A stretch of DNA of 62,877 bases from Patescibacteria group bacterium (GTDB taxonomy: Bacteria > Patescibacteriota > Microgenomatia > UBA10105 > UBA927), in contig JBGSUE010000032.1 of assembly GCA_041753515.1 (NCBI GenBank), positions 1 to 62,877 on the forward strand. Reading direction: 5' to 3'. The first letter of the stretch is position 1. Each line of letters starts with the position of its first letter. Of this stretch, positions 1 to 62,877 are shown piece by piece. The translations under genes were made by a program, and so were the position numbers. The notes below the pieces were generated by a model that did not search any database, was not told the DNA's origin, and was given only the letters and a program-made list of their open reading frames with translations.

Positions 1-2
1 GA

Positions 3-650
3 AAGATTTATGACAATCTGAAAAAGGCATTCGGGTTTATTTTTGCAGTCCACGTACCAATCGCGGGGCTTGCAATAATTCCTCCCTTATTAGGGCTACC
101 CGTCATTCTTTTCCCGGCCCATATTGCGTTTCTTGAGCTCATTATCGATCCGGCCTGTTCAACGGTATTTGAAGCGGAGCATTCCGAGGAGGATATCATG
201 AAAAAGCATCCGAGAAAATTAAACGTACCTATATTGTCCCCCGGCAGAATGGCTATGGAGATCATGCAGGGAGTCAGTATACTGGCGATTATATTTTTTC
301 TGTATATCTTTTCTTTATATTCCGGCAAGACGGATGGTGAAATGCGTGCCATTTCGTTTATTTCCCTTGTCAGTGCATTTCTTGCCCTCGTCGTCACAAA
401 TCTATCGTGGAAACAACTTGGCATCATCGTAATCCATCATGCCTCGACCGCACTGCGGCTTATACTCACATTGGTTCCTGCTGCGCTCTTGGCAATTTTT
501 TCTATTCCGGGACTCAGAAGTGCTTTCCATTTCGATCCGCTTACATCTGTTGAGATTTTCATAGCTGTATGTACAGGAGCTGCAAGTCTTGTATGGTTTG
601 AACTGTTTAAAATAGTACAATACCAGAGAAAGAAGGAGGTGATTCTATGA
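3..650 (+). CDS. P-type cation-transporting ATPase, C-terminal fragment (5' end outside window)
   Basis: The frame of ORF 198..650 stays open back to nt 3 (KIYDNLKKAFGFIFAVHVPIAGLAIIPPLLGLPVILFPAHIAFLELIIDPACSTVFEAE...). This matches the C-terminal TM region of Ca/Mg-type P-ATPases, and hydrophobic helices follow. Confidence 0.8.
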   Translation, partial: KIYDNLKKAFGFIFAVHVPIAGLAIIPPLLGLPVILFPAHIAFLELIIDPACSTVFEAEHSEEDIMKKHPRKLNVPILSPGRMAMEIMQGVSILAIIFFLYIFSLYSGKTDGEMRAISFISLVSAFLALVVTNLSWKQLGIIVIHHASTALRLILTLVPAALLAIFSIPGLRSAFHFDPLTSVEIFIAVCTGAASLVWFELFKIVQYQRKKEVIL

Positions 651-949
651 AAGGGTTTATTGATTTCGTGAGGGAACAGGGAGTGGTAGGGTTGGCAGTC
701 GGATTTATCCTGGGAGGGTCGATTCAGAAAGTTGTATCTTCGTTGGTTACCGATATCATCAACCCATTTTTAAGTGTTATTCTTGGCGCGGCAGGCACCA
801 TGAAGGACCAGTTTTTTCAGATCGGACCGGTAAAGATCATGTGGGGAAGTTTTACGGCAAATGCAATCGATTTTATAGTAATTGCAGCCGTCGTCTATTT
901 CGGTGTGAAATTATTGAAGCTGGATAGGCTGGACAAAAAAAAGTCATGA
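647..949 (+). CDS. mscL: Large-conductance mechanosensitive channel MscL
   Basis: 100 aa. N-terminus FIDFVREQGVVGLAVGFILGGSIQKVVSSLVTDIINP resembles the MscL signature. Two TM helices and a K-rich tail. 4-nt overlap with the upstream stop. Confidence 0.85.
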   Translation: MKGFIDFVREQGVVGLAVGFILGGSIQKVVSSLVTDIINPFLSVILGAAGTMKDQFFQIGPVKIMWGSFTANAIDFIVIAAVVYFGVKLLKLDRLDKKKS

Positions 950-1479
950 AACCGTTTATTGTGGCCGTCGGATCGAAAAACCCGACAAAAATGAAGCCGG
1001 TGGAAGATATTTTCCGTATACATTTTCCGGATGTGTGTGTTGTGGGCGTTGATGTTGCTTCCGGAGTCAGTGATCAGCCCAAAAATGATGACGAAATATA
1101 TACCGGTGCAAAAAATAGGGCATTGAATGCACTTCATGCAGTTGATGGTGCCGCATACGGAGTAGGAATTGAAGGTGGTATAGCGAATCGGCCGTTTGGC
1201 CGATTTGAATATTCTCTCGTTGTTGTTGTCGATAGGTTTGGGCATGAGGGTATAGGATCTTCCGGTGGACTATTATTGCCGGACAAGATAGTTGGCATGA
1301 TTGATGAAGATAAAACATTGGAGGAAGCGATTGATGAGACGTTTGGGACGGAAAAAATCGGGCGCGGCATCGGAATGTTCGGTATCATGACCAAAGGAGT
1401 GGTAACCAGAGCTGAAGGTGTAAAACACGGAGTAGCATTTGCTCTGGCGCGGTTTTTGCATCCGGATGTTTATCGGTAA
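946..1479 (+). CDS. yjjX: Inosine/xanthosine triphosphatase (YjjX/DUF84 NTPase family)
   Basis: 177 aa. VGSKNPTK N-terminus and GIEGG core are typical of the DUF84 family. Translationally coupled to mscL. Confidence 0.7.
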   Translation: MKPFIVAVGSKNPTKMKPVEDIFRIHFPDVCVVGVDVASGVSDQPKNDDEIYTGAKNRALNALHAVDGAAYGVGIEGGIANRPFGRFEYSLVVVVDRFGHEGIGSSGGLLLPDKIVGMIDEDKTLEEAIDETFGTEKIGRGIGMFGIMTKGVVTRAEGVKHGVAFALARFLHPDVYR

Positions 1480-1718
1480 ATAGTTTTGCGATCAGCAATA
1501 CGAAGGATTGTAATTTCTTTCATTTTTAAATCAACTGTGTATAGGACGCGGAAGTTTCCGATTCTCAACCGGTAATTATTCTGCCCCTGCAGTTTTTTTG
1601 AATTTACCGGATATGGAGTATCCGATAATTCCTGAATTTTTTTCAGGATGTTTTGTGCAAACGGGTCTATAATATGATTCAATTCTTTTTGTGCATGTCT
1701 TGTGATGAACAGCTTCAT
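1470..1718 (-). CDS. relE: Type II toxin, RelE/ParE family mRNA interferase
   Basis: 82 aa. Typical RelE/StbE layout (KKLQGQNNYRLRIGNFRVLYTVD...ITILRIADRK). 4-nt overlap with the upstream antitoxin. Confidence 0.8.
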   Translation of the reverse strand: MKLFITRHAQKELNHIIDPFAQNILKKIQELSDTPYPVNSKKLQGQNNYRLRIGNFRVLYTVDLKMKEITILRIADRKTIYR

Positions 1719-1972
1719 GCAGGTGTTTTTCCGAAACGTTTTTCAATATACGAATCCACGGTATCCCGTTTTTCTTTTTTCGCTTTTTCAGCCTCCCGGG
1801 AGTCTGAAAGATCCAGAGCCGCCTCTTCAAGCGCCTGATAATAATCATAATCAACAAGAACGGCAGTCGGGCGCGAACGCTGCATAATGATGGAAATATT
1901 TTGTCCGTTTGATATGTCAGATAGAATAGTTGCCGTATCGGATCTTAATTGTGTAACAGAGACAGTGTTCAT
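1715..1972 (-). CDS. phd: Type II antitoxin, Phd/YefM family
   Basis: MNTVSVTQLRSDTATILSDISNGQNISIIMQRSRPTAVLVDYDYYQALEE is a classic Phd/YefM N-terminal domain. Start set at the third Met (1972) because the promoter overlaps the longer ORF. Confidence 0.8.
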   Translation of the reverse strand: MNTVSVTQLRSDTATILSDISNGQNISIIMQRSRPTAVLVDYDYYQALEEAALDLSDSREAEKAKKEKRDTVDSYIEKRFGKTPA

Positions 1973-1978
1973 ATATAT

Positions 1979-2006
1979 ATTGTATCTTATAAAATACATT
2001 TGTCAA
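1979..2006 (-). promoter_or_regulatory. Putative promoter TTGACA-16-TACAAT with an embedded 18-nt near-palindrome (candidate antitoxin operator)
   Basis: On the minus strand, TTGACA lies at 2006-2001 and TACAAT at 1984-1979. The plus-strand sequence TGTATCTTATAAAATACA (1981-1998) is palindromic except for one pair. The -10 ends 6 nt before the phd ATG. Confidence 0.5.
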
Positions 2007-2057
2007 TACGTTTAAAAGTACATAATTCTAGCACGACAGAAGGTGTATACTGGATAT

Positions 2058-2513
2058 ATGAACAGTGCAGTGAGGGTATTCATTGGTGTAAGCATAGTAG
2101 TACTTCTGTTTCTTCTGATCGGCCTTCGAATGAATCAGCAGTTATACGGATTCAAACCGGTACCGCTGAAGTCTGTTATTCCAACGCAGACACCAGTGTA
2201 CCAAGAGGATGTGTTTTGCGGAGGCATTGCCGGGATGCCGTGTCCGTCCGGATTCATCTGCGAGTTGGACGGAAATTATCCTGATGCCGGCGGGTGGTGC
2301 GTCCGTGTGAATGATACTCCTGTGGTAAAAAATTCAACATGTACAGATATCGGCGGTACATGGTCCGGAGAGCATCGTGAATGCATACAGATTGATGAAG
2401 ACCAGTGTGCGACAATAGGCGGGACTTTTAATGCCTGTGCAAGCCCTTGCCGCCACGAGACAAACAAGGATATTGTCTGCATTCAGATGTGTGTGGCTGT
2501 GTGTAGCCTGTAG
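2058..2513 (+). CDS. Hypothetical membrane-anchored cysteine-rich protein
   Basis: N-terminal TM/signal anchor (VFIGVSIVVLLFLLIGL) followed by a domain with about 14 Cys. No recognisable family. ATG 2058 is preferred over GTG 2043 because TATACT (2046-2051) sits 6 nt upstream. Confidence 0.5.
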   Translation: MNSAVRVFIGVSIVVLLFLLIGLRMNQQLYGFKPVPLKSVIPTQTPVYQEDVFCGGIAGMPCPSGFICELDGNYPDAGGWCVRVNDTPVVKNSTCTDIGGTWSGEHRECIQIDEDQCATIGGTFNACASPCRHETNKDIVCIQMCVAVCSL

Positions 2514-2516
2514 TAT

Positions 2517-3476
2517 ATGGATATCCTCTACAACCCCATATTTCTTGACCATGATACCGGCGAGCATCCCGAGAACAGAAAACGTTTGGAGGCATTCGGT
2601 GCAATACAGAGTACTAATATACAGGACGGAAGCAAGTATCTGACCTTGGTTCATACTCCTGTGTACATTCAGTATGTAAAGGATGCCTGTGAAAACGGAT
2701 CGCATTTGGATGCCGATACTCCCACATCCCAGCGGTCGTTTGATGCGGCAACTCATGCGGTCGGTGCAACAGTACTTTCAAGCGAAAAAGGCGCATTTGC
2801 TCTTGTGCGACCTCCGGGTCATCATGCACATCCTACCCGCGCCGGAGGATTTTGTATTTTCAATAATATTGCCATCGCGGTACAAAAATTAGTGAACGAT
2901 GGGAAAAAAGTACTTATCTTTGATTTTGACGGGCATTTGGGTGACGGGACGGATGAATATTTTTATCACAGCGACACAGTGATGTACATATCGTTCCATC
3001 AGGATCAGGTATTTCCCGGAGGCGGGGCTCTGGAGTTGATCGGAGATGGAAAAGGGAAAGGGTATACGATCCACTTTCCGTTTCATGCCGGCAGTGGTGA
3101 CGATGTGTATCTTCATGTTCTGGACAGTATTCTGCCGGTCGTTTCCCAATTTGCCCCGGATATAATCGGTTTTTCTGCAGGGTTTGATGGGTATCATGGC
3201 GATACCCTGTTGCGGTTGCGGTTAAGTATGGGGTGTTATTTTCAGATAGGTAAACGGTTCAGTAGTTTTTCCTGCAATAAATTTGCGGTCCTTGAAGGGG
3301 GATACAATACTGAGGCACTTCCCAAATGCGTTAAAAATTTTATTGCAGGCATTGACGGTAAGTGTGAAATACCCTACGCTGATGCCGCAACAGATACCCA
3401 TTTTCTGGAGTTGGAAAGCGTGAATGAAAAACTTAAGAATCTGAAAGAACTGCTTTCACCATACTGGAAACTATGA
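2517..3476 (+). CDS. Zn-dependent histone deacetylase-family deacetylase (HDAC/AcuC/acetylpolyamine amidohydrolase-like)
   Basis: Contains RPPGHHA (His-His dyad), DFDGHLGDGT, GFDGY and LEGGY (catalytic Tyr) motifs in the canonical order. Confidence 0.85.
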   Translation: MDILYNPIFLDHDTGEHPENRKRLEAFGAIQSTNIQDGSKYLTLVHTPVYIQYVKDACENGSHLDADTPTSQRSFDAATHAVGATVLSSEKGAFALVRPPGHHAHPTRAGGFCIFNNIAIAVQKLVNDGKKVLIFDFDGHLGDGTDEYFYHSDTVMYISFHQDQVFPGGGALELIGDGKGKGYTIHFPFHAGSGDDVYLHVLDSILPVVSQFAPDIIGFSAGFDGYHGDTLLRLRLSMGCYFQIGKRFSSFSCNKFAVLEGGYNTEALPKCVKNFIAGIDGKCEIPYADAATDTHFLELESVNEKLKNLKELLSPYWKL

Positions 3477-6148
3477 ATGCTGCCCATCTTAAAACTTTGT
3501 TTTCACCCAAAACTATTGCTGTAATCGGTGCTTCGCGAAGTGCCGGTTCTGTGGGGTATTCGCTACTGAAAAATCTTATAGATGGAGGCTATAAGGGTAT
3601 CGTGTATCCGGTTAATCCGAAATACGACAGCATCAACGGGGTAAAAACATATCCGGATATATCCTCTATCGGCGAGAAAGTGGATATGGCAATCATCGCA
3701 GTCCCGGCATCCAAAGTGCCGATGGTACTGGAGGCGTGTGCTAAAGCTGGTGTGCCGTCCTCAACAATCGTCACTGCAGGATTTAAGGAGGCAGGTGCCG
3801 AAGGCGTTCAGTTAACAGCAAAAATCCAGGAAATCATCCATACATATGGATTAACGGTGCTGGGGCCTAATTGCCTTGGTTTTATCCGGCCGCCGGTAGA
3901 CTTGAATGCCAGTTTTCTTCGAAAAAACGCCAAAGCGGGAGGTATTGCGTTTATTTCTCAGTCAGGAGCGCTGGGGAGCGCTGTCCTTGATTGGGCTGTG
4001 AAGGAGAATGTGGGATTTTCCGCATTCGTATCAATCGGGGATATGGTTGATATCGGATATCATGACCTCATTGATTATTTTGGCAATGATCCTGCAACAT
4101 CCTCGATTCTCATATATATGGAATCCCTCACGGAAGCACGGAAATTCATGTCTGCTGCACGCGGATTTGCACGGACAAAGCCGATTATTATTTTAAAAGT
4201 CGGGAAAAGTTTGGAAGGAGCCCGTGCTGCCCGTTCCCACACAGGATCTTTGACCGGGAATGATCAGGTGTTTGATGCGGCATTTAAAAGGGTGGGGGTT
4301 TTACGGGTTAAATCCATCAGAGAACTATTTGATTGTGCAAAAACTCTTGCCATGCAAAAGCGGCCGGGCAACAACAGGCTTGCGATTGTAACCAATGCAG
4401 GCGGCCCCGGAGTGATTGCCACAGACAGATTGATTGATTTAGGCGGAAAATTGGCAGATTTGCAGGATCAGTCCGTACAGTACCTGAACGAAAAACTTCC
4501 GGCTGTCTGGAGTCATGAGAATCCTGTGGATGTGCTGGGTGATGCCGATGTTTTAAGGTACCGTCACGGTGTTTCCGTATGTCTGAATGATCCCTTTGTC
4601 GACGGTGTACTTGTTATATTGACACCTCAAGCAGTGACAGATGCGGCAGGAGTTGCCCGTGAAATTGTTGATGTGGCAAAAACAAACTCAAAGACTATTC
4701 TGGCCGCGTGGATGGGGGACGGTGACGTTGAGGACGGCAGAAGAATATTGGAAGACGGTAACATCCCGGCATATGAGCGGCCGGAGGAGGCAGTCAAGGC
4801 TTTCATGAACATGTATGCATACGGCAGCAATTTGCAGCTTCTTAATGAAACACCGGCCACAACGCCGCATGCGTTTTCACCCAAAACCGAAATGAACAGG
4901 AAAATTATCACCGATGCATTGAAAAATGGACGGTATGTGCTTACTGAGCCGGAAGCAAAAAAGTTTCTCACGAATTATGAAATTCCCGTCCCCCGGGGAT
5001 ATCTGGCAGTTAATGCAGACGATGCCGTGGCAAAGGCTGATTCTTTGGGGTACCCCGTAGTAATGAAGATCGTATCTGCCGATATTGTGCATAAAATCGA
5101 TGTAGGAGGAGTACTGACGAACCTTGCAAATTCAATTGCTGTGCGACATGCATTTGAATCAATCATTCATTCTGTCTCATCCCATTTACCTCGCGCGAAA
5201 ATTGATGGCGTGTATGTTGAGGAGATGATCCAGAAAAAATATGAACTGATCATCGGCTCTAACAAAGATCCGATTTTCGGACCGGTTATCATTTTTGGCA
5301 TGGGCGGGGTGGCTGTGGAAGTATTTAAAGATACGAATTTCGGTTTGCCGCCTTTAAATATGGCATTGGCACAGCGTCTCATTGAGGGGACAAAAATTTA
5401 TCAGCTGCTCAAAGGTTTCCGCGGTTCCTCGGCTGTGGATATCTCTGCCATTCAGTTTTTGTTGTATAAATTTGCGTACATGGTGTGTGATTTTCCCCAA
5501 ATCAAGGAGCTTGATATAAACCCGTTTGTTGTGGATGAAACAGGAGGAATCGTTCTGGATGCAAAAGTGATTTTGGATGAGAAAAACAATAATCCTGATG
5601 GTTTACGGTATTCACATCTGGTTATTTCTCCATATCCGAGTGAGTACGAGAAACATGTGACAACCAATACCGGACAAACAGTATTTTTGCGTCCCATCAG
5701 GCCGGAAGATGAGATAATGGAGGCTGAGATGTTCACCACGTTTTCTTCAGAAACTCAAAGGTTTCGGTTTTTCGGACCTATCAAGGATATTACACATGAG
5801 ATGCTCATCCGCTATACCCAGATCGATTACGACCGTGAAATAGCCATCATTGCTGAATTGTCGGAAGGGGGAAAGAAGCGGATGCTGGGAGTCGTACGGG
5901 TCATTTCCGATGCGTATAATGAAATGGCGGAGTTTGCAATCGTGATCGGGGATCCTTGGCAAAAACAGGGATTGGGCGGAAAAATGATGGAACATATGCT
6001 GGACATATGCCGGAAGAGGCATGTTAAAAAACTGTATGCATATACACTGCCGGACAATTCCGGCATGCTTCATTTATTTAAAAAATTCGGTTTTACGATA
6101 AAGCACGACGAGGATTTATACCGCGTCGACCTCAAACTTGGTGATTAA
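3473..6148 (+). CDS. ADP-forming acyl-CoA synthetase (alpha+beta fused) with C-terminal GNAT domain; Pat/PatZ-like protein acetyltransferase architecture
   Basis: 891 aa. CoA-binding N-terminus (IAVIGASRSAGSVGY), SHTGSLTGN loop, ATP-grasp segment (VMKIVSADIVHKIDVGGV), and a C-terminal GNAT (FAIVIGDPWQKQGLGGKMMEHML). ATGA overlap with the deacetylase stop. Confidence 0.8.
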   Translation: MNAAHLKTLFSPKTIAVIGASRSAGSVGYSLLKNLIDGGYKGIVYPVNPKYDSINGVKTYPDISSIGEKVDMAIIAVPASKVPMVLEACAKAGVPSSTIVTAGFKEAGAEGVQLTAKIQEIIHTYGLTVLGPNCLGFIRPPVDLNASFLRKNAKAGGIAFISQSGALGSAVLDWAVKENVGFSAFVSIGDMVDIGYHDLIDYFGNDPATSSILIYMESLTEARKFMSAARGFARTKPIIILKVGKSLEGARAARSHTGSLTGNDQVFDAAFKRVGVLRVKSIRELFDCAKTLAMQKRPGNNRLAIVTNAGGPGVIATDRLIDLGGKLADLQDQSVQYLNEKLPAVWSHENPVDVLGDADVLRYRHGVSVCLNDPFVDGVLVILTPQAVTDAAGVAREIVDVAKTNSKTILAAWMGDGDVEDGRRILEDGNIPAYERPEEAVKAFMNMYAYGSNLQLLNETPATTPHAFSPKTEMNRKIITDALKNGRYVLTEPEAKKFLTNYEIPVPRGYLAVNADDAVAKADSLGYPVVMKIVSADIVHKIDVGGVLTNLANSIAVRHAFESIIHSVSSHLPRAKIDGVYVEEMIQKKYELIIGSNKDPIFGPVIIFGMGGVAVEVFKDTNFGLPPLNMALAQRLIEGTKIYQLLKGFRGSSAVDISAIQFLLYKFAYMVCDFPQIKELDINPFVVDETGGIVLDAKVILDEKNNNPDGLRYSHLVISPYPSEYEKHVTTNTGQTVFLRPIRPEDEIMEAEMFTTFSSETQRFRFFGPIKDITHEMLIRYTQIDYDREIAIIAELSEGGKKRMLGVVRVISDAYNEMAEFAIVIGDPWQKQGLGGKMMEHMLDICRKRHVKKLYAYTLPDNSGMLHLFKKFGFTIKHDEDLYRVDLKLGD

Positions 6149-6177
6149 TATATAATTTTCTGGTATACTTCAGATAC

Positions 6178-6212
6178 CCCGCATGGAAATGATGAGTGCG
6201 GGTTTCTTTTTT
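6178..6212 (+). terminator. Weak hairpin plus T-tract after the Pat-like gene
   Basis: CCCGCA (6178-6183) pairs with TGCGGG (6197-6202) across a 13-nt loop, followed by TTTCTTTTTT. It overlaps the long typA ORF prediction. Confidence 0.35.
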
Positions 6213-8027
6213 ATGGATATCAGAAACATTGCCATTATAGCCCATGTGGATCATGGGAAAACAACGCTTGTTGACGGGATGCTGAAGCAGACGCATACGT
6301 TCCGTGATAATCAGGCGGAGATGGGACAGACGACGATCCTGGATAGAAACGATCTTGAACGGGAAAAGGGAATTACCATCCTTGCTAAAAATACTGCAGT
6401 CAATTGGAAAGGGACAAAAATTAATATTATCGATACGCCCGGACATGCGGATTTTTCAGGGGAAGTAGAACGGGTGATCGGCATGGCTGACGGGGCACTC
6501 CTCATTGTTGATGCAGCCGAAGGACCTTTGCCTCAAACACAATTTGTGCTGGAGCAGGCATTCAAAAAAAATCTTAAAATCATAATGGTCGTGAATAAAA
6601 TTGACCGCAAAGACGCCAGGCCTGATGAGGTATTGCGGGCGACGGAAGATTTGTTCGTAAAACTTGCTAAAAATGAAGACCAGCTTCTTTTTCCCGTGAT
6701 GTACGCGATTGGGCGTGAGGGTAAAGCGTGGGAGCACCTTCCGACTCATCCGGAAAATCCTGCAACACTCGAACCTTTATTTTCATGTATCATCCGTGAA
6801 CTTCCGCCGCCGATAGTCTATCCGGAAAAACCGTTCCGGATGCTTGTTTCAACCCTTGATTTTGATCCGTACAAAGGGACATACGCAATCGGAAAAATTA
6901 CCGAAGGGTCAGTGAACTCCGGACAGTCTGTTGTAGTTCTTGCACACAACGATAAAATCGCAACGGGAAAAGTGGAAGGGGTTTTTACATCCATCGGACT
7001 GTCGCGTGAAAAAGTAGATCGGTCAGAACCGGGAGATATCATTGCAGTGACCGGAGTATCTGATATCAGTATTGGGTATACCATCGCGGACATTACGGAA
7101 TCGTCAGGTTTTCCCTTGATTACGATTACCGAGCCGACAATAAAAATCCAGATCGGTCCCAACACATCCCCACTGGCCGGGCGGGAAGGGAAATTCGGTA
7201 CTGCACGACAGTTGTCCGAGCGTTTGACACGGGAGCTGAAAACTAATATAGGACTGCGTATTCAAGCTTCCGGATCAAGTTCATTTCTTGTTTCCGGGCG
7301 CGGAGAACTGCATCTTTCAATTCTCATAGAGAATCTGCGGCGTGAGGGGTATGAAATGGAAGTCGGTAAGCCTCAGGTGATCGTGAAGGAAATTGATGGG
7401 GTGATCTATGAACCGTTTGAGGAAGTGACCATTGAAGTCAACAATGAATATACCGGTGTGATCGTTGAGTCGCTGGGGAAACGGAAAGGTATAATGACTG
7501 ATACCCTCACGACACCGCACGGGACAACACGTTTGGTGTACACTATCTCAAGCAGTAACCTATTGGGATTCAGGAGCGAAATGTTGACCGCTACCCGTGG
7601 TAACGGCATATTTGCCTCTCGTTTTCTCGGATATTTTCCGGAAAGTACCAAAGTAGACCATATGCGAAATGGCGTATTAGTTGCATATGAAAGCGGTGTG
7701 TCCAGTGCATACTCACTCACGACAGTTCAGGAGAGGGGAATTCCCTTTATCGGTCCGGGAGTGCCGGTGTATGAAGGAATGATAATCGGTGAAAATAGGC
7801 GAAGCGGGGATATCGATATCAATGTAACGAAATCAAAACGGTTGACCAATATCCACTCGGCTACGGCTGATATTGCCATTCACCTTGAACCGCCGACAAT
7901 TTTATCTCTTGAACAGTGCCTGGATTTTATCGAGAATGATGAGCTTCTGGAAGTGACCCCAAAAAGTCTTCGTTTGAGAAAACGATATCTTTCCAAAATA
8001 GACAGGGTACGAGCTAAGCGTAAATAG
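6213..8027 (+). CDS. typA: Translational GTPase TypA/BipA
   Basis: [20 protein letters not shown]1 motif, [13 protein letters not shown], and the BipA-type C-terminal domain. Start at 6213 gives the usual short N-terminus; 6183 is possible. Confidence 0.9.
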
Positions 8028-8063
8028 CTGAATTTCTACTCTACAATAATCCTCCCGGTAGTT

Positions 8064-8069
8064 TATAAT
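8064..8069 (+). promoter_or_regulatory. -10 box TATAAT, 7 nt upstream of the kinase ATG (leaderless arrangement)
   Basis: Perfect TATAAT at 8064-8069, ATG at 8077, and no SD in between. Confidence 0.5.
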
Positions 8070-8076
8070 AGGGTAT

Positions 8077-9471
8077 ATGCCTGCCAATAAGCAACCAGTG
8101 TATACCGGAATCGGGAACGCCCAGCCGGCTCTGAGCGAAGAACTTTTCAAAGCGACGGAAGCCATTTACAGACAGAATTTTGAACTTTCCGTAAAAAACA
8201 GGACCCTGCGGGTATTGAGGTCTTTGTATACAGTATCGCTTAAGGATGAAAATATTGCGGAAACTGCTCAGCATATTACGGATATCCTATGCGATGAGAT
8301 GTCTTATCAATTTGCATTACTTTCCGTTGTTCAAACGGAAAATCAAACAGTTGGTGCAGTAGCTATAAATCAGAATAGAGTACTGAAGGAAATATTGAAA
8401 TCACATCATCTGGCTGTGCAGGATACAATTTTTTCCTTAAAGAATCAGGAAGCTGTTATGGTTCAAGTGCTTGCGGCAAACACGCCTCAAACTTTGACTT
8501 CTCTTTTTCCGTTATTCTCTCCGTTTTTACCAGAAAATGCCTGTGTGCAAATAGAACATAGTCTTGATATCCGTACCCTGTTTGTATACCCGCTTGTCTA
8601 TGCAGGAAGACCGTTGGGTGTTCTTGCTATTGGTATCGGTAACGACAGCGAACAATTTTCTGATGTAGAAAAGGAATCAATGGTGCAATTGATTGATGTC
8701 GTGAAAATTACTCTTGAACGTTCAAATCTGCAAAGATCACTTCAGGAAGCTAACAATCGAATGAAGGATCTGGATAAGCTTAAAGATGAATTTGTCACTC
8801 TTGCAAGTCATGAGCTTCGCACCCCCATGACTGCGATCCGGGGATCGCTTTCCACAATTCTTGAGGGGTATGCCGGTGAAATTTCCCCGTCTGTCCGTGA
8901 GTTTCTGGTGGCCGCCTACAATGAAAATGACAGGCTCATTCGTCTTGTGAATAATCTTTTGAATATTTCAAGAATTGAAGCAGGAAGGATCAATTTTGCC
9001 ATGACCAAGGTAGACATATCTGCCGTCATACAGGAAGTGGTGTCAAATCTTGATAGTGCCGCAAAAGAGAAAAATTTGACTTTGATATATGATAAAAAAT
9101 CGGATGTTGGGCACGTGAGGGCTGACTGCGACAAAGTGAAGGAAGTGCTGATAAATATTGTAGGAAATGCGGTGAAGTTTACCCATAAAGGAGGAGTGAC
9201 GGTACGGGCTGCAGTTGACGGAAATTTTATTGTTATTTCCATAACCGATACGGGATCCGGCATTTCAAACAGCGACCAGGAACTCTTATTTAAAAAGTTT
9301 TCCCAAGTGCAGGGTAATTATGCAAAGCAATCCGGAGGGACTGGATTGGGCTTATATATCTGCAAAATTATGGTTGAAGGAATGGGAGGGAAGATCTGGC
9401 TGGATTCAACACTCGGAGTCGGCAGTACGTTCCATTTTACCCTACCCATTTTCCATGAAGGTAAGGTATAA
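8077..9471 (+). CDS. Cytoplasmic sensor histidine kinase (N-terminal GAF-like sensor, HisKA, HATPase_c)
   Basis: H-box FVTLASHELRTPMTAIRG, N-box NIVGNAVKFT, G-boxes DTGSGI and GGTGLGLYI. No TM helices are evident. Confidence 0.85.
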   Translation: MPANKQPVYTGIGNAQPALSEELFKATEAIYRQNFELSVKNRTLRVLRSLYTVSLKDENIAETAQHITDILCDEMSYQFALLSVVQTENQTVGAVAINQNRVLKEILKSHHLAVQDTIFSLKNQEAVMVQVLAANTPQTLTSLFPLFSPFLPENACVQIEHSLDIRTLFVYPLVYAGRPLGVLAIGIGNDSEQFSDVEKESMVQLIDVVKITLERSNLQRSLQEANNRMKDLDKLKDEFVTLASHELRTPMTAIRGSLSTILEGYAGEISPSVREFLVAAYNENDRLIRLVNNLLNISRIEAGRINFAMTKVDISAVIQEVVSNLDSAAKEKNLTLIYDKKSDVGHVRADCDKVKEVLINIVGNAVKFTHKGGVTVRAAVDGNFIVISITDTGSGISNSDQELLFKKFSQVQGNYAKQSGGTGLGLYICKIMVEGMGGKIWLDSTLGVGSTFHFTLPIFHEGKV

Positions 9472-9492
9472 TAAGAAACATCAACTATTCGT

Positions 9493-9879
9493 ATGGCAAA
9501 AATATTGTTTATCGAGGACGATCCTCTCATTGTAAAAATATACTCCACCCGGCTGAAAGCCGATGGTCATGAAGTATTTTCCGCGGAAAATGGGGAAGAA
9601 GGTTTGAACGTCATTGATGAGTGTCATCCCGATGTTGTGGTATTGGATGTCATGATGCCCAAGATGGACGGATTTGCAGTTTTGGAAAGGTTACGATCGC
9701 GGGACGCTTATAAAAATATTCCAATCCTCATGTATTCGAACCTCAATAATGAAGAGGAGATTTCCCGGGCAAAAAAAGCAGGAGTAACCGAATTTATCGT
9801 GAAAGCAAACTTGTCTCCGACGCAGATGGTCGTGAAGATAGAGCAGTATCTGCCGGCACCCGCATCATCCGGCACGTAA
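9493..9879 (+). CDS. Stand-alone response regulator receiver (CheY-like)
   Basis: 128 aa. ILFIEDD, the phospho-acceptor context VVLDVMMPKMDG, and a conserved K in FIVKA. No output domain. Confidence 0.85.
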   Translation: MAKILFIEDDPLIVKIYSTRLKADGHEVFSAENGEEGLNVIDECHPDVVVLDVMMPKMDGFAVLERLRSRDAYKNIPILMYSNLNNEEEISRAKKAGVTEFIVKANLSPTQMVVKIEQYLPAPASSGT

Positions 9880-9895
9880 AAGTGCGGGAACTCGT

Positions 9896-11572
9896 ATGAT
9901 CACACCTGCCCAATTTCGGGATATTATCCTTAAATCCGGATTTGTATCTCCCCAAGATTTTGACGGTGCAGTTAAGGCTGCAGATGAGCTTGGAAAAGAC
10001 CTTACTGATGTGTTGGTGTCACGCGGTCTTGTCAGTGAAGATGCGCTTGGACAGATTATCGGTGACTTTTATCAGGTTCCGTTCATTAAACTGAGTTCGA
10101 AAGTGATTCCTCTTCATACTCTTGAGATTATTCCGGAAGAGGCAGCAACGACTTTCAGGGTTATACCTGTAGAAACTGACAACGCAACCGTATCAGTCGC
10201 AATGCAGGATCCGGCAGATTTGGAGGCGCGTGAGTTTATTAAAAGAAAAAGCGGAAAAAAGCTGAGGATTCTGTATGCCTCACCAAGCGAAATTTCCTCT
10301 GCGATCGGTCAATACAAAAAAAATATTAAAGACATATTTACACAGATCATTGATGAGAATATCCAGAAATCCACTGAAAATACTGTAAGTGATCGGGAGC
10401 TTGGATCTGATCTACCTGTCATAAAAATTCTTGATACTATTCTTGAATACGCTCAGGCAGAACGTGCAAGCGATATTCATATTGAGGCTTCGGGAGATGC
10501 GTTTCTCGTCAGATTCCGGATAGACGGAGTACTTCATGACATATTAACACTGCCGAAAAATTTGCATCCTTCCATTGTTGCACGCATCAAAATTCTGTCA
10601 CAGCTGAAAATTGATGAACACAGAATTCCGCAGGATGGAAGGTTTAAATTCAAGATTAACGAATCGGATATAGCACTTCGTGTATCCATATTGCCGTCGT
10701 TTTTTGGTGAAAATATCGTTCTTAGGATCCTTTCAGAATCAGCCAGACCACTGTCGTTTGAAGAATTGGGGATAACCGGACATAATCTAGAGATAGTCAA
10801 GGCTAATATTAAAAAACCGCACGGGATGATTCTTGTGACAGGACCAACAGGATCGGGAAAAACTACCACACTGTACAGCGTGCTCAATATTCTCATATCA
10901 ACAGAGGTGAAAATTTGTACGCTTGAGGATCCGGTTGAATATGGCATAAAGCGCGTGAACCAGACACAAGTGAATCCGAAAGCAGGATTAACGTTTGCAG
11001 CAGGTTTAAGATCCTTACTGCGGCATGATCCTGATATTATCATGGTTGGAGAAATCAGGGATGAGGAGACTGCTGAAATGGCTATCCATTCTGCGCTTAC
11101 CGGTCATCTTGTGTTATCGACTCTTCATACCAATGATGCGGCAAGTACCATGCCGCGGTTTTTGGATATGGGAGCAGAAGGTTTTCTTGTAGCTTCAACG
11201 ATCAATCTGGTTATTGCCCAACGCCTCGTACGGAAAATTTGTACGTCCTGTATCGAACCATATACCCTTACGGGAGAAACACTTCATTATGTACAATCGT
11301 TGTTGGGGGAAGAAGGAATAGCAAATACCTTTTACCATGGGCGTGGCTGCGGAGAATGTAATAATAAGGGGTACAAAGGGAGGGTCGGAATATTCGAGAT
11401 TCTTGAAATTAATGAAGAAATCAGACAAAGTATCATACGGCATGCATCGGCTGAGGAAATTACAAAAATTGGTCTCAAAAACGGTATGATACCGCTAGTG
11501 CGTGATGGGGTGAACAAGGCAAGCGGTGGAATTACAACCATTGAAGAAGTTCTTCGTGTCATCAGGGAGTAA
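9896..11572 (+). CDS. pilB: Type IV pilus assembly ATPase PilB (GspE family)
   Basis: T2SSE N-domain, Walker A GPTGSGKTTT, Asp box, Walker B IIMVGEIRD, His box, and tetracysteine CTSC...CGEC. Confidence 0.9.
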   Translation: MITPAQFRDIILKSGFVSPQDFDGAVKAADELGKDLTDVLVSRGLVSEDALGQIIGDFYQVPFIKLSSKVIPLHTLEIIPEEAATTFRVIPVETDNATVSVAMQDPADLEAREFIKRKSGKKLRILYASPSEISSAIGQYKKNIKDIFTQIIDENIQKSTENTVSDRELGSDLPVIKILDTILEYAQAERASDIHIEASGDAFLVRFRIDGVLHDILTLPKNLHPSIVARIKILSQLKIDEHRIPQDGRFKFKINESDIALRVSILPSFFGENIVLRILSESARPLSFEELGITGHNLEIVKANIKKPHGMILVTGPTGSGKTTTLYSVLNILISTEVKICTLEDPVEYGIKRVNQTQVNPKAGLTFAAGLRSLLRHDPDIIMVGEIRDEETAEMAIHSALTGHLVLSTLHTNDAASTMPRFLDMGAEGFLVASTINLVIAQRLVRKICTSCIEPYTLTGETLHYVQSLLGEEGIANTFYHGRGCGECNNKGYKGRVGIFEILEINEEIRQSIIRHASAEEITKIGLKNGMIPLVRDGVNKASGGITTIEEVLRVIRE

Positions 11573-11574
11573 CC

Positions 11575-12789
11575 ATGCCGACGTTTACCTATAAAGCAAT
11601 CAATAAGGATAAAAAAATAAAAAACGGACAGATGTCTGCAAAGACAAGCAATGAGGTGGCAAATGAACTTGGAAAAAGCGGTTATGCACCTATTTTCATC
11701 AAAGAAAAATCTGAACAACTGCTGATAAAAGGATCCATTCCGACAATTGAAAAAATTACGTTCTGCAGGTATCTCTCAATTATGCTTTCAACAGGCATGT
11801 CCCTGTCTGAAGGAATAGATGTCTTGCGCAGTGAAACGAAAAATCCGCTCATGAACAGAATTCTGTCTGATATGAGTTACAGTCTGGAACAGGGGCAGCA
11901 GCTGTCAACGATTTTCGAGCGGTATCCTGGAATATTCGAATCGTATTTTCTGACACTGACGCGTGCAGGTGAAGTGAGCGGAAAACTCGCGGAAGTATTT
12001 AAATATCTGGAAACGGAACTTCGTGCTGAATACAACCTGAATTCAAAAGTGAAAGGCGCCCTTTTGTATCCGGCAATCGTGTTTACGGCAATGATCGTTA
12101 TCGGTATTATGATGTTTTTCTTTGTCCTTCCCCAGATCGGACGGGTATTTTTGAATCTCAATCTTCCATTACCCGCCCCGACCAAATTTATGTTTTCATT
12201 CAGCATTCAGCTTCAGGGGTATATGGTCCCCATACTCATCGGTATGATTGTTTTTGTTATTGCATTTGCGTTTGCACTAAAGAAACGGTCTGTCAGGGAT
12301 GCGCTGTTTAGACTGATAAAACCGATTCCGGTGATCAATAACCTGATCAGGGAAATTGATCTGGCCCGATTTGCCAGAATTTTTTCAACGCTACTTCGAA
12401 GTGCTGTACCCATAACCGAAGCATTAGAAATCTCCCTCTCGTCCCTTTCGTTGCCTGAGTACAGATCGCTGGCAACAGTCATACCGGATACTATCAAACG
12501 GGGGAAGTCGCTTTCTTCGGCAATGAAGGACACACATGTTTTTCCGTCTCTTATGGTTCAGATGACCGTAGCCGGCGAAAAAACTGGCACACTTGATTCT
12601 ATCTTAGCCGATCTTGCATCGTTTTATGAACAGGAAGTTGAGGAGGCAGTGAAGAGCCTGACACAAATTATCGAACCGGTCCTTATGTTGATTGTTGGTA
12701 TTGCGGTTGGTGCCATGATCCTCTCCATTATCGCCCCGATATACTCCGTAGTGGGTAATTTTCAGCAAGCTGCAGGTGGTCCGAGATAA
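11575..12789 (+). CDS. pilC: Type IV pilus platform protein PilC (GspF family)
   Basis: 404 aa. Two GspF repeats, each with TM segments, and typical PilC length. Tightly follows pilB. Confidence 0.9.
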   Translation: MPTFTYKAINKDKKIKNGQMSAKTSNEVANELGKSGYAPIFIKEKSEQLLIKGSIPTIEKITFCRYLSIMLSTGMSLSEGIDVLRSETKNPLMNRILSDMSYSLEQGQQLSTIFERYPGIFESYFLTLTRAGEVSGKLAEVFKYLETELRAEYNLNSKVKGALLYPAIVFTAMIVIGIMMFFFVLPQIGRVFLNLNLPLPAPTKFMFSFSIQLQGYMVPILIGMIVFVIAFAFALKKRSVRDALFRLIKPIPVINNLIREIDLARFARIFSTLLRSAVPITEALEISLSSLSLPEYRSLATVIPDTIKRGKSLSSAMKDTHVFPSLMVQMTVAGEKTGTLDSILADLASFYEQEVEEAVKSLTQIIEPVLMLIVGIAVGAMILSIIAPIYSVVGNFQQAAGGPR

Positions 12790-12916
12790 ATGATACTTTT
12801 CGCTCCAGGATATGAATTTGAATTTTCAGAAATGATGAAATTAGGATTGCAGCAACTTTGAACTCATTATGCGTATGTGGCAATGATTCTGATATACTAC
12901 AATAGGATTATTGTTT

Positions 12917-14341
12917 ATGAAATCACTGCCCGATTTACTGCTTCCGAAAAAGAAATATTTTGGACTTTCTATTGAAAGAGCACGCATTACTGCCGTTGAG
13001 CTTGATACAGCCGGCAAGCCGATGCATTCGTATCACCAGTTGCTGCCTGATGATACATTTGAGGATGGAAATCTCAAGAAAAAGGAACAGTTTTTCGAGT
13101 CGGTCAGACACATATATATAAACGGCAAGTTTTCTACACCGTATGTATCCGTGTGTTTCCCTGAGGTGTTTGCGTTTACCCGCGGATGTGCGCTGTCCCG
13201 AACCGAAACTGATGAAATCAGCGATGCGATTACCTGGAGAATTAAAGATCTGTTTCCATTTCCGCAGAATGATATCTATTACGACTGGAAACTCCTGTCG
13301 TCCTCCGAAACGGACCATCAAACGATTGTCGTGGCAATCCAGAAGAAGCTTCTGGATGATTTGGTTGACGTACTGGTCCGGGTCGGTCTGAAGCCGTTGC
13401 GGTTTGAACCTGATGCCTCCGCCCTTGTCCGGCTTCTTCAGACTAAAAATATGCAAAAGGCACTCCTTGTGGAAGTAAACCCGAAAGGGGCATACATCAC
13501 TTTGGTGGACGGGGAAAAGGCAGTGTTTACAACTGTCATTAATAATACGAAGGATGATACTCCTGCGTCATATCTGTCAAATATTGATCAGACAATCCAG
13601 GAGATTACCGGATATTATTCATCAAAAGGCATTTTGGATGCGTCACAGACTCAAGTAGCAGTGACAGGTGACATGGCCTCAGTTGACTGGGTGAACCATT
13701 TAGGTACAATTCTTCATTATCCTACGACACTGCTACCTTCCCCTTTGAAAGACCAGAAATTTAACAAGGCTTTTGTCACTGCATATACTAAGATTGCCCC
13801 GCCCAGCGATTTTCATACAATCAATCTTCTTCCCACGGTGACGCAGCAATTCTATGACTTACAGAGTACTCTTCATCTGTATAGGACAATCATAGTCCGT
13901 ACCGGAATCATCTGTTGTATCGCAACATTTCTTTCTTTTCTATGCTATATAACCGTAACGGTTAAAAACCGCCAGACGGAGAATGAAGTGGCACGCGTCC
14001 GATCAGCTTCTCAACAGGAGATGAATGATACGCAATCACTCCTTTTATTAAATGCCCAGGCAAAGAATATCATACAGCTTGCCCCATTGAGAAAGACCCC
14101 CGCGCGTACCATAGAATCATTTTATTCCCTCTTGGATGAATCAGTTTCCATTTCAGCTTGGGAATATGATGATGCGAGACTATCGTATAAAATATCGGGT
14201 GTCGCAAAAACCAGGGATGCTCTTATAGCATTTAAGCAAAGACTGGAAGCATCTGATAATTTCGCAAATATTTCGCTTCCTTTGGATTCACTTGAATCAC
14301 CGGTAAACAGTATGTTTATGATGACGTTTCAGTTGCAATAG
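12917..14341 (+). CDS. pilM: PilM-PilN fusion protein (actin-like ATPase fold, TM helix, PilN-like periplasmic part)
   Basis: The N-terminus FGLSIERARITAVELD resembles PilM. An INLLP motif (the PilN N-terminal signature) precedes a single TM helix (IICCIATFLSFLCYITV). ATG 12917 is preferred over TTG 12911. Confidence 0.65.
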   Translation: MKSLPDLLLPKKKYFGLSIERARITAVELDTAGKPMHSYHQLLPDDTFEDGNLKKKEQFFESVRHIYINGKFSTPYVSVCFPEVFAFTRGCALSRTETDEISDAITWRIKDLFPFPQNDIYYDWKLLSSSETDHQTIVVAIQKKLLDDLVDVLVRVGLKPLRFEPDASALVRLLQTKNMQKALLVEVNPKGAYITLVDGEKAVFTTVINNTKDDTPASYLSNIDQTIQEITGYYSSKGILDASQTQVAVTGDMASVDWVNHLGTILHYPTTLLPSPLKDQKFNKAFVTAYTKIAPPSDFHTINLLPTVTQQFYDLQSTLHLYRTIIVRTGIICCIATFLSFLCYITVTVKNRQTENEVARVRSASQQEMNDTQSLLLLNAQAKNIIQLAPLRKTPARTIESFYSLLDESVSISAWEYDDARLSYKISGVAKTRDALIAFKQRLEASDNFANISLPLDSLESPVNSMFMMTFQLQ

Positions 14342-14343
14342 AT

Positions 14344-14895
14344 ATGTCGGTACAAACAAAGCAATCACAAAAGAACTCCAACCCACTATTCATCATGGGA
14401 AGTATCCTTTTCGGAATCGTGTGTATGAATATTCTCTTTATTATCCTTTTCAGGAATGCTGTAAATTCCTATCAGCTTATTCAGAGGGAGATGGAGGTAC
14501 TTAAATCAGATCGGGCGATTACTCAAGCATCAGATGAAATTTTCCGGGAATATACAAATCAGATTTCCATTATTTCTTCAGTATTTCCCAATGAGCAGAC
14601 ATTTCCGCAATTTTTGGCAATTTTCGAACAGAGTGTACAAAAGCACGTTTCTTCATACCAGTATAAATTTACACCGGTGACGATATCAGAAGGGGATAAA
14701 TTATTTTTATTATTTACTCTTTCTATTCAGTCGGATGTAGCATCACTCATCGCTTTTTTTGATGAGCTGGAGAAACTTCCGTATATGACGCACATTACGG
14801 CGATTACGGCAAAATCCCCAGTTGGATTTGCAGGGAACAGCGAATATAGTGTAGGCTTGAAATTATATGTCCAAAACCCATTCATCACCAACTAA
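14344..14895 (+). CDS. Hypothetical single-pass membrane protein, PilO-like by position
   Basis: 183 aa with an N-terminal TM helix then a coiled segment. It sits where pilO lies in pilMNO clusters. No motif-level support. Confidence 0.35.
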   Translation: MSVQTKQSQKNSNPLFIMGSILFGIVCMNILFIILFRNAVNSYQLIQREMEVLKSDRAITQASDEIFREYTNQISIISSVFPNEQTFPQFLAIFEQSVQKHVSSYQYKFTPVTISEGDKLFLLFTLSIQSDVASLIAFFDELEKLPYMTHITAITAKSPVGFAGNSEYSVGLKLYVQNPFITN

Positions 14896-15067
14896 AGAAA
14901 TAGTATTTGCAGTGGTAATGTTTTCAACCGCTCTGATTTTATGTACGGTAAATATCCTAGTGCTTTATCCAGGAATGAGGGATGTGTTTGTGGTGGAAGA
15001 TTCCGCGCAAAATATAGAGCCTATAGATGTTCAATCGGTGAATGAGGCAATGAGGATACTCCAGTGA
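14867..15067 (+). CDS. Small hypothetical membrane protein
   Basis: 66 aa with one TM helix (IVFAVVMFSTALILCTVNILVLY). Overlaps the upstream gene by 29 nt. Coding status is uncertain. Confidence 0.3.
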   Translation: MSKTHSSPTKEIVFAVVMFSTALILCTVNILVLYPGMRDVFVVEDSAQNIEPIDVQSVNEAMRILQ

Positions 15068-15072
15068 ATTAT

Positions 15073-15101
15073 TTGACAAGAGTATATGTGTTTGTTACGC
15101 T
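15073..15101 (+). promoter_or_regulatory. Putative pilin promoter TTGACA-17-TACGCT
   Basis: TTGACA at 15073-15078 and TACGCT at 15096-15101. A strong SD (AAGGGGGTG) precedes ATG 15130. Confidence 0.45.
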
Positions 15102-15129
15102 AATTTTACTGTCTGAAAGGGGGTGAAAC

Positions 15130-15564
15130 ATGCTTAATCGTTTTAAAAATTATAAAGGCTTCACGCTTATTGAACTTTTAGTCGTCATCGGTATCATCGG
15201 TATTTTAGCGGCTGTCGTATTGGTGGCCGTCAACCCGGCCCGGCAATTTGCGTCTGCCCGCGATACGCAAAGAAGAGCTGATTTATACGGAATTACGAAT
15301 GCTATTTATCAGTATGCAACGGAGAGTAACGGCAATCTGCCGACTGTGATCACAACATCTCCGACTCATATCGGTACTGCAGGCGGTTTAGTTGACTTGT
15401 CGTCAATACTGGCACCGACGTATATCGCGGCTATTCCAAAAGATCCGTCTACTGGAACAGATGCTGATACACAGTATACGATTCATCGTGACGTAAACGG
15501 ACGGGTTGTGGCAACCGCATCAAGCGAACTTAATCCGGGATCAGCCATTACCGTTATTCGGTAA
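15130..15564 (+). CDS. Type IV pilin (prepilin with N-terminal methylation motif)
   Basis: Leader MLNRFKNYKG followed by FTLIELLVVIGIIGILAAV, showing the G/F cleavage site and Glu5. Confidence 0.85.
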   Translation: MLNRFKNYKGFTLIELLVVIGIIGILAAVVLVAVNPARQFASARDTQRRADLYGITNAIYQYATESNGNLPTVITTSPTHIGTAGGLVDLSSILAPTYIAAIPKDPSTGTDADTQYTIHRDVNGRVVATASSELNPGSAITVIR

Positions 15565-15606
15565 CCGGATTTGTTTATTTGTACGTTAGTAACGTGCTTA
15601 CATAAA

Positions 15607-15637
15607 AAACAAACCCTCTTTCATGAGGGTTTGTTTT
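15607..15637 (+). terminator. Rho-independent terminator after the pilin gene
   Basis: Perfect 12-bp stem AAACAAACCCTC (15607-15618) / GAGGGTTTGTTT (15625-15636) with a 6-nt loop and a T-rich tail. Confidence 0.8.
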
Positions 15638-15662
15638 GGGGTAAAGTAGAGACAGTGCAAAT

Positions 15663-16424
15663 ATGAAACATATTAACCAGAAACAGGTACTTCCGATTGC
15701 AGTATTTTTCTTTGCTGTTATTGCCGTGAGCATTTTTATTATTATTCGGATAGGATCGGCGTATTCGAGAGGTCTTGAGGAATTTAGAGAATTACAGGTT
15801 GGAGATCCTGTAACCCATACGGTAAAAGAGGATATAAAAAGAATAATCATAAAAAAAAGCGATTCTGCCGGATGTTATGAATTGCGACCGGACGGGACAA
15901 TACGGACATATGCTGAGTGTGATGATGCGGTTCCTGAACCGGAATCGCTTGTGGATGCCGTACGTCTGACCGATGCAAAGTATGCTCTGGCTCTTTTTAA
16001 GAAAATTTCTGAAACTCCATTGGAAAATTTCCAGTCGGTAGTTGTCTGCAATACTTATTGGGTGACGGTGTATTTAGGATCATCAGTGAAAACAGTTTGT
16101 CTTGAATATTCAACTTCAGATGATATTGCCCAGTCGGTTGTTTCGGAAATCATTGATATAATAGAAAATGTCATTGAGGATATTCCGCAACCTTCATCTA
16201 CACCAGTACCTCCTTCCCCAACACCGCTTATTCAGGTTACGAATACCCCGTCGCCGTCTCCAACATGGGTACCCGGTACAACGCCGACCACGTCACCGTC
16301 GCCGTGGCCGACCAACGAACCGGATAAGCCCTTCACCTGCGATTTTTACGATACGGCAGGCGGCAGGAAACCCTACACCGTCTCCGGCGTCATCTGTTCA
16401 ACAACCCCCATGGTGGGACAGTGA
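15663..16424 (+). CDS. Hypothetical membrane-anchored protein with Pro/Thr/Ser-rich C-terminus
   Basis: N-terminal TM helix (LPIAVFFFAVIAVSIFIII) and a C-terminal low-complexity PSSTPVPPSPTP...TTSPSPWP region. No family recognised. Confidence 0.5.
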   Translation: MKHINQKQVLPIAVFFFAVIAVSIFIIIRIGSAYSRGLEEFRELQVGDPVTHTVKEDIKRIIIKKSDSAGCYELRPDGTIRTYAECDDAVPEPESLVDAVRLTDAKYALALFKKISETPLENFQSVVVCNTYWVTVYLGSSVKTVCLEYSTSDDIAQSVVSEIIDIIENVIEDIPQPSSTPVPPSPTPLIQVTNTPSPSPTWVPGTTPTTSPSPWPTNEPDKPFTCDFYDTAGGRKPYTVSGVICSTTPMVGQ

Positions 16425-16439
16425 ATTAGATATATATAT

Positions 16440-16874
16440 ATGGCATTATTAACTGACTTCGTTTCGATATATTTCATTTGGGCTGTTCTGCGGATTCTCT
16501 GGTATTATTTTACGAGCGGTGAATTTGGCATTGAAAAAATTTATCACAGTATTCTTCTTGGTGCAGTGGTATGCGTTTATACATATCTCGTTGGTACATA
16601 TATATTTCCGACGTATTTTATGGCTGTAGAATCTCTTATGGGAATCCGCGGTGCACCTATTCAGTTTCTAAAAATGTTTAATAATTTTTCACCTTTTATT
16701 GTTGATATGACGACAGATTTAGCCTTAAAATATTTCAAGCCACCATCTGACTATACCGGAAAATTCGAAGAACGGCTCATGTTGCGGTTACCCACATATG
16801 CGATGATCGCTATGCTGTATTTAATCATTATTTCGTTTATTATCATATTATTTATTCCAACAACGTATTATTAA
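16440..16874 (+). CDS. Hypothetical polytopic membrane protein
   Basis: 144 aa with about 4 hydrophobic helices. No family recognised. Confidence 0.45.
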   Translation: MALLTDFVSIYFIWAVLRILWYYFTSGEFGIEKIYHSILLGAVVCVYTYLVGTYIFPTYFMAVESLMGIRGAPIQFLKMFNNFSPFIVDMTTDLALKYFKPPSDYTGKFEERLMLRLPTYAMIAMLYLIIISFIIILFIPTTYY

Positions 16875-16915
16875 CAGTATTTGGATAATACCCCTTTGTG
16901 TGAAGTTGATATCAC

Positions 16916-17149
16916 CTGACTTTCTCAAATGAGTGTCCCAAAGCGATTTTTATACAAGTGTGTGGATAACTATACGAGTGCAAAGTTAACAGTGTCATCG
17001 CGAGGAGCGTAAGCGACGTGGCGATCCCAAGATGATTTGAGTACTATTGGATGGGATTGCTTCGCCGTGGGAACGGACTCGCAATGACACTCATTCAAAT
17101 CGTGCGTGTTAGTAATCTGAAAGAAATTTTCCGTTTTTGAGAAAGTCAG
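16916..17149. mobile_element. MITE-like element with 14-bp perfect terminal inverted repeats, enclosing a family-1 palindromic repeat
   Basis: CTGACTTTCTCAAA (16916-16929) is the exact reverse complement of TTTGAGAAAGTCAG (17136-17149). The adjacent TGAGTGTC (16930-16937) pairs with GACACTCA (17086-17093). No coding capacity. Confidence 0.5.
16994..17089. repeat. Palindromic intergenic repeat, family 1, copy A
   Basis: GTCATCGCGAGGAGCGTAAGCGACGTGGCGATCCC ... GGGATTGCTTCGCCGTGGGAACGGACTCGCAATGAC. The arms are related to copies at 29970, 31106 and 44842. Confidence 0.8.
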
Positions 17150-17158
17150 AATCTAAAA

Positions 17159-17911
17159 TCAGCTGATAAAGAGGATGTAATACAGGGCAGAAAGGATGAT
17201 TCTGTAGATTCCGAATGCGGTGAAAGTGTGTTTTTGGACGTAAGAGATGAAGAATCTGATGGCAAGAAGAGCGGTAATAAATGTCCCGATAAATCCAACG
17301 GCAAGGAGCATGAGTTCATTTTGAGAAAATGAAAAAGAAGATTTGAAAAGATCAAGGCCGGCTGCAGCAGCCATGGTGGGAATGGCCAGAAGAAAGGAAA
17401 ATTCGACCGCATCTTTTTTGGTCATACCCATGGCCATGCCACCCAGAATCGTTGCGGCAGAGCGCGATACACCCGGAATCATGGAAATACTCTGAAAAAG
17501 TCCGATACGGAACGCTTTGGATACTGTCATCTGTTGAGATGTCGAATTTTTTTGTCGAACGAACAGAAGACCGATACCACCTATAAACAGCGAGATAACA
17601 ACGACAAGCGCATTGCCAAGAAGATACGATTTGATGAATGAATAGAACATGAGACCAAGAATTGCGGTCGGAAGAAATGCGGTCAGAAGCTGTAACCAAA
17701 GAGATCTGTTGGAAATGATTTTTTTCCAATAGATCACGATTACTGCGAGTATTGCTCCGAGCTGGATGATGATCTCAAAACTTTTCGTAAATTCCGATTC
17801 CCCAATACCCATGAGACGGGAAACCAGAATCATATGCCCGGTCGATGAGACAGGTAAAAATTCCGTGACTCCTTCAACAACAGACAGGATGATTGCCTGG
17901 AGGATATTCAT
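17159..17911 (-). CDS. uppP: Undecaprenyl-diphosphate phosphatase UppP/BacA
   Basis: VEGVTEFLPVSSTGHM N-terminal signature, PGVSRSAATI motif, 8-TM profile. Confidence 0.9.
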   Translation of the reverse strand: MNILQAIILSVVEGVTEFLPVSSTGHMILVSRLMGIGESEFTKSFEIIIQLGAILAVIVIYWKKIISNRSLWLQLLTAFLPTAILGLMFYSFIKSYLLGNALVVVISLFIGGIGLLFVRQKNSTSQQMTVSKAFRIGLFQSISMIPGVSRSAATILGGMAMGMTKKDAVEFSFLLAIPTMAAAAGLDLFKSSFSFSQNELMLLAVGFIGTFITALLAIRFFISYVQKHTFTAFGIYRIILSALYYILFIS

Positions 17912-19071
17912 GTAATTGTTCTGTAATGTCGCTTGAGATAGAGATACACGCCAAGCATAATGATCGAAGATAAGATAAAAGGTATATCCTTGTTGAATGT
18001 CTCAAAGAGGTATCCGCCAAAAATCGGGCCCCCGATTCTGCCCAGACTTCCTGATGACATGAGAATGCCCAATATCACACCATAATCATATGGCGGAACA
18101 TTTTCAGTGGCAAGTGCCTGAATGACGGGGTTTGCAATGGCATTTCCAATCGGTATAAGCGTAATCGGTATGATAAGGAGTATCGGATGAGTGGAAAATA
18201 CGAGCAGAATAAGACCTGCCGACAGTATGAGCGGTGAGAATACAAAGAGCTTTTTTTCTCCGAATCGTTGTAGAATATACGGTAATACACGAAGCTGCAT
18301 AATGACGGAAATTATGCCGATATACGTAAAGAGTGTGCCGGTTTGCCGGGGCCCGAATCCGTACGAATATTCTGTCCACAGCGCGAAATTTCCCTGAAGT
18401 ATTGAGAATGCGAAATTGAGGGTGAAAAAAACAACGATGAACAGCCGGATGGAATAGGCATGAAGAATAGTATTGAGCTCCCTTATGGAGTACTTTTTTC
18501 TTTCATTCATGGATGCTTTTTTAACATCCACTGTTTCATCAAGGAATACCAAGGTAGAAATGACCGTTATGAATGAGACGCATGCTGCAAAATATGCCGG
18601 CGCCTGAAAACTCCATGCGGATAAAAATCCTCCGATTGCCGGACCGAAAATGAAACCCAGACCGAATGCGGCTCCGATAAAACCCATTGCCTTGGCGCGA
18701 TTATTTTTTGTGGTAATGTCTGAAATATATGCTTGGGCGATGGAAATATTCCCACCGGTTGCCCCGTCGATAATCCGTGATATGAAAAGCATCGGCAGGG
18801 TGGCGGATGTAGCCATAATCAGGTATCCAATGGTAGAACCTGCCTGGGAGAGAATGAGTAATTTTTTCCGTCCGTATCTGTCCGATAATCTTCCTAATAT
18901 TGGAGATGAGATCAATTGGAAGAGTGAGTAGGAAGCAGTGAGTAATCCGATAATAAATGGATTCGCTCCGTACTTTTCACCGATATAGGGAAGAAGAGGC
19001 AGGATGATGCCAAACCCCAATAGGTCCATGAACACGACCAGAAATATCGTGAGGAGCTGTTTGTTTTTCAT
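17908..19071 (-). CDS. MFS transporter (drug:H+ antiporter-like)
   Basis: 387 aa, about 12 TM helices, and the MFS loop motif GRLSDRYGRKK between TM2 and TM3. Confidence 0.8.
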   Translation of the reverse strand: MKNKQLLTIFLVVFMDLLGFGIILPLLPYIGEKYGANPFIIGLLTASYSLFQLISSPILGRLSDRYGRKKLLILSQAGSTIGYLIMATSATLPMLFISRIIDGATGGNISIAQAYISDITTKNNRAKAMGFIGAAFGLGFIFGPAIGGFLSAWSFQAPAYFAACVSFITVISTLVFLDETVDVKKASMNERKKYSIRELNTILHAYSIRLFIVVFFTLNFAFSILQGNFALWTEYSYGFGPRQTGTLFTYIGIISVIMQLRVLPYILQRFGEKKLFVFSPLILSAGLILLVFSTHPILLIIPITLIPIGNAIANPVIQALATENVPPYDYGVILGILMSSGSLGRIGGPIFGGYLFETFNKDIPFILSSIIMLGVYLYLKRHYRTIT

Positions 19072-19074
19072 TCC

Positions 19075-19521
19075 TTAACCAAGGGAGTCAGCCCATTTTT
19101 TAATGGTTTCCGTATGGGTGTTTTGGTCGTAGAAGAATCCATCGATTTTTAGTGATGGAACTGCCAATACGGCTCCGGCTGTTTTGACAAAATCTTCCAG
19201 AACGTCCGCGCTGCCGCAGAATTTGGCATACGATGAGTCGCCTAGGCTTAAAATTGAAAATTTTTTTCCGTCTAATTTGGAATTTTTGAAATTTTCACGC
19301 ATTTGATTGTAGTCTTCATGCGGTTGACCTTCGGCTCCTTCAAAATCCCAGGTCGGTGTACAGAGAACGGTCAAGTCTGCTGTGTTTACATCTCCCGGGC
19401 TGACATCTTTCGGGTTTTTCATAGTGACTGTATGTGATTTCCCCTTGAGTGTTTCCTCTACGATATGTGCCGCGGTTTCCGTCCCGCCTGAATACGTTGC
19501 ATATGCGATTAAAACATTCAT
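19075..19521 (-). CDS. Flavodoxin
   Basis: MNVLIAYATYSGGTE FMN phosphate-binding loop and short-chain flavodoxin length. SD AAGGAG precedes ATG 19521. Confidence 0.8.
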   Translation of the reverse strand: MNVLIAYATYSGGTETAAHIVEETLKGKSHTVTMKNPKDVSPGDVNTADLTVLCTPTWDFEGAEGQPHEDYNQMRENFKNSKLDGKKFSILSLGDSSYAKFCGSADVLEDFVKTAGAVLAVPSLKIDGFFYDQNTHTETIKKWADSLG

Positions 19522-19542
19522 ATATTTCTCCTTTCCCAATTA

Positions 19543-19956
19543 TTACCATTTAATCCTGTACCGTTTTGTATTGACCCCACCGCTATTTAATGTCGTTTTT
19601 ACCGTCAGTTGCGCATTGGTGATAATGGTGTGCGGTGTGCAGACGCCTTTTGAACACGTGCCGAAATACAGATTTCTTGCATCGCTTGACCCTGATGGGG
19701 TAAGAGTACCGATAGCCCCCTGAGGTATGCCGTTTGCAGTATATGAAAGTTCATAGTTGACTTTAGAAACGCGGTCGAGATTTTTGAATGTAATATCAAC
19801 GCTTCTGGCAGGTCGGTTGAGTTTAGCTGATGAGTATGATACAGCGTCGATTGACCCACCTGAACGGACTGCGGGTTTGTAATACACCCGTTGTTTGAGT
19901 GCATAGACAGGTTTACTGGCAAACAGTGCAATAACAAGTATCAGAATCCATTTCAT
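19543..19956 (-). CDS. Hypothetical secreted protein
   Basis: Signal peptide MKWILILVIALFASKPVYA followed by a beta-rich 115-aa domain. No family recognised. Confidence 0.5.
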   Translation of the reverse strand: MKWILILVIALFASKPVYALKQRVYYKPAVRSGGSIDAVSYSSAKLNRPARSVDITFKNLDRVSKVNYELSYTANGIPQGAIGTLTPSGSSDARNLYFGTCSKGVCTPHTIITNAQLTVKTTLNSGGVNTKRYRIKW

Positions 19957-20006
19957 ATAACATTATTATAAATAAATTGACGTTTTCGTGCTATACTGAA
20001 AAAACA

Positions 20007-20630
20007 ATGCATAAAAAATCCGTCATTATCATTGTTGTGGTGACACTGCTTCTGATATCTTCCGTATTTACCATAATCCTTTTTACCAATTCAAAAAAAA
20101 ATGAGGAAACAGATGACACCACTCTTTCTCCTGAAGTTGAGCTTCCTGTTGTATCAAAAACATGGAACGATCCGGCGGGCTTCACTCTTGAAATTCCCGA
20201 AGATATCACCATCGATACGCATGAAAAAGACGACACGGTCAATTACGCACATCTGGAGTTGACACACCCAGAGCATCCGGGGTTTATCATTGTATGGGTC
20301 AAGGATACGACAGCGTCTGATGTGACGGCCTGGGTGCGGACTGAGGCGGCATTTGAAGGCGCCAATATCATCGATACTGTGCTTGGTGGAAAAGCCGGGA
20401 AGAAAGTGATTGTGAGCGAACCGCGCAAAGTTGTATATACGGGGATAATATCCGATGGACTTCTGTTTTTGGTGGAAGGCAATTTCGGTGATGATCCGTA
20501 TTGGAGCGGCCTGTACAATAGTCTCACCGGCAGTTTTGTGCTCCTGCCGACTCCGACACAGCCGGGATCCGCTGCATCATCAAACTCCGCCCCCGCCGCC
20601 TCCTACGATGAAGAGGAAGTATTGGAGTAA
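20007..20630 (+). CDS. Hypothetical membrane-anchored protein
   Basis: MHKKSVIIIVVVTLLLISSVFTIILF anchor. TATACT (19992-19997) lies 9 nt upstream of the ATG. No family recognised. Confidence 0.5.
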   Translation: MHKKSVIIIVVVTLLLISSVFTIILFTNSKKNEETDDTTLSPEVELPVVSKTWNDPAGFTLEIPEDITIDTHEKDDTVNYAHLELTHPEHPGFIIVWVKDTTASDVTAWVRTEAAFEGANIIDTVLGGKAGKKVIVSEPRKVVYTGIISDGLLFLVEGNFGDDPYWSGLYNSLTGSFVLLPTPTQPGSAASSNSAPAASYDEEEVLE

Positions 20631-20632
20631 AA

Positions 20633-21208
20633 CTACGTTTTTGCCGGTACCCGGTTTATTGCCGATGCACCCATTATTATTCGTGCATTCCAACTTAAAT
20701 TTTTTTGCTGGGGTTTCATAACATTAAATGACAAATCCGGAACACCAGGTACCTGACAAAAGAATTCACGATAATCTGGGTGTTTAAATACTTGATATCG
20801 TGGAAAACCTTGTTCTAATCCTTCAATAATATCGCGACATTCTGGTATTAAACTCAGATCAGATAATGTTCCGTCTTTATCTATTAATCCAAAAGCTCTG
20901 TAAAGTTCTGTTCTTACTTCTTCAGGTAAATTTGATGTATTTCCTTCCAAATCAAATGCGAGGGTATTAGATCTTTTTCTGGGATTTCCTTCTGCTCGTA
21001 TTTCTGCAGCTTTATCATCCATTATTTGTTCATGTCGTTGATCAATGTAAGCCGTATACCCTTTAATTGATGCAAGAGCCTCAGGATATTTTTCGATAAA
21101 ATCTGGATTCTCCAATATGGTATTGATTCTGCGTTTTATTGAATTAAACGGATCCATATTTGCTTCAGCCTCGGCTTTTTCTCCGGCTTCTTTGGCGCGT
21201 TCGCGCAC
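20633..21208 (-). CDS. Hypothetical protein in an AT-rich islet, possibly disrupted at its 5' end by a homopolymer frameshift
   Basis: 191-aa ORF (GTG start; internal ATG at 21157). An upstream open frame (to about 21354, preceded by AGGAGG) would join it if the T7 run at 21225-21231 were one nt shorter. Confidence 0.45.
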   Translation of the reverse strand: MRERAKEAGEKAEAEANMDPFNSIKRRINTILENPDFIEKYPEALASIKGYTAYIDQRHEQIMDDKAAEIRAEGNPRKRSNTLAFDLEGNTSNLPEEVRTELYRAFGLIDKDGTLSDLSLIPECRDIIEGLEQGFPRYQVFKHPDYREFFCQVPGVPDLSFNVMKPQQKNLSWNARIIMGASAINRVPAKT

Positions 21209-21478
21209 TGCATCAAAGGCCTTCTTTTTTTATGGCAGGATCCTTATGCAGACCAAGCTCAGTTATTGCGCCAGTCAATTCTCTTGCTTTTTTCACTCTT
21301 GCCTGCTTAAATGCCGGACTGCCGCCAACTGGAAATTTGCCTTCTGTTATATAGATTTCCTCCTATAGTCCTGATTTTGGCAGAGAGAGAGAGGAGTGTC
21401 AAGAAAATGCTATTATGAAATATTTCCTGCACGTTTTAATGATTTTTTGATTGACTTGATGAGATATTTGGCAATTTG

Positions 21479-21487
21479 TGATATAAT
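21479..21487 (+). promoter_or_regulatory. Extended -10 promoter TGaTATAAT for the RRM-protein gene
   Basis: TGATATAAT at 21479-21487. A ~100-nt leader follows, with SD AAGGAG before ATG 21590. Confidence 0.4.
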
Positions 21488-21589
21488 CTGAAAGTCTAGG
21501 AAAGAAGTGAATCGTCCTTGTGAATTGCTTCATGCAGATTCTCTTCAGGCGTTATATGTCTTCTGGTCCTGGAGAGAAAGGAGTCCATT

Positions 21590-21841
21590 ATGGCAAACTT
21601 ATTTGTAGGGAATCTTCCTTATGAATTGGATGATGCTGCACTTGGTGCCCATTTTGCAGGTGCCGGAACAGTCGTTTCGGCTAAAGTCATTAAAGACAAA
21701 TATTCCGGCCGCTCACGCGGATTCGGATTTGTCGAGATGTCAAGCGATGAGGAAACCAAAAAAGCCATCGAAATGTACAACGGAAGCGATTTAAGCGGCC
21801 GTGCACTCGTGGTGAATGAAGCAAGACCACCGAAACAATAA
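21590..21841 (+). CDS. RNA-binding protein with a single RRM domain
   Basis: RNP2 LFVGNL and RNP1 RGFGFVEM motifs; 83 aa. Confidence 0.85.
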   Translation: MANLFVGNLPYELDDAALGAHFAGAGTVVSAKVIKDKYSGRSRGFGFVEMSSDEETKKAIEMYNGSDLSGRALVVNEARPPKQ

Positions 21842-21866
21842 GGGAATATTTTTATATTCGATTGGG

Positions 21867-21895
21867 AAACCGGCTTTTCTTAAGCCGGTTTTTCC
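21867..21895 (+). terminator. Rho-independent terminator
   Basis: AACCGGCTT (21868-21876) pairs with AAGCCGGTT (21882-21890) across a 5-nt loop, followed by TTTTT. Confidence 0.75.
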
Positions 21896-21951
21896 ATTTA
21901 TAGCGGGCTAAATTTGTTTTTCCCTGCCGGTTTTGGTACTATTAAGACCAT

Positions 21952-22422
21952 ATGTATGAAAGCCCTTCATACGGCACGTTGCATGTATCTGAAGTACGCG
22001 ACAGGATCCTTGATTTTATGGCCGAGAAATCCGATAGCCAGTACAGAATGATTATCGGTACGGATTCCCAGCCTCACAATGGTAGGGGTGTGGATTTTGT
22101 GACTGCATTTGTCGTACACCGGATCGGAAACGGTGGGATTTTTTTTTGGAAACGGGTCGTGAAGAAAAAAATATATGTCCTCAAAACCAGGATGTATGAA
22201 GAAGCGCTGATATCTTTGGAAGAGGCGGAAGCGTTTGTTGGACTTTTCAAAAATGATGGAATCGGCAAATACAATCTTGAAATCCACGTGGATATCGGAA
22301 AAAACGGAAAGACACGGGAAATGATTGCTGAAATTGTCGGTATGATCCGCGGCAGCGGATATACAGTAAAAATCAAACCGGATAGTTTTGCGGCAACAAA
22401 AGTGGCGGATAAGTATACGTAA
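21952..22422 (+). CDS. YkuK/DUF458 family protein (RNase H-like fold)
   Basis: 156 aa. The IIGTDSQ...VTAFVVHR...HVDIG pattern is typical of DUF458. Confidence 0.65.
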   Translation: MYESPSYGTLHVSEVRDRILDFMAEKSDSQYRMIIGTDSQPHNGRGVDFVTAFVVHRIGNGGIFFWKRVVKKKIYVLKTRMYEEALISLEEAEAFVGLFKNDGIGKYNLEIHVDIGKNGKTREMIAEIVGMIRGSGYTVKIKPDSFAATKVADKYT

Positions 22423-22445
22423 TTTTTTGATAGGGGGTGAAAAGT

Positions 22446-23018
22446 ATGATGAAAGTGATAATTTTTTTGATCATTGCGGCGCTGGGCGTGACTGCGGGAT
22501 GGTACGCATTTGGCGGACAGGGGAATATCCCGCCGTTTCCCATTGAAACGGCAAAAAATGAAACGGATCAGAAAGATGACTCATTGCCACAACCGACGCT
22601 GGAAAGCTCGGGTCTTTTTGACTATCAGGATTCACAAACGACGGTTGTGCCAACATCTGGATCAACTTTTTCCGATACCACAAAAGGCGGAGTAGTCACT
22701 CCGACTGCAAAACCTACGGCAAAGGCAAGTCCGACTGTGCCGGTTGTTAAATATACGGCAACTGTTTCTTATACAAATAATGGATTTTCTCCAATGGTAT
22801 TGACCGTGAAAGCCAATACAAAGGTGACGTTTACCAATAATTCCGATAAAAATATGTGGGTAAGAACATCAGCCAGCGGTCAACTGACTGATTTTGATCA
22901 GTTGAAAAGCATAGCCCGCGGTGGGACATATGAATTCTTATTTACCAGTGTCGGTACATGGAAATATGAGAACCGTGTGACACCTGAACATACAGGAGTG
23001 ATTATCGTTACCCAATAA
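22446..23018 (+). CDS. Membrane-anchored protein with C-terminal cupredoxin-like beta-sandwich
   Basis: TM anchor, T/P-rich linker, and a C-terminus (VKANTKVTFTNNSDKNMWV...GTYEFLFTSVGTWKYENRVTPEHTGVIIV) that resembles EfeO/plastocyanin-like domains. SD AGGGGG lies 8 nt upstream of ATG 22446. Confidence 0.45.
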   Translation: MMKVIIFLIIAALGVTAGWYAFGGQGNIPPFPIETAKNETDQKDDSLPQPTLESSGLFDYQDSQTTVVPTSGSTFSDTTKGGVVTPTAKPTAKASPTVPVVKYTATVSYTNNGFSPMVLTVKANTKVTFTNNSDKNMWVRTSASGQLTDFDQLKSIARGGTYEFLFTSVGTWKYENRVTPEHTGVIIVTQ

Positions 23019-23026
23019 ACCTTTCT

Positions 23027-25399
23027 TCAGGTTTCTTGAGGTGTTGGGGTTGCCGGTGGCATCCTGCAGGTGTTTCCTGCGGGTTCCGTTCCTTTGGTGA
23101 AATATTCCTTCTTCCCTCCGTAACAGGGGATTTCTACTACTCCGGGAGGTTTCTCCGGAATGTTGTCCTGCTTGTCAGCAAGGAGAGAATTCATAATATC
23201 GTGCCAGATTGGGGATGCGCCGGTTACGCCGCTTGTGAGGGTCGGGTTCATGGGGGAATTATCATTGTTTCCCACCCAAACAGCCGTGAGAATTTCGGGT
23301 GTATACCCGATAGTCCAATTGTCCCGTTTATCATTGCTGGTTCCGGTTTTTACGGAAACGGTTTTTCCCGGAATGACAAGATCGGACCGCGGTCCGAATG
23401 CCGGAGTCCGGGCACTGTTGTCGCTTAAGATATTGGATATGATCCATGCCGTTTCAGTGCGGATTGCCTGAAGACCTGCGTCAGGTGTAAATTTATCTAT
23501 AACACGGCCAGTATAATCCGATACTTCAAGAATAGGCATGAGATTTCTGTGGACACCTTTGTTGGAAAGAGTCCCATACACTTGTGCCATTTCAATCATT
23601 GTCACATCGCCGCCACCAAGGGTAAGGGAGAGACCAAATCTGGTTGGATTATTCCAGGATTCGGTAATTCCCATCCGGATTCCTGTTTCCACCATTGTTT
23701 TGACTCCGATTTTAGCAAGAGTCTTTACAGCAGGAATGTTGTAGGAATTGGCAAGAGCCGAACGCAGAGTGACTGTCCCATGATACCGTCCGTCGTAATT
23801 GACCGGTGTGTAGGGTTCACTTCCGGGAATTTTGTAGGTTATGGGAGAATCGTTGATAAGCGTTGCCGCACTAAATCCGTTTTCCAGAGCTGCGGCATAA
23901 TTCACAACTTTAATCGAGGAACCTGGCTGTCTCAATCGTGTGGATACATTTACATTACCGTCATTCTCGTAATCAAAATAGTTGGCGCTTCCCACCATTG
24001 CAAGTATTTCTCCGGTTGTCGGGTTTGTGACGAGTGCGGCACCGTTGCCCACGTTTAATGGTTTGAGAGCGCTGATATGCCGGGATACAGTCTGTTCTGT
24101 CAGTGTTTGGATGTCGGAATCCAGTGACGTGACAACGCGCAAGCCCCCCTGTTGGATCAACCGGGCACCGTAGCGTTTTTCAAGAAGATCTTTGACAAAC
24201 ATGACAAAATGTGGCGCCTTTATGCCACTGTCCTGTTGGCGATACACGATCGGTTCATCCAGTGCGGTATTGTATTGATCTTCGGAAATATATCCGTCAT
24301 CACGCATTCTGCGCAGCACTTCTCTTTGTCGCACTATCGCAAGATCGGGTTTGGCTCCGAACGGTGAATACGTGCTTGGTGCTGCCGGGAGTCCGGCTAA
24401 AAGTGCCGCCTCGTTTAGGGTCAGATCTTTGACTGATTTGCCGAAATACATTCGGCTTGCGGATTCAATTCCCCACGCAGTCCCGCCGTACGGCACCTGA
24501 TTTAAGTACATTTCAAGAATCTGGTTTTTTGAATAGATGCGTTCCGCTTCAAGTGACAAAACAAGTTCTTTCAGTTTTCGTGTAATGGTTATTTCAGGAG
24601 TAAGAAGGGCAGATTTGATGAGCTGTTGTGTGATAGTTGAACCACCCTGCAAATGGTCGTTGCGCAAGGTTTCATTGGCAGCCCGTGCAATACCCCGAAG
24701 GGAGAAGCCTGGGTGCGTATAAAACTCACGATCCTCAATTGCGATTGTTGCTTTCTGTACTATATCCGGAATTTCATGAAGTGGGAGCGGGGTTCGGTTT
24801 TCATCCGCGTATATCTCGTAGAGTACTGTACCGCTACGGTCATAAATTTTTGTCGCAACGGGAATGGATCGGGCGGATAAAAGGATCGGGCTGGGAAGCT
24901 GATCCATCCATGATGTATAGACATACGGCAGAAAAACAAAAAAAAGTGCTGCACAGACACCCAGGAAAAAAGATTGGAACCTCCATGCCAAGTGCAGAGG
25001 TGCAGGGTAGACGGTGAGAGGCCGTTTTTTTGACGCTCTGGGCCCCATCCGTACCCGTAATTTCCATAATACTGTGTGTATGGCATCATTCGCCTTTTGG
25101 AACGGAATGAGGGTCATTAATAATAGTTTTTTGAGATATGAAAACCGGATAAATGGCATGGCAAAACGGAGTGCCTCTTTGAGTGAAGAGTAATAAATCT
25201 TTGGGAGTTTGGACCATTGAGGTTCGAGTATTTTCTTTTTCCTTCGTGATTTTTTCTGCTGGATAGTCCATGGTGAAAATGCTGTTGAGATGAGCCGGAA
25301 GGGAAAAAGGAACACAGCGGCAAGTATTTTCTTTACGCCATCCCCGATTGCTATAAGTCCGTCAATAATTCCCATGATGATGGCAGTAATAATATACAT
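23027..25399 (-). CDS. Class A penicillin-binding protein (glycosyltransferase GT51 + transpeptidase), paralog A
   Basis: GT51 motifs EDREFYTHPG, GGSTITQQL and RKLKE. Transpeptidase motifs SSIK (SxxK), SYN (SxN) and KTGT. Confidence 0.9.
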   Translation of the reverse strand: MYIITAIIMGIIDGLIAIGDGVKKILAAVFLFPFRLISTAFSPWTIQQKKSRRKKKILEPQWSKLPKIYYSSLKEALRFAMPFIRFSYLKKLLLMTLIPFQKANDAIHTVLWKLRVRMGPRASKKRPLTVYPAPLHLAWRFQSFFLGVCAALFFVFLPYVYTSWMDQLPSPILLSARSIPVATKIYDRSGTVLYEIYADENRTPLPLHEIPDIVQKATIAIEDREFYTHPGFSLRGIARAANETLRNDHLQGGSTITQQLIKSALLTPEITITRKLKELVLSLEAERIYSKNQILEMYLNQVPYGGTAWGIESASRMYFGKSVKDLTLNEAALLAGLPAAPSTYSPFGAKPDLAIVRQREVLRRMRDDGYISEDQYNTALDEPIVYRQQDSGIKAPHFVMFVKDLLEKRYGARLIQQGGLRVVTSLDSDIQTLTEQTVSRHISALKPLNVGNGAALVTNPTTGEILAMVGSANYFDYENDGNVNVSTRLRQPGSSIKVVNYAAALENGFSAATLINDSPITYKIPGSEPYTPVNYDGRYHGTVTLRSALANSYNIPAVKTLAKIGVKTMVETGIRMGITESWNNPTRFGLSLTLGGGDVTMIEMAQVYGTLSNKGVHRNLMPILEVSDYTGRVIDKFTPDAGLQAIRTETAWIISNILSDNSARTPAFGPRSDLVIPGKTVSVKTGTSNDKRDNWTIGYTPEILTAVWVGNNDNSPMNPTLTSGVTGASPIWHDIMNSLLADKQDNIPEKPPGVVEIPCYGGKKEYFTKGTEPAGNTCRMPPATPTPQET

Positions 25400-25486
25400 T
25401 TGACTGTATTTGGAAATAACTCAAAGCGAAGAATTCCATCTGATTTATATCACATCCTATGGGCCTGAAGCAAGAGGGAAGAAGTG

Positions 25487-28400
25487 TTACGAAATTTTAT
25501 ACCAACGGGTAATGGTTTTTGCACTGGTAATTGGAAAGTCAAAACGAGTTTCATTATCTTCGCGTATATATTTCTCTTTAAAATAATCATAGACGCCTTC
25601 TCCGACACGGTTTGTGAGGGCATGCCAATCGGTCTGCTCTGGAATAAACACCTGGGTAATGCCGTTATCGTTGGAAAATTGCTTGACCATGTCAATCATC
25701 TGATCGCACAGAATGTCTACGTTTTCACGGTTTACAATACTACTTGAAGGATTGAAACCACGGAAGATGAGAGCTTTTTGTCCATAGTGTTCAAGTATAT
25801 ACCCTTGGATATTTCCGACGCAGATATTGTCTTTGACAAGATTCATATGGAAATGGTCAGGCCGGTTGAAAAGTTCAATGTCTCCTGCAGTGCATACACC
25901 TGCGGTTGTCTTGGCAAAATAAGACGCGGCATTTTTGGATACATATCCGGTAAGAATAAGATTCGGATCAATCGCTGACCCTTCTTTTGTTTGATATATA
26001 ATTTTTCTATTCTCATTCGCCACCAGTTTTCGAAGTCCATTTTTTCCTGTAAAAAAACGCTGTTCGCTGATAAAAGCTAAAAGATGTCCGAGAGTCACAT
26101 TCGAGATTCCATTATTATGTATTTCCGATAAAGCCTGTTCTGTAATATTTTTCAATTCAAGTTTTGCTTCTTCGGAAATACTGCCGAAGTTTTTCTCTAT
26201 CTGGGTAATCCGTTTTTCATTTGCAAGATGTTGGAGCGATTTGAATATCTCAGGATTATCGTTCAAGTATTGAGCAGTTACTTCCGGAGCATTATCTTTG
26301 TAGTAAATTCCAAAAAGCTCTTGAGCTTTCCCAAGAGCCTTAGCGGTTTCCTTTGGTTGGGACGTATCAATCACAGCACTTTCAGTAAATTGTGCTAATT
26401 TATCTCCAAGCGTAATTCTGGCAATAGCCGCAATATCATGGCTTCTAGATGTAAACCACTCTTTTTGTTCAGCGCTTCCTGCCTGTTTTATCAGGTATGC
26501 AAATGCATCAGCTGCATGTTTAACGTCGCCTCCGGAATTCATGTATTCCATTGACTGGCTATTGGTGAATATAGATTGGAGTATACCGATTGTCCTCGTG
26601 TCAAAATTTTGTCCCTCTCTCAATGTTGCGATTTTTTCCTGTGATGAACTTGCTCCCTGGTATCCCTTTGGCCTAATTTTAATATTTATTAAATCATCAC
26701 AACGGTCTGATAATCTGGATAAATCCGTCTGTATGGAGGAATATGAAGTACCCGGAAATGAAAAAGCAATAGTTTCTGCCAATTGTTCGTTTGCGTTATT
26801 TGTATTCTGTTGTAACGGTTTATTAAGAAATATATCATGTTTAATTTGCCGAATTTTCTCAATAAACTCCTTGCGTTTATCTTCATTTTGCTCATTTACA
26901 TAATGAACAATCACTGAAGGTGATATGTTGCCAAACTCATCGATTGCATGGAAGAATCGTTCTTCAAAGAGCGGATCATTCAGAAATTCTTTCAGTTTTG
27001 GTCGTATGGCATCTGATGTAAGTGCTTGAACAGAACTTTTGAAACTGGTTGGTTTTGAATGGAGAATTTTTCGAAAGAAACGGGTTATATCATATTCGTT
27101 AGGTATATCAAGAATTTTATCTAAACTCATTCTGTCGGTATAGTATATATTTTCTGTTGTTAAACCGAGTGAGTCTTTTAGTTTTTCAAGATTTGAAATG
27201 CTGAAGTTTATAATAATATCCCGTGCCGTTTGATTGTTAACGATACTGCGGAAACGTTGAAAATTTTGAAAATCATAACCAGCCGCATGCGATTTCGTGA
27301 GAATATATTTATTGTTATTCCAGAAGAGATTCCGGTCCGGAATATCCGCATCCCAAACATGATCAAGAAGTTCTTTATGAAGATCTCCTAATTTGATCTT
27401 TAATTCCGGATTGAGTCGAATATAATTATCAACTACACGAAAAGCCCATGGATGATGCGGATCTAATGATGACAAAGATTCAGTTACCATTTCACTATTG
27501 TCAGTCAAACCTTTCGCATGGTTTATGAGCGTCCAAGTGTTTGCAGTTCGATCAAACGGAGGCATTTTTATTTTTAATTGTTCTTTGTATGGAAGTAGTT
27601 GGAGAATATCTTTAGCATGTTCCTCAATAAACCCAAAATTATAGCCCAAATAATTCATACCTTCATATATGGTATCCGTATTTTGCGAGAGGATTAAAAA
27701 GTTGGTATTAAGGTGAGTGGCTTGTTCATTTGCATCTTTGATTGTCATGTCGCCTATTGATAGGCAGATATTACGCCAATCTGATGGTTTTATGGGTGAT
27801 GGAATACCCGGTATTTGAGTGTAAAATCCCTCCCATTTTTCAATAGCTTCTTTCACTGGTTTAAACCGTTCAGCGACGCGTATATCTTTGAAACCAGAAA
27901 GTTTTGCAGAAATAGTCCATGCGAGCTCAACTTCAGATATTGTTGGATTGTGCCGGTTGAATCCGATTGAATTTTCCGTAATTTTATTACCCATCAAGTC
28001 TAGGAAAGTGAGTATATTGTCGATTCTTTCAACGGGTAAATCAAACCAGAACGTATCAAAATCATTAATAACGTGTTTATTGTTTGTTAAGGTAGGCCTC
28101 AGGCCGTGTTTGAAAAAAATTGAAATTTTCTCGTCGAGATTTTGCATACTTAATATGTCCCTATGTCTTTGGTTTGACTGCTCTAACAATTCAGATGTTG
28201 CCCCTGTCATGTAGATTGATTCTATAGAAAAATCATAATATCTATGAATGTCAAAACCCTTTGCTGCTAAATGTTTAACATTTGGGTAATAGGAATCGAT
28301 TTTGTAGGCTTTATCTATTGAATGAGAAAATAGATTCTGTTCCATTTTTCTGGGGAAATTTTTAATTGTATTGTCTGCTGCAATTTCTCCGGCAATATAA

Positions 28401-29107
28401 AGAATACCCGGATTTTCTGTTTCTTTGATAATTCTTGGAACATCGTAAATAGAAATAATTGGATGATTCTGAAGGTCTATTTTTCGGTCAGGGTTTTGAA
28501 TGTCATAATTATTTGAGAAATGTACGATTCTTGCCATATGGCGCTGGACTGATTCAATATTTTCAATAACTTCTCGCGATATTTGTTTGTCTTTCGTCAG
28601 AGTGATGACAAGCGGTTCCCTCCATTTTCCGTCGATTTGAGAGAATTCTTGCAGATCCCAAACGCTTGTTTGATCCCTGACAGGTCTGATTTCGCAGGTT
28701 TTACTGACAAATTTTTGAATCGGATACAGCAGGGTGTCAAATTTTTTCAGATTTTCAACTGCCTCAGGATGTTCGCTGAAGTATTTGAGAAGATATCCCA
28801 TCCCATAGATTCCGGAACTATCAATATATTTATTCATAGTTCTATAAAATTGCTGAGGATTTTCTTGTGTCATGCAGGCTTTAATGAGTACATCATAGCT
28901 TTGGTCATATTTGTGAGGTTTTGGAACGTGTCCTTCATCAAATGGATCTGCCATCTGTGTTTCCAGAAACCGAACGAATTCGATTGCCTTTTTTGGTTGC
29001 TCAATCCCAATATGTTTGAAGTGCTTTTCCATGGCAATATTTCCGCCTACTTTTGCAGGCAGTTTCGCGGCTGCTTCGGCGACTAGTTGTTTTATCGGTT
29101 CACCCAT
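25487..29107 (-). CDS. Orphan giant protein (1206 aa), no recognisable domain
   Basis: Uninterrupted 3.6-kb ORF. Start set at MGEPIKQ (ATG 29107) because the longer ORF overlaps the divergent SDR gene. No TM helix, signal peptide, Walker A or HExxH seen. Visibly AT-rich. Confidence 0.7.
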   Translation of the reverse strand: MGEPIKQLVAEAAAKLPAKVGGNIAMEKHFKHIGIEQPKKAIEFVRFLETQMADPFDEGHVPKPHKYDQSYDVLIKACMTQENPQQFYRTMNKYIDSSGIYGMGYLLKYFSEHPEAVENLKKFDTLLYPIQKFVSKTCEIRPVRDQTSVWDLQEFSQIDGKWREPLVITLTKDKQISREVIENIESVQRHMARIVHFSNNYDIQNPDRKIDLQNHPIISIYDVPRIIKETENPGILYIAGEIAADNTIKNFPRKMEQNLFSHSIDKAYKIDSYYPNVKHLAAKGFDIHRYYDFSIESIYMTGATSELLEQSNQRHRDILSMQNLDEKISIFFKHGLRPTLTNNKHVINDFDTFWFDLPVERIDNILTFLDLMGNKITENSIGFNRHNPTISEVELAWTISAKLSGFKDIRVAERFKPVKEAIEKWEGFYTQIPGIPSPIKPSDWRNICLSIGDMTIKDANEQATHLNTNFLILSQNTDTIYEGMNYLGYNFGFIEEHAKDILQLLPYKEQLKIKMPPFDRTANTWTLINHAKGLTDNSEMVTESLSSLDPHHPWAFRVVDNYIRLNPELKIKLGDLHKELLDHVWDADIPDRNLFWNNNKYILTKSHAAGYDFQNFQRFRSIVNNQTARDIIINFSISNLEKLKDSLGLTTENIYYTDRMSLDKILDIPNEYDITRFFRKILHSKPTSFKSSVQALTSDAIRPKLKEFLNDPLFEERFFHAIDEFGNISPSVIVHYVNEQNEDKRKEFIEKIRQIKHDIFLNKPLQQNTNNANEQLAETIAFSFPGTSYSSIQTDLSRLSDRCDDLINIKIRPKGYQGASSSQEKIATLREGQNFDTRTIGILQSIFTNSQSMEYMNSGGDVKHAADAFAYLIKQAGSAEQKEWFTSRSHDIAAIARITLGDKLAQFTESAVIDTSQPKETAKALGKAQELFGIYYKDNAPEVTAQYLNDNPEIFKSLQHLANEKRITQIEKNFGSISEEAKLELKNITEQALSEIHNNGISNVTLGHLLAFISEQRFFTGKNGLRKLVANENRKIIYQTKEGSAIDPNLILTGYVSKNAASYFAKTTAGVCTAGDIELFNRPDHFHMNLVKDNICVGNIQGYILEHYGQKALIFRGFNPSSSIVNRENVDILCDQMIDMVKQFSNDNGITQVFIPEQTDWHALTNRVGEGVYDYFKEKYIREDNETRFDFPITSAKTITRWYKIS

Positions 29108-29114
29108 TGTGTAT

Positions 29115-29177
29115 ATTGTAGAACATAATGTGAATTTTGAGCATAATTTCACGTTTTTCGGAATCTTGATATATAAT
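29115..29177. promoter_or_regulatory. Divergent promoter region with back-to-back -10 boxes for the giant gene and the SDR
   Basis: Minus-strand TACAAT (29120-29115) lies 7 nt before ATG 29107. Plus-strand TATAAT (29172-29177) lies 6 nt before ATG 29184. No SD on either side. Confidence 0.45.
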
Positions 29178-29183
29178 TCAGGT

Positions 29184-29837
29184 ATGGAAAAAGTGGTGTT
29201 GGTGACCGGGGCGTCAAGCGGGATAGGGAAGGAACTTGTACGGGAATTTCGGAAGAAGAAGTATCTGGTGATTGCAACAGGCCGCACTGAACAAGCACAG
29301 CCTGAGTATATTGCTGGTGATATTACGAATAAGGAAACACGCGATAAGTTAAAAGTTGCAGTTGAAAAATGTGGAAAACTAGATATCCTGGTCAATAACG
29401 CAGGGATATCGTATATCCAACCGTTTGTGAAAAATACACCTGAAGACCTTGATCTTATACTGGATACAAATGTCAAAGCACCAATTCTTCTGACTCAACT
29501 CCTATATCCTTATTTGAAAAAATCACAGGGAACTATTGTATTTATCAATTCAGCAGCAGGTAGACAGGGATATCCGAAACATACTCTCTACTCCATGAGT
29601 AAATTTGCCATCAACGGATATTCACAGAGTCTGCGTCTTGAGGCAAAAAATGATGGAGTGCGCGTGATGAGTATCTATCCCGGAGGCGTACGCACCAATC
29701 TGTATGACAGGGTTCTGGAAAAACCGGATACCAGCCTCTACATGGATCCGGCAAAACTGGCGCAGTTGGTCGTCCACGCCGCAACCACAAACGGATTATC
29801 ACCGGACGAAATCGTCATCAGCCGATTGACGAAATAA
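29184..29837 (+). CDS. Short-chain dehydrogenase/reductase (classical SDR)
   Basis: TGASSGIG cofactor motif, NNAG, catalytic YSMSK (YxxxK). Confidence 0.85.
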   Translation: MEKVVLVTGASSGIGKELVREFRKKKYLVIATGRTEQAQPEYIAGDITNKETRDKLKVAVEKCGKLDILVNNAGISYIQPFVKNTPEDLDLILDTNVKAPILLTQLLYPYLKKSQGTIVFINSAAGRQGYPKHTLYSMSKFAINGYSQSLRLEAKNDGVRVMSIYPGGVRTNLYDRVLEKPDTSLYMDPAKLAQLVVHAATTNGLSPDEIVISRLTK

Positions 29838-29969
29838 GATTCCCGAGGTGTGAAGCTTATTTAGTGATGGTAAAAAAGAAGTCGAACTGTATCGGCCTCA
29901 CTCTCCGGATTTACGGCGAGGGTCCGCTTTTGCTCGACTATAAAAAGTTTATCAAATTTGATGAAAGAA

Positions 29970-30062
29970 GTCATTGCGAAGGAGTGAAGCGACTGAAGCA
30001 ATCCCGACCGGAAATGATACACCAATGGGATTGCCACGCTCATTTCATTCGCTCGCAATGAC
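29970..30062. repeat. Palindromic intergenic repeat, family 1, copy B
   Basis: GTCATTGCGAAGGAGTGAAGCGACTGAAGCAATCCC ... GGGATTGCCACGCTCATTTCATTCGCTCGCAATGAC. The ORFs at 29861..30064 on both strands are artefacts of it. Confidence 0.8.
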
Positions 30063-30078
30063 ATGATAATCGATTACT

Positions 30079-31008
30079 TCACAATCGTGGGGATATCGGT
30101 AGAATGTTTTCAGATAAGGAAACTGTGACTGGTTTTTTGCCCGGATAACTCGTAATAGTATTACCCGCTTTGAGACGGGTATCCCGCATGCATATTTGAA
30201 TACATCGTCGTAATGCTTCTGATGATGTATCTGTCGTCATGTCAGCAAGTTGATCAAATAAGGAAATTTCTACATTATCCAATTCAGATAGATTATTGAA
30301 TTTTTTATCGGCAAATTCGGTGTAGTCCCATGGCTGAAGCTCAACTTTGTTGAGGGCATTCAGATCCCTTACTATATTTGCCCTGATAAACCACCAGCCG
30401 TTGATCCCGGGAATTGTTGTACCAAACGTATCAGGATCTGCTTTTCCTTCCCTGCATAATTGCCAAGCTTTCCCTGCAGGAATAAAATTTTTATCGGTCA
30501 AATTTAGATTGTCCATATGTTGTAAACTGTAAAATAATCTTTCCTCATTGCCGATTTCGGAATCAATCATCACCCATCTGTGTTTTCTTCTATTCCAAAA
30601 CTCCGTTATCCAGTGATCATCATTGAATCCAGGATGCCAATACGCGGCAAAACCACAGCGGACGCGTGCCGGAATGTGATGATACCGGAGGACGGAAACG
30701 CAAAATAGGGCAAAATTCCGGCAGAGCCCGACAAATCTGTTTTCCGGTTTTCTTTCATCGGATAACGGTGCATTGTTTTGTTGATGGATGATATCCAGAA
30801 TATTTTCCATAAAGTGTTCATTTATGTGGGAGATATTATTTTCCGGAATGACACATGTATATATTTTTTCTGCTGCACTGGGGTGGATAAATAACCCGTG
30901 TGAGATTTTCGTAATTACTTCAATATCATTCGGAATATCTGCATATAAATATGAATACTTACCCGGATTACTCATGGTGCTTTGGGATATGTAATAATCG
31001 GGTGTCAT
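30079..31008 (-). CDS. Transglutaminase-like (Cys-His-Asp core) cytoplasmic protein
   Basis: Candidate triad: FVGLCRNFALF (Cys), DDHWITEFW (His), WVMIDSE (Asp). ATG 31008 is preferred, with TATAAT 8 nt upstream. Confidence 0.65.
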   Translation of the reverse strand: MTPDYYISQSTMSNPGKYSYLYADIPNDIEVITKISHGLFIHPSAAEKIYTCVIPENNISHINEHFMENILDIIHQQNNAPLSDERKPENRFVGLCRNFALFCVSVLRYHHIPARVRCGFAAYWHPGFNDDHWITEFWNRRKHRWVMIDSEIGNEERLFYSLQHMDNLNLTDKNFIPAGKAWQLCREGKADPDTFGTTIPGINGWWFIRANIVRDLNALNKVELQPWDYTEFADKKFNNLSELDNVEISLFDQLADMTTDTSSEALRRCIQICMRDTRLKAGNTITSYPGKKPVTVSLSENILPISPRL

Positions 31009-31105
31009 GCTCACAAATTATAGATATTTTACTTCTATTCCACAACGAGTATGAGAAGTTTTCCCAGGTGCAAAGCTATTCTCCCATGTGAAGACTTGAC
31101 ATAAC

Positions 31106-31142
31106 GGGATTGCTTCTCCGTGGGAACGGTATCGCAATGACA
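31106..31142. repeat. Family-1 repeat, solo right arm (copy C)
   Basis: GGGATTGCTTCTCCGTGGGAACGGTATCGCAATGAC. No matching left arm upstream. Confidence 0.7.
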
Positions 31143-31150
31143 CTATTCTA

Positions 31151-33400
31151 TTATTTCACAATCGTTGGTTTTGTGTCGGTGTGGGGGCAGTCGAGGCAGT
31201 ATTGGGAGAGTGGATCTTTGACGATTTGCCTCTCTACGACCTCGGTGTTTTCGCTGACTCCGTACGGCGCCAGATCCTGCGTCGCCTTATCGATGATTGC
31301 CGCCTGTTTCAGATTTTCAATCTCCGTTGGGACAGTCCCTTTGATAAAATATTCAAATCTGGTCGGACATGCTCCGTCCGATGCAGGTTTGAGTCCTGTG
31401 AGCGAGCAGACCTGTGCGCCAACCACACCCTCCGGCTGTTTGGGCCAGATATCCGGTTGGTTTTCAAGAAGATGTCTCATGATTTTATTCCAGATCGGTG
31501 CGGCACCGGTCACACCGCTTGACAGATACGGATGCATGGGAGAGTTGTCGTTGTTACCGACCCAGACGGAAACAAGAAATTGGGGTGTATATCCAATGGT
31601 CCAGTTGTCGCGTTTGTCATCCGTCGTGCCTGTTTTTACCGATACGGAATGGTTGGGGATGACGAGCTCGGATTGTGAACCAAATGCAGCACTTCTCGCA
31701 TTATTATCCAGGAGGATGTGGGAAATAAGAAATGCTGTTTCAGGCGATATGACCTGCTCTCCCTGAATAAGAAGTTGTGATGGGATGTCCGATTCCATAT
31801 TCGGGTCATTGTGCTCATGGAGGACCGATCCGTTTTTATCCGCGACTTTGGTGATGGCAACAAGGTCTTTGCGGATGCCACCGTTTGCAAATACCCCGAA
31901 TGCGGTTGCCATATCCGTCATATGTACTTCGCCTCCCCCCAATGTCAGCGACAGTCCGTAATGGGAGGGATCCTTGAGTGTCGTGAGGCCAAACGCACTC
32001 GCACTTGCAACGAATTCTTCCACGGTATTAAGCTTCAGCATTTTGACGGCAGGGATATTCAACGAATTTCCCAGAGCAAAACGGAGTTGTGTCGGCCCCC
32101 GGAACGTGCCGTCGTAGTTCCTGGGGCAGTAGGACGGCTGGCCAGTTACAACAAAGCAAGTAGGGATGTCCAGAAACATGGTGGCAGGAGTGACGATGTT
32201 CCGGTCGATTCCTATGGCATAATTGATCGGTTTAATCGATGATCCGGGCTGGCGAAGGGCAGTGGTGACATTGTATGAGCCGGAGGGGGTGGCAAAATAA
32301 TCCGTACTTCCGATCATGGACAGTATTTCGCCTGTTGCCGGTTTTGTGACAAGGACTGCGCCATTGCCCACGCGTAAACCGGCGAGTTTTTCAATCTCGG
32401 ATGCGACCGTTGCCTGAATATACTCATCCAGATCAAGATCAAGAGTCGTTATTACCTTGAGTCCTCCCCGCTCTACCATATTTTCTCCGTACATTTCCAC
32501 GAGCTGTTCCTTGACATACATGACAAAATGCGGAGCTTTAATATTGCGGGGCTGTGCAAAGATGAGCGGTTCATTTTTTGCAGTATCTGCTTCCTTTTGG
32601 CTGATATATCCGTCCTCCGCCATACGGCGCAGAACATCTTTTTGCCGCTCACCTGCCAGTTCCGGATGGGATCCGAATGGTGAATAGAGCGTCGGGGCTT
32701 GCGGAAGTCCTGCAAGAAGTGCGGCTTCGGGCAGTGTGAGATCTTCGACATTTTTTGAAAAATATTTTTCTGCTGCAGTTTCAATTCCCCACGCGGTCCC
32801 TCCATATGGTACCTGGTTTAAATACATCTCGAGGATTTTTTCTTTCGGATAAAGAATTTCCACCCAGAATGCAAGAATGATTTCCTTAATTTTTCTGATG
32901 ACGCTTCTCTCATTGGTCAGAAGTGCTGTTTTCACCAATTGCTGGGTAATTGTGGATCCTCCCTGCAGTTTTTTTCCTGTAAGTGTCGCGACCGTTGCCC
33001 GCAGCATGCCGCCTACAGGGTTTACACCCTGGTGTTTATAAAAATCCTTATCTTCGATTGCAATTGTCGCTTCCTGGACAACTTTGGGTATTTTGGATAA
33101 CGGTACCGGAGTCCTGTTCTGGTCGGCGAATATATCATATAAAAGCACGCCATGTCGGTCATAGACTTTTGTGGCCAACGGAATATCATAACTTGATAGT
33201 TTGGTTGGGGAAGGGAGATCCTTAAAAATGACCATATACGATCCGATGATCATGGATAAAGGCAGGATCCAGAAAAGGTATGCGAAGATCCGCCGCACGG
33301 ATATTTTTTTTGGTTTTGAACTGGCAAATCGGCCGCTGGTACCGCGTGTTACGGACTTCGAAAATGCGTGTTTACGTAGTGTATGTGATGATTTCGGCAT
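31151..33400 (-). CDS. Class A penicillin-binding protein (GT51 + transpeptidase), paralog B
   Basis: EDKDFYKHQG, GGSTITQQL, SSIK, SLN and KTGT motifs. Start moved to ATG 33400 because TATAAT (33413-33408) overlaps the first ATG and lies 7 nt before the second. Confidence 0.9.
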   Translation of the reverse strand: MPKSSHTLRKHAFSKSVTRGTSGRFASSKPKKISVRRIFAYLFWILPLSMIIGSYMVIFKDLPSPTKLSSYDIPLATKVYDRHGVLLYDIFADQNRTPVPLSKIPKVVQEATIAIEDKDFYKHQGVNPVGGMLRATVATLTGKKLQGGSTITQQLVKTALLTNERSVIRKIKEIILAFWVEILYPKEKILEMYLNQVPYGGTAWGIETAAEKYFSKNVEDLTLPEAALLAGLPQAPTLYSPFGSHPELAGERQKDVLRRMAEDGYISQKEADTAKNEPLIFAQPRNIKAPHFVMYVKEQLVEMYGENMVERGGLKVITTLDLDLDEYIQATVASEIEKLAGLRVGNGAVLVTKPATGEILSMIGSTDYFATPSGSYNVTTALRQPGSSIKPINYAIGIDRNIVTPATMFLDIPTCFVVTGQPSYCPRNYDGTFRGPTQLRFALGNSLNIPAVKMLKLNTVEEFVASASAFGLTTLKDPSHYGLSLTLGGGEVHMTDMATAFGVFANGGIRKDLVAITKVADKNGSVLHEHNDPNMESDIPSQLLIQGEQVISPETAFLISHILLDNNARSAAFGSQSELVIPNHSVSVKTGTTDDKRDNWTIGYTPQFLVSVWVGNNDNSPMHPYLSSGVTGAAPIWNKIMRHLLENQPDIWPKQPEGVVGAQVCSLTGLKPASDGACPTRFEYFIKGTVPTEIENLKQAAIIDKATQDLAPYGVSENTEVVERQIVKDPLSQYCLDCPHTDTKPTIVK

Positions 33401-33461
33401 GGCAACCATTATATATCACCGGTTCAAATTTTTCTTCATAAGAGATATATAATAGACGTGT

Positions 33462-34142
33462 ATGGCGTATGATCCAAATGAACTTCTATATAAAAGTGTT
33501 TTCTGCACAGATAATTCAGAAAGTAATGGAGTAGCAACGGATCATTTCAGCGATGAGTGTTTTGTTATTGCTGATGCGGGAGATTCTCCGTCACATGCTG
33601 GAGCCATTGCCCGGTATACCGCAGAAACTGCCGTTTGGGGATACAAACTTATACGGCAAAGAAATTTTTACTGGTCGGATAAACAATTACTCCTCAAGCG
33701 GATTTTCAGATCAGTCAATATCGCATTATGGCAAAAGCGGCGCGATCCGGAATACAAGCAAATTATGGTATCCCTTGCCGTGATTATACTCGGGAAGGAA
33801 AAATGCTGGATAGGGTGGATTGGAACGAACAATATCGTAATTGTGCGAAATGCTGCAGTATTTTTTAGGGCTATTACATCTTCCGACGATGTGATAGTAC
33901 ATCAAAGGCTTGGTGTGCGCCGTTTCGGTGTTGTGCCACGTACATACCGGGATGAAATGATCAATTCTGACACTATTATTGCAGTGAATTGCGGAATCTG
34001 GCGTCATACAACGGATGCGGTAATGATCCGCGTGGCAGTGGAGTATCAGAAGGAACGTGCCTGTGAAATGTTGCATGACGGAATGAGCCGTGAATCGGAA
34101 ACCGAAGAGAAAGCCGCTATCATCATCCGCAGATTAGGCTGA
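33462..34142 (+). CDS. Hypothetical protein, degenerate PP2C-like fold (possible pseudophosphatase)
   Basis: By eye it aligns to the PP2C motif order (FVIADAGDSPSHAGAIA; WIGWIGTNNIVIVRN; IIAVNCGIW), but the GDSR- and SDG-type positions are substituted. The family assignment is weak. Confidence 0.35.
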   Translation: MAYDPNELLYKSVFCTDNSESNGVATDHFSDECFVIADAGDSPSHAGAIARYTAETAVWGYKLIRQRNFYWSDKQLLLKRIFRSVNIALWQKRRDPEYKQIMVSLAVIILGKEKCWIGWIGTNNIVIVRNAAVFFRAITSSDDVIVHQRLGVRRFGVVPRTYRDEMINSDTIIAVNCGIWRHTTDAVMIRVAVEYQKERACEMLHDGMSRESETEEKAAIIIRRLG

Positions 34143-34193
34143 AAATACCCCCTCTTTACAATTTTCTCGTAAAATCAGACAATTTCGGATAGT

Positions 34194-35519
34194 ATGCAGA
34201 AGAATCAGTTTCCTACATATATAGTTTTAGCTGTTTTGGCAATAGTGCTTCCCATTATATCCGTATCGGTGCAAAATGCCCAAAACATCCGTAATTATGC
34301 TGTATGCGATGATCAAAACTGCGCAAACATCAAGAATGGCAGTTATTGGATGATAATAAATTGTTATTCAGGTGATGCAGATGGAGATATTCAGTTGTGC
34401 AATCAGAAAGGGAGAATCGGATATTGCCGTAATACTGCATTTTGTTGTCCAACCTCCGGGGCTCAATGGACAACGAATATGTCCGCCTGTCCAACTCCCA
34501 CACCGATAAAAACAAAAACACCGACACCGTCCCGCACCCCATCCAATACGCGTACTCCTACACCTACCCGATCCATTACACCTACGAGGTCACCAACATC
34601 CACACGGATTCCAACGTCAACTCCAAGGCCAACATCTACACGGATTCCAACGTCAACTCCAAGGCCAACATCTACACGGATTCCCACATCCACACCCCGC
34701 CCAACATCTACACGGATTCCCACATCCACACCCAGGCCTTCATCCACAAAGATTCCTTCATCAACTCCACGTCCGACTGCAACGAGGATACCCTCGTCAA
34801 CACCGAAAGGATTTATTCCTTCCTCAACCCCCCGGCCGTCATCAACTCCAAAACCTACCTCTACCCTCAAGCCGTCATCGACAGTTAAGCCGTCAATAAC
34901 ACCGGTAGGCTATGTAGCCCCGACACCTACACATACTCCTGCCGGGACACCGGCGATTGGAGGGTCAGATATCAATCCCACACCGACTTTTTACTCGACG
35001 GCTCTTCATCCAACCCCCACATTTGCATGGCCGGATTTGTTGTCCGGGACGCCCGCGCCTGCCGGGTCAGTACCGTTTTTAGTGGTTGATCCGTTTTCAG
35101 ATAAAAACAACGAGACGTCCGAGCGTTTTACCGTCACCGGAAAAACGTATCCATACAGCACTCTGGAGATTACGATTTCTCCCGATACTGTCAAAAAAAC
35201 CGTACAGGCAGATAAAAATGGGTTGTGGAAATATCAGCAGGATACACCGCTTGCACTTGGAGAAAAGACAATGGTGGTGACATCGACATCACAGGATGGA
35301 GTATCCAATTCGGTTACGATTCCGTTCACCGTACAGAAAAAGAAATCCTTCACCTGGATATTTTGGCTTATTTTGCTTCTTATCATTGCGGCCGCATGGT
35401 ATATCTGGAAAAAAATCAAGGACGCACAGTATATTCCTCCAATCCGATCTGAATTGTTCGGGGAAGAGAAGAAAACTCCACCAGACACTTCACCTTCACC
35501 ACCGGATTTGCACACTTGA
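34194..35519 (+). CDS. Surface protein: signal anchor, Cys-rich module, long Pro/Thr/Ser repeat linker, Ig-like module, C-terminal TM anchor
   Basis: N-terminal hydrophobic segment, about 200 aa of PTSTRIPTSTPR-type repeats, and a C-terminal helix WIFWLILLLIIAAAWYIW followed by KKIK. Confidence 0.6.
   Translation: MQKNQFPTYIVLAVLAIVLPIISVSVQNAQNIRNYAVCDDQNCANIKNGSYWMIINCYSGDADGDIQLCNQKGRIGYCRNTAFCCPTSGAQWTTNMSACPTPTPIKTKTPTPSRTPSNTRTPTPTRSITPTRSPTSTRIPTSTPRPTSTRIPTSTPRPTSTRIPTSTPRPTSTRIPTSTPRPSSTKIPSSTPRPTATRIPSSTPKGFIPSSTPRPSSTPKPTSTLKPSSTVKPSITPVGYVAPTPTHTPAGTPAIGGSDINPTPTFYSTALHPTPTFAWPDLLSGTPAPAGSVPFLVVDPFSDKNNETSERFTVTGKTYPYSTLEITISPDTVKKTVQADKNGLWKYQQDTPLALGEKTMVVTSTSQDGVSNSVTIPFTVQKKKSFTWIFWLILLLIIAAAWYIWKKIKDAQYIPPIRSELFGEEKKTPPDTSPSPPDLHT
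34593..34772 (+). repeat. 36-bp in-frame tandem repeat (about 5 units; the first 4 near-identical)
   Basis: Units start at 34593, 34629, 34665, 34701 and 34737. Consensus CCAACATCTACACGGATTCCAACGTCAACTCCAAGG encodes PTSTRIPTSTPR. Confidence 0.85.
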
Positions 35520-35550
35520 AGTTTACGTTTATTTATTCAATAATGAATGT

Positions 35551-37035
35551 ATGGCAGATGACGATTTTTCGATAATCAGAGATGAAGGAACCCCTCCGAC
35601 GTATAAATTTTTCAACGGAAAAGAGTGGGTTGACAGTGTAAGCGGGAAATACAATGATGTAGTATCTCCTGTGGACGGATCTGTAGTCGGAAGGCTACCG
35701 GTTGTAACCAAAGATGAGATAGACAGGGCTCTTGAGCTAGCTTCCATAAAACAAGCAGCATGGGAACAAACTCCCCTCAATGAGCGGATTAAGATAATGC
35801 ATCTGGCGGCTGATTATATCCGTCATTACATGGAGTATCTGGTGAATCTTATGGTGATGGAAATCGGAAAATCCATCAAAGAATCCAAAAGTGAAATTAA
35901 CCGTACGGCAGAACTCATAGATTACTATGCAGATGAGGCACAATCCATAAAAGGTGAGACGCTTGATAGTGATAATTTTCCGGGATACAAAAAAGGCCAG
36001 TTATGTATCATGAATAGGGCAGCGTACGGAACAGTACTGTCTATTGCCCCCTTCAATTACCCGGTAAATCTGTCCGCAAGCAAGATCGCCCCGGCACTTT
36101 TAATGGGTAATGCTGTTGCAGTAAAACCGCCGACCCAAGGCGGCATCAGTGGGCTTCATTTGGTGCGGTTATTCCAAAAAGCAGGTGTACCGGAAGGGGT
36201 GATGTGTGCACTGACCGGAAGCGGCGCTGAAATCGGAGATATACTGTCTTCCCATAAAAATGTGCATATGGTGGCATTTACAGGATCAAGCGGGACAGGT
36301 TTGCATATCGCTTCTCATGCACCAATGAAACAGCTATTATTTGAATGTGGTGGAAATAATCCGACCATCGTGCTTCCTGATGCAGATATGAGCTTCACAG
36401 CAAGTGAAATCGTCAAGGGCGCTTTTTCGTATGCAGGCCAACGGTGTACAGCGATTAAATATGTGTTGTCCACTCAAGGAATCATCGATGCATTGCTCCC
36501 ACTTGTTAAAAAGCAGACAGAGGAATTGGTAAAAGTAGGGGATCCCAGAAACCCTGAAACGAAAATGGTAGGACCCGTGATTTCGCAAAGTGAGGCGCAA
36601 CATATAAAACAGGTTATTGATGAAGCAGTGTCAAAAGGCGCCAAAGTAGAATTTGGAGGAACGGTTGAAAAAACATATGTCTATCCCACGATTTTTTCCA
36701 ATGCCAAGCCGGATATGATGGTGGTATCGTGTGAAATATTTGGTCCAGTGCTGTCTTTTATTGCAGTGTCCGGACCAGATGAAGCTGTGCGTATTATCAA
36801 TTCATCCATGTTTGGCCTTCAGGCAAGCATTTTTACCACGGATGAAGGAGCAGGGTTGGCGCTTGCGTCAAAAATCAACGTCGGAACCGTACAGATTAAT
36901 GGATCTCCCCAGAGAGGGCCAGATCATTTTCCGTTTTTAGGCGTGAAGGAATCTGGAGTTGGTGTACAGGGTGTGCGGTATTCCCTGGAGGCTATGAGCA
37001 GATTAAAGCCTGTTGTTATCAATAAACCGCAATAA
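35551..37035 (+). CDS. gapN: Aldehyde dehydrogenase family, GapN-like non-phosphorylating NADP-dependent GAPDH
   Basis: 494 aa. FNGKEW N-terminus, FTGS, ECGGNNP, and catalytic-Cys context YAGQRCTAIKYV typical of GapN. Start at MADDDF; the longer ORF overlaps the upstream gene. Confidence 0.7.
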   Translation: MADDDFSIIRDEGTPPTYKFFNGKEWVDSVSGKYNDVVSPVDGSVVGRLPVVTKDEIDRALELASIKQAAWEQTPLNERIKIMHLAADYIRHYMEYLVNLMVMEIGKSIKESKSEINRTAELIDYYADEAQSIKGETLDSDNFPGYKKGQLCIMNRAAYGTVLSIAPFNYPVNLSASKIAPALLMGNAVAVKPPTQGGISGLHLVRLFQKAGVPEGVMCALTGSGAEIGDILSSHKNVHMVAFTGSSGTGLHIASHAPMKQLLFECGGNNPTIVLPDADMSFTASEIVKGAFSYAGQRCTAIKYVLSTQGIIDALLPLVKKQTEELVKVGDPRNPETKMVGPVISQSEAQHIKQVIDEAVSKGAKVEFGGTVEKTYVYPTIFSNAKPDMMVVSCEIFGPVLSFIAVSGPDEAVRIINSSMFGLQASIFTTDEGAGLALASKINVGTVQINGSPQRGPDHFPFLGVKESGVGVQGVRYSLEAMSRLKPVVINKPQ

Positions 37036-37073
37036 TTGATACCCTTCTGTTTCTATGCTATGATCCAAATCAC

Positions 37074-38009
37074 ATGAAGCGTTCTTTTGTTTTCCTTCTT
37101 ATCCTCTTTATTGTCGGGGCAGGAATTGCAGCAGCAGTCCGATATTTTATGCAGTCGCCAAAAAACGGGAGACTGAGCGTAAAAAGCAATTCGGAAGCAA
37201 CTATTTATCTTGATAATGTTCATATCGGGAGAACGCCGTATGACGGTGAAGTGATGGAAGGAGAATATACGTTGAAGCTGACTGCGGAACAACCTTCTTC
37301 AGATACCGCTTGGCAGGGAAAAATCACGGTGAATCCCGGTACGCTGACGTACGTGAATGCAGATCTGGGTGATTCTGAATTCAACAGCGCTGTTGAAGTG
37401 TTGTGGCTGGAAAAGATATCGAGTAAAAATTCCGAAATATCTCTCGTGACAAATCCTGATGGTGCATCGGTCACTCTGGACAATGAAGCTAAAGGCATAT
37501 CGCCGGTGACGCTTGCCGATATTTCTCCGGGAGACCATACGCTGACCGTAACTTCTCCGGGATTTGATGTGCGCACAATTAATATCAAAACAACGGCAGG
37601 TTTCCGGCTGCTGTCATTCATAAAAATGGCGCTTGTGAGATCTGACACGGTAGTGGAAGATGATGAGCCGGAAGCGACTGATTCTTCTGATCTTATTGAT
37701 GAGGCAACTGTTTCTGCTTTTCCAAAAACGACTGTACAGACAACTCCAAAGAGCACTGTGACACCAAAACCAACCAAGACCACTCTTGAAAAACCGTATA
37801 TTACGATTTCTGATACACCGACAGGTTTTCTGCGGGTCCGTGATGAGGCAACAACAGGTTCAGCTGAAGTCGGGCGTGTGGAGCCGGGAGATTCATTTGC
37901 ACTTCTGGACACAGAAACTGATGCTAAAAATACCGCATGGTACAAGATAGAATACGAGGATGAAAAGATGGGTTGGGTCTCCAGCCAATACGCGGATTTG
38001 TTTGAATAG
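37074..38009 (+). CDS. PEGA-domain protein with C-terminal bacterial SH3 domain
   Basis: TM anchor, two PEGA repeats (ATIYLDNVHIGRTPY; ASVTLDNEAKGISPV), and a C-terminal SH3b-like segment GFLRVRDEATTGSAEVGRVEPGDSFALL...WYKIEY...GWVSSQY. Confidence 0.7.
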   Translation: MKRSFVFLLILFIVGAGIAAAVRYFMQSPKNGRLSVKSNSEATIYLDNVHIGRTPYDGEVMEGEYTLKLTAEQPSSDTAWQGKITVNPGTLTYVNADLGDSEFNSAVEVLWLEKISSKNSEISLVTNPDGASVTLDNEAKGISPVTLADISPGDHTLTVTSPGFDVRTINIKTTAGFRLLSFIKMALVRSDTVVEDDEPEATDSSDLIDEATVSAFPKTTVQTTPKSTVTPKPTKTTLEKPYITISDTPTGFLRVRDEATTGSAEVGRVEPGDSFALLDTETDAKNTAWYKIEYEDEKMGWVSSQYADLFE

Positions 38010-38013
38010 AGTC

Positions 38014-38952
38014 TCACCCTCCAATGCCGTAGATGACGACAAGGACACTGATGCCCCATAAAATGACAGTTCCCAGAAGCTGTTTGTCGCTTGTGAGGAT
38101 TTTTTCCGGTGATTCACCCTTCCCCTCGTAAATAAGCTGCATATACCGCATGATGCCGTAGAGGACAAACGGTATGGATATCATCATCCATTTGCGTGCG
38201 GCAACATCCGATGAAAAATGTTCATATCCGGAAAATAATATTCCCCTGTTGACCGGACGTTCCAAAAAAGTATAAAAGGAATAGGATATGAATGTGGAAT
38301 TGGCACACATTGCCGTGTACGTATCAAGCAGTTTTTCTGAGTAATGGGTGAGTGTTTCCCGGGTCACAATGTTAGAATTTTTGGAATACTGTTGCATGAG
38401 GGTAAGTTCAGCCCTTCTTTTACCGACAGCCAGAAAAAGCGCCAGCGAGAGCACAGTCAGTCCCAGCCAGATGGAAATGTGATAGCCTGTAGCCGCCTCT
38501 CCGGCATAGACCCTGATAAAATATCCGGCTGTTATGACAAGGATATCTACGACACTGATTTTTTTGAAAATGAGTGAGTATGTATATTGAAGAAGTAAAA
38601 ATAACAGTGAAAGAAGGAAGAATGTTGTTCCAATTGAGTATGCAATGATGAGTCCTCCTGCTGCGAATATGATGGATGTTGCCAAGGCTGATCGAACGGA
38701 TAATGCACCGCTTGCGACAGGTCTGAACTTTTTAAACGGATGAATACGGTCACTGGGAGCGTCCAGCACATCATTGATAATATAATTGGATGATGCCAAG
38801 AGACAAAATGCAATAAATCCGAAAAAACTGGAAAGAACCAGGTCAGACCTGTTTACCTGTCCGGTGAATACTACTGTCGCGAAAAGCGCTATGTTTTTCA
38901 GCCATTGTCTTGGTCTTGCGGTTTTGATAATTGCGTAAAGAGTTTGATCCAT
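38014..38952 (-). CDS. UbiA-family prenyl-phosphate phosphoribosyltransferase (decaprenyl-phosphate 5-phosphoribosyltransferase-like)
   Basis: ARPRQWLKNIALF N-terminus, NDVLDAPSDRIHPFKKFRPVASG motif (NDxxDxxxDRxHPxKxxRPxAxG), about 8 TM helices. Start at MDQTLY. Confidence 0.75.
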   Translation of the reverse strand: MDQTLYAIIKTARPRQWLKNIALFATVVFTGQVNRSDLVLSSFFGFIAFCLLASSNYIINDVLDAPSDRIHPFKKFRPVASGALSVRSALATSIIFAAGGLIIAYSIGTTFFLLSLLFLLLQYTYSLIFKKISVVDILVITAGYFIRVYAGEAATGYHISIWLGLTVLSLALFLAVGKRRAELTLMQQYSKNSNIVTRETLTHYSEKLLDTYTAMCANSTFISYSFYTFLERPVNRGILFSGYEHFSSDVAARKWMMISIPFVLYGIMRYMQLIYEGKGESPEKILTSDKQLLGTVILWGISVLVVIYGIGG

Positions 38953-39971
38953 ATGATGAATCCTCCAAGTGCGACTGCCACTAATAATAAAACAAACAGT
39001 TTCTGTTTGGAAGTTACGGATAAAGCTATTGTTCCGAGAACGGCTGTGACGACCCAATAGAAGATGGCAATTCTTCGTTTACCCCATCCAAGATCCAGGA
39101 GCCGGTGATGCAGATGTCCGCGGTCTGCCCAAACAGGTGATTTCCGACTTTGAATTCTTCTGGCGAGGGTAAATATGGCATCAATGGTCGGAATACCCAA
39201 AACAAGAAGTGCTGTCCCCACTTTTCCATATGAGAGAATCCCCAATACTGCAAGAAGAAGGCCTGCGAGCGTTTTTCCTCCATACCCGGGCATGATTTTT
39301 TGCGGATAAAAATTCCAGGGTAAAAAACCTATAAAAGCCCCCGAAGTAATTGCCGAGAGATACAGCACCTGAGATGTTTGTGTATCCCCCCAGTAGCGCA
39401 GAGCTAATATCCCTAAAATCACTGCGGCGATAGCAACAAATCCGGGCATCTGGCCTTCCACTCCGGCTGACCAGCCGATGATGTTGATGGTCCAGAGGAT
39501 CCACAGAAGAGCGAATATGCTTGACCATACGATAAATGTATGGATACCGAAGAAAGAGAATGTCACATGAAACGTGTCCAGGTGCAGTATTCCGCCTAAA
39601 GGATTTGTAATATATGGAATAGCTACACCACTGGCAACAATGATAAGCGCACTGATTGTATTCGTGATGATACGGATATACGGATTGACATCAGATTTGT
39701 CATCAAGCAGTCCTATCAGGACCAATAAGGATCCGGCAAGAATGATGCCCAGGGAAATTTTGGTATATCCGAGAAATAAGAGTATCGGAATGAATGTACC
39801 CCCGGCGATAGAGAGTCCTCCGGCGCGCGGAATTATTCCCTGGTGGGTTTTTGCAGGGTGAAACCTGTGCATGTCATCTACGAGATGAAAATATACGGCA
39901 AATTTGATGACAAGGGGAGTAGATGCATATGTAATAATAAGCGCGCAGAAAAACGCCGCAGCATACATCAT
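38898..39971 (-). CDS. Polyprenyl-phosphate HexNAc-1-phosphate transferase (GT4, WecA/MraY family)
   Basis: Polytopic membrane protein with GLLDDKSDVNP and IPRAGGLSI motifs. Overlaps the UbiA-like start by 55 nt. Confidence 0.8.
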   Translation of the reverse strand: MMYAAAFFCALIITYASTPLVIKFAVYFHLVDDMHRFHPAKTHQGIIPRAGGLSIAGGTFIPILLFLGYTKISLGIILAGSLLVLIGLLDDKSDVNPYIRIITNTISALIIVASGVAIPYITNPLGGILHLDTFHVTFSFFGIHTFIVWSSIFALLWILWTINIIGWSAGVEGQMPGFVAIAAVILGILALRYWGDTQTSQVLYLSAITSGAFIGFLPWNFYPQKIMPGYGGKTLAGLLLAVLGILSYGKVGTALLVLGIPTIDAIFTLARRIQSRKSPVWADRGHLHHRLLDLGWGKRRIAIFYWVVTAVLGTIALSVTSKQKLFVLLLVAVALGGFIIWIKLFTQLSKPQDQDNG

Positions 39972-39972
39972 A

Positions 39973-40368
39973 TCAGGTAACAAGAAACAGAATTTTAATA
40001 ACGGAAAATGACAGAAGGAGTGCAACTGATGTGGATGATAAAAAAAGCAGCTGGATGAAAATTCTGTACGGTTTCAGTAGTGTCAATGAAAGGATAATAT
40101 TCAGAAAATGAAGAAAACATGCTGAGAAGAGTATGCCATAGAGCCAGAATGGTTCAGCCAGCCGGGCCTCTCCCCACATCTTGGAATACCACAATGGGAC
40201 AAGAGGCGGAAGCGATGAATATTTTGCGGTGAGGATGATTCCGGTACCGATACATGCCGCGTACGTACTGCGGGCACACACTGCATACACCCAATTTTTT
40301 CTGAGGGTAGTATATGTGTGTTTCTGATTTCTTATCGCGGCAGCCGTTCGTGCGATGATATGTATCAT
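39973..40368 (-). CDS. Hypothetical membrane protein
   Basis: 131 aa, 3-4 hydrophobic helices. Embedded in the glycosylation operon. Confidence 0.45.
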   Translation of the reverse strand: MIHIIARTAAAIRNQKHTYTTLRKNWVYAVCARSTYAACIGTGIILTAKYSSLPPLVPLWYSKMWGEARLAEPFWLYGILFSACFLHFLNIILSLTLLKPYRIFIQLLFLSSTSVALLLSFSVIKILFLVT

Positions 40369-40375
40369 AACTATT

Positions 40376-41683
40376 TTAGTTATCAGTCAGATTGTATTGT
40401 ATAGAAATATCCCCCTGTGGAGATACGATGATTGCTCGTTTGGGATAGAGGGGGAGAGAGTATGCCATGCGGTCCGGAGAAAAAATCGCATCACCCACAT
40501 ACCAGGGAAATGCATACCCGGTTGTGTTATATAAGCGGACATTTTCTGGACGGGAGCTGTAGTAGAGGGTTTCGAGATAATTGAGGGAACTGGTGGTGTA
40601 TATGAGATCTGTGGGGGCGGCAAGTGTATTGACTTCCTGCATAGTTGTACGATAGGGAAGTTTTGCGTGTTTTGACGGATACCAGGTGAGGAAAAAGACA
40701 TGAAGAGCAAGTACTGCTGAAACGGCGATGAGTTTTATATTTTTTACCCTGATTGTTTCAAGCGCGAACACAGTCAGAAATACTTCGGATATGGTAACCG
40801 GAATGAAATATCTGTTTACAAACAGCGGTTTCATAAAGGAAACCGAAATGATAAACGTCAGCGGAAGAAAGACAGTCATGAGAAGCAGTATGGTAAAGTG
40901 TCTTTTGCTTTTATTTTTCAATGCCGTCATAAAGAGTATCAGGAGGATAAAGGATAGATATCTGGTGTATTTCCAAAGATACCATGGGGTTCCTTCATAT
41001 CCGATGTACATATTTCCCAGTACCGATTTAATAAGCTGAATATCTACAGGAAAATACCATGACGAAGTCAGCTTCGTTGAGAGCGTAAGGATTTTCCAAA
41101 TCCATGGGGTCATAATGAGCGCGGCAAAAAATGCAGATCGAATGCAAGGATCCGTGAGAATGCGTTTGGGTTTTTTTACGACGAAAAAAATGTGATACAG
41201 CATGATCGTGCCGAAGTGGATGAGAAAATACGCATGCGTGTAAAATCCTCCAATGGCAGCAACTGCAAACATTTTCCAATTTCTTCTCCAGTACGCATAG
41301 AGGGATAAAACAGTAAAGAATATATACCATCCGTACGTCCGTACCTCGAATGCATAGTAGACAATCATCGGATTTGTGACAAAAAGAACAGGTAAAACGA
41401 ACTGTATTTTTGACCTGGGGAACAGTTTTTCTGCCCAGATGATAACTATGATGGCAGCCAGAACAACACCTGTGAGAGACAGACTTCGGGTAGCTATTTC
41501 CGAATCTCCAAAAATTTTCATCCAGAAGTGGAGAAGGATGTAATACAATGGCGGTTCAAATGACAATTTGGACCAGATGTCTGCCAGGGGCATTTTAGAC
41601 ACCAATACTGAAAACGCCTCATCCCGCCAGAAACTTTGGGTGAAATAAAGAAGCGGTGAGTGCTGAATAATATAATGCAACAT
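40376..41683 (-). CDS. GT-C fold glycosyltransferase (ArnT/PMT_2, GT39/83-like)
   Basis: 435 aa, more than 10 TM helices, first-loop acidic motif FWRDEAF. Typical ArnT-like profile. Confidence 0.6.
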   Translation of the reverse strand: MLHYIIQHSPLLYFTQSFWRDEAFSVLVSKMPLADIWSKLSFEPPLYYILLHFWMKIFGDSEIATRSLSLTGVVLAAIIVIIWAEKLFPRSKIQFVLPVLFVTNPMIVYYAFEVRTYGWYIFFTVLSLYAYWRRNWKMFAVAAIGGFYTHAYFLIHFGTIMLYHIFFVVKKPKRILTDPCIRSAFFAALIMTPWIWKILTLSTKLTSSWYFPVDIQLIKSVLGNMYIGYEGTPWYLWKYTRYLSFILLILFMTALKNKSKRHFTILLLMTVFLPLTFIISVSFMKPLFVNRYFIPVTISEVFLTVFALETIRVKNIKLIAVSAVLALHVFFLTWYPSKHAKLPYRTTMQEVNTLAAPTDLIYTTSSLNYLETLYYSSRPENVRLYNTTGYAFPWYVGDAIFSPDRMAYSLPLYPKRAIIVSPQGDISIQYNLTDN

Positions 41684-41692
41684 AATGATTTT

Positions 41693-41766
41693 GTCATTCT
41701 GAACGAAGTGAAGAATCTAGTAATTCACGAGATCCTTCATCCGCCAGCTGGCGGATTCAGGATGAC
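41693..41766. repeat. Palindromic intergenic repeat, family 2, copy E
   Basis: GTCATTCTGAACGAAGTGAAGAATC ... GATCCTTCATCCGCCAGCTGGCGGATTCAGGATGAC. Same GTCAT...ATGAC termini as family 1. Confidence 0.75.
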
Positions 41767-41795
41767 AATATTTTTTCTTTGCGTTTCTCCATGTA

Positions 41796-43277
41796 TTATA
41801 CCTTTTCCGTCACCCGGTATTCCAATTTTTTTCCGAACATGAGACGTGTGTGCGCATCAAGGCCGGGGATTGCCGATAGGAAAAAAGAGACGATGGGTAC
41901 GGTAATCCATTGAAGATAGAGAAACGGCAGTTTCCATGCCGCAAAGTCCTTCGGTCTTGGCGGTTTCGTACGAAGATCGATAATGATGACGACAACGATA
42001 AATATCGTCGATAGAGTGAGAATTCCGCTTGACAGCTGGGCTAAATTGTGACCGAGAATGGTACGTCCGAATGCCGGATTGATAAGGGGCGGTAACGTTG
42101 AACCAATTGTGAGAATAAACCAGTTTGATGGCCATAAGATATGGTGTTCAAGAAGACGGGAAAGACGAGTAATGCGGTCTCGCAGCGGAATTTCAGGATG
42201 CAAAAATACACCACGGATAACGAAAGGAATATCCGAGACGCCCCACGCCCATCGTTTGGATTGTTCGTATTGATTTTTCATTGTTTTGAAAAACCCGGTA
42301 CTTTCCGCAGCATCGACGAGTACCGGGAGAAATAAACCGATTGTTTTCACTTTTTCCCCTTTGTTGAAATACACTTTGAAGAACAGGTGGTAATCTTCCG
42401 GAATGACATCTACTCCCCAGTATCCTGCTTCATGAGCAGTTTTGAGTGACAGTGAATAGGTGGAAAAAATAACGAACCTGTGCGGTTGGGATAATAGTGC
42501 CAGATTACCGATTGAGTTGAGCGTATTGTAGACGCGCGAGGGGAGAGGGATGCGCCAGATATTTGAATAAAAGAGAATAGCTCCTTCATAAAAATGAAAT
42601 TCCCGGTCCGGATCATTCAGAAACGTATAGGAGAGGGAGGCAGTATATTTTGGATGAAGGAGCGCGTCTGCGTCGCATGAGGTAACGGTAACATTTTCAA
42701 GAGGAATTTTCCGTTTCTGCAAATACTCCACAACATGTTTTCCGGCGGAGGCCATGTTTGAAGATTTTCCAGTTATTTCTCCCGGTGCAAGCGCATGCTT
42801 TGTGACAATGAAATCACCGAATACCCCCCGGAAATTTTCTGTCATGTGGCGCGCGGTGGCATCTGCCTGAGGATCTTTTGCCTCTGTTGCCAAAACAATA
42901 ATGAGACGGGAAAGGTCATATTGCTGTTTGGCAATATTTGAAATTGTTCTTTCAAGTATATGAAGCGGTTCCTTGTACTCCGGAATGATAATGACATGAT
43001 ACAGACTCTGGAATCCGGGCAGTTTTTTTGCCAAGGGTAGCCAATCCGTTTTGGTATGTGCCGTCATAGTGATAAATGATCGAACAGCATAATATGCGAG
43101 GGTGAATGATTTGTAAAACCAGTACACATCAAACGTGATGATGAAATAGGCAACGATTGCCGGATGCCAGAAGGATAGCCACAGCGGCATGGTAATGAGA
43201 AACCACGACGAAAGAGGTATAAGAATTTCAAGCACGCGCCTGGCGCGGTTGGGATAGCGCAGGAAGAGAGATTTCAT
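41796..43277 (-). CDS. Membrane-embedded processive GT2 glycosyltransferase (cellulose/chitin-synthase-like)
   Basis: N- and C-terminal TM helices flank a GT2 core with TSCDADAL (DxD) and QSKRWAWG (QxxRW) motifs. Confidence 0.7.
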   Translation of the reverse strand: MKSLFLRYPNRARRVLEILIPLSSWFLITMPLWLSFWHPAIVAYFIITFDVYWFYKSFTLAYYAVRSFITMTAHTKTDWLPLAKKLPGFQSLYHVIIIPEYKEPLHILERTISNIAKQQYDLSRLIIVLATEAKDPQADATARHMTENFRGVFGDFIVTKHALAPGEITGKSSNMASAGKHVVEYLQKRKIPLENVTVTSCDADALLHPKYTASLSYTFLNDPDREFHFYEGAILFYSNIWRIPLPSRVYNTLNSIGNLALLSQPHRFVIFSTYSLSLKTAHEAGYWGVDVIPEDYHLFFKVYFNKGEKVKTIGLFLPVLVDAAESTGFFKTMKNQYEQSKRWAWGVSDIPFVIRGVFLHPEIPLRDRITRLSRLLEHHILWPSNWFILTIGSTLPPLINPAFGRTILGHNLAQLSSGILTLSTIFIVVVIIIDLRTKPPRPKDFAAWKLPFLYLQWITVPIVSFFLSAIPGLDAHTRLMFGKKLEYRVTEKV

Positions 43278-43320
43278 AAGTGTCTGGTCTCGTGATTATA
43301 GCATTCTAGCCGTCCGAATG

Positions 43321-44043
43321 TCATCGTATTGCCGGAAAGCCAACTTTATTAGCATTGCGGAAAAAGAAATAGAAGAAAAATACTTTGAATATTCTCCAGA
43401 GAATTCCCTTTTCATATCCGCGGCGGCCTGATGCTATAACATATTCAGACTGGGTAAATTTTATCCGTCCGATACTCTGAAGACGCCTGGCAATCTCCAT
43501 ATCTTCGGCAATTTTAAAGTCTTTCGGAATACCGCCTGCACGCAATGCTTCGTCTCTCCAGAACCCCATATTTTGGCCGGTGGCAAACGGGAAACGGAAG
43601 ATCGTATATGCAACTGTATTAAAAAATGGCTGGATAAAATTGATATACAGCCGGTACCAGAGAGGACCGTCTGTAATGCGGAATCCGCCGAAATATCCGA
43701 TATATTTTTTATTATTCAAATATGAATATATCCGTTCTATCCACTGTGGCGGAAGTACAGCATCGGCATCGGTTTGGATGACGATATCGCTTTGTGCAGA
43801 AATAATACCCATCTGACGGGAAAATCCGATAGTATTTTTCGGATACGTCAGGACTTTTGCTCCGAGTTTCCTCGCGGCACGGGCAGTATCATCTGTTGAT
43901 GATGCATTTATGACGAGAATTTCATCTGCTTTATGCGTTTGGTTTTTGATGGACTCGAGTGTTTTTGGTAAATATTTTTCTTCATTATATGCAGGAATAA
44001 CGATGGATACCGAAGACATACATTCAGCATACTGCTCTGTCAC
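43321..44043 (-). CDS. GT2 family glycosyltransferase (soluble/monotopic)
   Basis: SIVIPAYNEEKYL and QTDADAVLP motifs. GTGA overlap with the tatD stop; ATG 44019 is an alternative start. Confidence 0.8.
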   Translation of the reverse strand: MTEQYAECMSSVSIVIPAYNEEKYLPKTLESIKNQTHKADEILVINASSTDDTARAARKLGAKVLTYPKNTIGFSRQMGIISAQSDIVIQTDADAVLPPQWIERIYSYLNNKKYIGYFGGFRITDGPLWYRLYINFIQPFFNTVAYTIFRFPFATGQNMGFWRDEALRAGGIPKDFKIAEDMEIARRLQSIGRIKFTQSEYVIASGRRGYEKGILWRIFKVFFFYFFFRNANKVGFPAIR

Positions 44044-44801
44044 TTGAAATGGAAGAGGGAAGCAGCATTGTCTGTAGTCGTTTTGACTATGTCGTTGGTA
44101 TTGAGTTTTAAGATTTTAGCTATCTCGGAGACAATATGACGGAGATGTTTTGGTTCGTTTCGTTCACCTCTGTGCGGGGCGGGAGTTAAGTTTGGAGAAT
44201 CTGTTTCAATAAGGAGTAATGATGTTGGAATTTTCGTGATCATAGTTTGCAGATGTTTGGAATACGTAACGTTTCCGTCTATTCCCATGTACAGATTTCT
44301 TTTCGCTGCGCTGCGGATATCCTGAAGTCCTCCGGAAAAGCAGTGGATGACTCCTCGCGGGAGTTTTGGCAGGGAATCAATTACATCGAAAAGATCGTCA
44401 AATGCTTCCCTGCAGTGTATGATGACCGGTAAATTATGTTTCAAGGCGAGTCGAAGATGAGCATCAAATAATAATTTTTGGGCAGATTTTTTTCCTTCTG
44501 CCCTTTCTCCTTTATAGATATGATAGTCCAAACCTATTTCTCCAATTGCGATAGCACTACCGGTCATTTTCATAATCGGGCGGATATCCTGAATATGTTG
44601 TGCTTCGTACGGGTGAAAACCAACAGAGGCATACAGGTAACCGGGATATTTTTCAGAAAGTTCGAGAGCCTTTTTTGAAGAATAGAAATCTACACCCGGG
44701 ACAATGATTTTTTCAACACCTGCTTTTTTTGCCCGCGTGATGACAGCCGGAAGGTCTGTTTCAAATACAGCCATATTTAAATGGCAATGTGTGTCAATCA
44801 T
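44040..44801 (-). CDS. tatD: TatD family metal-dependent hydrolase
   Basis: MIDTHCHLN N-terminus plus the IGEIGLDY, VIIHCR and ETDSP motifs. Confidence 0.85.
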   Translation of the reverse strand: MIDTHCHLNMAVFETDLPAVITRAKKAGVEKIIVPGVDFYSSKKALELSEKYPGYLYASVGFHPYEAQHIQDIRPIMKMTGSAIAIGEIGLDYHIYKGERAEGKKSAQKLLFDAHLRLALKHNLPVIIHCREAFDDLFDVIDSLPKLPRGVIHCFSGGLQDIRSAAKRNLYMGIDGNVTYSKHLQTMITKIPTSLLLIETDSPNLTPAPHRGERNEPKHLRHIVSEIAKILKLNTNDIVKTTTDNAASLFHFK

Positions 44802-44841
44802 GATAAATCATGTATACCTTATATTTAAATTGAGTGCAATT

Positions 44842-44941
44842 GTCATCGCGAGGAGCATTCTGATGCGACGTGGCGATCCCGAACGGGATTCCTGCCTGCC
44901 GGCAGGCAGGGCTTCGCCGTAGGAACGGACTCGCAATGACA
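44842..44941. repeat. Palindromic intergenic repeat, family 1, copy D
   Basis: GTCATCGCGAGGAGCATTCTGATGCGACGTGGCGATCCC ... GGGATTCCTGCCTGCCGGCAGGCAGGGCTTCGCCGTAGGAACGGACTCGCAATGAC. It contains an internal 20-nt perfect palindrome (44891-44910). Confidence 0.8.
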
Positions 44942-44963
44942 TTAAATATTTGCATGAAAGTAA

Positions 44964-46373
44964 TTATATTCTTGGAAACAGCGGCGGGGAAATTTTAATT
45001 TCAGGTCCGTGAAACTGGTCAAGAATAGTGTGGGCAGTTTCGGGAATAAACGGAAGAAGAGAATGCGCGATATTGTTAATGTCGCTGACGAGTTTTTCCA
45101 ATGCATTCTGTTTTTCTTTTTTTTCCAGAGTCCAGACTTTTTTTGTATTGATAAATACATCGCACGATTTAACGGTTTCAAAAATAGAAGCAATAGCTTT
45201 ATCAAATTCACATGTTTTCTCAAAATTGGAAAAAAGGAGAGTATGAGAATTTTGTGGAGTGAACGTGAATCCTAAAGCCATTTTGGCCGTGCGGGCTACC
45301 AGATTTCCCAGCCCGTTTGCCAGATCGGCGTTATATGTTTTTTTAAATTCATCTTCGGAATAATTTCCATCATGAAACGGTGAAAATTTGGCAAGGAGAT
45401 AATAACGTACGGGATCCACACCATATTTTTCGATCAGTCCTATCGGATCTATGACATTACCCAGAGTTTTACTCATTTTTTGTCCGTTTACCGTGAAGTA
45501 TTCATGGATAAAAATCGTTTTCGGGATCTTGAGCTCTGAGGATAGGAGAAATGCAGGCCAGTAGACTGCGTGAAACCGCGAAATACCCTTGCCGATGACA
45601 TGCATGTCAGCCGGCCACCACCGGTCATATTCCTTTTCATCCCATCCGAAACCGATACCGGATTGGTAAATGTTGAGCGCATCAAACCAGACATACATCC
45701 GCTGTGTGTCATCTCCGGGTACGGGGACTCCCCAGTTTTTTGCCCGTTCGTTTGACCGGGAAATGCTGATGTCCTGTAGGGGTTGTGTGAGAAATGACAG
45801 TATTTCATTTTTCCGGTTCGACGGGATAATTTTCAGCGTATCCGATGATATGAGATCTATGAGTTTTTGCTGATAGGATGAGAGACGGAAAAAATAGTTT
45901 TCCTCAGATACGGTTTCCAGAATTTTGCTGGGATGTTCAGGACATTCACCATTTTCGTTTAGTTCATCTTTGGTATAAAACGCTTCGCACCCCACACAGT
46001 AAAGGCCTGTGTATGATTTTTTGTAGATATCGTGTGCACACATCTGCCATAATTTTTGGCTGGCAGGATAGTGTTTTTCACGGTCAGACCCCTTCTGGAA
46101 CCGGTCAAACCGGATATTCAGTTTATTTGCCAGATTTTGAAATAATGCGGTGTTCGTGTCGATGAATTTCCGGACGGGTACTCCTGCTTTTTCTGCAGCC
46201 TGGACGTTTTTGAGGGCATTTTCGTCGCCTCCTGACAGTAAGCAGACGTCATACCCCATCTGTTGGTGATATCTGGCGAGTGCATCCGCCTGGACAAATT
46301 CAAGCGCGTGGCCTATGTGCGGGGGGGCATTGACGTACGGAATGGCTGTCGTAATATAAAATTTCTTTTTCAT
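44964..46373 (-). CDS. metG: Methionyl-tRNA synthetase (short form, no C-terminal tRNA-binding domain)
   Basis: HIGH motif (PPHIGHA), KMSKT (KMSKS motif), single Cys knuckle CVGCEAF...CPEH. Confidence 0.9.
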   Translation of the reverse strand: MKKKFYITTAIPYVNAPPHIGHALEFVQADALARYHQQMGYDVCLLSGGDENALKNVQAAEKAGVPVRKFIDTNTALFQNLANKLNIRFDRFQKGSDREKHYPASQKLWQMCAHDIYKKSYTGLYCVGCEAFYTKDELNENGECPEHPSKILETVSEENYFFRLSSYQQKLIDLISSDTLKIIPSNRKNEILSFLTQPLQDISISRSNERAKNWGVPVPGDDTQRMYVWFDALNIYQSGIGFGWDEKEYDRWWPADMHVIGKGISRFHAVYWPAFLLSSELKIPKTIFIHEYFTVNGQKMSKTLGNVIDPIGLIEKYGVDPVRYYLLAKFSPFHDGNYSEDEFKKTYNADLANGLGNLVARTAKMALGFTFTPQNSHTLLFSNFEKTCEFDKAIASIFETVKSCDVFINTKKVWTLEKKEKQNALEKLVSDINNIAHSLLPFIPETAHTILDQFHGPEIKISPPLFPRI

Positions 46374-46382
46374 GTTCTCATA

Positions 46383-46700
46383 TTATAGCTTTGCGGTGTA
46401 CCAGTCGGCAATCAGAGCGATCGCGGCAATAGCCAGAGGGTAATAGAACTCCCGAAGCTCGACAAACCGCAGGATGAGGACGGCAACGACCCCAAATCCC
46501 ATAATCAATGCGCGGCGCGTGCTGACAAATATCAGTTTTCCGATGATCACAGAGGCAGCAAAGATAAGAAGGAGAAACAGAAGAATGTTGGATACGGTAT
46601 CCGGTGCAACAGCATTTCCAAACCATCCAAGGATGCTTAAGACCATCGTGAGTTGAATGATAAGTGATGCAGTCTGTTCGCGGGTCCGTTTGCGGTGCAT
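46383..46700 (-). CDS. Hypothetical small membrane protein (start uncertain)
   Basis: The hydrophobic C-terminal 100 aa contains 3 helices. The long ORF overlaps the rmuC start, so it was trimmed to Met at 46700 (alternative 46646). Confidence 0.4.
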   Translation of the reverse strand: MHRKRTREQTASLIIQLTMVLSILGWFGNAVAPDTVSNILLFLLLIFAASVIIGKLIFVSTRRALIMGFGVVAVLILRFVELREFYYPLAIAAIALIADWYTAKL

Positions 46701-46721
46701 ATGGTGTAAAATGACTACAGC

Positions 46722-47654
46722 ATGAATGGATACATGATCGTAATTATCGTCCTGGTCGTTGCCGGTACAGGATTTCTTCTCTTCATTGTAAAAGAATGGT
46801 TGAGGTCCATGCAATCGACGATCGATTCCACACAGAAAAATATGAACCTGACACTTCAGGGGACCACAAAACAACTGAACGACCGGCTGGATACGGCGGC
46901 TGTGTTGATCGGGGATCTCAAGAAAAATCTCGGCGAGATGAGCGAAGTGGGGCGGGGCATAAAATCGCTTCAGGAATTTTTACAGTCCCCAAAACTGCGG
47001 GGCAATATCGGAGAGCAGGTGCTCTCTGACATGATCGGGCAGACATTCCCAAAAAATTCATTTCACCTCCAGTATGCGTTTAAATCCGGCACCAAAGTTG
47101 ATGCGGTCTTGAAAACCGATGCAGGGCTTCTCTGTATCGACTCCAAATTCCCGATGGAGAATTTTACGAAGATGCACAAAGGGGAAACGGATGCCATCCG
47201 GCATCAGTCGCGCAGGGATTTCGTCTTCGACGTGAGAAAGCATATCGCCGATATTTCCAGAAAATATATATTGCCCGAGGAAGGGACGATGGATTTTGCC
47301 CTTATGTATATCCCGTCCGAATCCGTGTATTACGAGATAGTGAACAATGAGGATCTTATGGACGCAGCGCGCAAAGTTCGCGTATATCCGGTATCTCCAA
47401 ATACGCTGTATGCCCATCTGCAGGTGCTTCTTTTAAGTTTTCAGGGGAAAGAGATGGAGAATAAGTCCAAAGAAGTCTTCCGGCTTCTTCGTGCAATTCA
47501 GAAGGATTACGGAAAGATTGAAGAGAATTTAACCGTGTTAGGAAAACATATCAATAATGCCTACAACTCCATGTCCACTGTTTCCGGATCATTTACGCTT
47601 TTAGGACAGAAACTTAATAGTTCTGATCGATTATTGGATAAAGAGGCTCAATGA
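46722..47654 (+). CDS. rmuC: DNA recombination protein RmuC
   Basis: N-terminal TM helix, coiled coil, and a RmuC nuclease-like core (DAVLKTDAGLLCIDSKFP...ALMYIPSESVYYE). Confidence 0.85.
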   Translation: MNGYMIVIIVLVVAGTGFLLFIVKEWLRSMQSTIDSTQKNMNLTLQGTTKQLNDRLDTAAVLIGDLKKNLGEMSEVGRGIKSLQEFLQSPKLRGNIGEQVLSDMIGQTFPKNSFHLQYAFKSGTKVDAVLKTDAGLLCIDSKFPMENFTKMHKGETDAIRHQSRRDFVFDVRKHIADISRKYILPEEGTMDFALMYIPSESVYYEIVNNEDLMDAARKVRVYPVSPNTLYAHLQVLLLSFQGKEMENKSKEVFRLLRAIQKDYGKIEENLTVLGKHINNAYNSMSTVSGSFTLLGQKLNSSDRLLDKEAQ

Positions 47655-47659
47655 TTGTC

Positions 47660-47735
47660 GTCATCCTGACCCCGAGTATTCTGGGGAAGGATCTAGTTCT
47701 TTCTATACGAGATTCTTCACTGCGTTCAGAATGAC
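47660..47735. repeat. Palindromic intergenic repeat, family 2, copy F
   Basis: GTCATCCTGACCCCGAGTATTCTGGGGAAGGATC ... GATTCTTCACTGCGTTCAGAATGAC. The arms match copy E in inverted order. Confidence 0.75.
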
Positions 47736-47752
47736 AAATAATTGAAAAAAAT

Positions 47753-48262
47753 ATGGCGGATGAATTGGTTGATATAGTTAATATAAATAATGTTGTAATT
47801 GGGCAGGTGATGAAGTCGGTGGCGCATGAGAAGGGACTTATGCACCGGACGATTATTTCGGAAATCATTAATACGAAAGGGGAGTGGCTTTTAGTTAAAC
47901 AGGCTCCGGATCGGCAGGATAAAGGACAATTTGTGTCTCCAGTGGGTGGGCATATGGGAGCCGGAGAGAGCGAGATTGATGCGCTCAAACGAGAAGCGTT
48001 TGAGGAAGTGGGGATGAGAAATTTTTCATATACGTACATTGGCCGGGCAATCTACAAACGTACGGTATTGAACCGTATCGAAAACCATCTGTTTATCTGT
48101 TATCAAATTTTTTCGGATGAAAAACCAGTACTCAACCACGAATCCGTCGGATACGAATATTTTTCCATGGAAAAACTGAAAAAAGAACTCAAGGAAAACC
48201 CCTCAAAATTCGGCGATGCATTTTATTTTGTGATAACGGAATTTTTTAGTATTTTTATTTGA
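47753..48262 (+). CDS. NUDIX hydrolase
   Basis: Nudix box GGHMGAGESEIDALKREAFEEVG (GX5EX7REUXEEXGU). Confidence 0.85.
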   Translation: MADELVDIVNINNVVIGQVMKSVAHEKGLMHRTIISEIINTKGEWLLVKQAPDRQDKGQFVSPVGGHMGAGESEIDALKREAFEEVGMRNFSYTYIGRAIYKRTVLNRIENHLFICYQIFSDEKPVLNHESVGYEYFSMEKLKKELKENPSKFGDAFYFVITEFFSIFI

Positions 48263-48868
48263 TGATTAAAAGTGAAGGTTGAAAATAGTAACCCAACTGG
48301 AGGAAAAGATAGTCATCTCTGACAATCCGCTGCATCCTCCAGTTGGTCGCTGAATGAAAAAAGAAACCTCTCGGTGACTTTGAAATATCATTCAGCATTG
48401 ATTCGAAATTATTTGATCAACAATGTTCGTGCTGGCTCTCTCGGCTTCGTGTACGGATCGCAAAGACTTATATGAATATTAATCTTCCCCCGTAGGAAAT
48501 TAAGCCTCAAGCATCCGACACTCACATTGTCGACGTATTTCCCCCGTTTAAACGAAACATTCTGAGCACACTTTACATTAACTCATGGACACTTTGGTTT
48601 TGCCTAAGTGTGATTAGCGTGGCCAAACGTACAATCCATGAGCACAAAAAACGTAGTTCTCCCGTTTAGATGGGAGTCGAACTAAATGTGCGAGCTCGCA
48701 CAACGCAGTCATTTGCGGTCCGTATATATATAATGACTATCATTATATATAAACAGACCGTAATAACAGGTTGTAAAACAGGGTATCAAAAAGTGCAAAT
48801 GGCCTCATTTTTTGAGACCAAAATGGAGTATACAACAAATGTATGTAGCTGTCAATATTATAGGACTA
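48263..48868. other. ~600-nt noncoding convergent gap rich in hairpins and palindromes; candidate structured RNA locus of unknown class
   Basis: No credible ORF in any frame. 12-bp perfect stem at 48293-48304/48335-48346, 16-bp perfect palindrome at 48687-48702, AT-rich imperfect palindrome at 48717-48759, and a nested helix around 48585-48640. Confidence 0.4.
48646..48684 (-). terminator. Rho-independent terminator on the minus strand
   Basis: Minus strand reads TAGTTCGACTCCC-ATCTAAAC-GGGAGAACTA (10 bp with a 3-nt bulge), followed after 2 nt by TTTTTT (A6 at 48646-48651 on the plus strand). Confidence 0.55.
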
Positions 48869-49327
48869 TTATTCTAATTGTTCAGGAGGAGGATACGAAT
48901 TTCCATTGATTTTATATTCGCTTTTCACTATACCATCTCCTTCCGCATCAGGCCAATCTATCTGGATCGGAAATTGTGTGGAATTTTCCAGGACATACTT
49001 CGTCGCCGCGTTGGAAAGCGGAGCATGATTGCCATTGAATCTGACAACCCAAGCTGTTCGAGGATTTTGATCGCTGGGATCAAGATACATTACTTCATAA
49101 GGTCGGTCGGTTCTGTCATTCTTGTCTCCTATTTCTAGTGACGGTATGTCCATCAGTTCTTGGGCGTTATGAATTCCACGTACTGCTGTGGGATGTATGG
49201 TACGTAAAAAGGAAAAGACTAAATTATACGCATCAATTTTTTTATATTTTTGGCTGTCCAAAAAAACCAGAATGTTTTTTGGAGCTACTGGGGGTTTGGC
49301 AGGTTCTTTAAATATTGTTTGTTCCAT
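48869..49327 (-). CDS. Hypothetical protein
   Basis: 152 aa, soluble, no recognisable family. Last gene of the MFS-cupin operon (20-nt overlap with the cupin gene). Confidence 0.5.
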   Translation of the reverse strand: MEQTIFKEPAKPPVAPKNILVFLDSQKYKKIDAYNLVFSFLRTIHPTAVRGIHNAQELMDIPSLEIGDKNDRTDRPYEVMYLDPSDQNPRTAWVVRFNGNHAPLSNAATKYVLENSTQFPIQIDWPDAEGDGIVKSEYKINGNSYPPPEQLE

Positions 49328-49664
49328 ATGAAATTATTTTGTGTTGTTTTGGATCGAATGCCGGGGTGGTGGCCATGAACATGGTGAAGTTGCCATCCCA
49401 CGCAAATTTTTCGTTTTTGTCTATGTATATCACATCACCTTTGGAAAATTCAGCTGTTTCTTTTTCCGTGATGATTTTCCCGTTGCCTTCCATTATATAG
49501 ACGAGTTCTTTTGATTTTTTATTGAGCGCAAACCCTGTTTCCGGATACCGGCCGTGGATTTCTGCTACTGCACCACTTATATTTTTTTCAGACATAGGAT
49601 ATTCAGTGATCCGGGTATCTTTTGCATGAAATTCCTGCGATTGATTTTTTCCGACATGAATCAT
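49308..49664 (-). CDS. Cupin domain protein
   Basis: 118 aa. The spacing GAVAEIHGRYPETG...ELVYIMEGNG...GDVIYIDKNEKFAW fits a small monocupin beta-barrel. Confidence 0.65.
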   Translation of the reverse strand: MIHVGKNQSQEFHAKDTRITEYPMSEKNISGAVAEIHGRYPETGFALNKKSKELVYIMEGNGKIITEKETAEFSKGDVIYIDKNEKFAWDGNFTMFMATTPAFDPKQHKIISYGTNNI

Positions 49665-50860
49665 ATGTATATCTTGCTATAGTGTACATGAATTTTCTGC
49701 GCCAGGTAGAGAAGGAATGGTAGGGGAATGAGCGATGTGAGGATGTAGAGCATGGAAGGTGAGGACAGTTCGACGATAATACCCGAGAATCCCACGATTG
49801 CGGAAAAAATGATGCTCATGAAAAAGTTGAGGGTTGAGAGTGCGGTTGCGCGATGTTTTGAATCGAACTCATCGTTGACGAGTTTATTGAGAAGGTTGAA
49901 CCGCAGGTTTGATGCGAACATAAACGGCACAAGCGCAAAAATATTGACCGTTAGATTAGGAACCGATGCAAGAAGTGCACCGATAACCATGAGCGCCGGA
50001 TGAACCCACGGTCCCTTTGCCCGCGTAAACGACAGGATGCGTTTTGTCAGACGCAGGAGAACGACAGCGTTGAATATACGCACTGCAGACAGAACCAGAC
50101 CTTGTGCGCTTTCCGGAAGACCGGTTGCGTTCAGGTACACGAGATTGATGTAGATTGCCCACGACCAGGTAACCCCTGCGACGATAATGTAGTACAGCGA
50201 AAGGTATGAAACATAGGAATTCTTAAACAGCTGTTTGGCGCCGTTTTTTGTATTTTCTATATACAGGGACCAGGAATATTTGATTGAATCGATATGCGGT
50301 TCTTTCATGAAAAGATATGAAACGGCGGAAATGGTGACCGAGATACCTGACAGAAAAAAGGGCACGGTTTGTCCGAAGGCATAGAGAAATCCGCCAAGGA
50401 GTGTCGCCAGGATGAGAGCCACTTGCGTATACATGCCTTCCCGTGCGGTAATGGTACCGAATTCTTCCTCCCGCCCTGCCTCCTTGAGCGTGTCGTAGAG
50501 AAGGGCAGTGCTGGCGCCGGATATGGCGCTTTCGCCGAGCGCGCGGATGAGCGTGCCGGCGATGATCCAAGTAGGTGTAGGAAACAGCGCAATCAGAAAT
50601 AAACCCAGTGCATCTATTGCCCCACCGATTGCACAACTTATTTTTCTTCCCCACATGTCTGCAAATACACCGGTTGGAAGCTCCATAAGAAGCATGACGA
50701 TATAGCGCGCAGCAGCCAGAAATCCCATTTGCGTGAGCGTCAGATACTGGTTTTGGAATGCGATGTAGACCGGTATGAGAAAGAGAAGTGCATAGAAAAA
50801 TTCCGTGACATAGTAGAGCGTAATATTGCGGTCTACCCAGGGATGCACATTTTTTTCCAT
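49661..50860 (-). CDS. MFS transporter
   Basis: About 12 TM helices and the loop motif ADMWGRK. Start at MEKNVHPW (ATG 50860); the longer ORF would overlap alaS. Confidence 0.75.
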   Translation of the reverse strand: MEKNVHPWVDRNITLYYVTEFFYALLFLIPVYIAFQNQYLTLTQMGFLAAARYIVMLLMELPTGVFADMWGRKISCAIGGAIDALGLFLIALFPTPTWIIAGTLIRALGESAISGASTALLYDTLKEAGREEEFGTITAREGMYTQVALILATLLGGFLYAFGQTVPFFLSGISVTISAVSYLFMKEPHIDSIKYSWSLYIENTKNGAKQLFKNSYVSYLSLYYIIVAGVTWSWAIYINLVYLNATGLPESAQGLVLSAVRIFNAVVLLRLTKRILSFTRAKGPWVHPALMVIGALLASVPNLTVNIFALVPFMFASNLRFNLLNKLVNDEFDSKHRATALSTLNFFMSIIFSAIVGFSGIIVELSSPSMLYILTSLIPLPFLLYLAQKIHVHYSKIYI

Positions 50861-50866
50861 GTTCGT

Positions 50867-50874
50867 ATTATAAT
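50867..50874. promoter_or_regulatory. Palindromic ATTATAAT providing overlapping -10 boxes for both divergent genes
   Basis: Plus-strand TATAAT (50869-50874) lies 7 nt before the alaS ATG at 50882. Minus-strand TATAAT (50872-50867) lies 6 nt before the MFS ATG at 50860. The intergenic region is only 21 bp. Confidence 0.5.
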
Positions 50875-50881
50875 ACCTTGT

Positions 50882-52714
50882 ATGCAATCCTCGGATATCA
50901 GGAAAAAATTCATTGAGTTTTATAAAAAACGCGGGCATGCGGAAATACCGTCAGCCCGGCTGGTGCCGGAAAATGACCCGACAACCTTATTTACATCAAG
51001 CGGCATGCAACCGCTGATTCCGTACTTATTAGGTGAAAAACATCCGTCCGGTAAACGGCTCGTCAACAGCCAGAAGTCATTCAGGGCACAGGATATTGAA
51101 GAAGTCGGCGACAATCGGCATATGACATTTTTTGAGATGCTCGGGAACTGGTCCCTGGGGGATTATTTTAAGCAAGAGCAGTTGCCGTGGATTTTTTCGT
51201 TTTTGACTGATGTATTGGGATTGGATGCCAAACGGTTGTATGTGAGCGTTTTTGAAGGAAACGGCAGTGTACCAAAGGATGACGTATCAATTGAAATCTG
51301 GAAAACCCTTTTCAGTGAGAAACATATTGACGCAAAACTGGGGGAGAGGATATTTCTCTATCCGGCTAAAAAGAACTGGTGGAGCAGATCGGGCGAGCCG
51401 GAACATATGCCGCCGGGTGAACCCGGGGGGCCTGACAGTGAAGTATTTTATGATTTCGGACCGGAATTCAGGCTTCATGAAACATCCATCTATAAAAAAG
51501 AAAAATGCCACCCCAACTGCGACTGCGGCCGGTATCTGGAAATTGCAAACTCGGTTTTTATGCAATATCAGAAGCAGAAAGACGGATCACTCAAGGAATT
51601 GACACAAAAAAATGTGGATTTCGGCGGAGGGCTCGAGCGCATGACTGCAGCAACCGAAAATTCACCGGATGTTTTTGCAACTGATCTTTTTCGTTCAATT
51701 GTTCGATCAATTGAACTGTTGTCGAAACGAACGTATGGTGAGAATGAAGGTATCACCCGTTCTATGCGGATTATAGCAGACCATATAAAAGGTGCTGTTA
51801 TGATGATGGCAGATGGCGTGTTGCCCTCGAATAAACAACAGGGATATGTTCTGCGTCGTTTGATACGCAGGGCACTTCTTCATGGCAGGAATCTGGGACT
51901 CGTTACGGACTGGAAATATTTAGGAGATTTGGTTGAGCCCGTTGCTCTAATATACCACAGCGCATATCCGGAGGTCGCCGATAAAATCGTGGAGACGAAA
52001 CTGATCATTGAAGAGGAGGCGCTCAGGTTCGGAAAAACGCTTGAAAAAGGCCTTAAGATGATCGAAAAAATTGACAACATTAGCGGCGGAGATGCTTTTA
52101 CACTGTATGAAACATACGGATTTCCGTGGGAGATGACCGAAGAGATAGCACGGGAAAAGGGGCAGCATCCGGACCGCACACAGTTTGAAGATGAATTTGA
52201 AAAACATAAGAATTTATCCCGGACAGCGGCAGCCGGCATGTTTAAAGGAGGACTTGCGGATCAAAGCACGCAAACCACAAAACTGCATACGGCCCATCAT
52301 TTGCTTTTGGCATCGTTACAAAAGATTGTTGATCCAGCGATAAAGCAGAGGGGTAGTAATATCACGTTCGAACGGCTTCGTATCGACTTTAATTTCGCAA
52401 GAAAACTGACACCGGAGGAAATTTCTTCGGTTGAAAATCTGATCAATGAAAAAATTAAGGAAAACCTTCCCGTGAACCGTAAGGAGATGCTGTTGAGTGA
52501 AGCGGAAAAAATCGGTGCTCAAATGGAATTCGAGCAGAAGTACCCGGATAAAGTCAGCGTGTATTTTGTGGGAGATCCGAAAGAGTATTTCTCGGCAGAG
52601 TTTTGCGGCGGCCCCCATGTAGAAAAAACCGGAAAGATCGGTGGTATACATATATATAAGGAAGAGTCCGCAGGAGCCGGTATCCGGAGAATCTACGCAA
52701 AGCTTGTCCTCTGA
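50882..52714 (+). CDS. alaS: Alanyl-tRNA synthetase, short form (aminoacylation + editing domains, no C-Ala domain)
   Basis: MQSSDIRKKFIEFYKKRGH..., FTSSGMQPL, FFEMLGNWSLGDYFK, editing HxxxH (TAHHLL) and CxxxH (CGGPHV) motifs. 610 aa. Confidence 0.9.
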   Translation: MQSSDIRKKFIEFYKKRGHAEIPSARLVPENDPTTLFTSSGMQPLIPYLLGEKHPSGKRLVNSQKSFRAQDIEEVGDNRHMTFFEMLGNWSLGDYFKQEQLPWIFSFLTDVLGLDAKRLYVSVFEGNGSVPKDDVSIEIWKTLFSEKHIDAKLGERIFLYPAKKNWWSRSGEPEHMPPGEPGGPDSEVFYDFGPEFRLHETSIYKKEKCHPNCDCGRYLEIANSVFMQYQKQKDGSLKELTQKNVDFGGGLERMTAATENSPDVFATDLFRSIVRSIELLSKRTYGENEGITRSMRIIADHIKGAVMMMADGVLPSNKQQGYVLRRLIRRALLHGRNLGLVTDWKYLGDLVEPVALIYHSAYPEVADKIVETKLIIEEEALRFGKTLEKGLKMIEKIDNISGGDAFTLYETYGFPWEMTEEIAREKGQHPDRTQFEDEFEKHKNLSRTAAAGMFKGGLADQSTQTTKLHTAHHLLLASLQKIVDPAIKQRGSNITFERLRIDFNFARKLTPEEISSVENLINEKIKENLPVNRKEMLLSEAEKIGAQMEFEQKYPDKVSVYFVGDPKEYFSAEFCGGPHVEKTGKIGGIHIYKEESAGAGIRRIYAKLVL

Positions 52715-52765
52715 CGGAGTTGCTGGTAGTATAAATATACGGATACCAGTAGCCGTTATTGTTTT

Positions 52766-54961
52766 ATGCGACTGCCCAACATTTCACGAATTTTATCACA
52801 TACACCATTCACTAAAAAACCGGTGATTCAGAAGCCGTATTTATCCCTCGTATTTGATACAGATGCTGTAGCAGGTGCGACATGGTTTCTTACGAACAAA
52901 GGCAACGCCGATCTTACGCACGCTGTTGCCCGCCGTCTCGATGAACATACGTGGGAGAAGAGAATTGAGGCTGCTGACACAGTGATATCGGTTTTGGAGG
53001 AGAAATTTCATGGCAATTCCGCATTTTCCGATGTTATTTTCGGATTGCCGCCCGAATTTATCGCACAAAACGGTGATATTGAACCGGATATTAAAAAACA
53101 TTTGAAAAAGGCCAGCGATGAGCTGTCGCTACACCCCATCGGATTTGTTTCCGTTCACCAGGCAGTCGTATTCCGTTTGAAAAAACTGACGGGTGTTCCT
53201 CCCAGCGCCATTCTTGTTCATCTGCATGCTGATTCCATAACGGTCCTATTATATAAAACCGGAATTATGCTGGGATTTGAATCTGTTCCGATCTCGAATG
53301 GAGAGCCATCGGATATAGAGAGAGCGCTTCTTTCAATAGCTTCGGATGAGCCTCTGCCGGCGAAAATTGTGGTTTATGCAACTGACCAGTTTGACAGTAA
53401 AACACTGAAAACATCACTTGCACAATATCCCTGGAAGCAGAAACTCCGGTTTATTCATATACCGCGGGTTGAAATTCTCGAACCTGACTTTGTCGTTACA
53501 GCAGTATCTTCTGCAGGTGCAGGAGAACTCTCGATGTCTGATTCTACGTATAGGCCGGTGGAAGAAAAAGTATTTGAACAGGATGAAGAGGAAGAGGATT
53601 ATGAAGCGGATGAAATGAATGATGACGAATCTGTTGGTGAGAAAGAAGTAAATGTATCGTTTGTTGATCCGGATGAACTCGGTTTTAAAAAAAATATCGA
53701 CATACTTGAAACCCCTGATACTCCTGTACCCAAACCTGAAAAAATCGGAAAAAAGGTACACTTCGTTGTTCCAAAGATCCGGCATTTGATGTCTGTTTTT
53801 CGTGGATACAGCGGTAAAAAAGAAGGTAAACCGTTTACCAAGTATATATTCGGTGCATTAATTCTTTTTTGTGCAGCAGTTCTGGTATTTGTGCTTGCAT
53901 CATTTCTTCCCGAGGCAACCGTAACAATGAAGACGGAAACCAGGCATATCTCAAAAGATGTTGATATTGTTATTGATTCAACTGTTGCAGCAGTGAATGT
54001 AGAAGATAGTATTATACCGGGCAGAAAAGTGGAAAATGAAGTGGAAGGCAGTGATTCAATCGATACAACCGGGACGAAGGAGATCGGTGATCCGGCACAA
54101 GGCAGTGTGACAATTTACAACAAAACAACGACAGAACGGACATTTAAAAAAGGAACAGAGCTTATCGCAGGCTCGCTTACGTTTTTGCTGGACAGCGAAG
54201 TAAGAGTGGCATCTGCATCGGAAAGTATCGGTTCCATTACATTTGGAAAATCTGAAGGGTCGGTTACAGCAGAAAAAATCGGAAGCAATGGGAATATGCC
54301 TCAGGGTACGGATTTTGTGTTTGCCGGTCTATCGCAAAATTCTGTTTCTGCACGAAACGATGAAGCATTGAAAGGAGGCACAAGTAAAGAGATTAATGTG
54401 GTATCACGGGCAGATTATGACACATTGACGGAAAAAATAACGGAAAAAATTGAGAAAGATGCAGTAAACCAGCTGATATCAAGCGGCTCAGGGTCTTTCA
54501 GGATCATCGATGGAACGGTAAAAACTGCCGTATCACGGAAAAATTTCGAACAGGAAATTGATGAAGAATCGAAAACCCTTCAAGGTGCCGTCGCGGTGAA
54601 AGTGAGCGGTATTGGGTACGAAATGAAAGATGTTTCTTCTCTTTTGGAGGGCCTTATCGCCAAAGAACTGCCGGATACTTACACACTTGATTCAGATTCT
54701 TTAGACGTAACACTGAGCGATGTATCCATCCAAAAAGACGGTACCATTCAGGCAAAGGCATCCGTGTCCGGCACAGCAGAGATGAATGTGGACGAAAATG
54801 AAATAAAAACAACACTCGCAGGTAAAACCGTAGAAGATGCACAAACACTTTTGGATGCCAGGGATGGCGTTGCATCAGTTGAAATAATTCTTTCACGATC
54901 CTGGTTCACCAAACGTCTTCCATCATCCGGCAGGATTTCGGTTCATATATTGTCAGAATAA
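52766..54961 (+). CDS. Hypothetical bitopic protein: cytoplasmic actin/FtsA/PilM-like N-domain, acidic linker, TM helix, large beta-rich ectodomain
   Basis: The N-terminal ~260 aa resemble the PilM/FtsA-like layout (LSLVFDTDAVAGATW...ILVHLHADSITVLLYK). An E/D-rich linker follows, then TM helix IFGALILFCAAVLVFVLASFL and a ~350-aa extracytoplasmic domain. Confidence 0.5.
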   Translation: MRLPNISRILSHTPFTKKPVIQKPYLSLVFDTDAVAGATWFLTNKGNADLTHAVARRLDEHTWEKRIEAADTVISVLEEKFHGNSAFSDVIFGLPPEFIAQNGDIEPDIKKHLKKASDELSLHPIGFVSVHQAVVFRLKKLTGVPPSAILVHLHADSITVLLYKTGIMLGFESVPISNGEPSDIERALLSIASDEPLPAKIVVYATDQFDSKTLKTSLAQYPWKQKLRFIHIPRVEILEPDFVVTAVSSAGAGELSMSDSTYRPVEEKVFEQDEEEEDYEADEMNDDESVGEKEVNVSFVDPDELGFKKNIDILETPDTPVPKPEKIGKKVHFVVPKIRHLMSVFRGYSGKKEGKPFTKYIFGALILFCAAVLVFVLASFLPEATVTMKTETRHISKDVDIVIDSTVAAVNVEDSIIPGRKVENEVEGSDSIDTTGTKEIGDPAQGSVTIYNKTTTERTFKKGTELIAGSLTFLLDSEVRVASASESIGSITFGKSEGSVTAEKIGSNGNMPQGTDFVFAGLSQNSVSARNDEALKGGTSKEINVVSRADYDTLTEKITEKIEKDAVNQLISSGSGSFRIIDGTVKTAVSRKNFEQEIDEESKTLQGAVAVKVSGIGYEMKDVSSLLEGLIAKELPDTYTLDSDSLDVTLSDVSIQKDGTIQAKASVSGTAEMNVDENEIKTTLAGKTVEDAQTLLDARDGVASVEIILSRSWFTKRLPSSGRISVHILSE

Positions 54962-54962
54962 T

Positions 54963-55700
54963 ATGTCATATTACAGGTATGTAAAATCGTATCCCAGAAT
55001 TCGGGTTAAAATACCGGTAGTGTATTCCGTCGGGACTATGTTGACCGGATGTATTATGATTTTGTGGGCACTGTGGCCAATATATCGTTTTCAATACCTT
55101 TCCCCTACATATTTTTCAACGGTCATTTCACCAATTCAGAATTATTCGGTTCCGGGGGTCAACGGGCCGGTGTATGCAGCTGATAATACGGAAACCGGAA
55201 CAGACGAACTTATTGATTTGGACAAATGGTATCCGGACAATCCGCAATCATCAGATGCATCCGTTGTTACCGAATACACTCTCGCAATACCAAAACTTCA
55301 CATATCAGATGCGCGGGTGATTATCGGCGGAGATTCCCTTGAGGAAAGTCTTATTCATTATGGGGGGACGGGAATTCCGGGATTGACAGGGACATCTGTT
55401 ATTTTTGGGCATTCGACGTTGCCGCAGCTTTTTGATGCTACAAATTATAAAACCATATTTTCATATTTACCTACTTTGAAGCCGAAAAGCGATACCTATC
55501 AGGGAGATGAAATATTTATTACGTATGATTCCGTTACGTACAGATACGTGGTTGAAGATATGAAGGTGCTTGACCCCGATGATTTATCGGTTCTTGATCA
55601 GAAATATGATGCGTCGTATGTTACGCTGGTAACGTGTGTTCCGCCAGGGACACTTTGGAAGCGATTAAAAGTAAGTGCAAAAGTAGCACCGAATATATGA
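54963..55700 (+). CDS. Sortase family transpeptidase
   Basis: N-terminal TM anchor, His in VIFGHSTL, catalytic TLVTC motif, downstream Arg (WKRLKV). Confidence 0.8.
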   Translation: MSYYRYVKSYPRIRVKIPVVYSVGTMLTGCIMILWALWPIYRFQYLSPTYFSTVISPIQNYSVPGVNGPVYAADNTETGTDELIDLDKWYPDNPQSSDASVVTEYTLAIPKLHISDARVIIGGDSLEESLIHYGGTGIPGLTGTSVIFGHSTLPQLFDATNYKTIFSYLPTLKPKSDTYQGDEIFITYDSVTYRYVVEDMKVLDPDDLSVLDQKYDASYVTLVTCVPPGTLWKRLKVSAKVAPNI

Positions 55701-56971
55701 ACGATTCTCATCAAATATCAAACCATCAATTGGCTATTGAGGCAATTAAGAAAAAACTTATTGGGAAATCACTTAATTACAATGAAATTTTTGCCATTAT
55801 GGATCAGATTGCGAAAGAACGGTTGGGACCGGTTTTGACAACATATTTTGCAGCCGCGGGTTTTAAAGAAGGGTTCAGCAACGATGAATTGTATTTTCTT
55901 ACCAAAGCCATGGTGGCAACCGGTCCAAGACTGCATTTTGATGGTATAGTGGCTGGAAAGCATTCGACCGGTGGAGTGGCCGGTACCCGAACGACAATGA
56001 TTGTCGTACCGATTGTAGCGGCGGCAGGGTATACAATTCCGAAAAATTCAACCCGCGCAATAACATCTCCAGCGGGTACTGCAGACACGATGGAGGTTCT
56101 GTGCCCCGTGACTTTTTCAGTGGACCAAATTACCGATATTGTCGGTACTATTGGCGGATGTATAGTTGAAGGGGGTTATTTAGGACTCGCACCAGCCGAT
56201 GATGTTATTATTGAAATCGAAAAACCGATCGCATTCGAGTCATATGATAAATTTATCGTGTCCATTATGGCAAAGCAAATTGCAAGCGGTGTGACACATT
56301 TAGTATTGGATATTCCTGTTGGACCAACGATGAAAATTCAGCATTTTAAGGATGCTGCAATGATCGCGAATAAATTTACGTTTTTAGGCGAACGGTTTGG
56401 ACTGCACGTTGTTGCTGACATAAATGAAATGAAACAGAATGCAGGACGTGGAGTGGGACCGCTCCTGGAAGCACGGGATGTTTTGGAAGTGCTTGAACAG
56501 AAAGAAAATCGTTCACGGGAACTTGAAGAAAAAGCAGTACGACTGGCAGGAAAATTATTAACAATCTGTCTGTCATCAGATAATCATACGATGAATGATG
56601 TGAGCGGTGAATCATTGGCAAGGGACATGCTGGAAAACGGGAAAGCTTTGAAAAAAATGAAAGAGATCATAAAAGCACAGGGAGGAGATCCTGAAATTTC
56701 ATCAGCTCACATCCAAACTGCGAAGCATATGTATCAAATGAAAAGCAAGAAGAGCGGAAGTGTCCGAGCAATAGACAATCAACAGGTTTCAGCAATTTGC
56801 AGGATATTAGGGTGTCCGACAGAAAAGAAAGCAGGGATGTACATGAATAAAAAAATTGATGACAGTGTGGACAAAGGTGATATACTATGTACGTTTTATG
56901 CAGAAGACTCCTTTAGGCTGAAGGAGGCAGTATGGACACTCATGCACACAAATATATATTCTTTAATCTAA
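55697..56971 (+). CDS. Thymidine/AMP phosphorylase family protein (archaeal-type DeoA-like)
   Basis: GKHSTGGVAGTRTT, TSPAGTADTME and a PYNP C-terminal domain. ATGA overlap with the sortase stop. Confidence 0.8.
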   Translation: MNDSHQISNHQLAIEAIKKKLIGKSLNYNEIFAIMDQIAKERLGPVLTTYFAAAGFKEGFSNDELYFLTKAMVATGPRLHFDGIVAGKHSTGGVAGTRTTMIVVPIVAAAGYTIPKNSTRAITSPAGTADTMEVLCPVTFSVDQITDIVGTIGGCIVEGGYLGLAPADDVIIEIEKPIAFESYDKFIVSIMAKQIASGVTHLVLDIPVGPTMKIQHFKDAAMIANKFTFLGERFGLHVVADINEMKQNAGRGVGPLLEARDVLEVLEQKENRSRELEEKAVRLAGKLLTICLSSDNHTMNDVSGESLARDMLENGKALKKMKEIIKAQGGDPEISSAHIQTAKHMYQMKSKKSGSVRAIDNQQVSAICRILGCPTEKKAGMYMNKKIDDSVDKGDILCTFYAEDSFRLKEAVWTLMHTNIYSLI

Positions 56972-56972
56972 T

Positions 56973-57164
56973 ATGTTTAAAAATATTATTGCACCGATTC
57001 AAGCATGGATGCTCTCCCAGGGAAAATGTGTGGGATGCGGTAAGGATTTAGAAAAGATGAGCGGTAAGGGATACACAAGAGTGGTATGTGTATGCGGACG
57101 GATATATATGTATGATGAAGCAGGTCGGAAGTTCAGAAGGGCAACATTAGATGAAGCAAAATAA
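56973..57164 (+). CDS. Small putative zinc-ribbon protein
   Basis: 63 aa with CVGC...CVC spacing. Tightly packed between neighbouring genes. Confidence 0.4.
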   Translation: MFKNIIAPIQAWMLSQGKCVGCGKDLEKMSGKGYTRVVCVCGRIYMYDEAGRKFRRATLDEAK

Positions 57165-58131
57165 ATTTCTCATTCATAGAATTATCATTTTTACCCTCGT
57201 TGTGTGCGGTACCATTATTGGTTCATGGTTATGGTGGAATGATGGTGTCGCAGCAGTTGAGACCGGAAATACAGACCCTGTTACTTTTTCTATAGATAAG
57301 GGAGAAGATATTAAATCAGTTGTTACCCGTTTAGCGCAAAATAGGATAATCCGAAGCCCGACAGCTTTTTATGTTTTGATAAAAATCAGCGGACTGGAAC
57401 GTCAGATTCAGGCAGGAAATTTCCGTTTAAGCCGGGATATGGACGGTAAAACCATTGCGCAAACATTGACTCATGGAGTAAATGATATTTGGATAACCCT
57501 CATAGAAGGATGGCGTAATGAGGAAATAGCAGCAGTTCTTTTAAAGGAACTTGATATACCGGAATCGCAATTTATGTCGCAGGGCAGGATCGGATATATG
57601 TTTCCCGATACATATTTAATTCCACAGGAAGCCACTGCAGGTGCGGTAGTACAAATATTTTCTGATACTTTCGAGAAAAATGTCACCCAGGCTTTGAAAG
57701 AAAAAATTGCGTCATCAGAAATGTCTCTTGATGAAATTGTCATTATGGCATCAATTGTTGAACGTGAAGGAAAGAGTGATCAGGACCGTCCGATCATAGC
57801 CGGAATACTTTTTAATCGCATGAAGGATAATTATCCGCTTGAAGTTGATGCCACAGTGCAATATGCACTTGGATATCAACCTGAAGAAAAAACATGGTGG
57901 AAGAAATCATTATATCAGCAGGATAAAGAAATTGATTCTCCATATAATACCTATAAATATGCCGGACTTCCGCCAAGTGCAATATGTAATCCCGGCCTGG
58001 AATCGATCAGGGCAGTAGTATATCCTCAAGTAACAGATTATTATTATTATTTACATGATGCAACCGGAGAACTTCATTATGCGCGGACATTTGAAGAGCA
58101 TGAACAAAATATCAGCCGGTATTTACGATAA
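57151..58131 (+). CDS. mltG: Endolytic murein transglycosylase MltG (YceG family)
   Basis: N-terminal TM helix, LysM-like segment, catalytic SIVEREG context, and YNTYKYAGLPPSAICNPG motif. Confidence 0.85.
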   Translation: MKQNKFLIHRIIIFTLVVCGTIIGSWLWWNDGVAAVETGNTDPVTFSIDKGEDIKSVVTRLAQNRIIRSPTAFYVLIKISGLERQIQAGNFRLSRDMDGKTIAQTLTHGVNDIWITLIEGWRNEEIAAVLLKELDIPESQFMSQGRIGYMFPDTYLIPQEATAGAVVQIFSDTFEKNVTQALKEKIASSEMSLDEIVIMASIVEREGKSDQDRPIIAGILFNRMKDNYPLEVDATVQYALGYQPEEKTWWKKSLYQQDKEIDSPYNTYKYAGLPPSAICNPGLESIRAVVYPQVTDYYYYLHDATGELHYARTFEEHEQNISRYLR

Positions 58132-58141
58132 AACTTGGATA

Positions 58142-58169
58142 TTGACAAGAATGTATTAATGTATATAAT
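58142..58169 (+). promoter_or_regulatory. Consensus sigma70-type promoter TTGACA-16-TATAAT upstream of rpoB
   Basis: TTGACA at 58142-58147 and TATAAT at 58164-58169, with a 16-nt spacer. The rpoB ATG lies 109 nt downstream. Confidence 0.6.
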
Positions 58170-58193
58170 TCAATATATTCCTTTTGCCAATTG

Positions 58194-58222
58194 AGGCGAA
58201 CGTTCATTGTTCGCTTCTTTTT
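58194..58222 (+). promoter_or_regulatory. Leader hairpin plus T-tract between promoter and rpoB (possible attenuator)
   Basis: GCGAAC (58196-58201) pairs with GTTCGC (58209-58214) across a 7-nt loop. The stem extends by A-T and G-T pairs and is followed by TTCTTTTT. Confidence 0.35.
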
Positions 58223-58277
58223 GTCGTTTTGTTAAATATTTTACATAGAAATTGCAGAAATTATTAATGTACGAGTA

Positions 58278-61200
58278 ATGTCAAAATCTGTATCAAAACC
58301 ATCACGTATTATTTGGGGCAACCAGTATTCGAATTTACCAGAATTAGATCTCACGCTTGTCCAGAGAGAATCCTATCAATTGTTCTTGGAAAACGGAATA
58401 CGTGAACTACTCGAAGAGATTTCGCCAATATCAGATTTTACCGGAAAGAATTGGGAACTTTCATTTGGTGATTATTTTTTCGGTAAACCCCGTCTTACAC
58501 CCGGTCAGGCAAAGGACAAGGGCTTGACGTATGATATGTCGCTTCGGGTTATGACGACGCTTACGAATAAACAGAATGGTCATCATGTATCTCAGGAGGT
58601 TTTTCTTGGTGATATTCCTACCATGACGGAGCATGGGACTTTTATAATCAATGGAATTGAACGGTGCGTCGTGAATCAGCTTGTGAGGTCTCCGGGGATC
58701 TATTATACAGGTACAATCGATTCAACGACCGGGAGAACACTCTATAGTGCTGAAATCAGACCTATGCACGGCAGCTGGTTGGAATTTATTATTACCCGCA
58801 ATGATGTCATTATGGTTAGAATAGACAGAAGAAGGAAATTCGTAGCAAGTACATTTTTACGGACAATTGGATTAGGCTCCGATGATGATATCAAGCAATT
58901 TTTTTCTGAAGTGGATACAAACCATGATCATGCATATATTGATACGACATTGGCAAAAGATCCCACAAAAAATCAGACAGAGGCCGTTTTGGAATTTTAT
59001 CGCAAATTACGTCCCGGTGAGCCGGTCGTACTTGAAAATGCACAAGAACTTCTGCGTTCGATGTTTTTTGACTATCGCCGTTATTCACTTGAAAAAGTCG
59101 GACGATATAAAATGAACAAAAAATTGGGTATTGATGTACCTAATGATAAGGATCATTGGGTTTTAACCCGGGAGGATATTATCGGAAGCATCCGGTACTT
59201 GATACTTCTTGCCAACGGCAAAGGAGATGTGGACGATATTGACCATTTGGGAAACCGGAGAGTGCGTCGTGTCGGTGAACTCGTCATGACGAATGCATTC
59301 AGGGTTGGTTTATTGCGCCTTGAAAGATCTGTGCGTGAAAAAATGAGTTTAGCTGGTCCAACAGCTATTGATCTTACACCATCTCAACTTGTCAACGCAC
59401 GGCCGATAATTGCAGCAATTAATGATTTTTTCCGTACAAGTCAATTGTCGACAATTCTTGATCAGACAAATCCATTATCTGAAGTTGACAACCTTCGGAG
59501 GCTTACCGTTATGGGTATCGGTGGAATATCCAGAGAACGTGCATCGTTTTCGATACGTGATATCAATGCATCACAATACGGAAGAATCTGTCCGGTGCGA
59601 AGTCCTGAAGGGCCCAATATTGGACTTGTTACATACATGTCACTCTATACACGAGTGAATGACTATGGTTTTCTTGAAGCTCCATATAGAAAGATAGAAA
59701 AGATTTCGAATAATAACACGGTGAAAATGAAAATTACTGATCGTATTGAATATCTTGATGCAAGTGATGAACAGTATCATTATATTACACATGCAACAGT
59801 ACCAATCAATGATGAAGGGGAAATTGTTCATGCACGTGTTCCTGTCCGTTATAAGGGAGAATTTTTAGAAACTGATACTGAAAACGTAGAGTATATAGAT
59901 GCTGTACCAAGGGAAGTTGTCGGCGGACCTGCATCATTAATTCCATTTTTGGCCAATGATGAAGCCAATAGAGCATTGATGGGCACCCATATGCAATGCC
60001 AATCAGTTCCATTGCTCCTGCCTCAGTCGCCTATTGTTGGTACAGGAATGGAAGTATCAATAGCCGCGGCAATGGAACGGGTTATTACAGCAAAAGATGA
60101 AGGTGTAGTAACGTACGGAGACGGATCGAAAATCGAGGTTGAGTATCAGAATGGACAAACCGAATCATTTATTGTTGATAAGTTTTCACGTTCTTCACAG
60201 TCGACGTGCTACAACCAGAGAGTCATGGTGTCAACAGGAGATAAAGTCGTGAGAGGTAGTGTGCTTATTGATGGGCCGGCATGTGAAAATGGAGAGTTAG
60301 CGCTTGGGTCAAACGTGACAATCGCATATATGAGTTTCGACGGATTGGGGTATGAAGATGCAATAGTAATTTCGGAAAGATTGGTTCGTGAGGATATTTT
60401 GACAAGTATCAATATTGAGGAATATGAGGTCAGTGTTGTTGATACAAAGTTAGGACCGGAAGAGACAACACGTGATATTCCGAATGTGGGAGAAGAAGCG
60501 TTGCGCAATCTGGATACTGATGGAATTATTGTTGTGGGATCGGAAGTCGGACCGAATGACATCCTTGTAGGAAAGATTGCACCAAAGGGAGAAACTGAAC
60601 TTACCGCAGAAGAGCGTCTTCTTCGTGCAATATTCGGTGAAAAAGCCAGAGAAGTCCGCGATACAAGTTTACGGATTCCACACGGAGAACGTGGAACAGT
60701 TATTGATGTAAAAATATTAGATAAGGAAAAAGGTGATGAGCTTGAACCGGGAACTAATAGGAAAATTATTATCAAAGTTGCACAGGTGCGAAAAGTGGTA
60801 GTCGGAGATAAACTTGCAGGACGTCATGGCAATAAAGGGGTTATTTCAAAAATTGTTCCACAGGCAGATATGCCATATCTTGAGGACGGTACTGTCGTAG
60901 ATGTCATTATTTCGCCATTATCAGTGCTGTCGAGGATGAATTTAGGGCAGCTTATGGAGGCACATCTCGGATTTGCGGCAGAAAAATTAGGAAAGAAAAT
61001 TGGACTTCCGGTATTTGAGAAGATCAGGGAAGAGCTTATTACGGAAATGCTTCGGGAAGCAGGTTTGTCTGAAGACGGGAAGAGCATGTTGTTCGATGGA
61101 CGATCCGGAACCCCGTTTAAAGAACCGATAGTTGTTGGGACGGGATATATCATGAAGCTTATCCATATGGTAGAGGATAAAACTCATGCCAGATCAACAG

Positions 61201-61640
61201 GTCCATATTCCTTAGTTACACAGCAGCCGCTCGGAGGTAAAGCGCAGATGGGAGGACAACGTTTGGGTGAAATGGAGGTTTGGGCCCTCGAAGCACATAG
61301 AGCTTCACATATTTTGCAGGAAATGCTGACAATAAAATCAGATGATGTAGTCGGCCGTGCTAAAGCATTTGAAGCAATTGTAAAAGGAACGGATATTCCC
61401 GCCTCAACTGTACCGGAATCATTTAAAGTATTAGTAAAGGAACTACAGGCATTAGGACTCAATGTGAATCCGACTGGTGTTGTTCTCGCTAAGCCTTTTG
61501 TCCAAAACACACAAACTCAGACAGCATCTGATGAAGAAAAAACAGTTGTGGCAGCTAAGGAACTTGCATCAGCAAGCGGTGAAGAAAAGGTTGAAGATAT
61601 CCCGGAGGCGGTACAGGATGCTACAAGAGAGGAAGCATAA
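58278..61640 (+). CDS. rpoB: DNA-directed RNA polymerase subunit beta
   Basis: 1120 aa with canonical blocks ([63 protein letters not shown]). Confidence 0.95.
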
Positions 61641-61642
61641 AT

Positions 61643-62877
61643 ATGGATAGAAAAGGAAATTTTAATAACATCATTGATTTTTCGGGTCTTCAGGTGAAGC
61701 TTGCTTCCCCTGACGAGATAAAATCGTGGTCGTACGGGGAAGTTACAAAACCGGAAACCATAAATTACAGAACCCTGAAACCTGAAAAAGACGGGTTATT
61801 TGATGAACGGATTTTCGGTCCCACAAAAGACTGGGAATGTTATTGCGGAAAATATAAAAGGATACGGTACCGGGGGATTATATGCGATAAATGCGGCGTT
61901 GAGGTGACTCAAAGCAAAGTCCGCCGTGAACGGATGGGGCATATTACATTAGCTGCGCCGGTTGTTCATGTATGGTTTTTCAAGGGTGCTCCATCCAAGT
62001 TGTCTTTGCTTTTGGATATAAGCCCACGCGCGCTTGAAGGTGTTATATATTTTGCACAATATTTAATCATAAAAGTAGATGAAGAAAAAAAGAAAAGTGT
62101 TATTGAAAAAATTCAGCAGACTGGTGAGAAACGCATACACGATGTGGAAGAAAAATTTGAAACGGAAAAGAAAGCAAAATATGAAGAGTCCGACAGTCAA
62201 AAGAAAAACCTTAAAGAAAAATTGAAAAGTGAAACAAAAGAAGTTGCACTCTCAGAGCTTGAGCTGAAGGTAAAACAGGAAATTAAGAATTTGGAAGAGC
62301 AGATGAAAAAAGAGATCGAAAAAACAAAACAGGTTCTTGACTCGCTTCTTTCAATTGTCCGCAGCATACGGCAATTCGCAACATTATCTGAAGATGAATA
62401 TTTAAGACTTCTGGATTACGATGCAACGTCGTGTTTTACTGTTGCAATGGGTGCAGAGGCTATATCGGACGTTATAACAAAGATTGATCTGGACAAACTT
62501 GCAGCTGATTTGCGTGAAGAGATCCAAGGAAGTTCCGGACAGCGTCATATCAAAGCTACGAAGCGATTGCGGGTGGTAGATGGTATTCGCAGGGCTCATG
62601 TTAATCCTTCCTGGATGATTATGAATATTTTGCCGGTTATCCCGCCGGATTTGCGTCCGATGGTTCAATTGACAGGCGGCCGGTTTGCGACAAGCGATTT
62701 GAATGATTTATACAGACGGGTGATTAATCGGAATAATAGATTGCGGCATCTCATGGATCTGGGAGCTCCGGAAATAATTTTGCGCAACGAAAAACGAATG
62801 CTTCAGGAGGCTGTAGATAGTCTTATTGATGCAACTCAGCGTCCGTCATCCCGTGCTGTTATTCAGCCTCTGCGATC
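61643..62877 (+). CDS. rpoC: DNA-directed RNA polymerase subunit beta-prime, N-terminal part (3' end outside window)
   Basis: My own translation from ATG 61643 (not in the ORF track, no stop in window) gives ...[38 protein letters not shown] (zinc ribbon)...[39 protein letters not shown]. Confidence 0.95.

Follow-up and report, generated by a model that had tools for sequence, protein, structure and literature searches.

A 1206-residue patescibacterial protein belongs to a large, so far undescribed family with a predicted GNAT-fold domain

The largest complete open reading frame listed in a 62,877-nucleotide stretch of DNA from a Patescibacteria group bacterium (contig JBGSUE010000032.1; the whole stretch is called the window below) encodes a giant protein. 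We found that it belongs, as a divergent member, to a large family that had not been described before. An earlier sequence-only reading had described this protein as an orphan. An exhaustive HMMER search instead recovered 262 homologous 50%-identity clusters at E ≤ 1e-3, 69 of them at E ≤ 1e-30. Family membership together with a GNAT fold of the C-terminal domain, the latter taken from structure models, is very probably correct. For the complete picture that we prefer, a divergent GNAT-fold transferase of this family, encoded in a lineage-specific insertion and with aminoacyl-tRNA as the likeliest kind of substrate, we put the chances at about even.

The homologues share the C-terminal ~500–640 residues of the giant protein. 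In the best matches, which are 35–47% identical across query residues 540–1200, the similarity begins at residues 540–580, and in the more distant ones at residues 670–715. It extends to the C-terminus of the homologue or close to it, apart from a few homologues that are extended at this end (P0049, P0089, P0097 and P0103). How much of the family was seen depended on the search. In a k-mer prefiltered homologue search the giant protein recovered itself alone and the family profile three proteins, and in a scan of a genome collection the whole protein gave no match, while a core alignment of ten sequences (A3) gave 39 loci. These loci lie in GTDB species genomes of many CPR classes, one Micrarchaeota, Pseudomonas and Streptomyces, and hence the family is not lineage-restricted as had been supposed. 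It is concentrated in Patescibacteria (CPR) and also present in DPANN archaea; no members were found in IMG/VR viral contigs.

The earlier statement that the giant protein has no sequence match to a known family did hold, as searches of Pfam, NCBIfam, PADLOC, PHROGs and PDB were all negative. Matches to Vps5, a mycolic-acid methyltransferase, L13 and glutaredoxin in these searches, all with an E of 0.01 or worse, were regarded as noise. Nor did PDB sequences yield a credible match when they were searched with profiles. A Plasmodium falciparum glutaredoxin matching the family core (E 7e-4) was dismissed as chance, because the AF2 fold is GNAT and not thioredoxin and the Cys lies outside any CxxC motif. 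The names of the family clusters were uninformative, all being "hypothetical protein" or unnamed singletons. Literature searches turned up no account of the family, and likewise none of GNAT-like accessory genes in DGRs or of AspRS-like fusions beside NRPS genes.

The open reading frame starts with the ATG at 29107 and ends with the stop codon at 25487–25489, and was judged to be a real gene. The frame stays open further, up to a TTG at 29476, but this additional stretch overlaps the SDR gene on the opposite strand, and the ATG at 29107 is the earliest start clear of that overlap. The gene had been ranked second to rpoB in size, but it is the largest complete frame listed, and the next encodes 1120 residues (58278–61640). 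Its supposed AT skew is ordinary for a minus-strand gene in this window, whereas the AT richness is real (GC 0.372, against 0.47–0.49 in the flanking PBP genes; GC1/2/3 0.47/0.32/0.32, GC3 0.324). Other earlier observations were confirmed: the protein has no hydrophobic segment of the transmembrane type (maximal 19-residue Kyte-Doolittle mean 0.84), Walker A (P-loop) and HExxH motifs are absent, and a repeat search gave no significant internal repeats. The features discussed here are collected in the table.

Table 1. Positions of the giant gene, its domains and the surrounding features in the window.
Feature	Position	Strand	Basis
Complete giant gene, 1206 aa	25487..29107	-	ORF listing and translation; 262 homologous clusters
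N-terminal fast-evolving region, aa 1-565	27413..29107	-	phmmer, hhalign, AF2
Conserved all-alpha domain, aa ~566-1035	26003..27412	-	alignment A2, AF2
C-terminal GNAT-fold domain (predicted), aa 1036-1206	25490..26002	-	AF2, Foldseek, conservation over 148 representatives
Divergent intergenic region between giant gene and SDR, 76 bp	29108..29183	.	sequence and consensus scan
SDR, 217 aa, co-inserted with giant gene	29184..29837	+	adh_short E 5.9e-45
Transglutaminase-like gene, 311 aa, co-inserted with giant gene	30079..31014	-	Transglut_core E 5.7e-6
Lineage-specific insertion, ~5.75 kb	25400..31150	.	comparison with PBP loci of relatives; GC
PBP_a, PBP1A paralogue	23027-25399	-	tandem with PBP_b
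PBP_b, PBP1A paralogue	31151-33409	-	tandem with PBP_a

The giant gene is located between two PBP1A genes, in a genome of Microgenomates/Gottesmanbacteria-like affiliation. In six relatives (L047, L052, L066, L069, L070 and L071) the orthologues of these PBP genes abut or slightly overlap (their ORFs share up to ~40 bp or are separated by up to ~60 bp), and the outer flanks of the pair are the same as in the window. Since the PBP genes are directly adjacent in the relatives, the giant, SDR and transglutaminase-like genes form a lineage-specific, AT-richer insertion and arrived together. The GC content is 0.37–0.44 within the insertion compared to 0.47–0.49 in the PBP genes, and none of the 79 loci from relatives has any of the three genes beside the PBP genes. 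Two further relatives (L058 and L073) carry different inserts of 1.4–1.5 kb at the same spot. An exact-sequence look-up of the giant protein and of PBP_a returned nothing on record. A Fem-like role in peptidoglycan synthesis was considered, as a PBP1A gene begins 87 bp downstream of the giant gene. We set it aside because unrelated cargo occupies the inter-PBP spot in other relatives and because family members elsewhere do not have cell-wall gene neighbours.

The sequence-only reading had tentatively proposed a host-interaction factor with a thiol-dependent active site, forming one system with the SDR and the transglutaminase-like protein. Both neighbours are real, as judged from their domain matches, and the three genes do share one insertion. 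The divergent region between the giant gene and the SDR was also borne out, with -10-like boxes near both ATGs, as consensus matches alone. On the plus strand the box is TTCACG-18-TATAAT, ending at 29177, and on the minus strand TACAAT/CACAAT, immediately upstream of 29107. Matches to the promoter consensus are common in this region (21 found, 13.7 expected), and no Shine-Dalgarno-like sequence was detected in the 76 bp. Host interaction would be compatible with a family that is enriched in episymbiotic CPR and DPANN, and one cysteine is near-invariant in the family (see below). Against this proposal stand the many homologous clusters, the lack of a transmembrane segment, the differing GC contents of the three genes (giant 0.372, SDR 0.442, transglutaminase-like 0.401) and the unrelated cargo at the same inter-PBP spot. 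Furthermore, none of 45 family loci has an SDR or a homologue of the transglutaminase-like protein within 8–10 kb, a test by phmmer from a single sequence that has limited sensitivity for distant transglutaminase-like proteins. We concluded that a conserved three-gene system is largely refuted and that the set is accidental cargo at an insertion hotspot; the earlier proposal as a whole appears very unlikely.

The giant protein comprises three parts. Its N-terminal region had no phmmer match among 150 family representatives or 45 loci. With profiles, a remote similarity to the closest subgroup was suggested: hhalign of residues 13–423 against the N-terminal profile of that subgroup gave a probability of 89% (E 2e-6), whereas the reversed and eight shuffled controls gave E ≥ 0.25, and hmmsearch gave an E of 1.5e-8. 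In the full-length AF2 model the region is predicted to be mostly alpha-helical with low to moderate confidence, too low for a usable structure (pLDDT 35–80, for the most part under 70, and under 50 in model residues 418–559). The models become confident from approximately residue 566 on, where an all-alpha domain of ~470 residues starts. Across the family this domain always precedes the GNAT-like domain, and the two, with a single GNAT-fold domain, make up the conserved module of ~550–640 residues. The module can stand alone, as in the 621-residue P0151, and the N-termini in front of it vary by clade, being unrelated helical regions, TPR repeats or full or degenerate aspartyl-tRNA synthetases.

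A compact globular C-terminal module of ~170–190 residues had been predicted earlier, and AF2 supports it. The model of residues 661–1206 (pLDDT 88.9, pTM 0.83) gives the C-terminal domain the topology b1-a1-a2-b2-b3-b4-a3-b5-a4-b6-b7, which is the canonical GNAT order. Among the best 50 Foldseek matches in the PDB all but one are GNAT acetyltransferases (NatD, GCN5, AAC, PaiA). The top matches have a probability of ~1.0 and target-normalised TM scores of 0.4–0.54, with weak E-values (4e-3 and worse). The structural comparison suggested earlier thus identified GNAT matches for the C-terminal domain but no structural match for the helical parts, N-terminal or all-alpha.

Residue conservation in the GNAT-fold domain was counted over 148 family representatives. 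K1058 (147/148), C1072 (146/148), T1073 (144/147), N1099 (139/147), R1116 (143/146), G1117 (123/146), N1119 (147/147), P1120 (144/147) and R1167 (134/142) are kept, and Q1101 and N1166 are also near-invariant. From the Cys/His cluster that had been proposed as a thiol site C1072 therefore stands out, while C1096 and C1134 are not conserved. Judged from its conservation, C1072 may act as the nucleophile in catalysis or help to bind the substrate. At the position of motif A (b4-a3) we found R1116-G-F-N1119-P1120-S, after which a loop of nine residues with variable sequence leads to helix a3. This differs from the pyrophosphate-binding loop Q/R-x-x-G-x-G/A, as neither Gly position is kept. The GNAT Pfam models (Acetyltransf_1 and related) matched neither the giant protein nor any of 33 family members, and when the family core profile was compared by hhalign with a genuine GNAT domain encoded in the window, the probability was 0.2%.

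The loss of the canonical cofactor motif, the missing sequence link to active GNAT families and the highly variable N-termini would all fit a non-catalytic GNAT-like pseudoenzyme that binds RNA or peptides or serves as a scaffold, with the helical regions mediating assembly. The near-invariant cluster of K, C, T, N, Q, R, N, N and R is however typical of an active site, and it is kept across bacteria and archaea at 25–45% overall identity; we regard a pseudoenzyme as improbable. The model and the conservation pattern rather suggest, with reasonable though not high confidence, that the GNAT-fold domain is catalytically active and transfers acyl or aminoacyl groups.

Acyl-CoA is used by most GNAT-fold families. 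A classical acyl-CoA-dependent N-acyltransferase would bind acyl-CoA in the b4/b5 cleft and acylate an amine of a protein or small molecule, with the acceptor chosen by the helical and N-terminal regions. The closest structures, all of them acyl-CoA enzymes, are in line with this, as are the conserved first two positions of motif A (R1116 and G1117) and N1166-R1167 with aromatic residues of a4, which resemble motif B. In this family, however, the invariant N-P and a long variable loop replace the G-x-G/A of motif A, the domain is not recognised by GNAT models or profiles as described above, and fusions to AspRS and OB-fold domains point to tRNA. Dependence on acyl-CoA thus seems rather unlikely.

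These fusions come from one of the family's clades. In P0132 the family module follows a complete bacterial AspRS, which matches PDB AspRS with an E of 8e-41, and an OB/AspRS-like N-terminus is common to ~20 family representatives. The Pseudomonas and Streptomyces members have kept the tRNA_anti-codon OB fold, and their gene follows an NRPS A-T-C gene. The giant protein itself has no tRNA-binding or aaRS domain according to Pfam and NCBIfam. We tentatively consider an aminoacyl-tRNA-type substrate the likeliest, on the grounds that the module lacks the canonical pyrophosphate loop for CoA, that it has four invariant basic residues, and that in one clade it is joined to AspRS or to the anticodon-binding OB fold of AspRS. 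The predicted cleft would be lined by K1058, K1066, C1072-T1073, N1099, Q1101, R1116, N1119-P1120, N1166 and R1167, and an aminoacyl-tRNA or another RNA- or nucleotide-linked acyl group would act as donor or acceptor. The all-alpha domain might hold the RNA, and the fast-evolving N-terminus might provide clade-specific targeting.

Some observations do not follow this pattern. All of the closest Foldseek structures are enzymes that depend on acyl-CoA, none of the genes close by in the window suggests a substrate, and the clade linked to DGR reverse transcriptases (RT) has no obvious fit to aminoacyl-tRNA chemistry.

In this DGR-linked clade the end of the RT ORF runs into the first part of the family gene. 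Of the 39 loci that the genome scan gave, 10 show such an overlap, 7 of them with bAvd. The DGR in L017 has a TR and two VRs, with mismatches at TR adenines in 16/17 and 13/14 cases, and the features of a DGR cassette were found in L017 and 9 other loci, all belonging to a clade different from that of the giant protein. A retroelement accessory factor, handling template RNA or cDNA in DGR mutagenic retrohoming, of which the window copy would be a stand-alone descendant, could be proposed on this basis. Yet no homologue of an RT, Avd, DGR target or TR/VR was detected in the window, and an RT is absent from most family loci and from the clade closest to the giant protein, so that we consider this origin highly improbable. 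Returning to the aminoacyl-tRNA-type transferase, a wider and rather doubtful version would have the clades recruited differently: one, fused to AspRS, to partner NRPS genes, another as DGR accessory proteins of a fifth type, coupled to the RT in translation, and the giant protein as a stand-alone form. The giant protein, with its hypervariable N-terminus, would then divert charged tRNA for the modification of a target in the cell envelope or in the host.

Large proteins without annotation occupy a considerable part of the very small genomes of CPR and DPANN and as a rule are dismissed as orphans. One such "orphan" is here a member of a widespread family with a catalytic-type fold, near-invariant polar residues and an unusual cofactor loop. 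The AspRS fusions and the DGR reverse transcriptases are two independent genomic associations that point to RNA-linked chemistry. If either the tRNA or the DGR link is true, the family would represent a new enzyme class in tRNA-dependent transfer or retroelement-guided diversification. The 621-residue stand-alone form, the Pseudomonas AspRS-like fusion and residues C1072, K1058, R1116 and N1119 offer concrete targets.

Compared with GNAT N-acetyltransferases (NatD/Naa40 4ua3 and 7kpu; GCN5 5trm; AACs 5f46 and 1bo4; PaiA 1tiq), the family shares the predicted core fold and the order of strands and helices. It differs from them in having no sequence-profile relationship, in the R-G-x-N-P and long variable loop at motif A, in the invariant Cys-Thr in the a1-a2 loop and in the preceding ~470-residue all-alpha domain. 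The GNAT toxins TacT, AtaT and ItaT acetylate aminoacyl-tRNA; they are canonical acetyl-CoA GNATs of ~170 residues and paired with an antitoxin. With aminoacyl-tRNA as the acceptor, a link between a GNAT and a tRNA-binding domain would be explicable in a similar manner, but the giant protein has 1206 residues and a non-canonical motif.

The DGR accessory proteins described belong to the classes Avd, HRDC, MSL and CH1 (PMC5758913). The family gene of one clade resembles them in lying within the cassette, where it overlaps the RT gene at the 3' end of the latter. It is homologous to none of the four classes, and the window copy has no DGR.

A GNAT-type fold without the CoA motif is likewise found in MprF/DUF2156, ErdS, FemX/FemABX and Leu/Phe-tRNA protein transferase. 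No Pfam match to DUF2156, FemAB or Leu_Phe_trans was obtained, and no Fem, MprF or L/F-transferase is among the best 50 Foldseek matches. Fem and DUF2156 proteins have tandem GNAT domains, whereas the family module has, according to AF2, one such domain after the all-alpha domain. Coupling to an aaRS is known for LysX and ErdS. One clade of the family is similar to ErdS in its layout, with an N-terminal AspRS and a C-terminal GNAT-fold module, while the giant protein is without the aaRS part. ErdS, an AspRS-DUF2156 fusion and a GNAT-fold aminoacyl-tRNA transferase, provides a precedent (PMC7334510). The conserved basic residues around the predicted cleft are a further likeness between the family and the aminoacyl-tRNA transferases.

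The minus-strand ORF of the giant protein had been placed correctly, with 1206 aa counted from ATG 29107. It is the longest complete ORF of the window, followed by one of 1120 aa. The frame was open further, to TTG 29476, with the extension running antisense through the SDR gene; ATG 29107 was regarded as the sensible start, because remote N-terminal homology begins at residue 13 counted from it. As the sequence-only reading had stated, no TM-compatible hydrophobic segment, Walker A motif or HExxH and no significant internal repeat were found in the protein. Comparison with Pfam, NCBIfam, PADLOC, PHROGs and PDB sequences gave only noise, and a word-indexed homologue search returned the giant protein itself only. 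The description as an orphan was nevertheless contradicted when 1.84 billion cluster representatives were searched exhaustively with HMMER: 262 homologous proteins passed E<=1e-3, of which 183 also passed E<=1e-10 and 69 passed E<=1e-30. The top matches (E 1e-153 to 1e-76, 32-47% identity) spanned query residues ~540-1200, distant ones began at ~670-715 and the remotest covered only ~1045-1162. The matched part reached the C-terminus, or nearly so, in almost all homologues; extra C-terminal residues were present in the representatives P0049, P0089, P0097 and P0103. Family proteins were ~550 to 3409 aa long, and P0151 (621 aa, a complete ORF from an NCBI Patescibacteria MAG) consisted essentially of the conserved module alone. 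No Pfam match to the conserved part was obtained in any of the 33 family members checked.

AlphaFold2 modelling of residues 661-1206 on a 29-sequence alignment of the family (A2) gave a confident prediction (mean pLDDT 88.9, pTM 0.83), in which an all-alpha domain precedes an alpha/beta domain at residues 1036-1206. In this prediction the latter showed the element order of the GNAT fold. Foldseek matches in the PDB were nearly all GNAT N-acetyltransferases (NatD/Naa40, GCN5/PCAF, aminoglycoside AACs, PaiA, Naa50/60), with modest E-values of 4e-3 to 6e-2, a probability of ~1.0 and target-normalised TM scores of 0.4-0.54; the helical parts found no match there. The full-length model gave an identical list of GNAT matches. 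Its conserved module was confident from about residue 566, and the N-terminal ~560 residues were mostly helical at pLDDT 35-80 (<50 for residues 418-559). The protein had been described as having no recognisable domain, a view that the GNAT fold predicted at its C-terminus does not support. We concluded that the giant represents the GNAT-fold theme in a new and divergent form and comes from a widespread uncharacterised family.

Residues 1-545 gave no phmmer match in 150 family representatives or 45 family loci, and the family N-termini split into many unrelated BLAST clusters. A profile built from the N-termini of the closest subgroup (P0002-7, P0014, P0018, P0050) matched giant residues 13-423 with an hhalign probability of 89% and E 2e-6, while the reversed and eight shuffled controls gave E>=0.25; by hmmsearch the same similarity had E 1.5e-8. 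This places the whole giant in that subgroup, as a highly diverged member whose N-terminal half evolves fast. In the loci nearest to the giant protein a conserved ORF of ~70-94 aa, without Pfam match, immediately precedes the family gene and in some cases overlaps it; BLAST clustering placed it at six loci, of which phmmer confirmed five. In the window this ORF lacks a counterpart, since its place is taken by the SDR promoter region.

Positions of the features in the window, in the giant protein (residues) and in the compared loci (L-numbers)
Feature	Location	Remark
Giant gene	25487-29107 (-)	1206 aa
Second-longest ORF	58278-61640	1120 aa
SDR gene	29184-29837 (+)	
Transglutaminase-like gene	30079-31014 (-)	
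PBP_a	23027-25399 (-)	PBP1A gene
PBP_b	31151-33409 (-)	PBP1A gene
Insertion	25400-31150	
Direct repeat	30067-30091; 31144-31168	25 nt
Hairpin	29970-30062	36 nt
Pat-like, type IV pilus and BacA/UppP genes	3473-6148; 9896-14341; 17159-17911	
b1	1053-1057	predicted GNAT domain, AlphaFold2
a1	1060-1068	as b1
a2	1077-1080	as b1
b2	1085-1092	as b1
b3	1095-1107	as b1
b4	1110-1120	as b1
a3	1130-1147	as b1
b5	1152-1156	as b1
a4	1172-1179	as b1
b6	1186-1192	as b1
b7	1198-1204	as b1
Upstream ORF	L003:9793-10011; L004:2505-2720; L007:3-263; L008:3403-3678; L010; L011:1953-2234	~70-94 aa
DGR-linked loci	L017:1-5700; L015; L018; L021; L024; L026; L029; L043; L044; L045	
TR	L017:549-665	
VRs	L017:98-214; L017:4632-4748	
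Archaeal family members	L005:9311-13990; L006; L023	L023 labelled Micrarchaeota
NRPS + family-gene pair	L041:2783-8489; L042:2812-8510	Pseudomonas sp. PLMAX chromosome; Streptomyces sp. contig
Tandem PBP1A paralogues	L047; L052; L058; L066; L069-L071; L073	conserved in relatives
PF14402 gene	L001:9655-9936	93 aa

When GTDB species, each represented by a single genome, were scanned with the core alignment A3, 39 family loci were recovered. The CPR hosts were Woesebacteria, Paceibacterota, Moranii-, Magasanik-, Falkow-, Kerfeld-, Gribaldo-, Nomura-, Gracili-, Peri-/Peregrini- and Saccharibacteria; outside CPR there were one Micrarchaeota and two further genomes, from a Streptomyces sp. and from Pseudomonas sp. 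PLMAX, the latter being the only family host recognised in this analysis that is cultured and has a complete genome. Among the MAG records, several bear the title 'uncultured Pseudomonadales/Gammaproteobacteria' (L008, L010, L011, L012, L044 and others); they had a GC of 0.33-0.42 and a CPR-type family gene, and their taxonomic titles look unreliable. P0025 (1329 aa), with faint TPR matches in its N-terminus, is encoded on an archaeal contig adjoining fibrillarin and diphthamide synthase genes. From the archaeal members we concluded that the family is common to CPR bacteria and DPANN archaea. No relative was found on IMG/VR viral contigs.

The giant, the SDR and the transglutaminase-like gene had been proposed to form one system. 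Neither neighbour had a homologue in the 8-10 kb flanks of any of the 45 family loci. As a single case, a PF14402 (7TM_transglut) gene is found directly upstream of P0151, the sole hint at any locus of a family link to transglutaminase-related genes. By BipA the window belongs to Patescibacteria, the nearest named group being Gottesmanbacteria at 67-68% identity, with other matches up to 76%. When metagenomes were scanned with PBP_a, 79 loci of relatives were obtained (46-68% identity), and all three genes were absent from every one of them. The outer synteny of the window (o35296 - o33462 - PBP_b - PBP_a - cupredoxin-like - RNaseH-like) was kept in eight of these loci, and in six of the eight the PBP genes are immediate neighbours, their ORF bounds lying at most ~60 bp apart or overlapping by up to ~40 bp. 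At the same spot L058 and L073 carry different inserts of 1.4-1.5 kb with unrelated cargo, a 417-aa ORF and a Cys-rich 316-aa ORF (GC 0.32), respectively. Because the PBP genes adjoin in relatives and other inserts occur between them, we concluded that the segment between the PBP genes is a lineage-specific insertion at a tandem-PBP1A hotspot. The three genes are cargo of one island rather than conserved partners. The giant gene precedes PBP_a on the same strand, at a distance of 87 bp; a Fem-like role was considered from this position, which the hotspot evidence makes more likely incidental.

The giant gene had also been called AT-skewed. It is indeed AT-richer (GC 0.372, GC3 0.324) than the PBP genes on either side (0.473 and 0.488; window mean 0.433), but its AT skew itself is ordinary for a minus-strand gene in the window. 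The cargo genes are unequal in GC (SDR 0.442, transglutaminase-like gene 0.401), and that of the giant resembles the contigs of its closest homologues (0.33-0.36); acquisition from another CPR lineage would fit. The divergent region between giant and SDR is exactly 76 bp, as reported, and contains no Shine-Dalgarno-like sequence. A consensus scan placed a TATAAT with its end 7 nt ahead of the SDR ATG and TACAAT/CACAAT immediately upstream of the giant ATG, such matches being frequent in AT-rich DNA (21 found, 13.7 expected). Leaderless starts for both genes are plausible from the sequence. The two copies of the direct repeat (84% identity) lie across the ends of the transglutaminase-like gene and PBP_b, including the final codons and the stop codon of each, and may be a footprint of the insertion's formation. 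An imperfect hairpin separates the SDR gene from the convergent transglutaminase-like gene and resembles a bidirectional terminator. Elsewhere in the window, the Pat-like protein acetyltransferase (NDP-forming acyl-CoA ligase domains + GNAT), the PilB-/PilC-/PilM-like type IV pilus genes and BacA/UppP are ordinary CPR content, unlinked to the giant.

Two clades of the family have their own associations, and these deserve more attention than the copy in the window. In the first, the module of P0132 (1181 aa) is preceded by a complete bacterial-type AspRS at residues 76-603, which matches PDB AspRS at E 8e-41, and an OB/AspRS-like N-terminus is common to ~20 representatives. The L041 and L042 proteins (863/864 aa) contain of AspRS only the tRNA_anti-codon OB fold, plus the module, and their genes immediately follow a 1034-aa NRPS A-T-C gene in Pseudomonas and Streptomyces. 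The two loci share this architecture without blastn similarity. The GC of L042 (0.55) is odd for Streptomyces.

The second clade is linked to diversity-generating retroelements (DGRs). At 10 loci the end of an RT ORF falls within the beginning of the family gene; a bAvd gene is also present at seven of these 10, and a conserved ~360-aa neighbour was found at 11 loci. Clade members have ~868 aa, in the cassette order target - TR - bAvd - RT - family gene - target. The template repeat (TR) of L017 pairs with two variable repeats (VR), the second on the opposite strand at the 3' end of the 360-aa gene; 16/17 and 13/14 mismatches are at TR adenines, a bias that is a DGR hallmark. At three loci the RT ORF is merely a short piece (~85-110 aa, possibly truncated) and the family gene is intact. 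The window contains no homologue of RT, Avd or DGR target.

In the putative active site, conservation among 148 family representatives was counted for K1058 (147/148), K1066 (138/148), C1072 (146/148), T1073 (144/147), N1099 (139/147), Q1101 (123/147), Y1103 (134/147), R1116 (143/146), N1119 (147/147), P1120 (144/147), N1166 (119/143) and R1167 (134/142). The suggestion that Cys residues are important is thus supported for C1072, in the a1-a2 loop, and not for C1096 and C1134. GNATs have motif A, Q/R-x-x-G-x-G/A, whereas the family has R-G-x-N-P at the same position, and a loop of ~9 residues with variable sequence lies between R-G-x-N-P and a3. The pyrophosphate loop of CoA-dependent GNATs is therefore not conserved in the family. 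Between the family profile and a genuine GNAT domain, that of the window's Pat-like protein, no profile-level similarity was detected (hhalign probability 0.2%).

We infer that the predicted GNAT-fold domain is an active transferase. Most GNAT families use acyl-CoA, and this prior, together with the nearest structures, argues for acyl-CoA as the substrate, a reading that we rate only slightly less likely than the one that follows. Tentatively, and with slight preference, we propose that the domain would use an RNA-linked acyl substrate of aminoacyl-tRNA type, because the b4-a3 loop is replaced and variable, four basic residues are near-invariant and AspRS/anticodon-binding fusions occur. The DGR-linked clade suggests RNA binding, with the chemistry unspecified. 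On the RNA-linked reading, the fast-evolving N-terminus would supply specificity for a target or partner.

The DGR accessory genes described so far are Avd, HRDC, MSL and CH1 (PMC5758913); none of these four is GNAT-like and the family gene is not among them. The AspRS-fused clade has an architecture parallel to that of ErdS, in which AspRS is joined to a GNAT-fold aminoacyl-tRNA transferase (PMC7334510).
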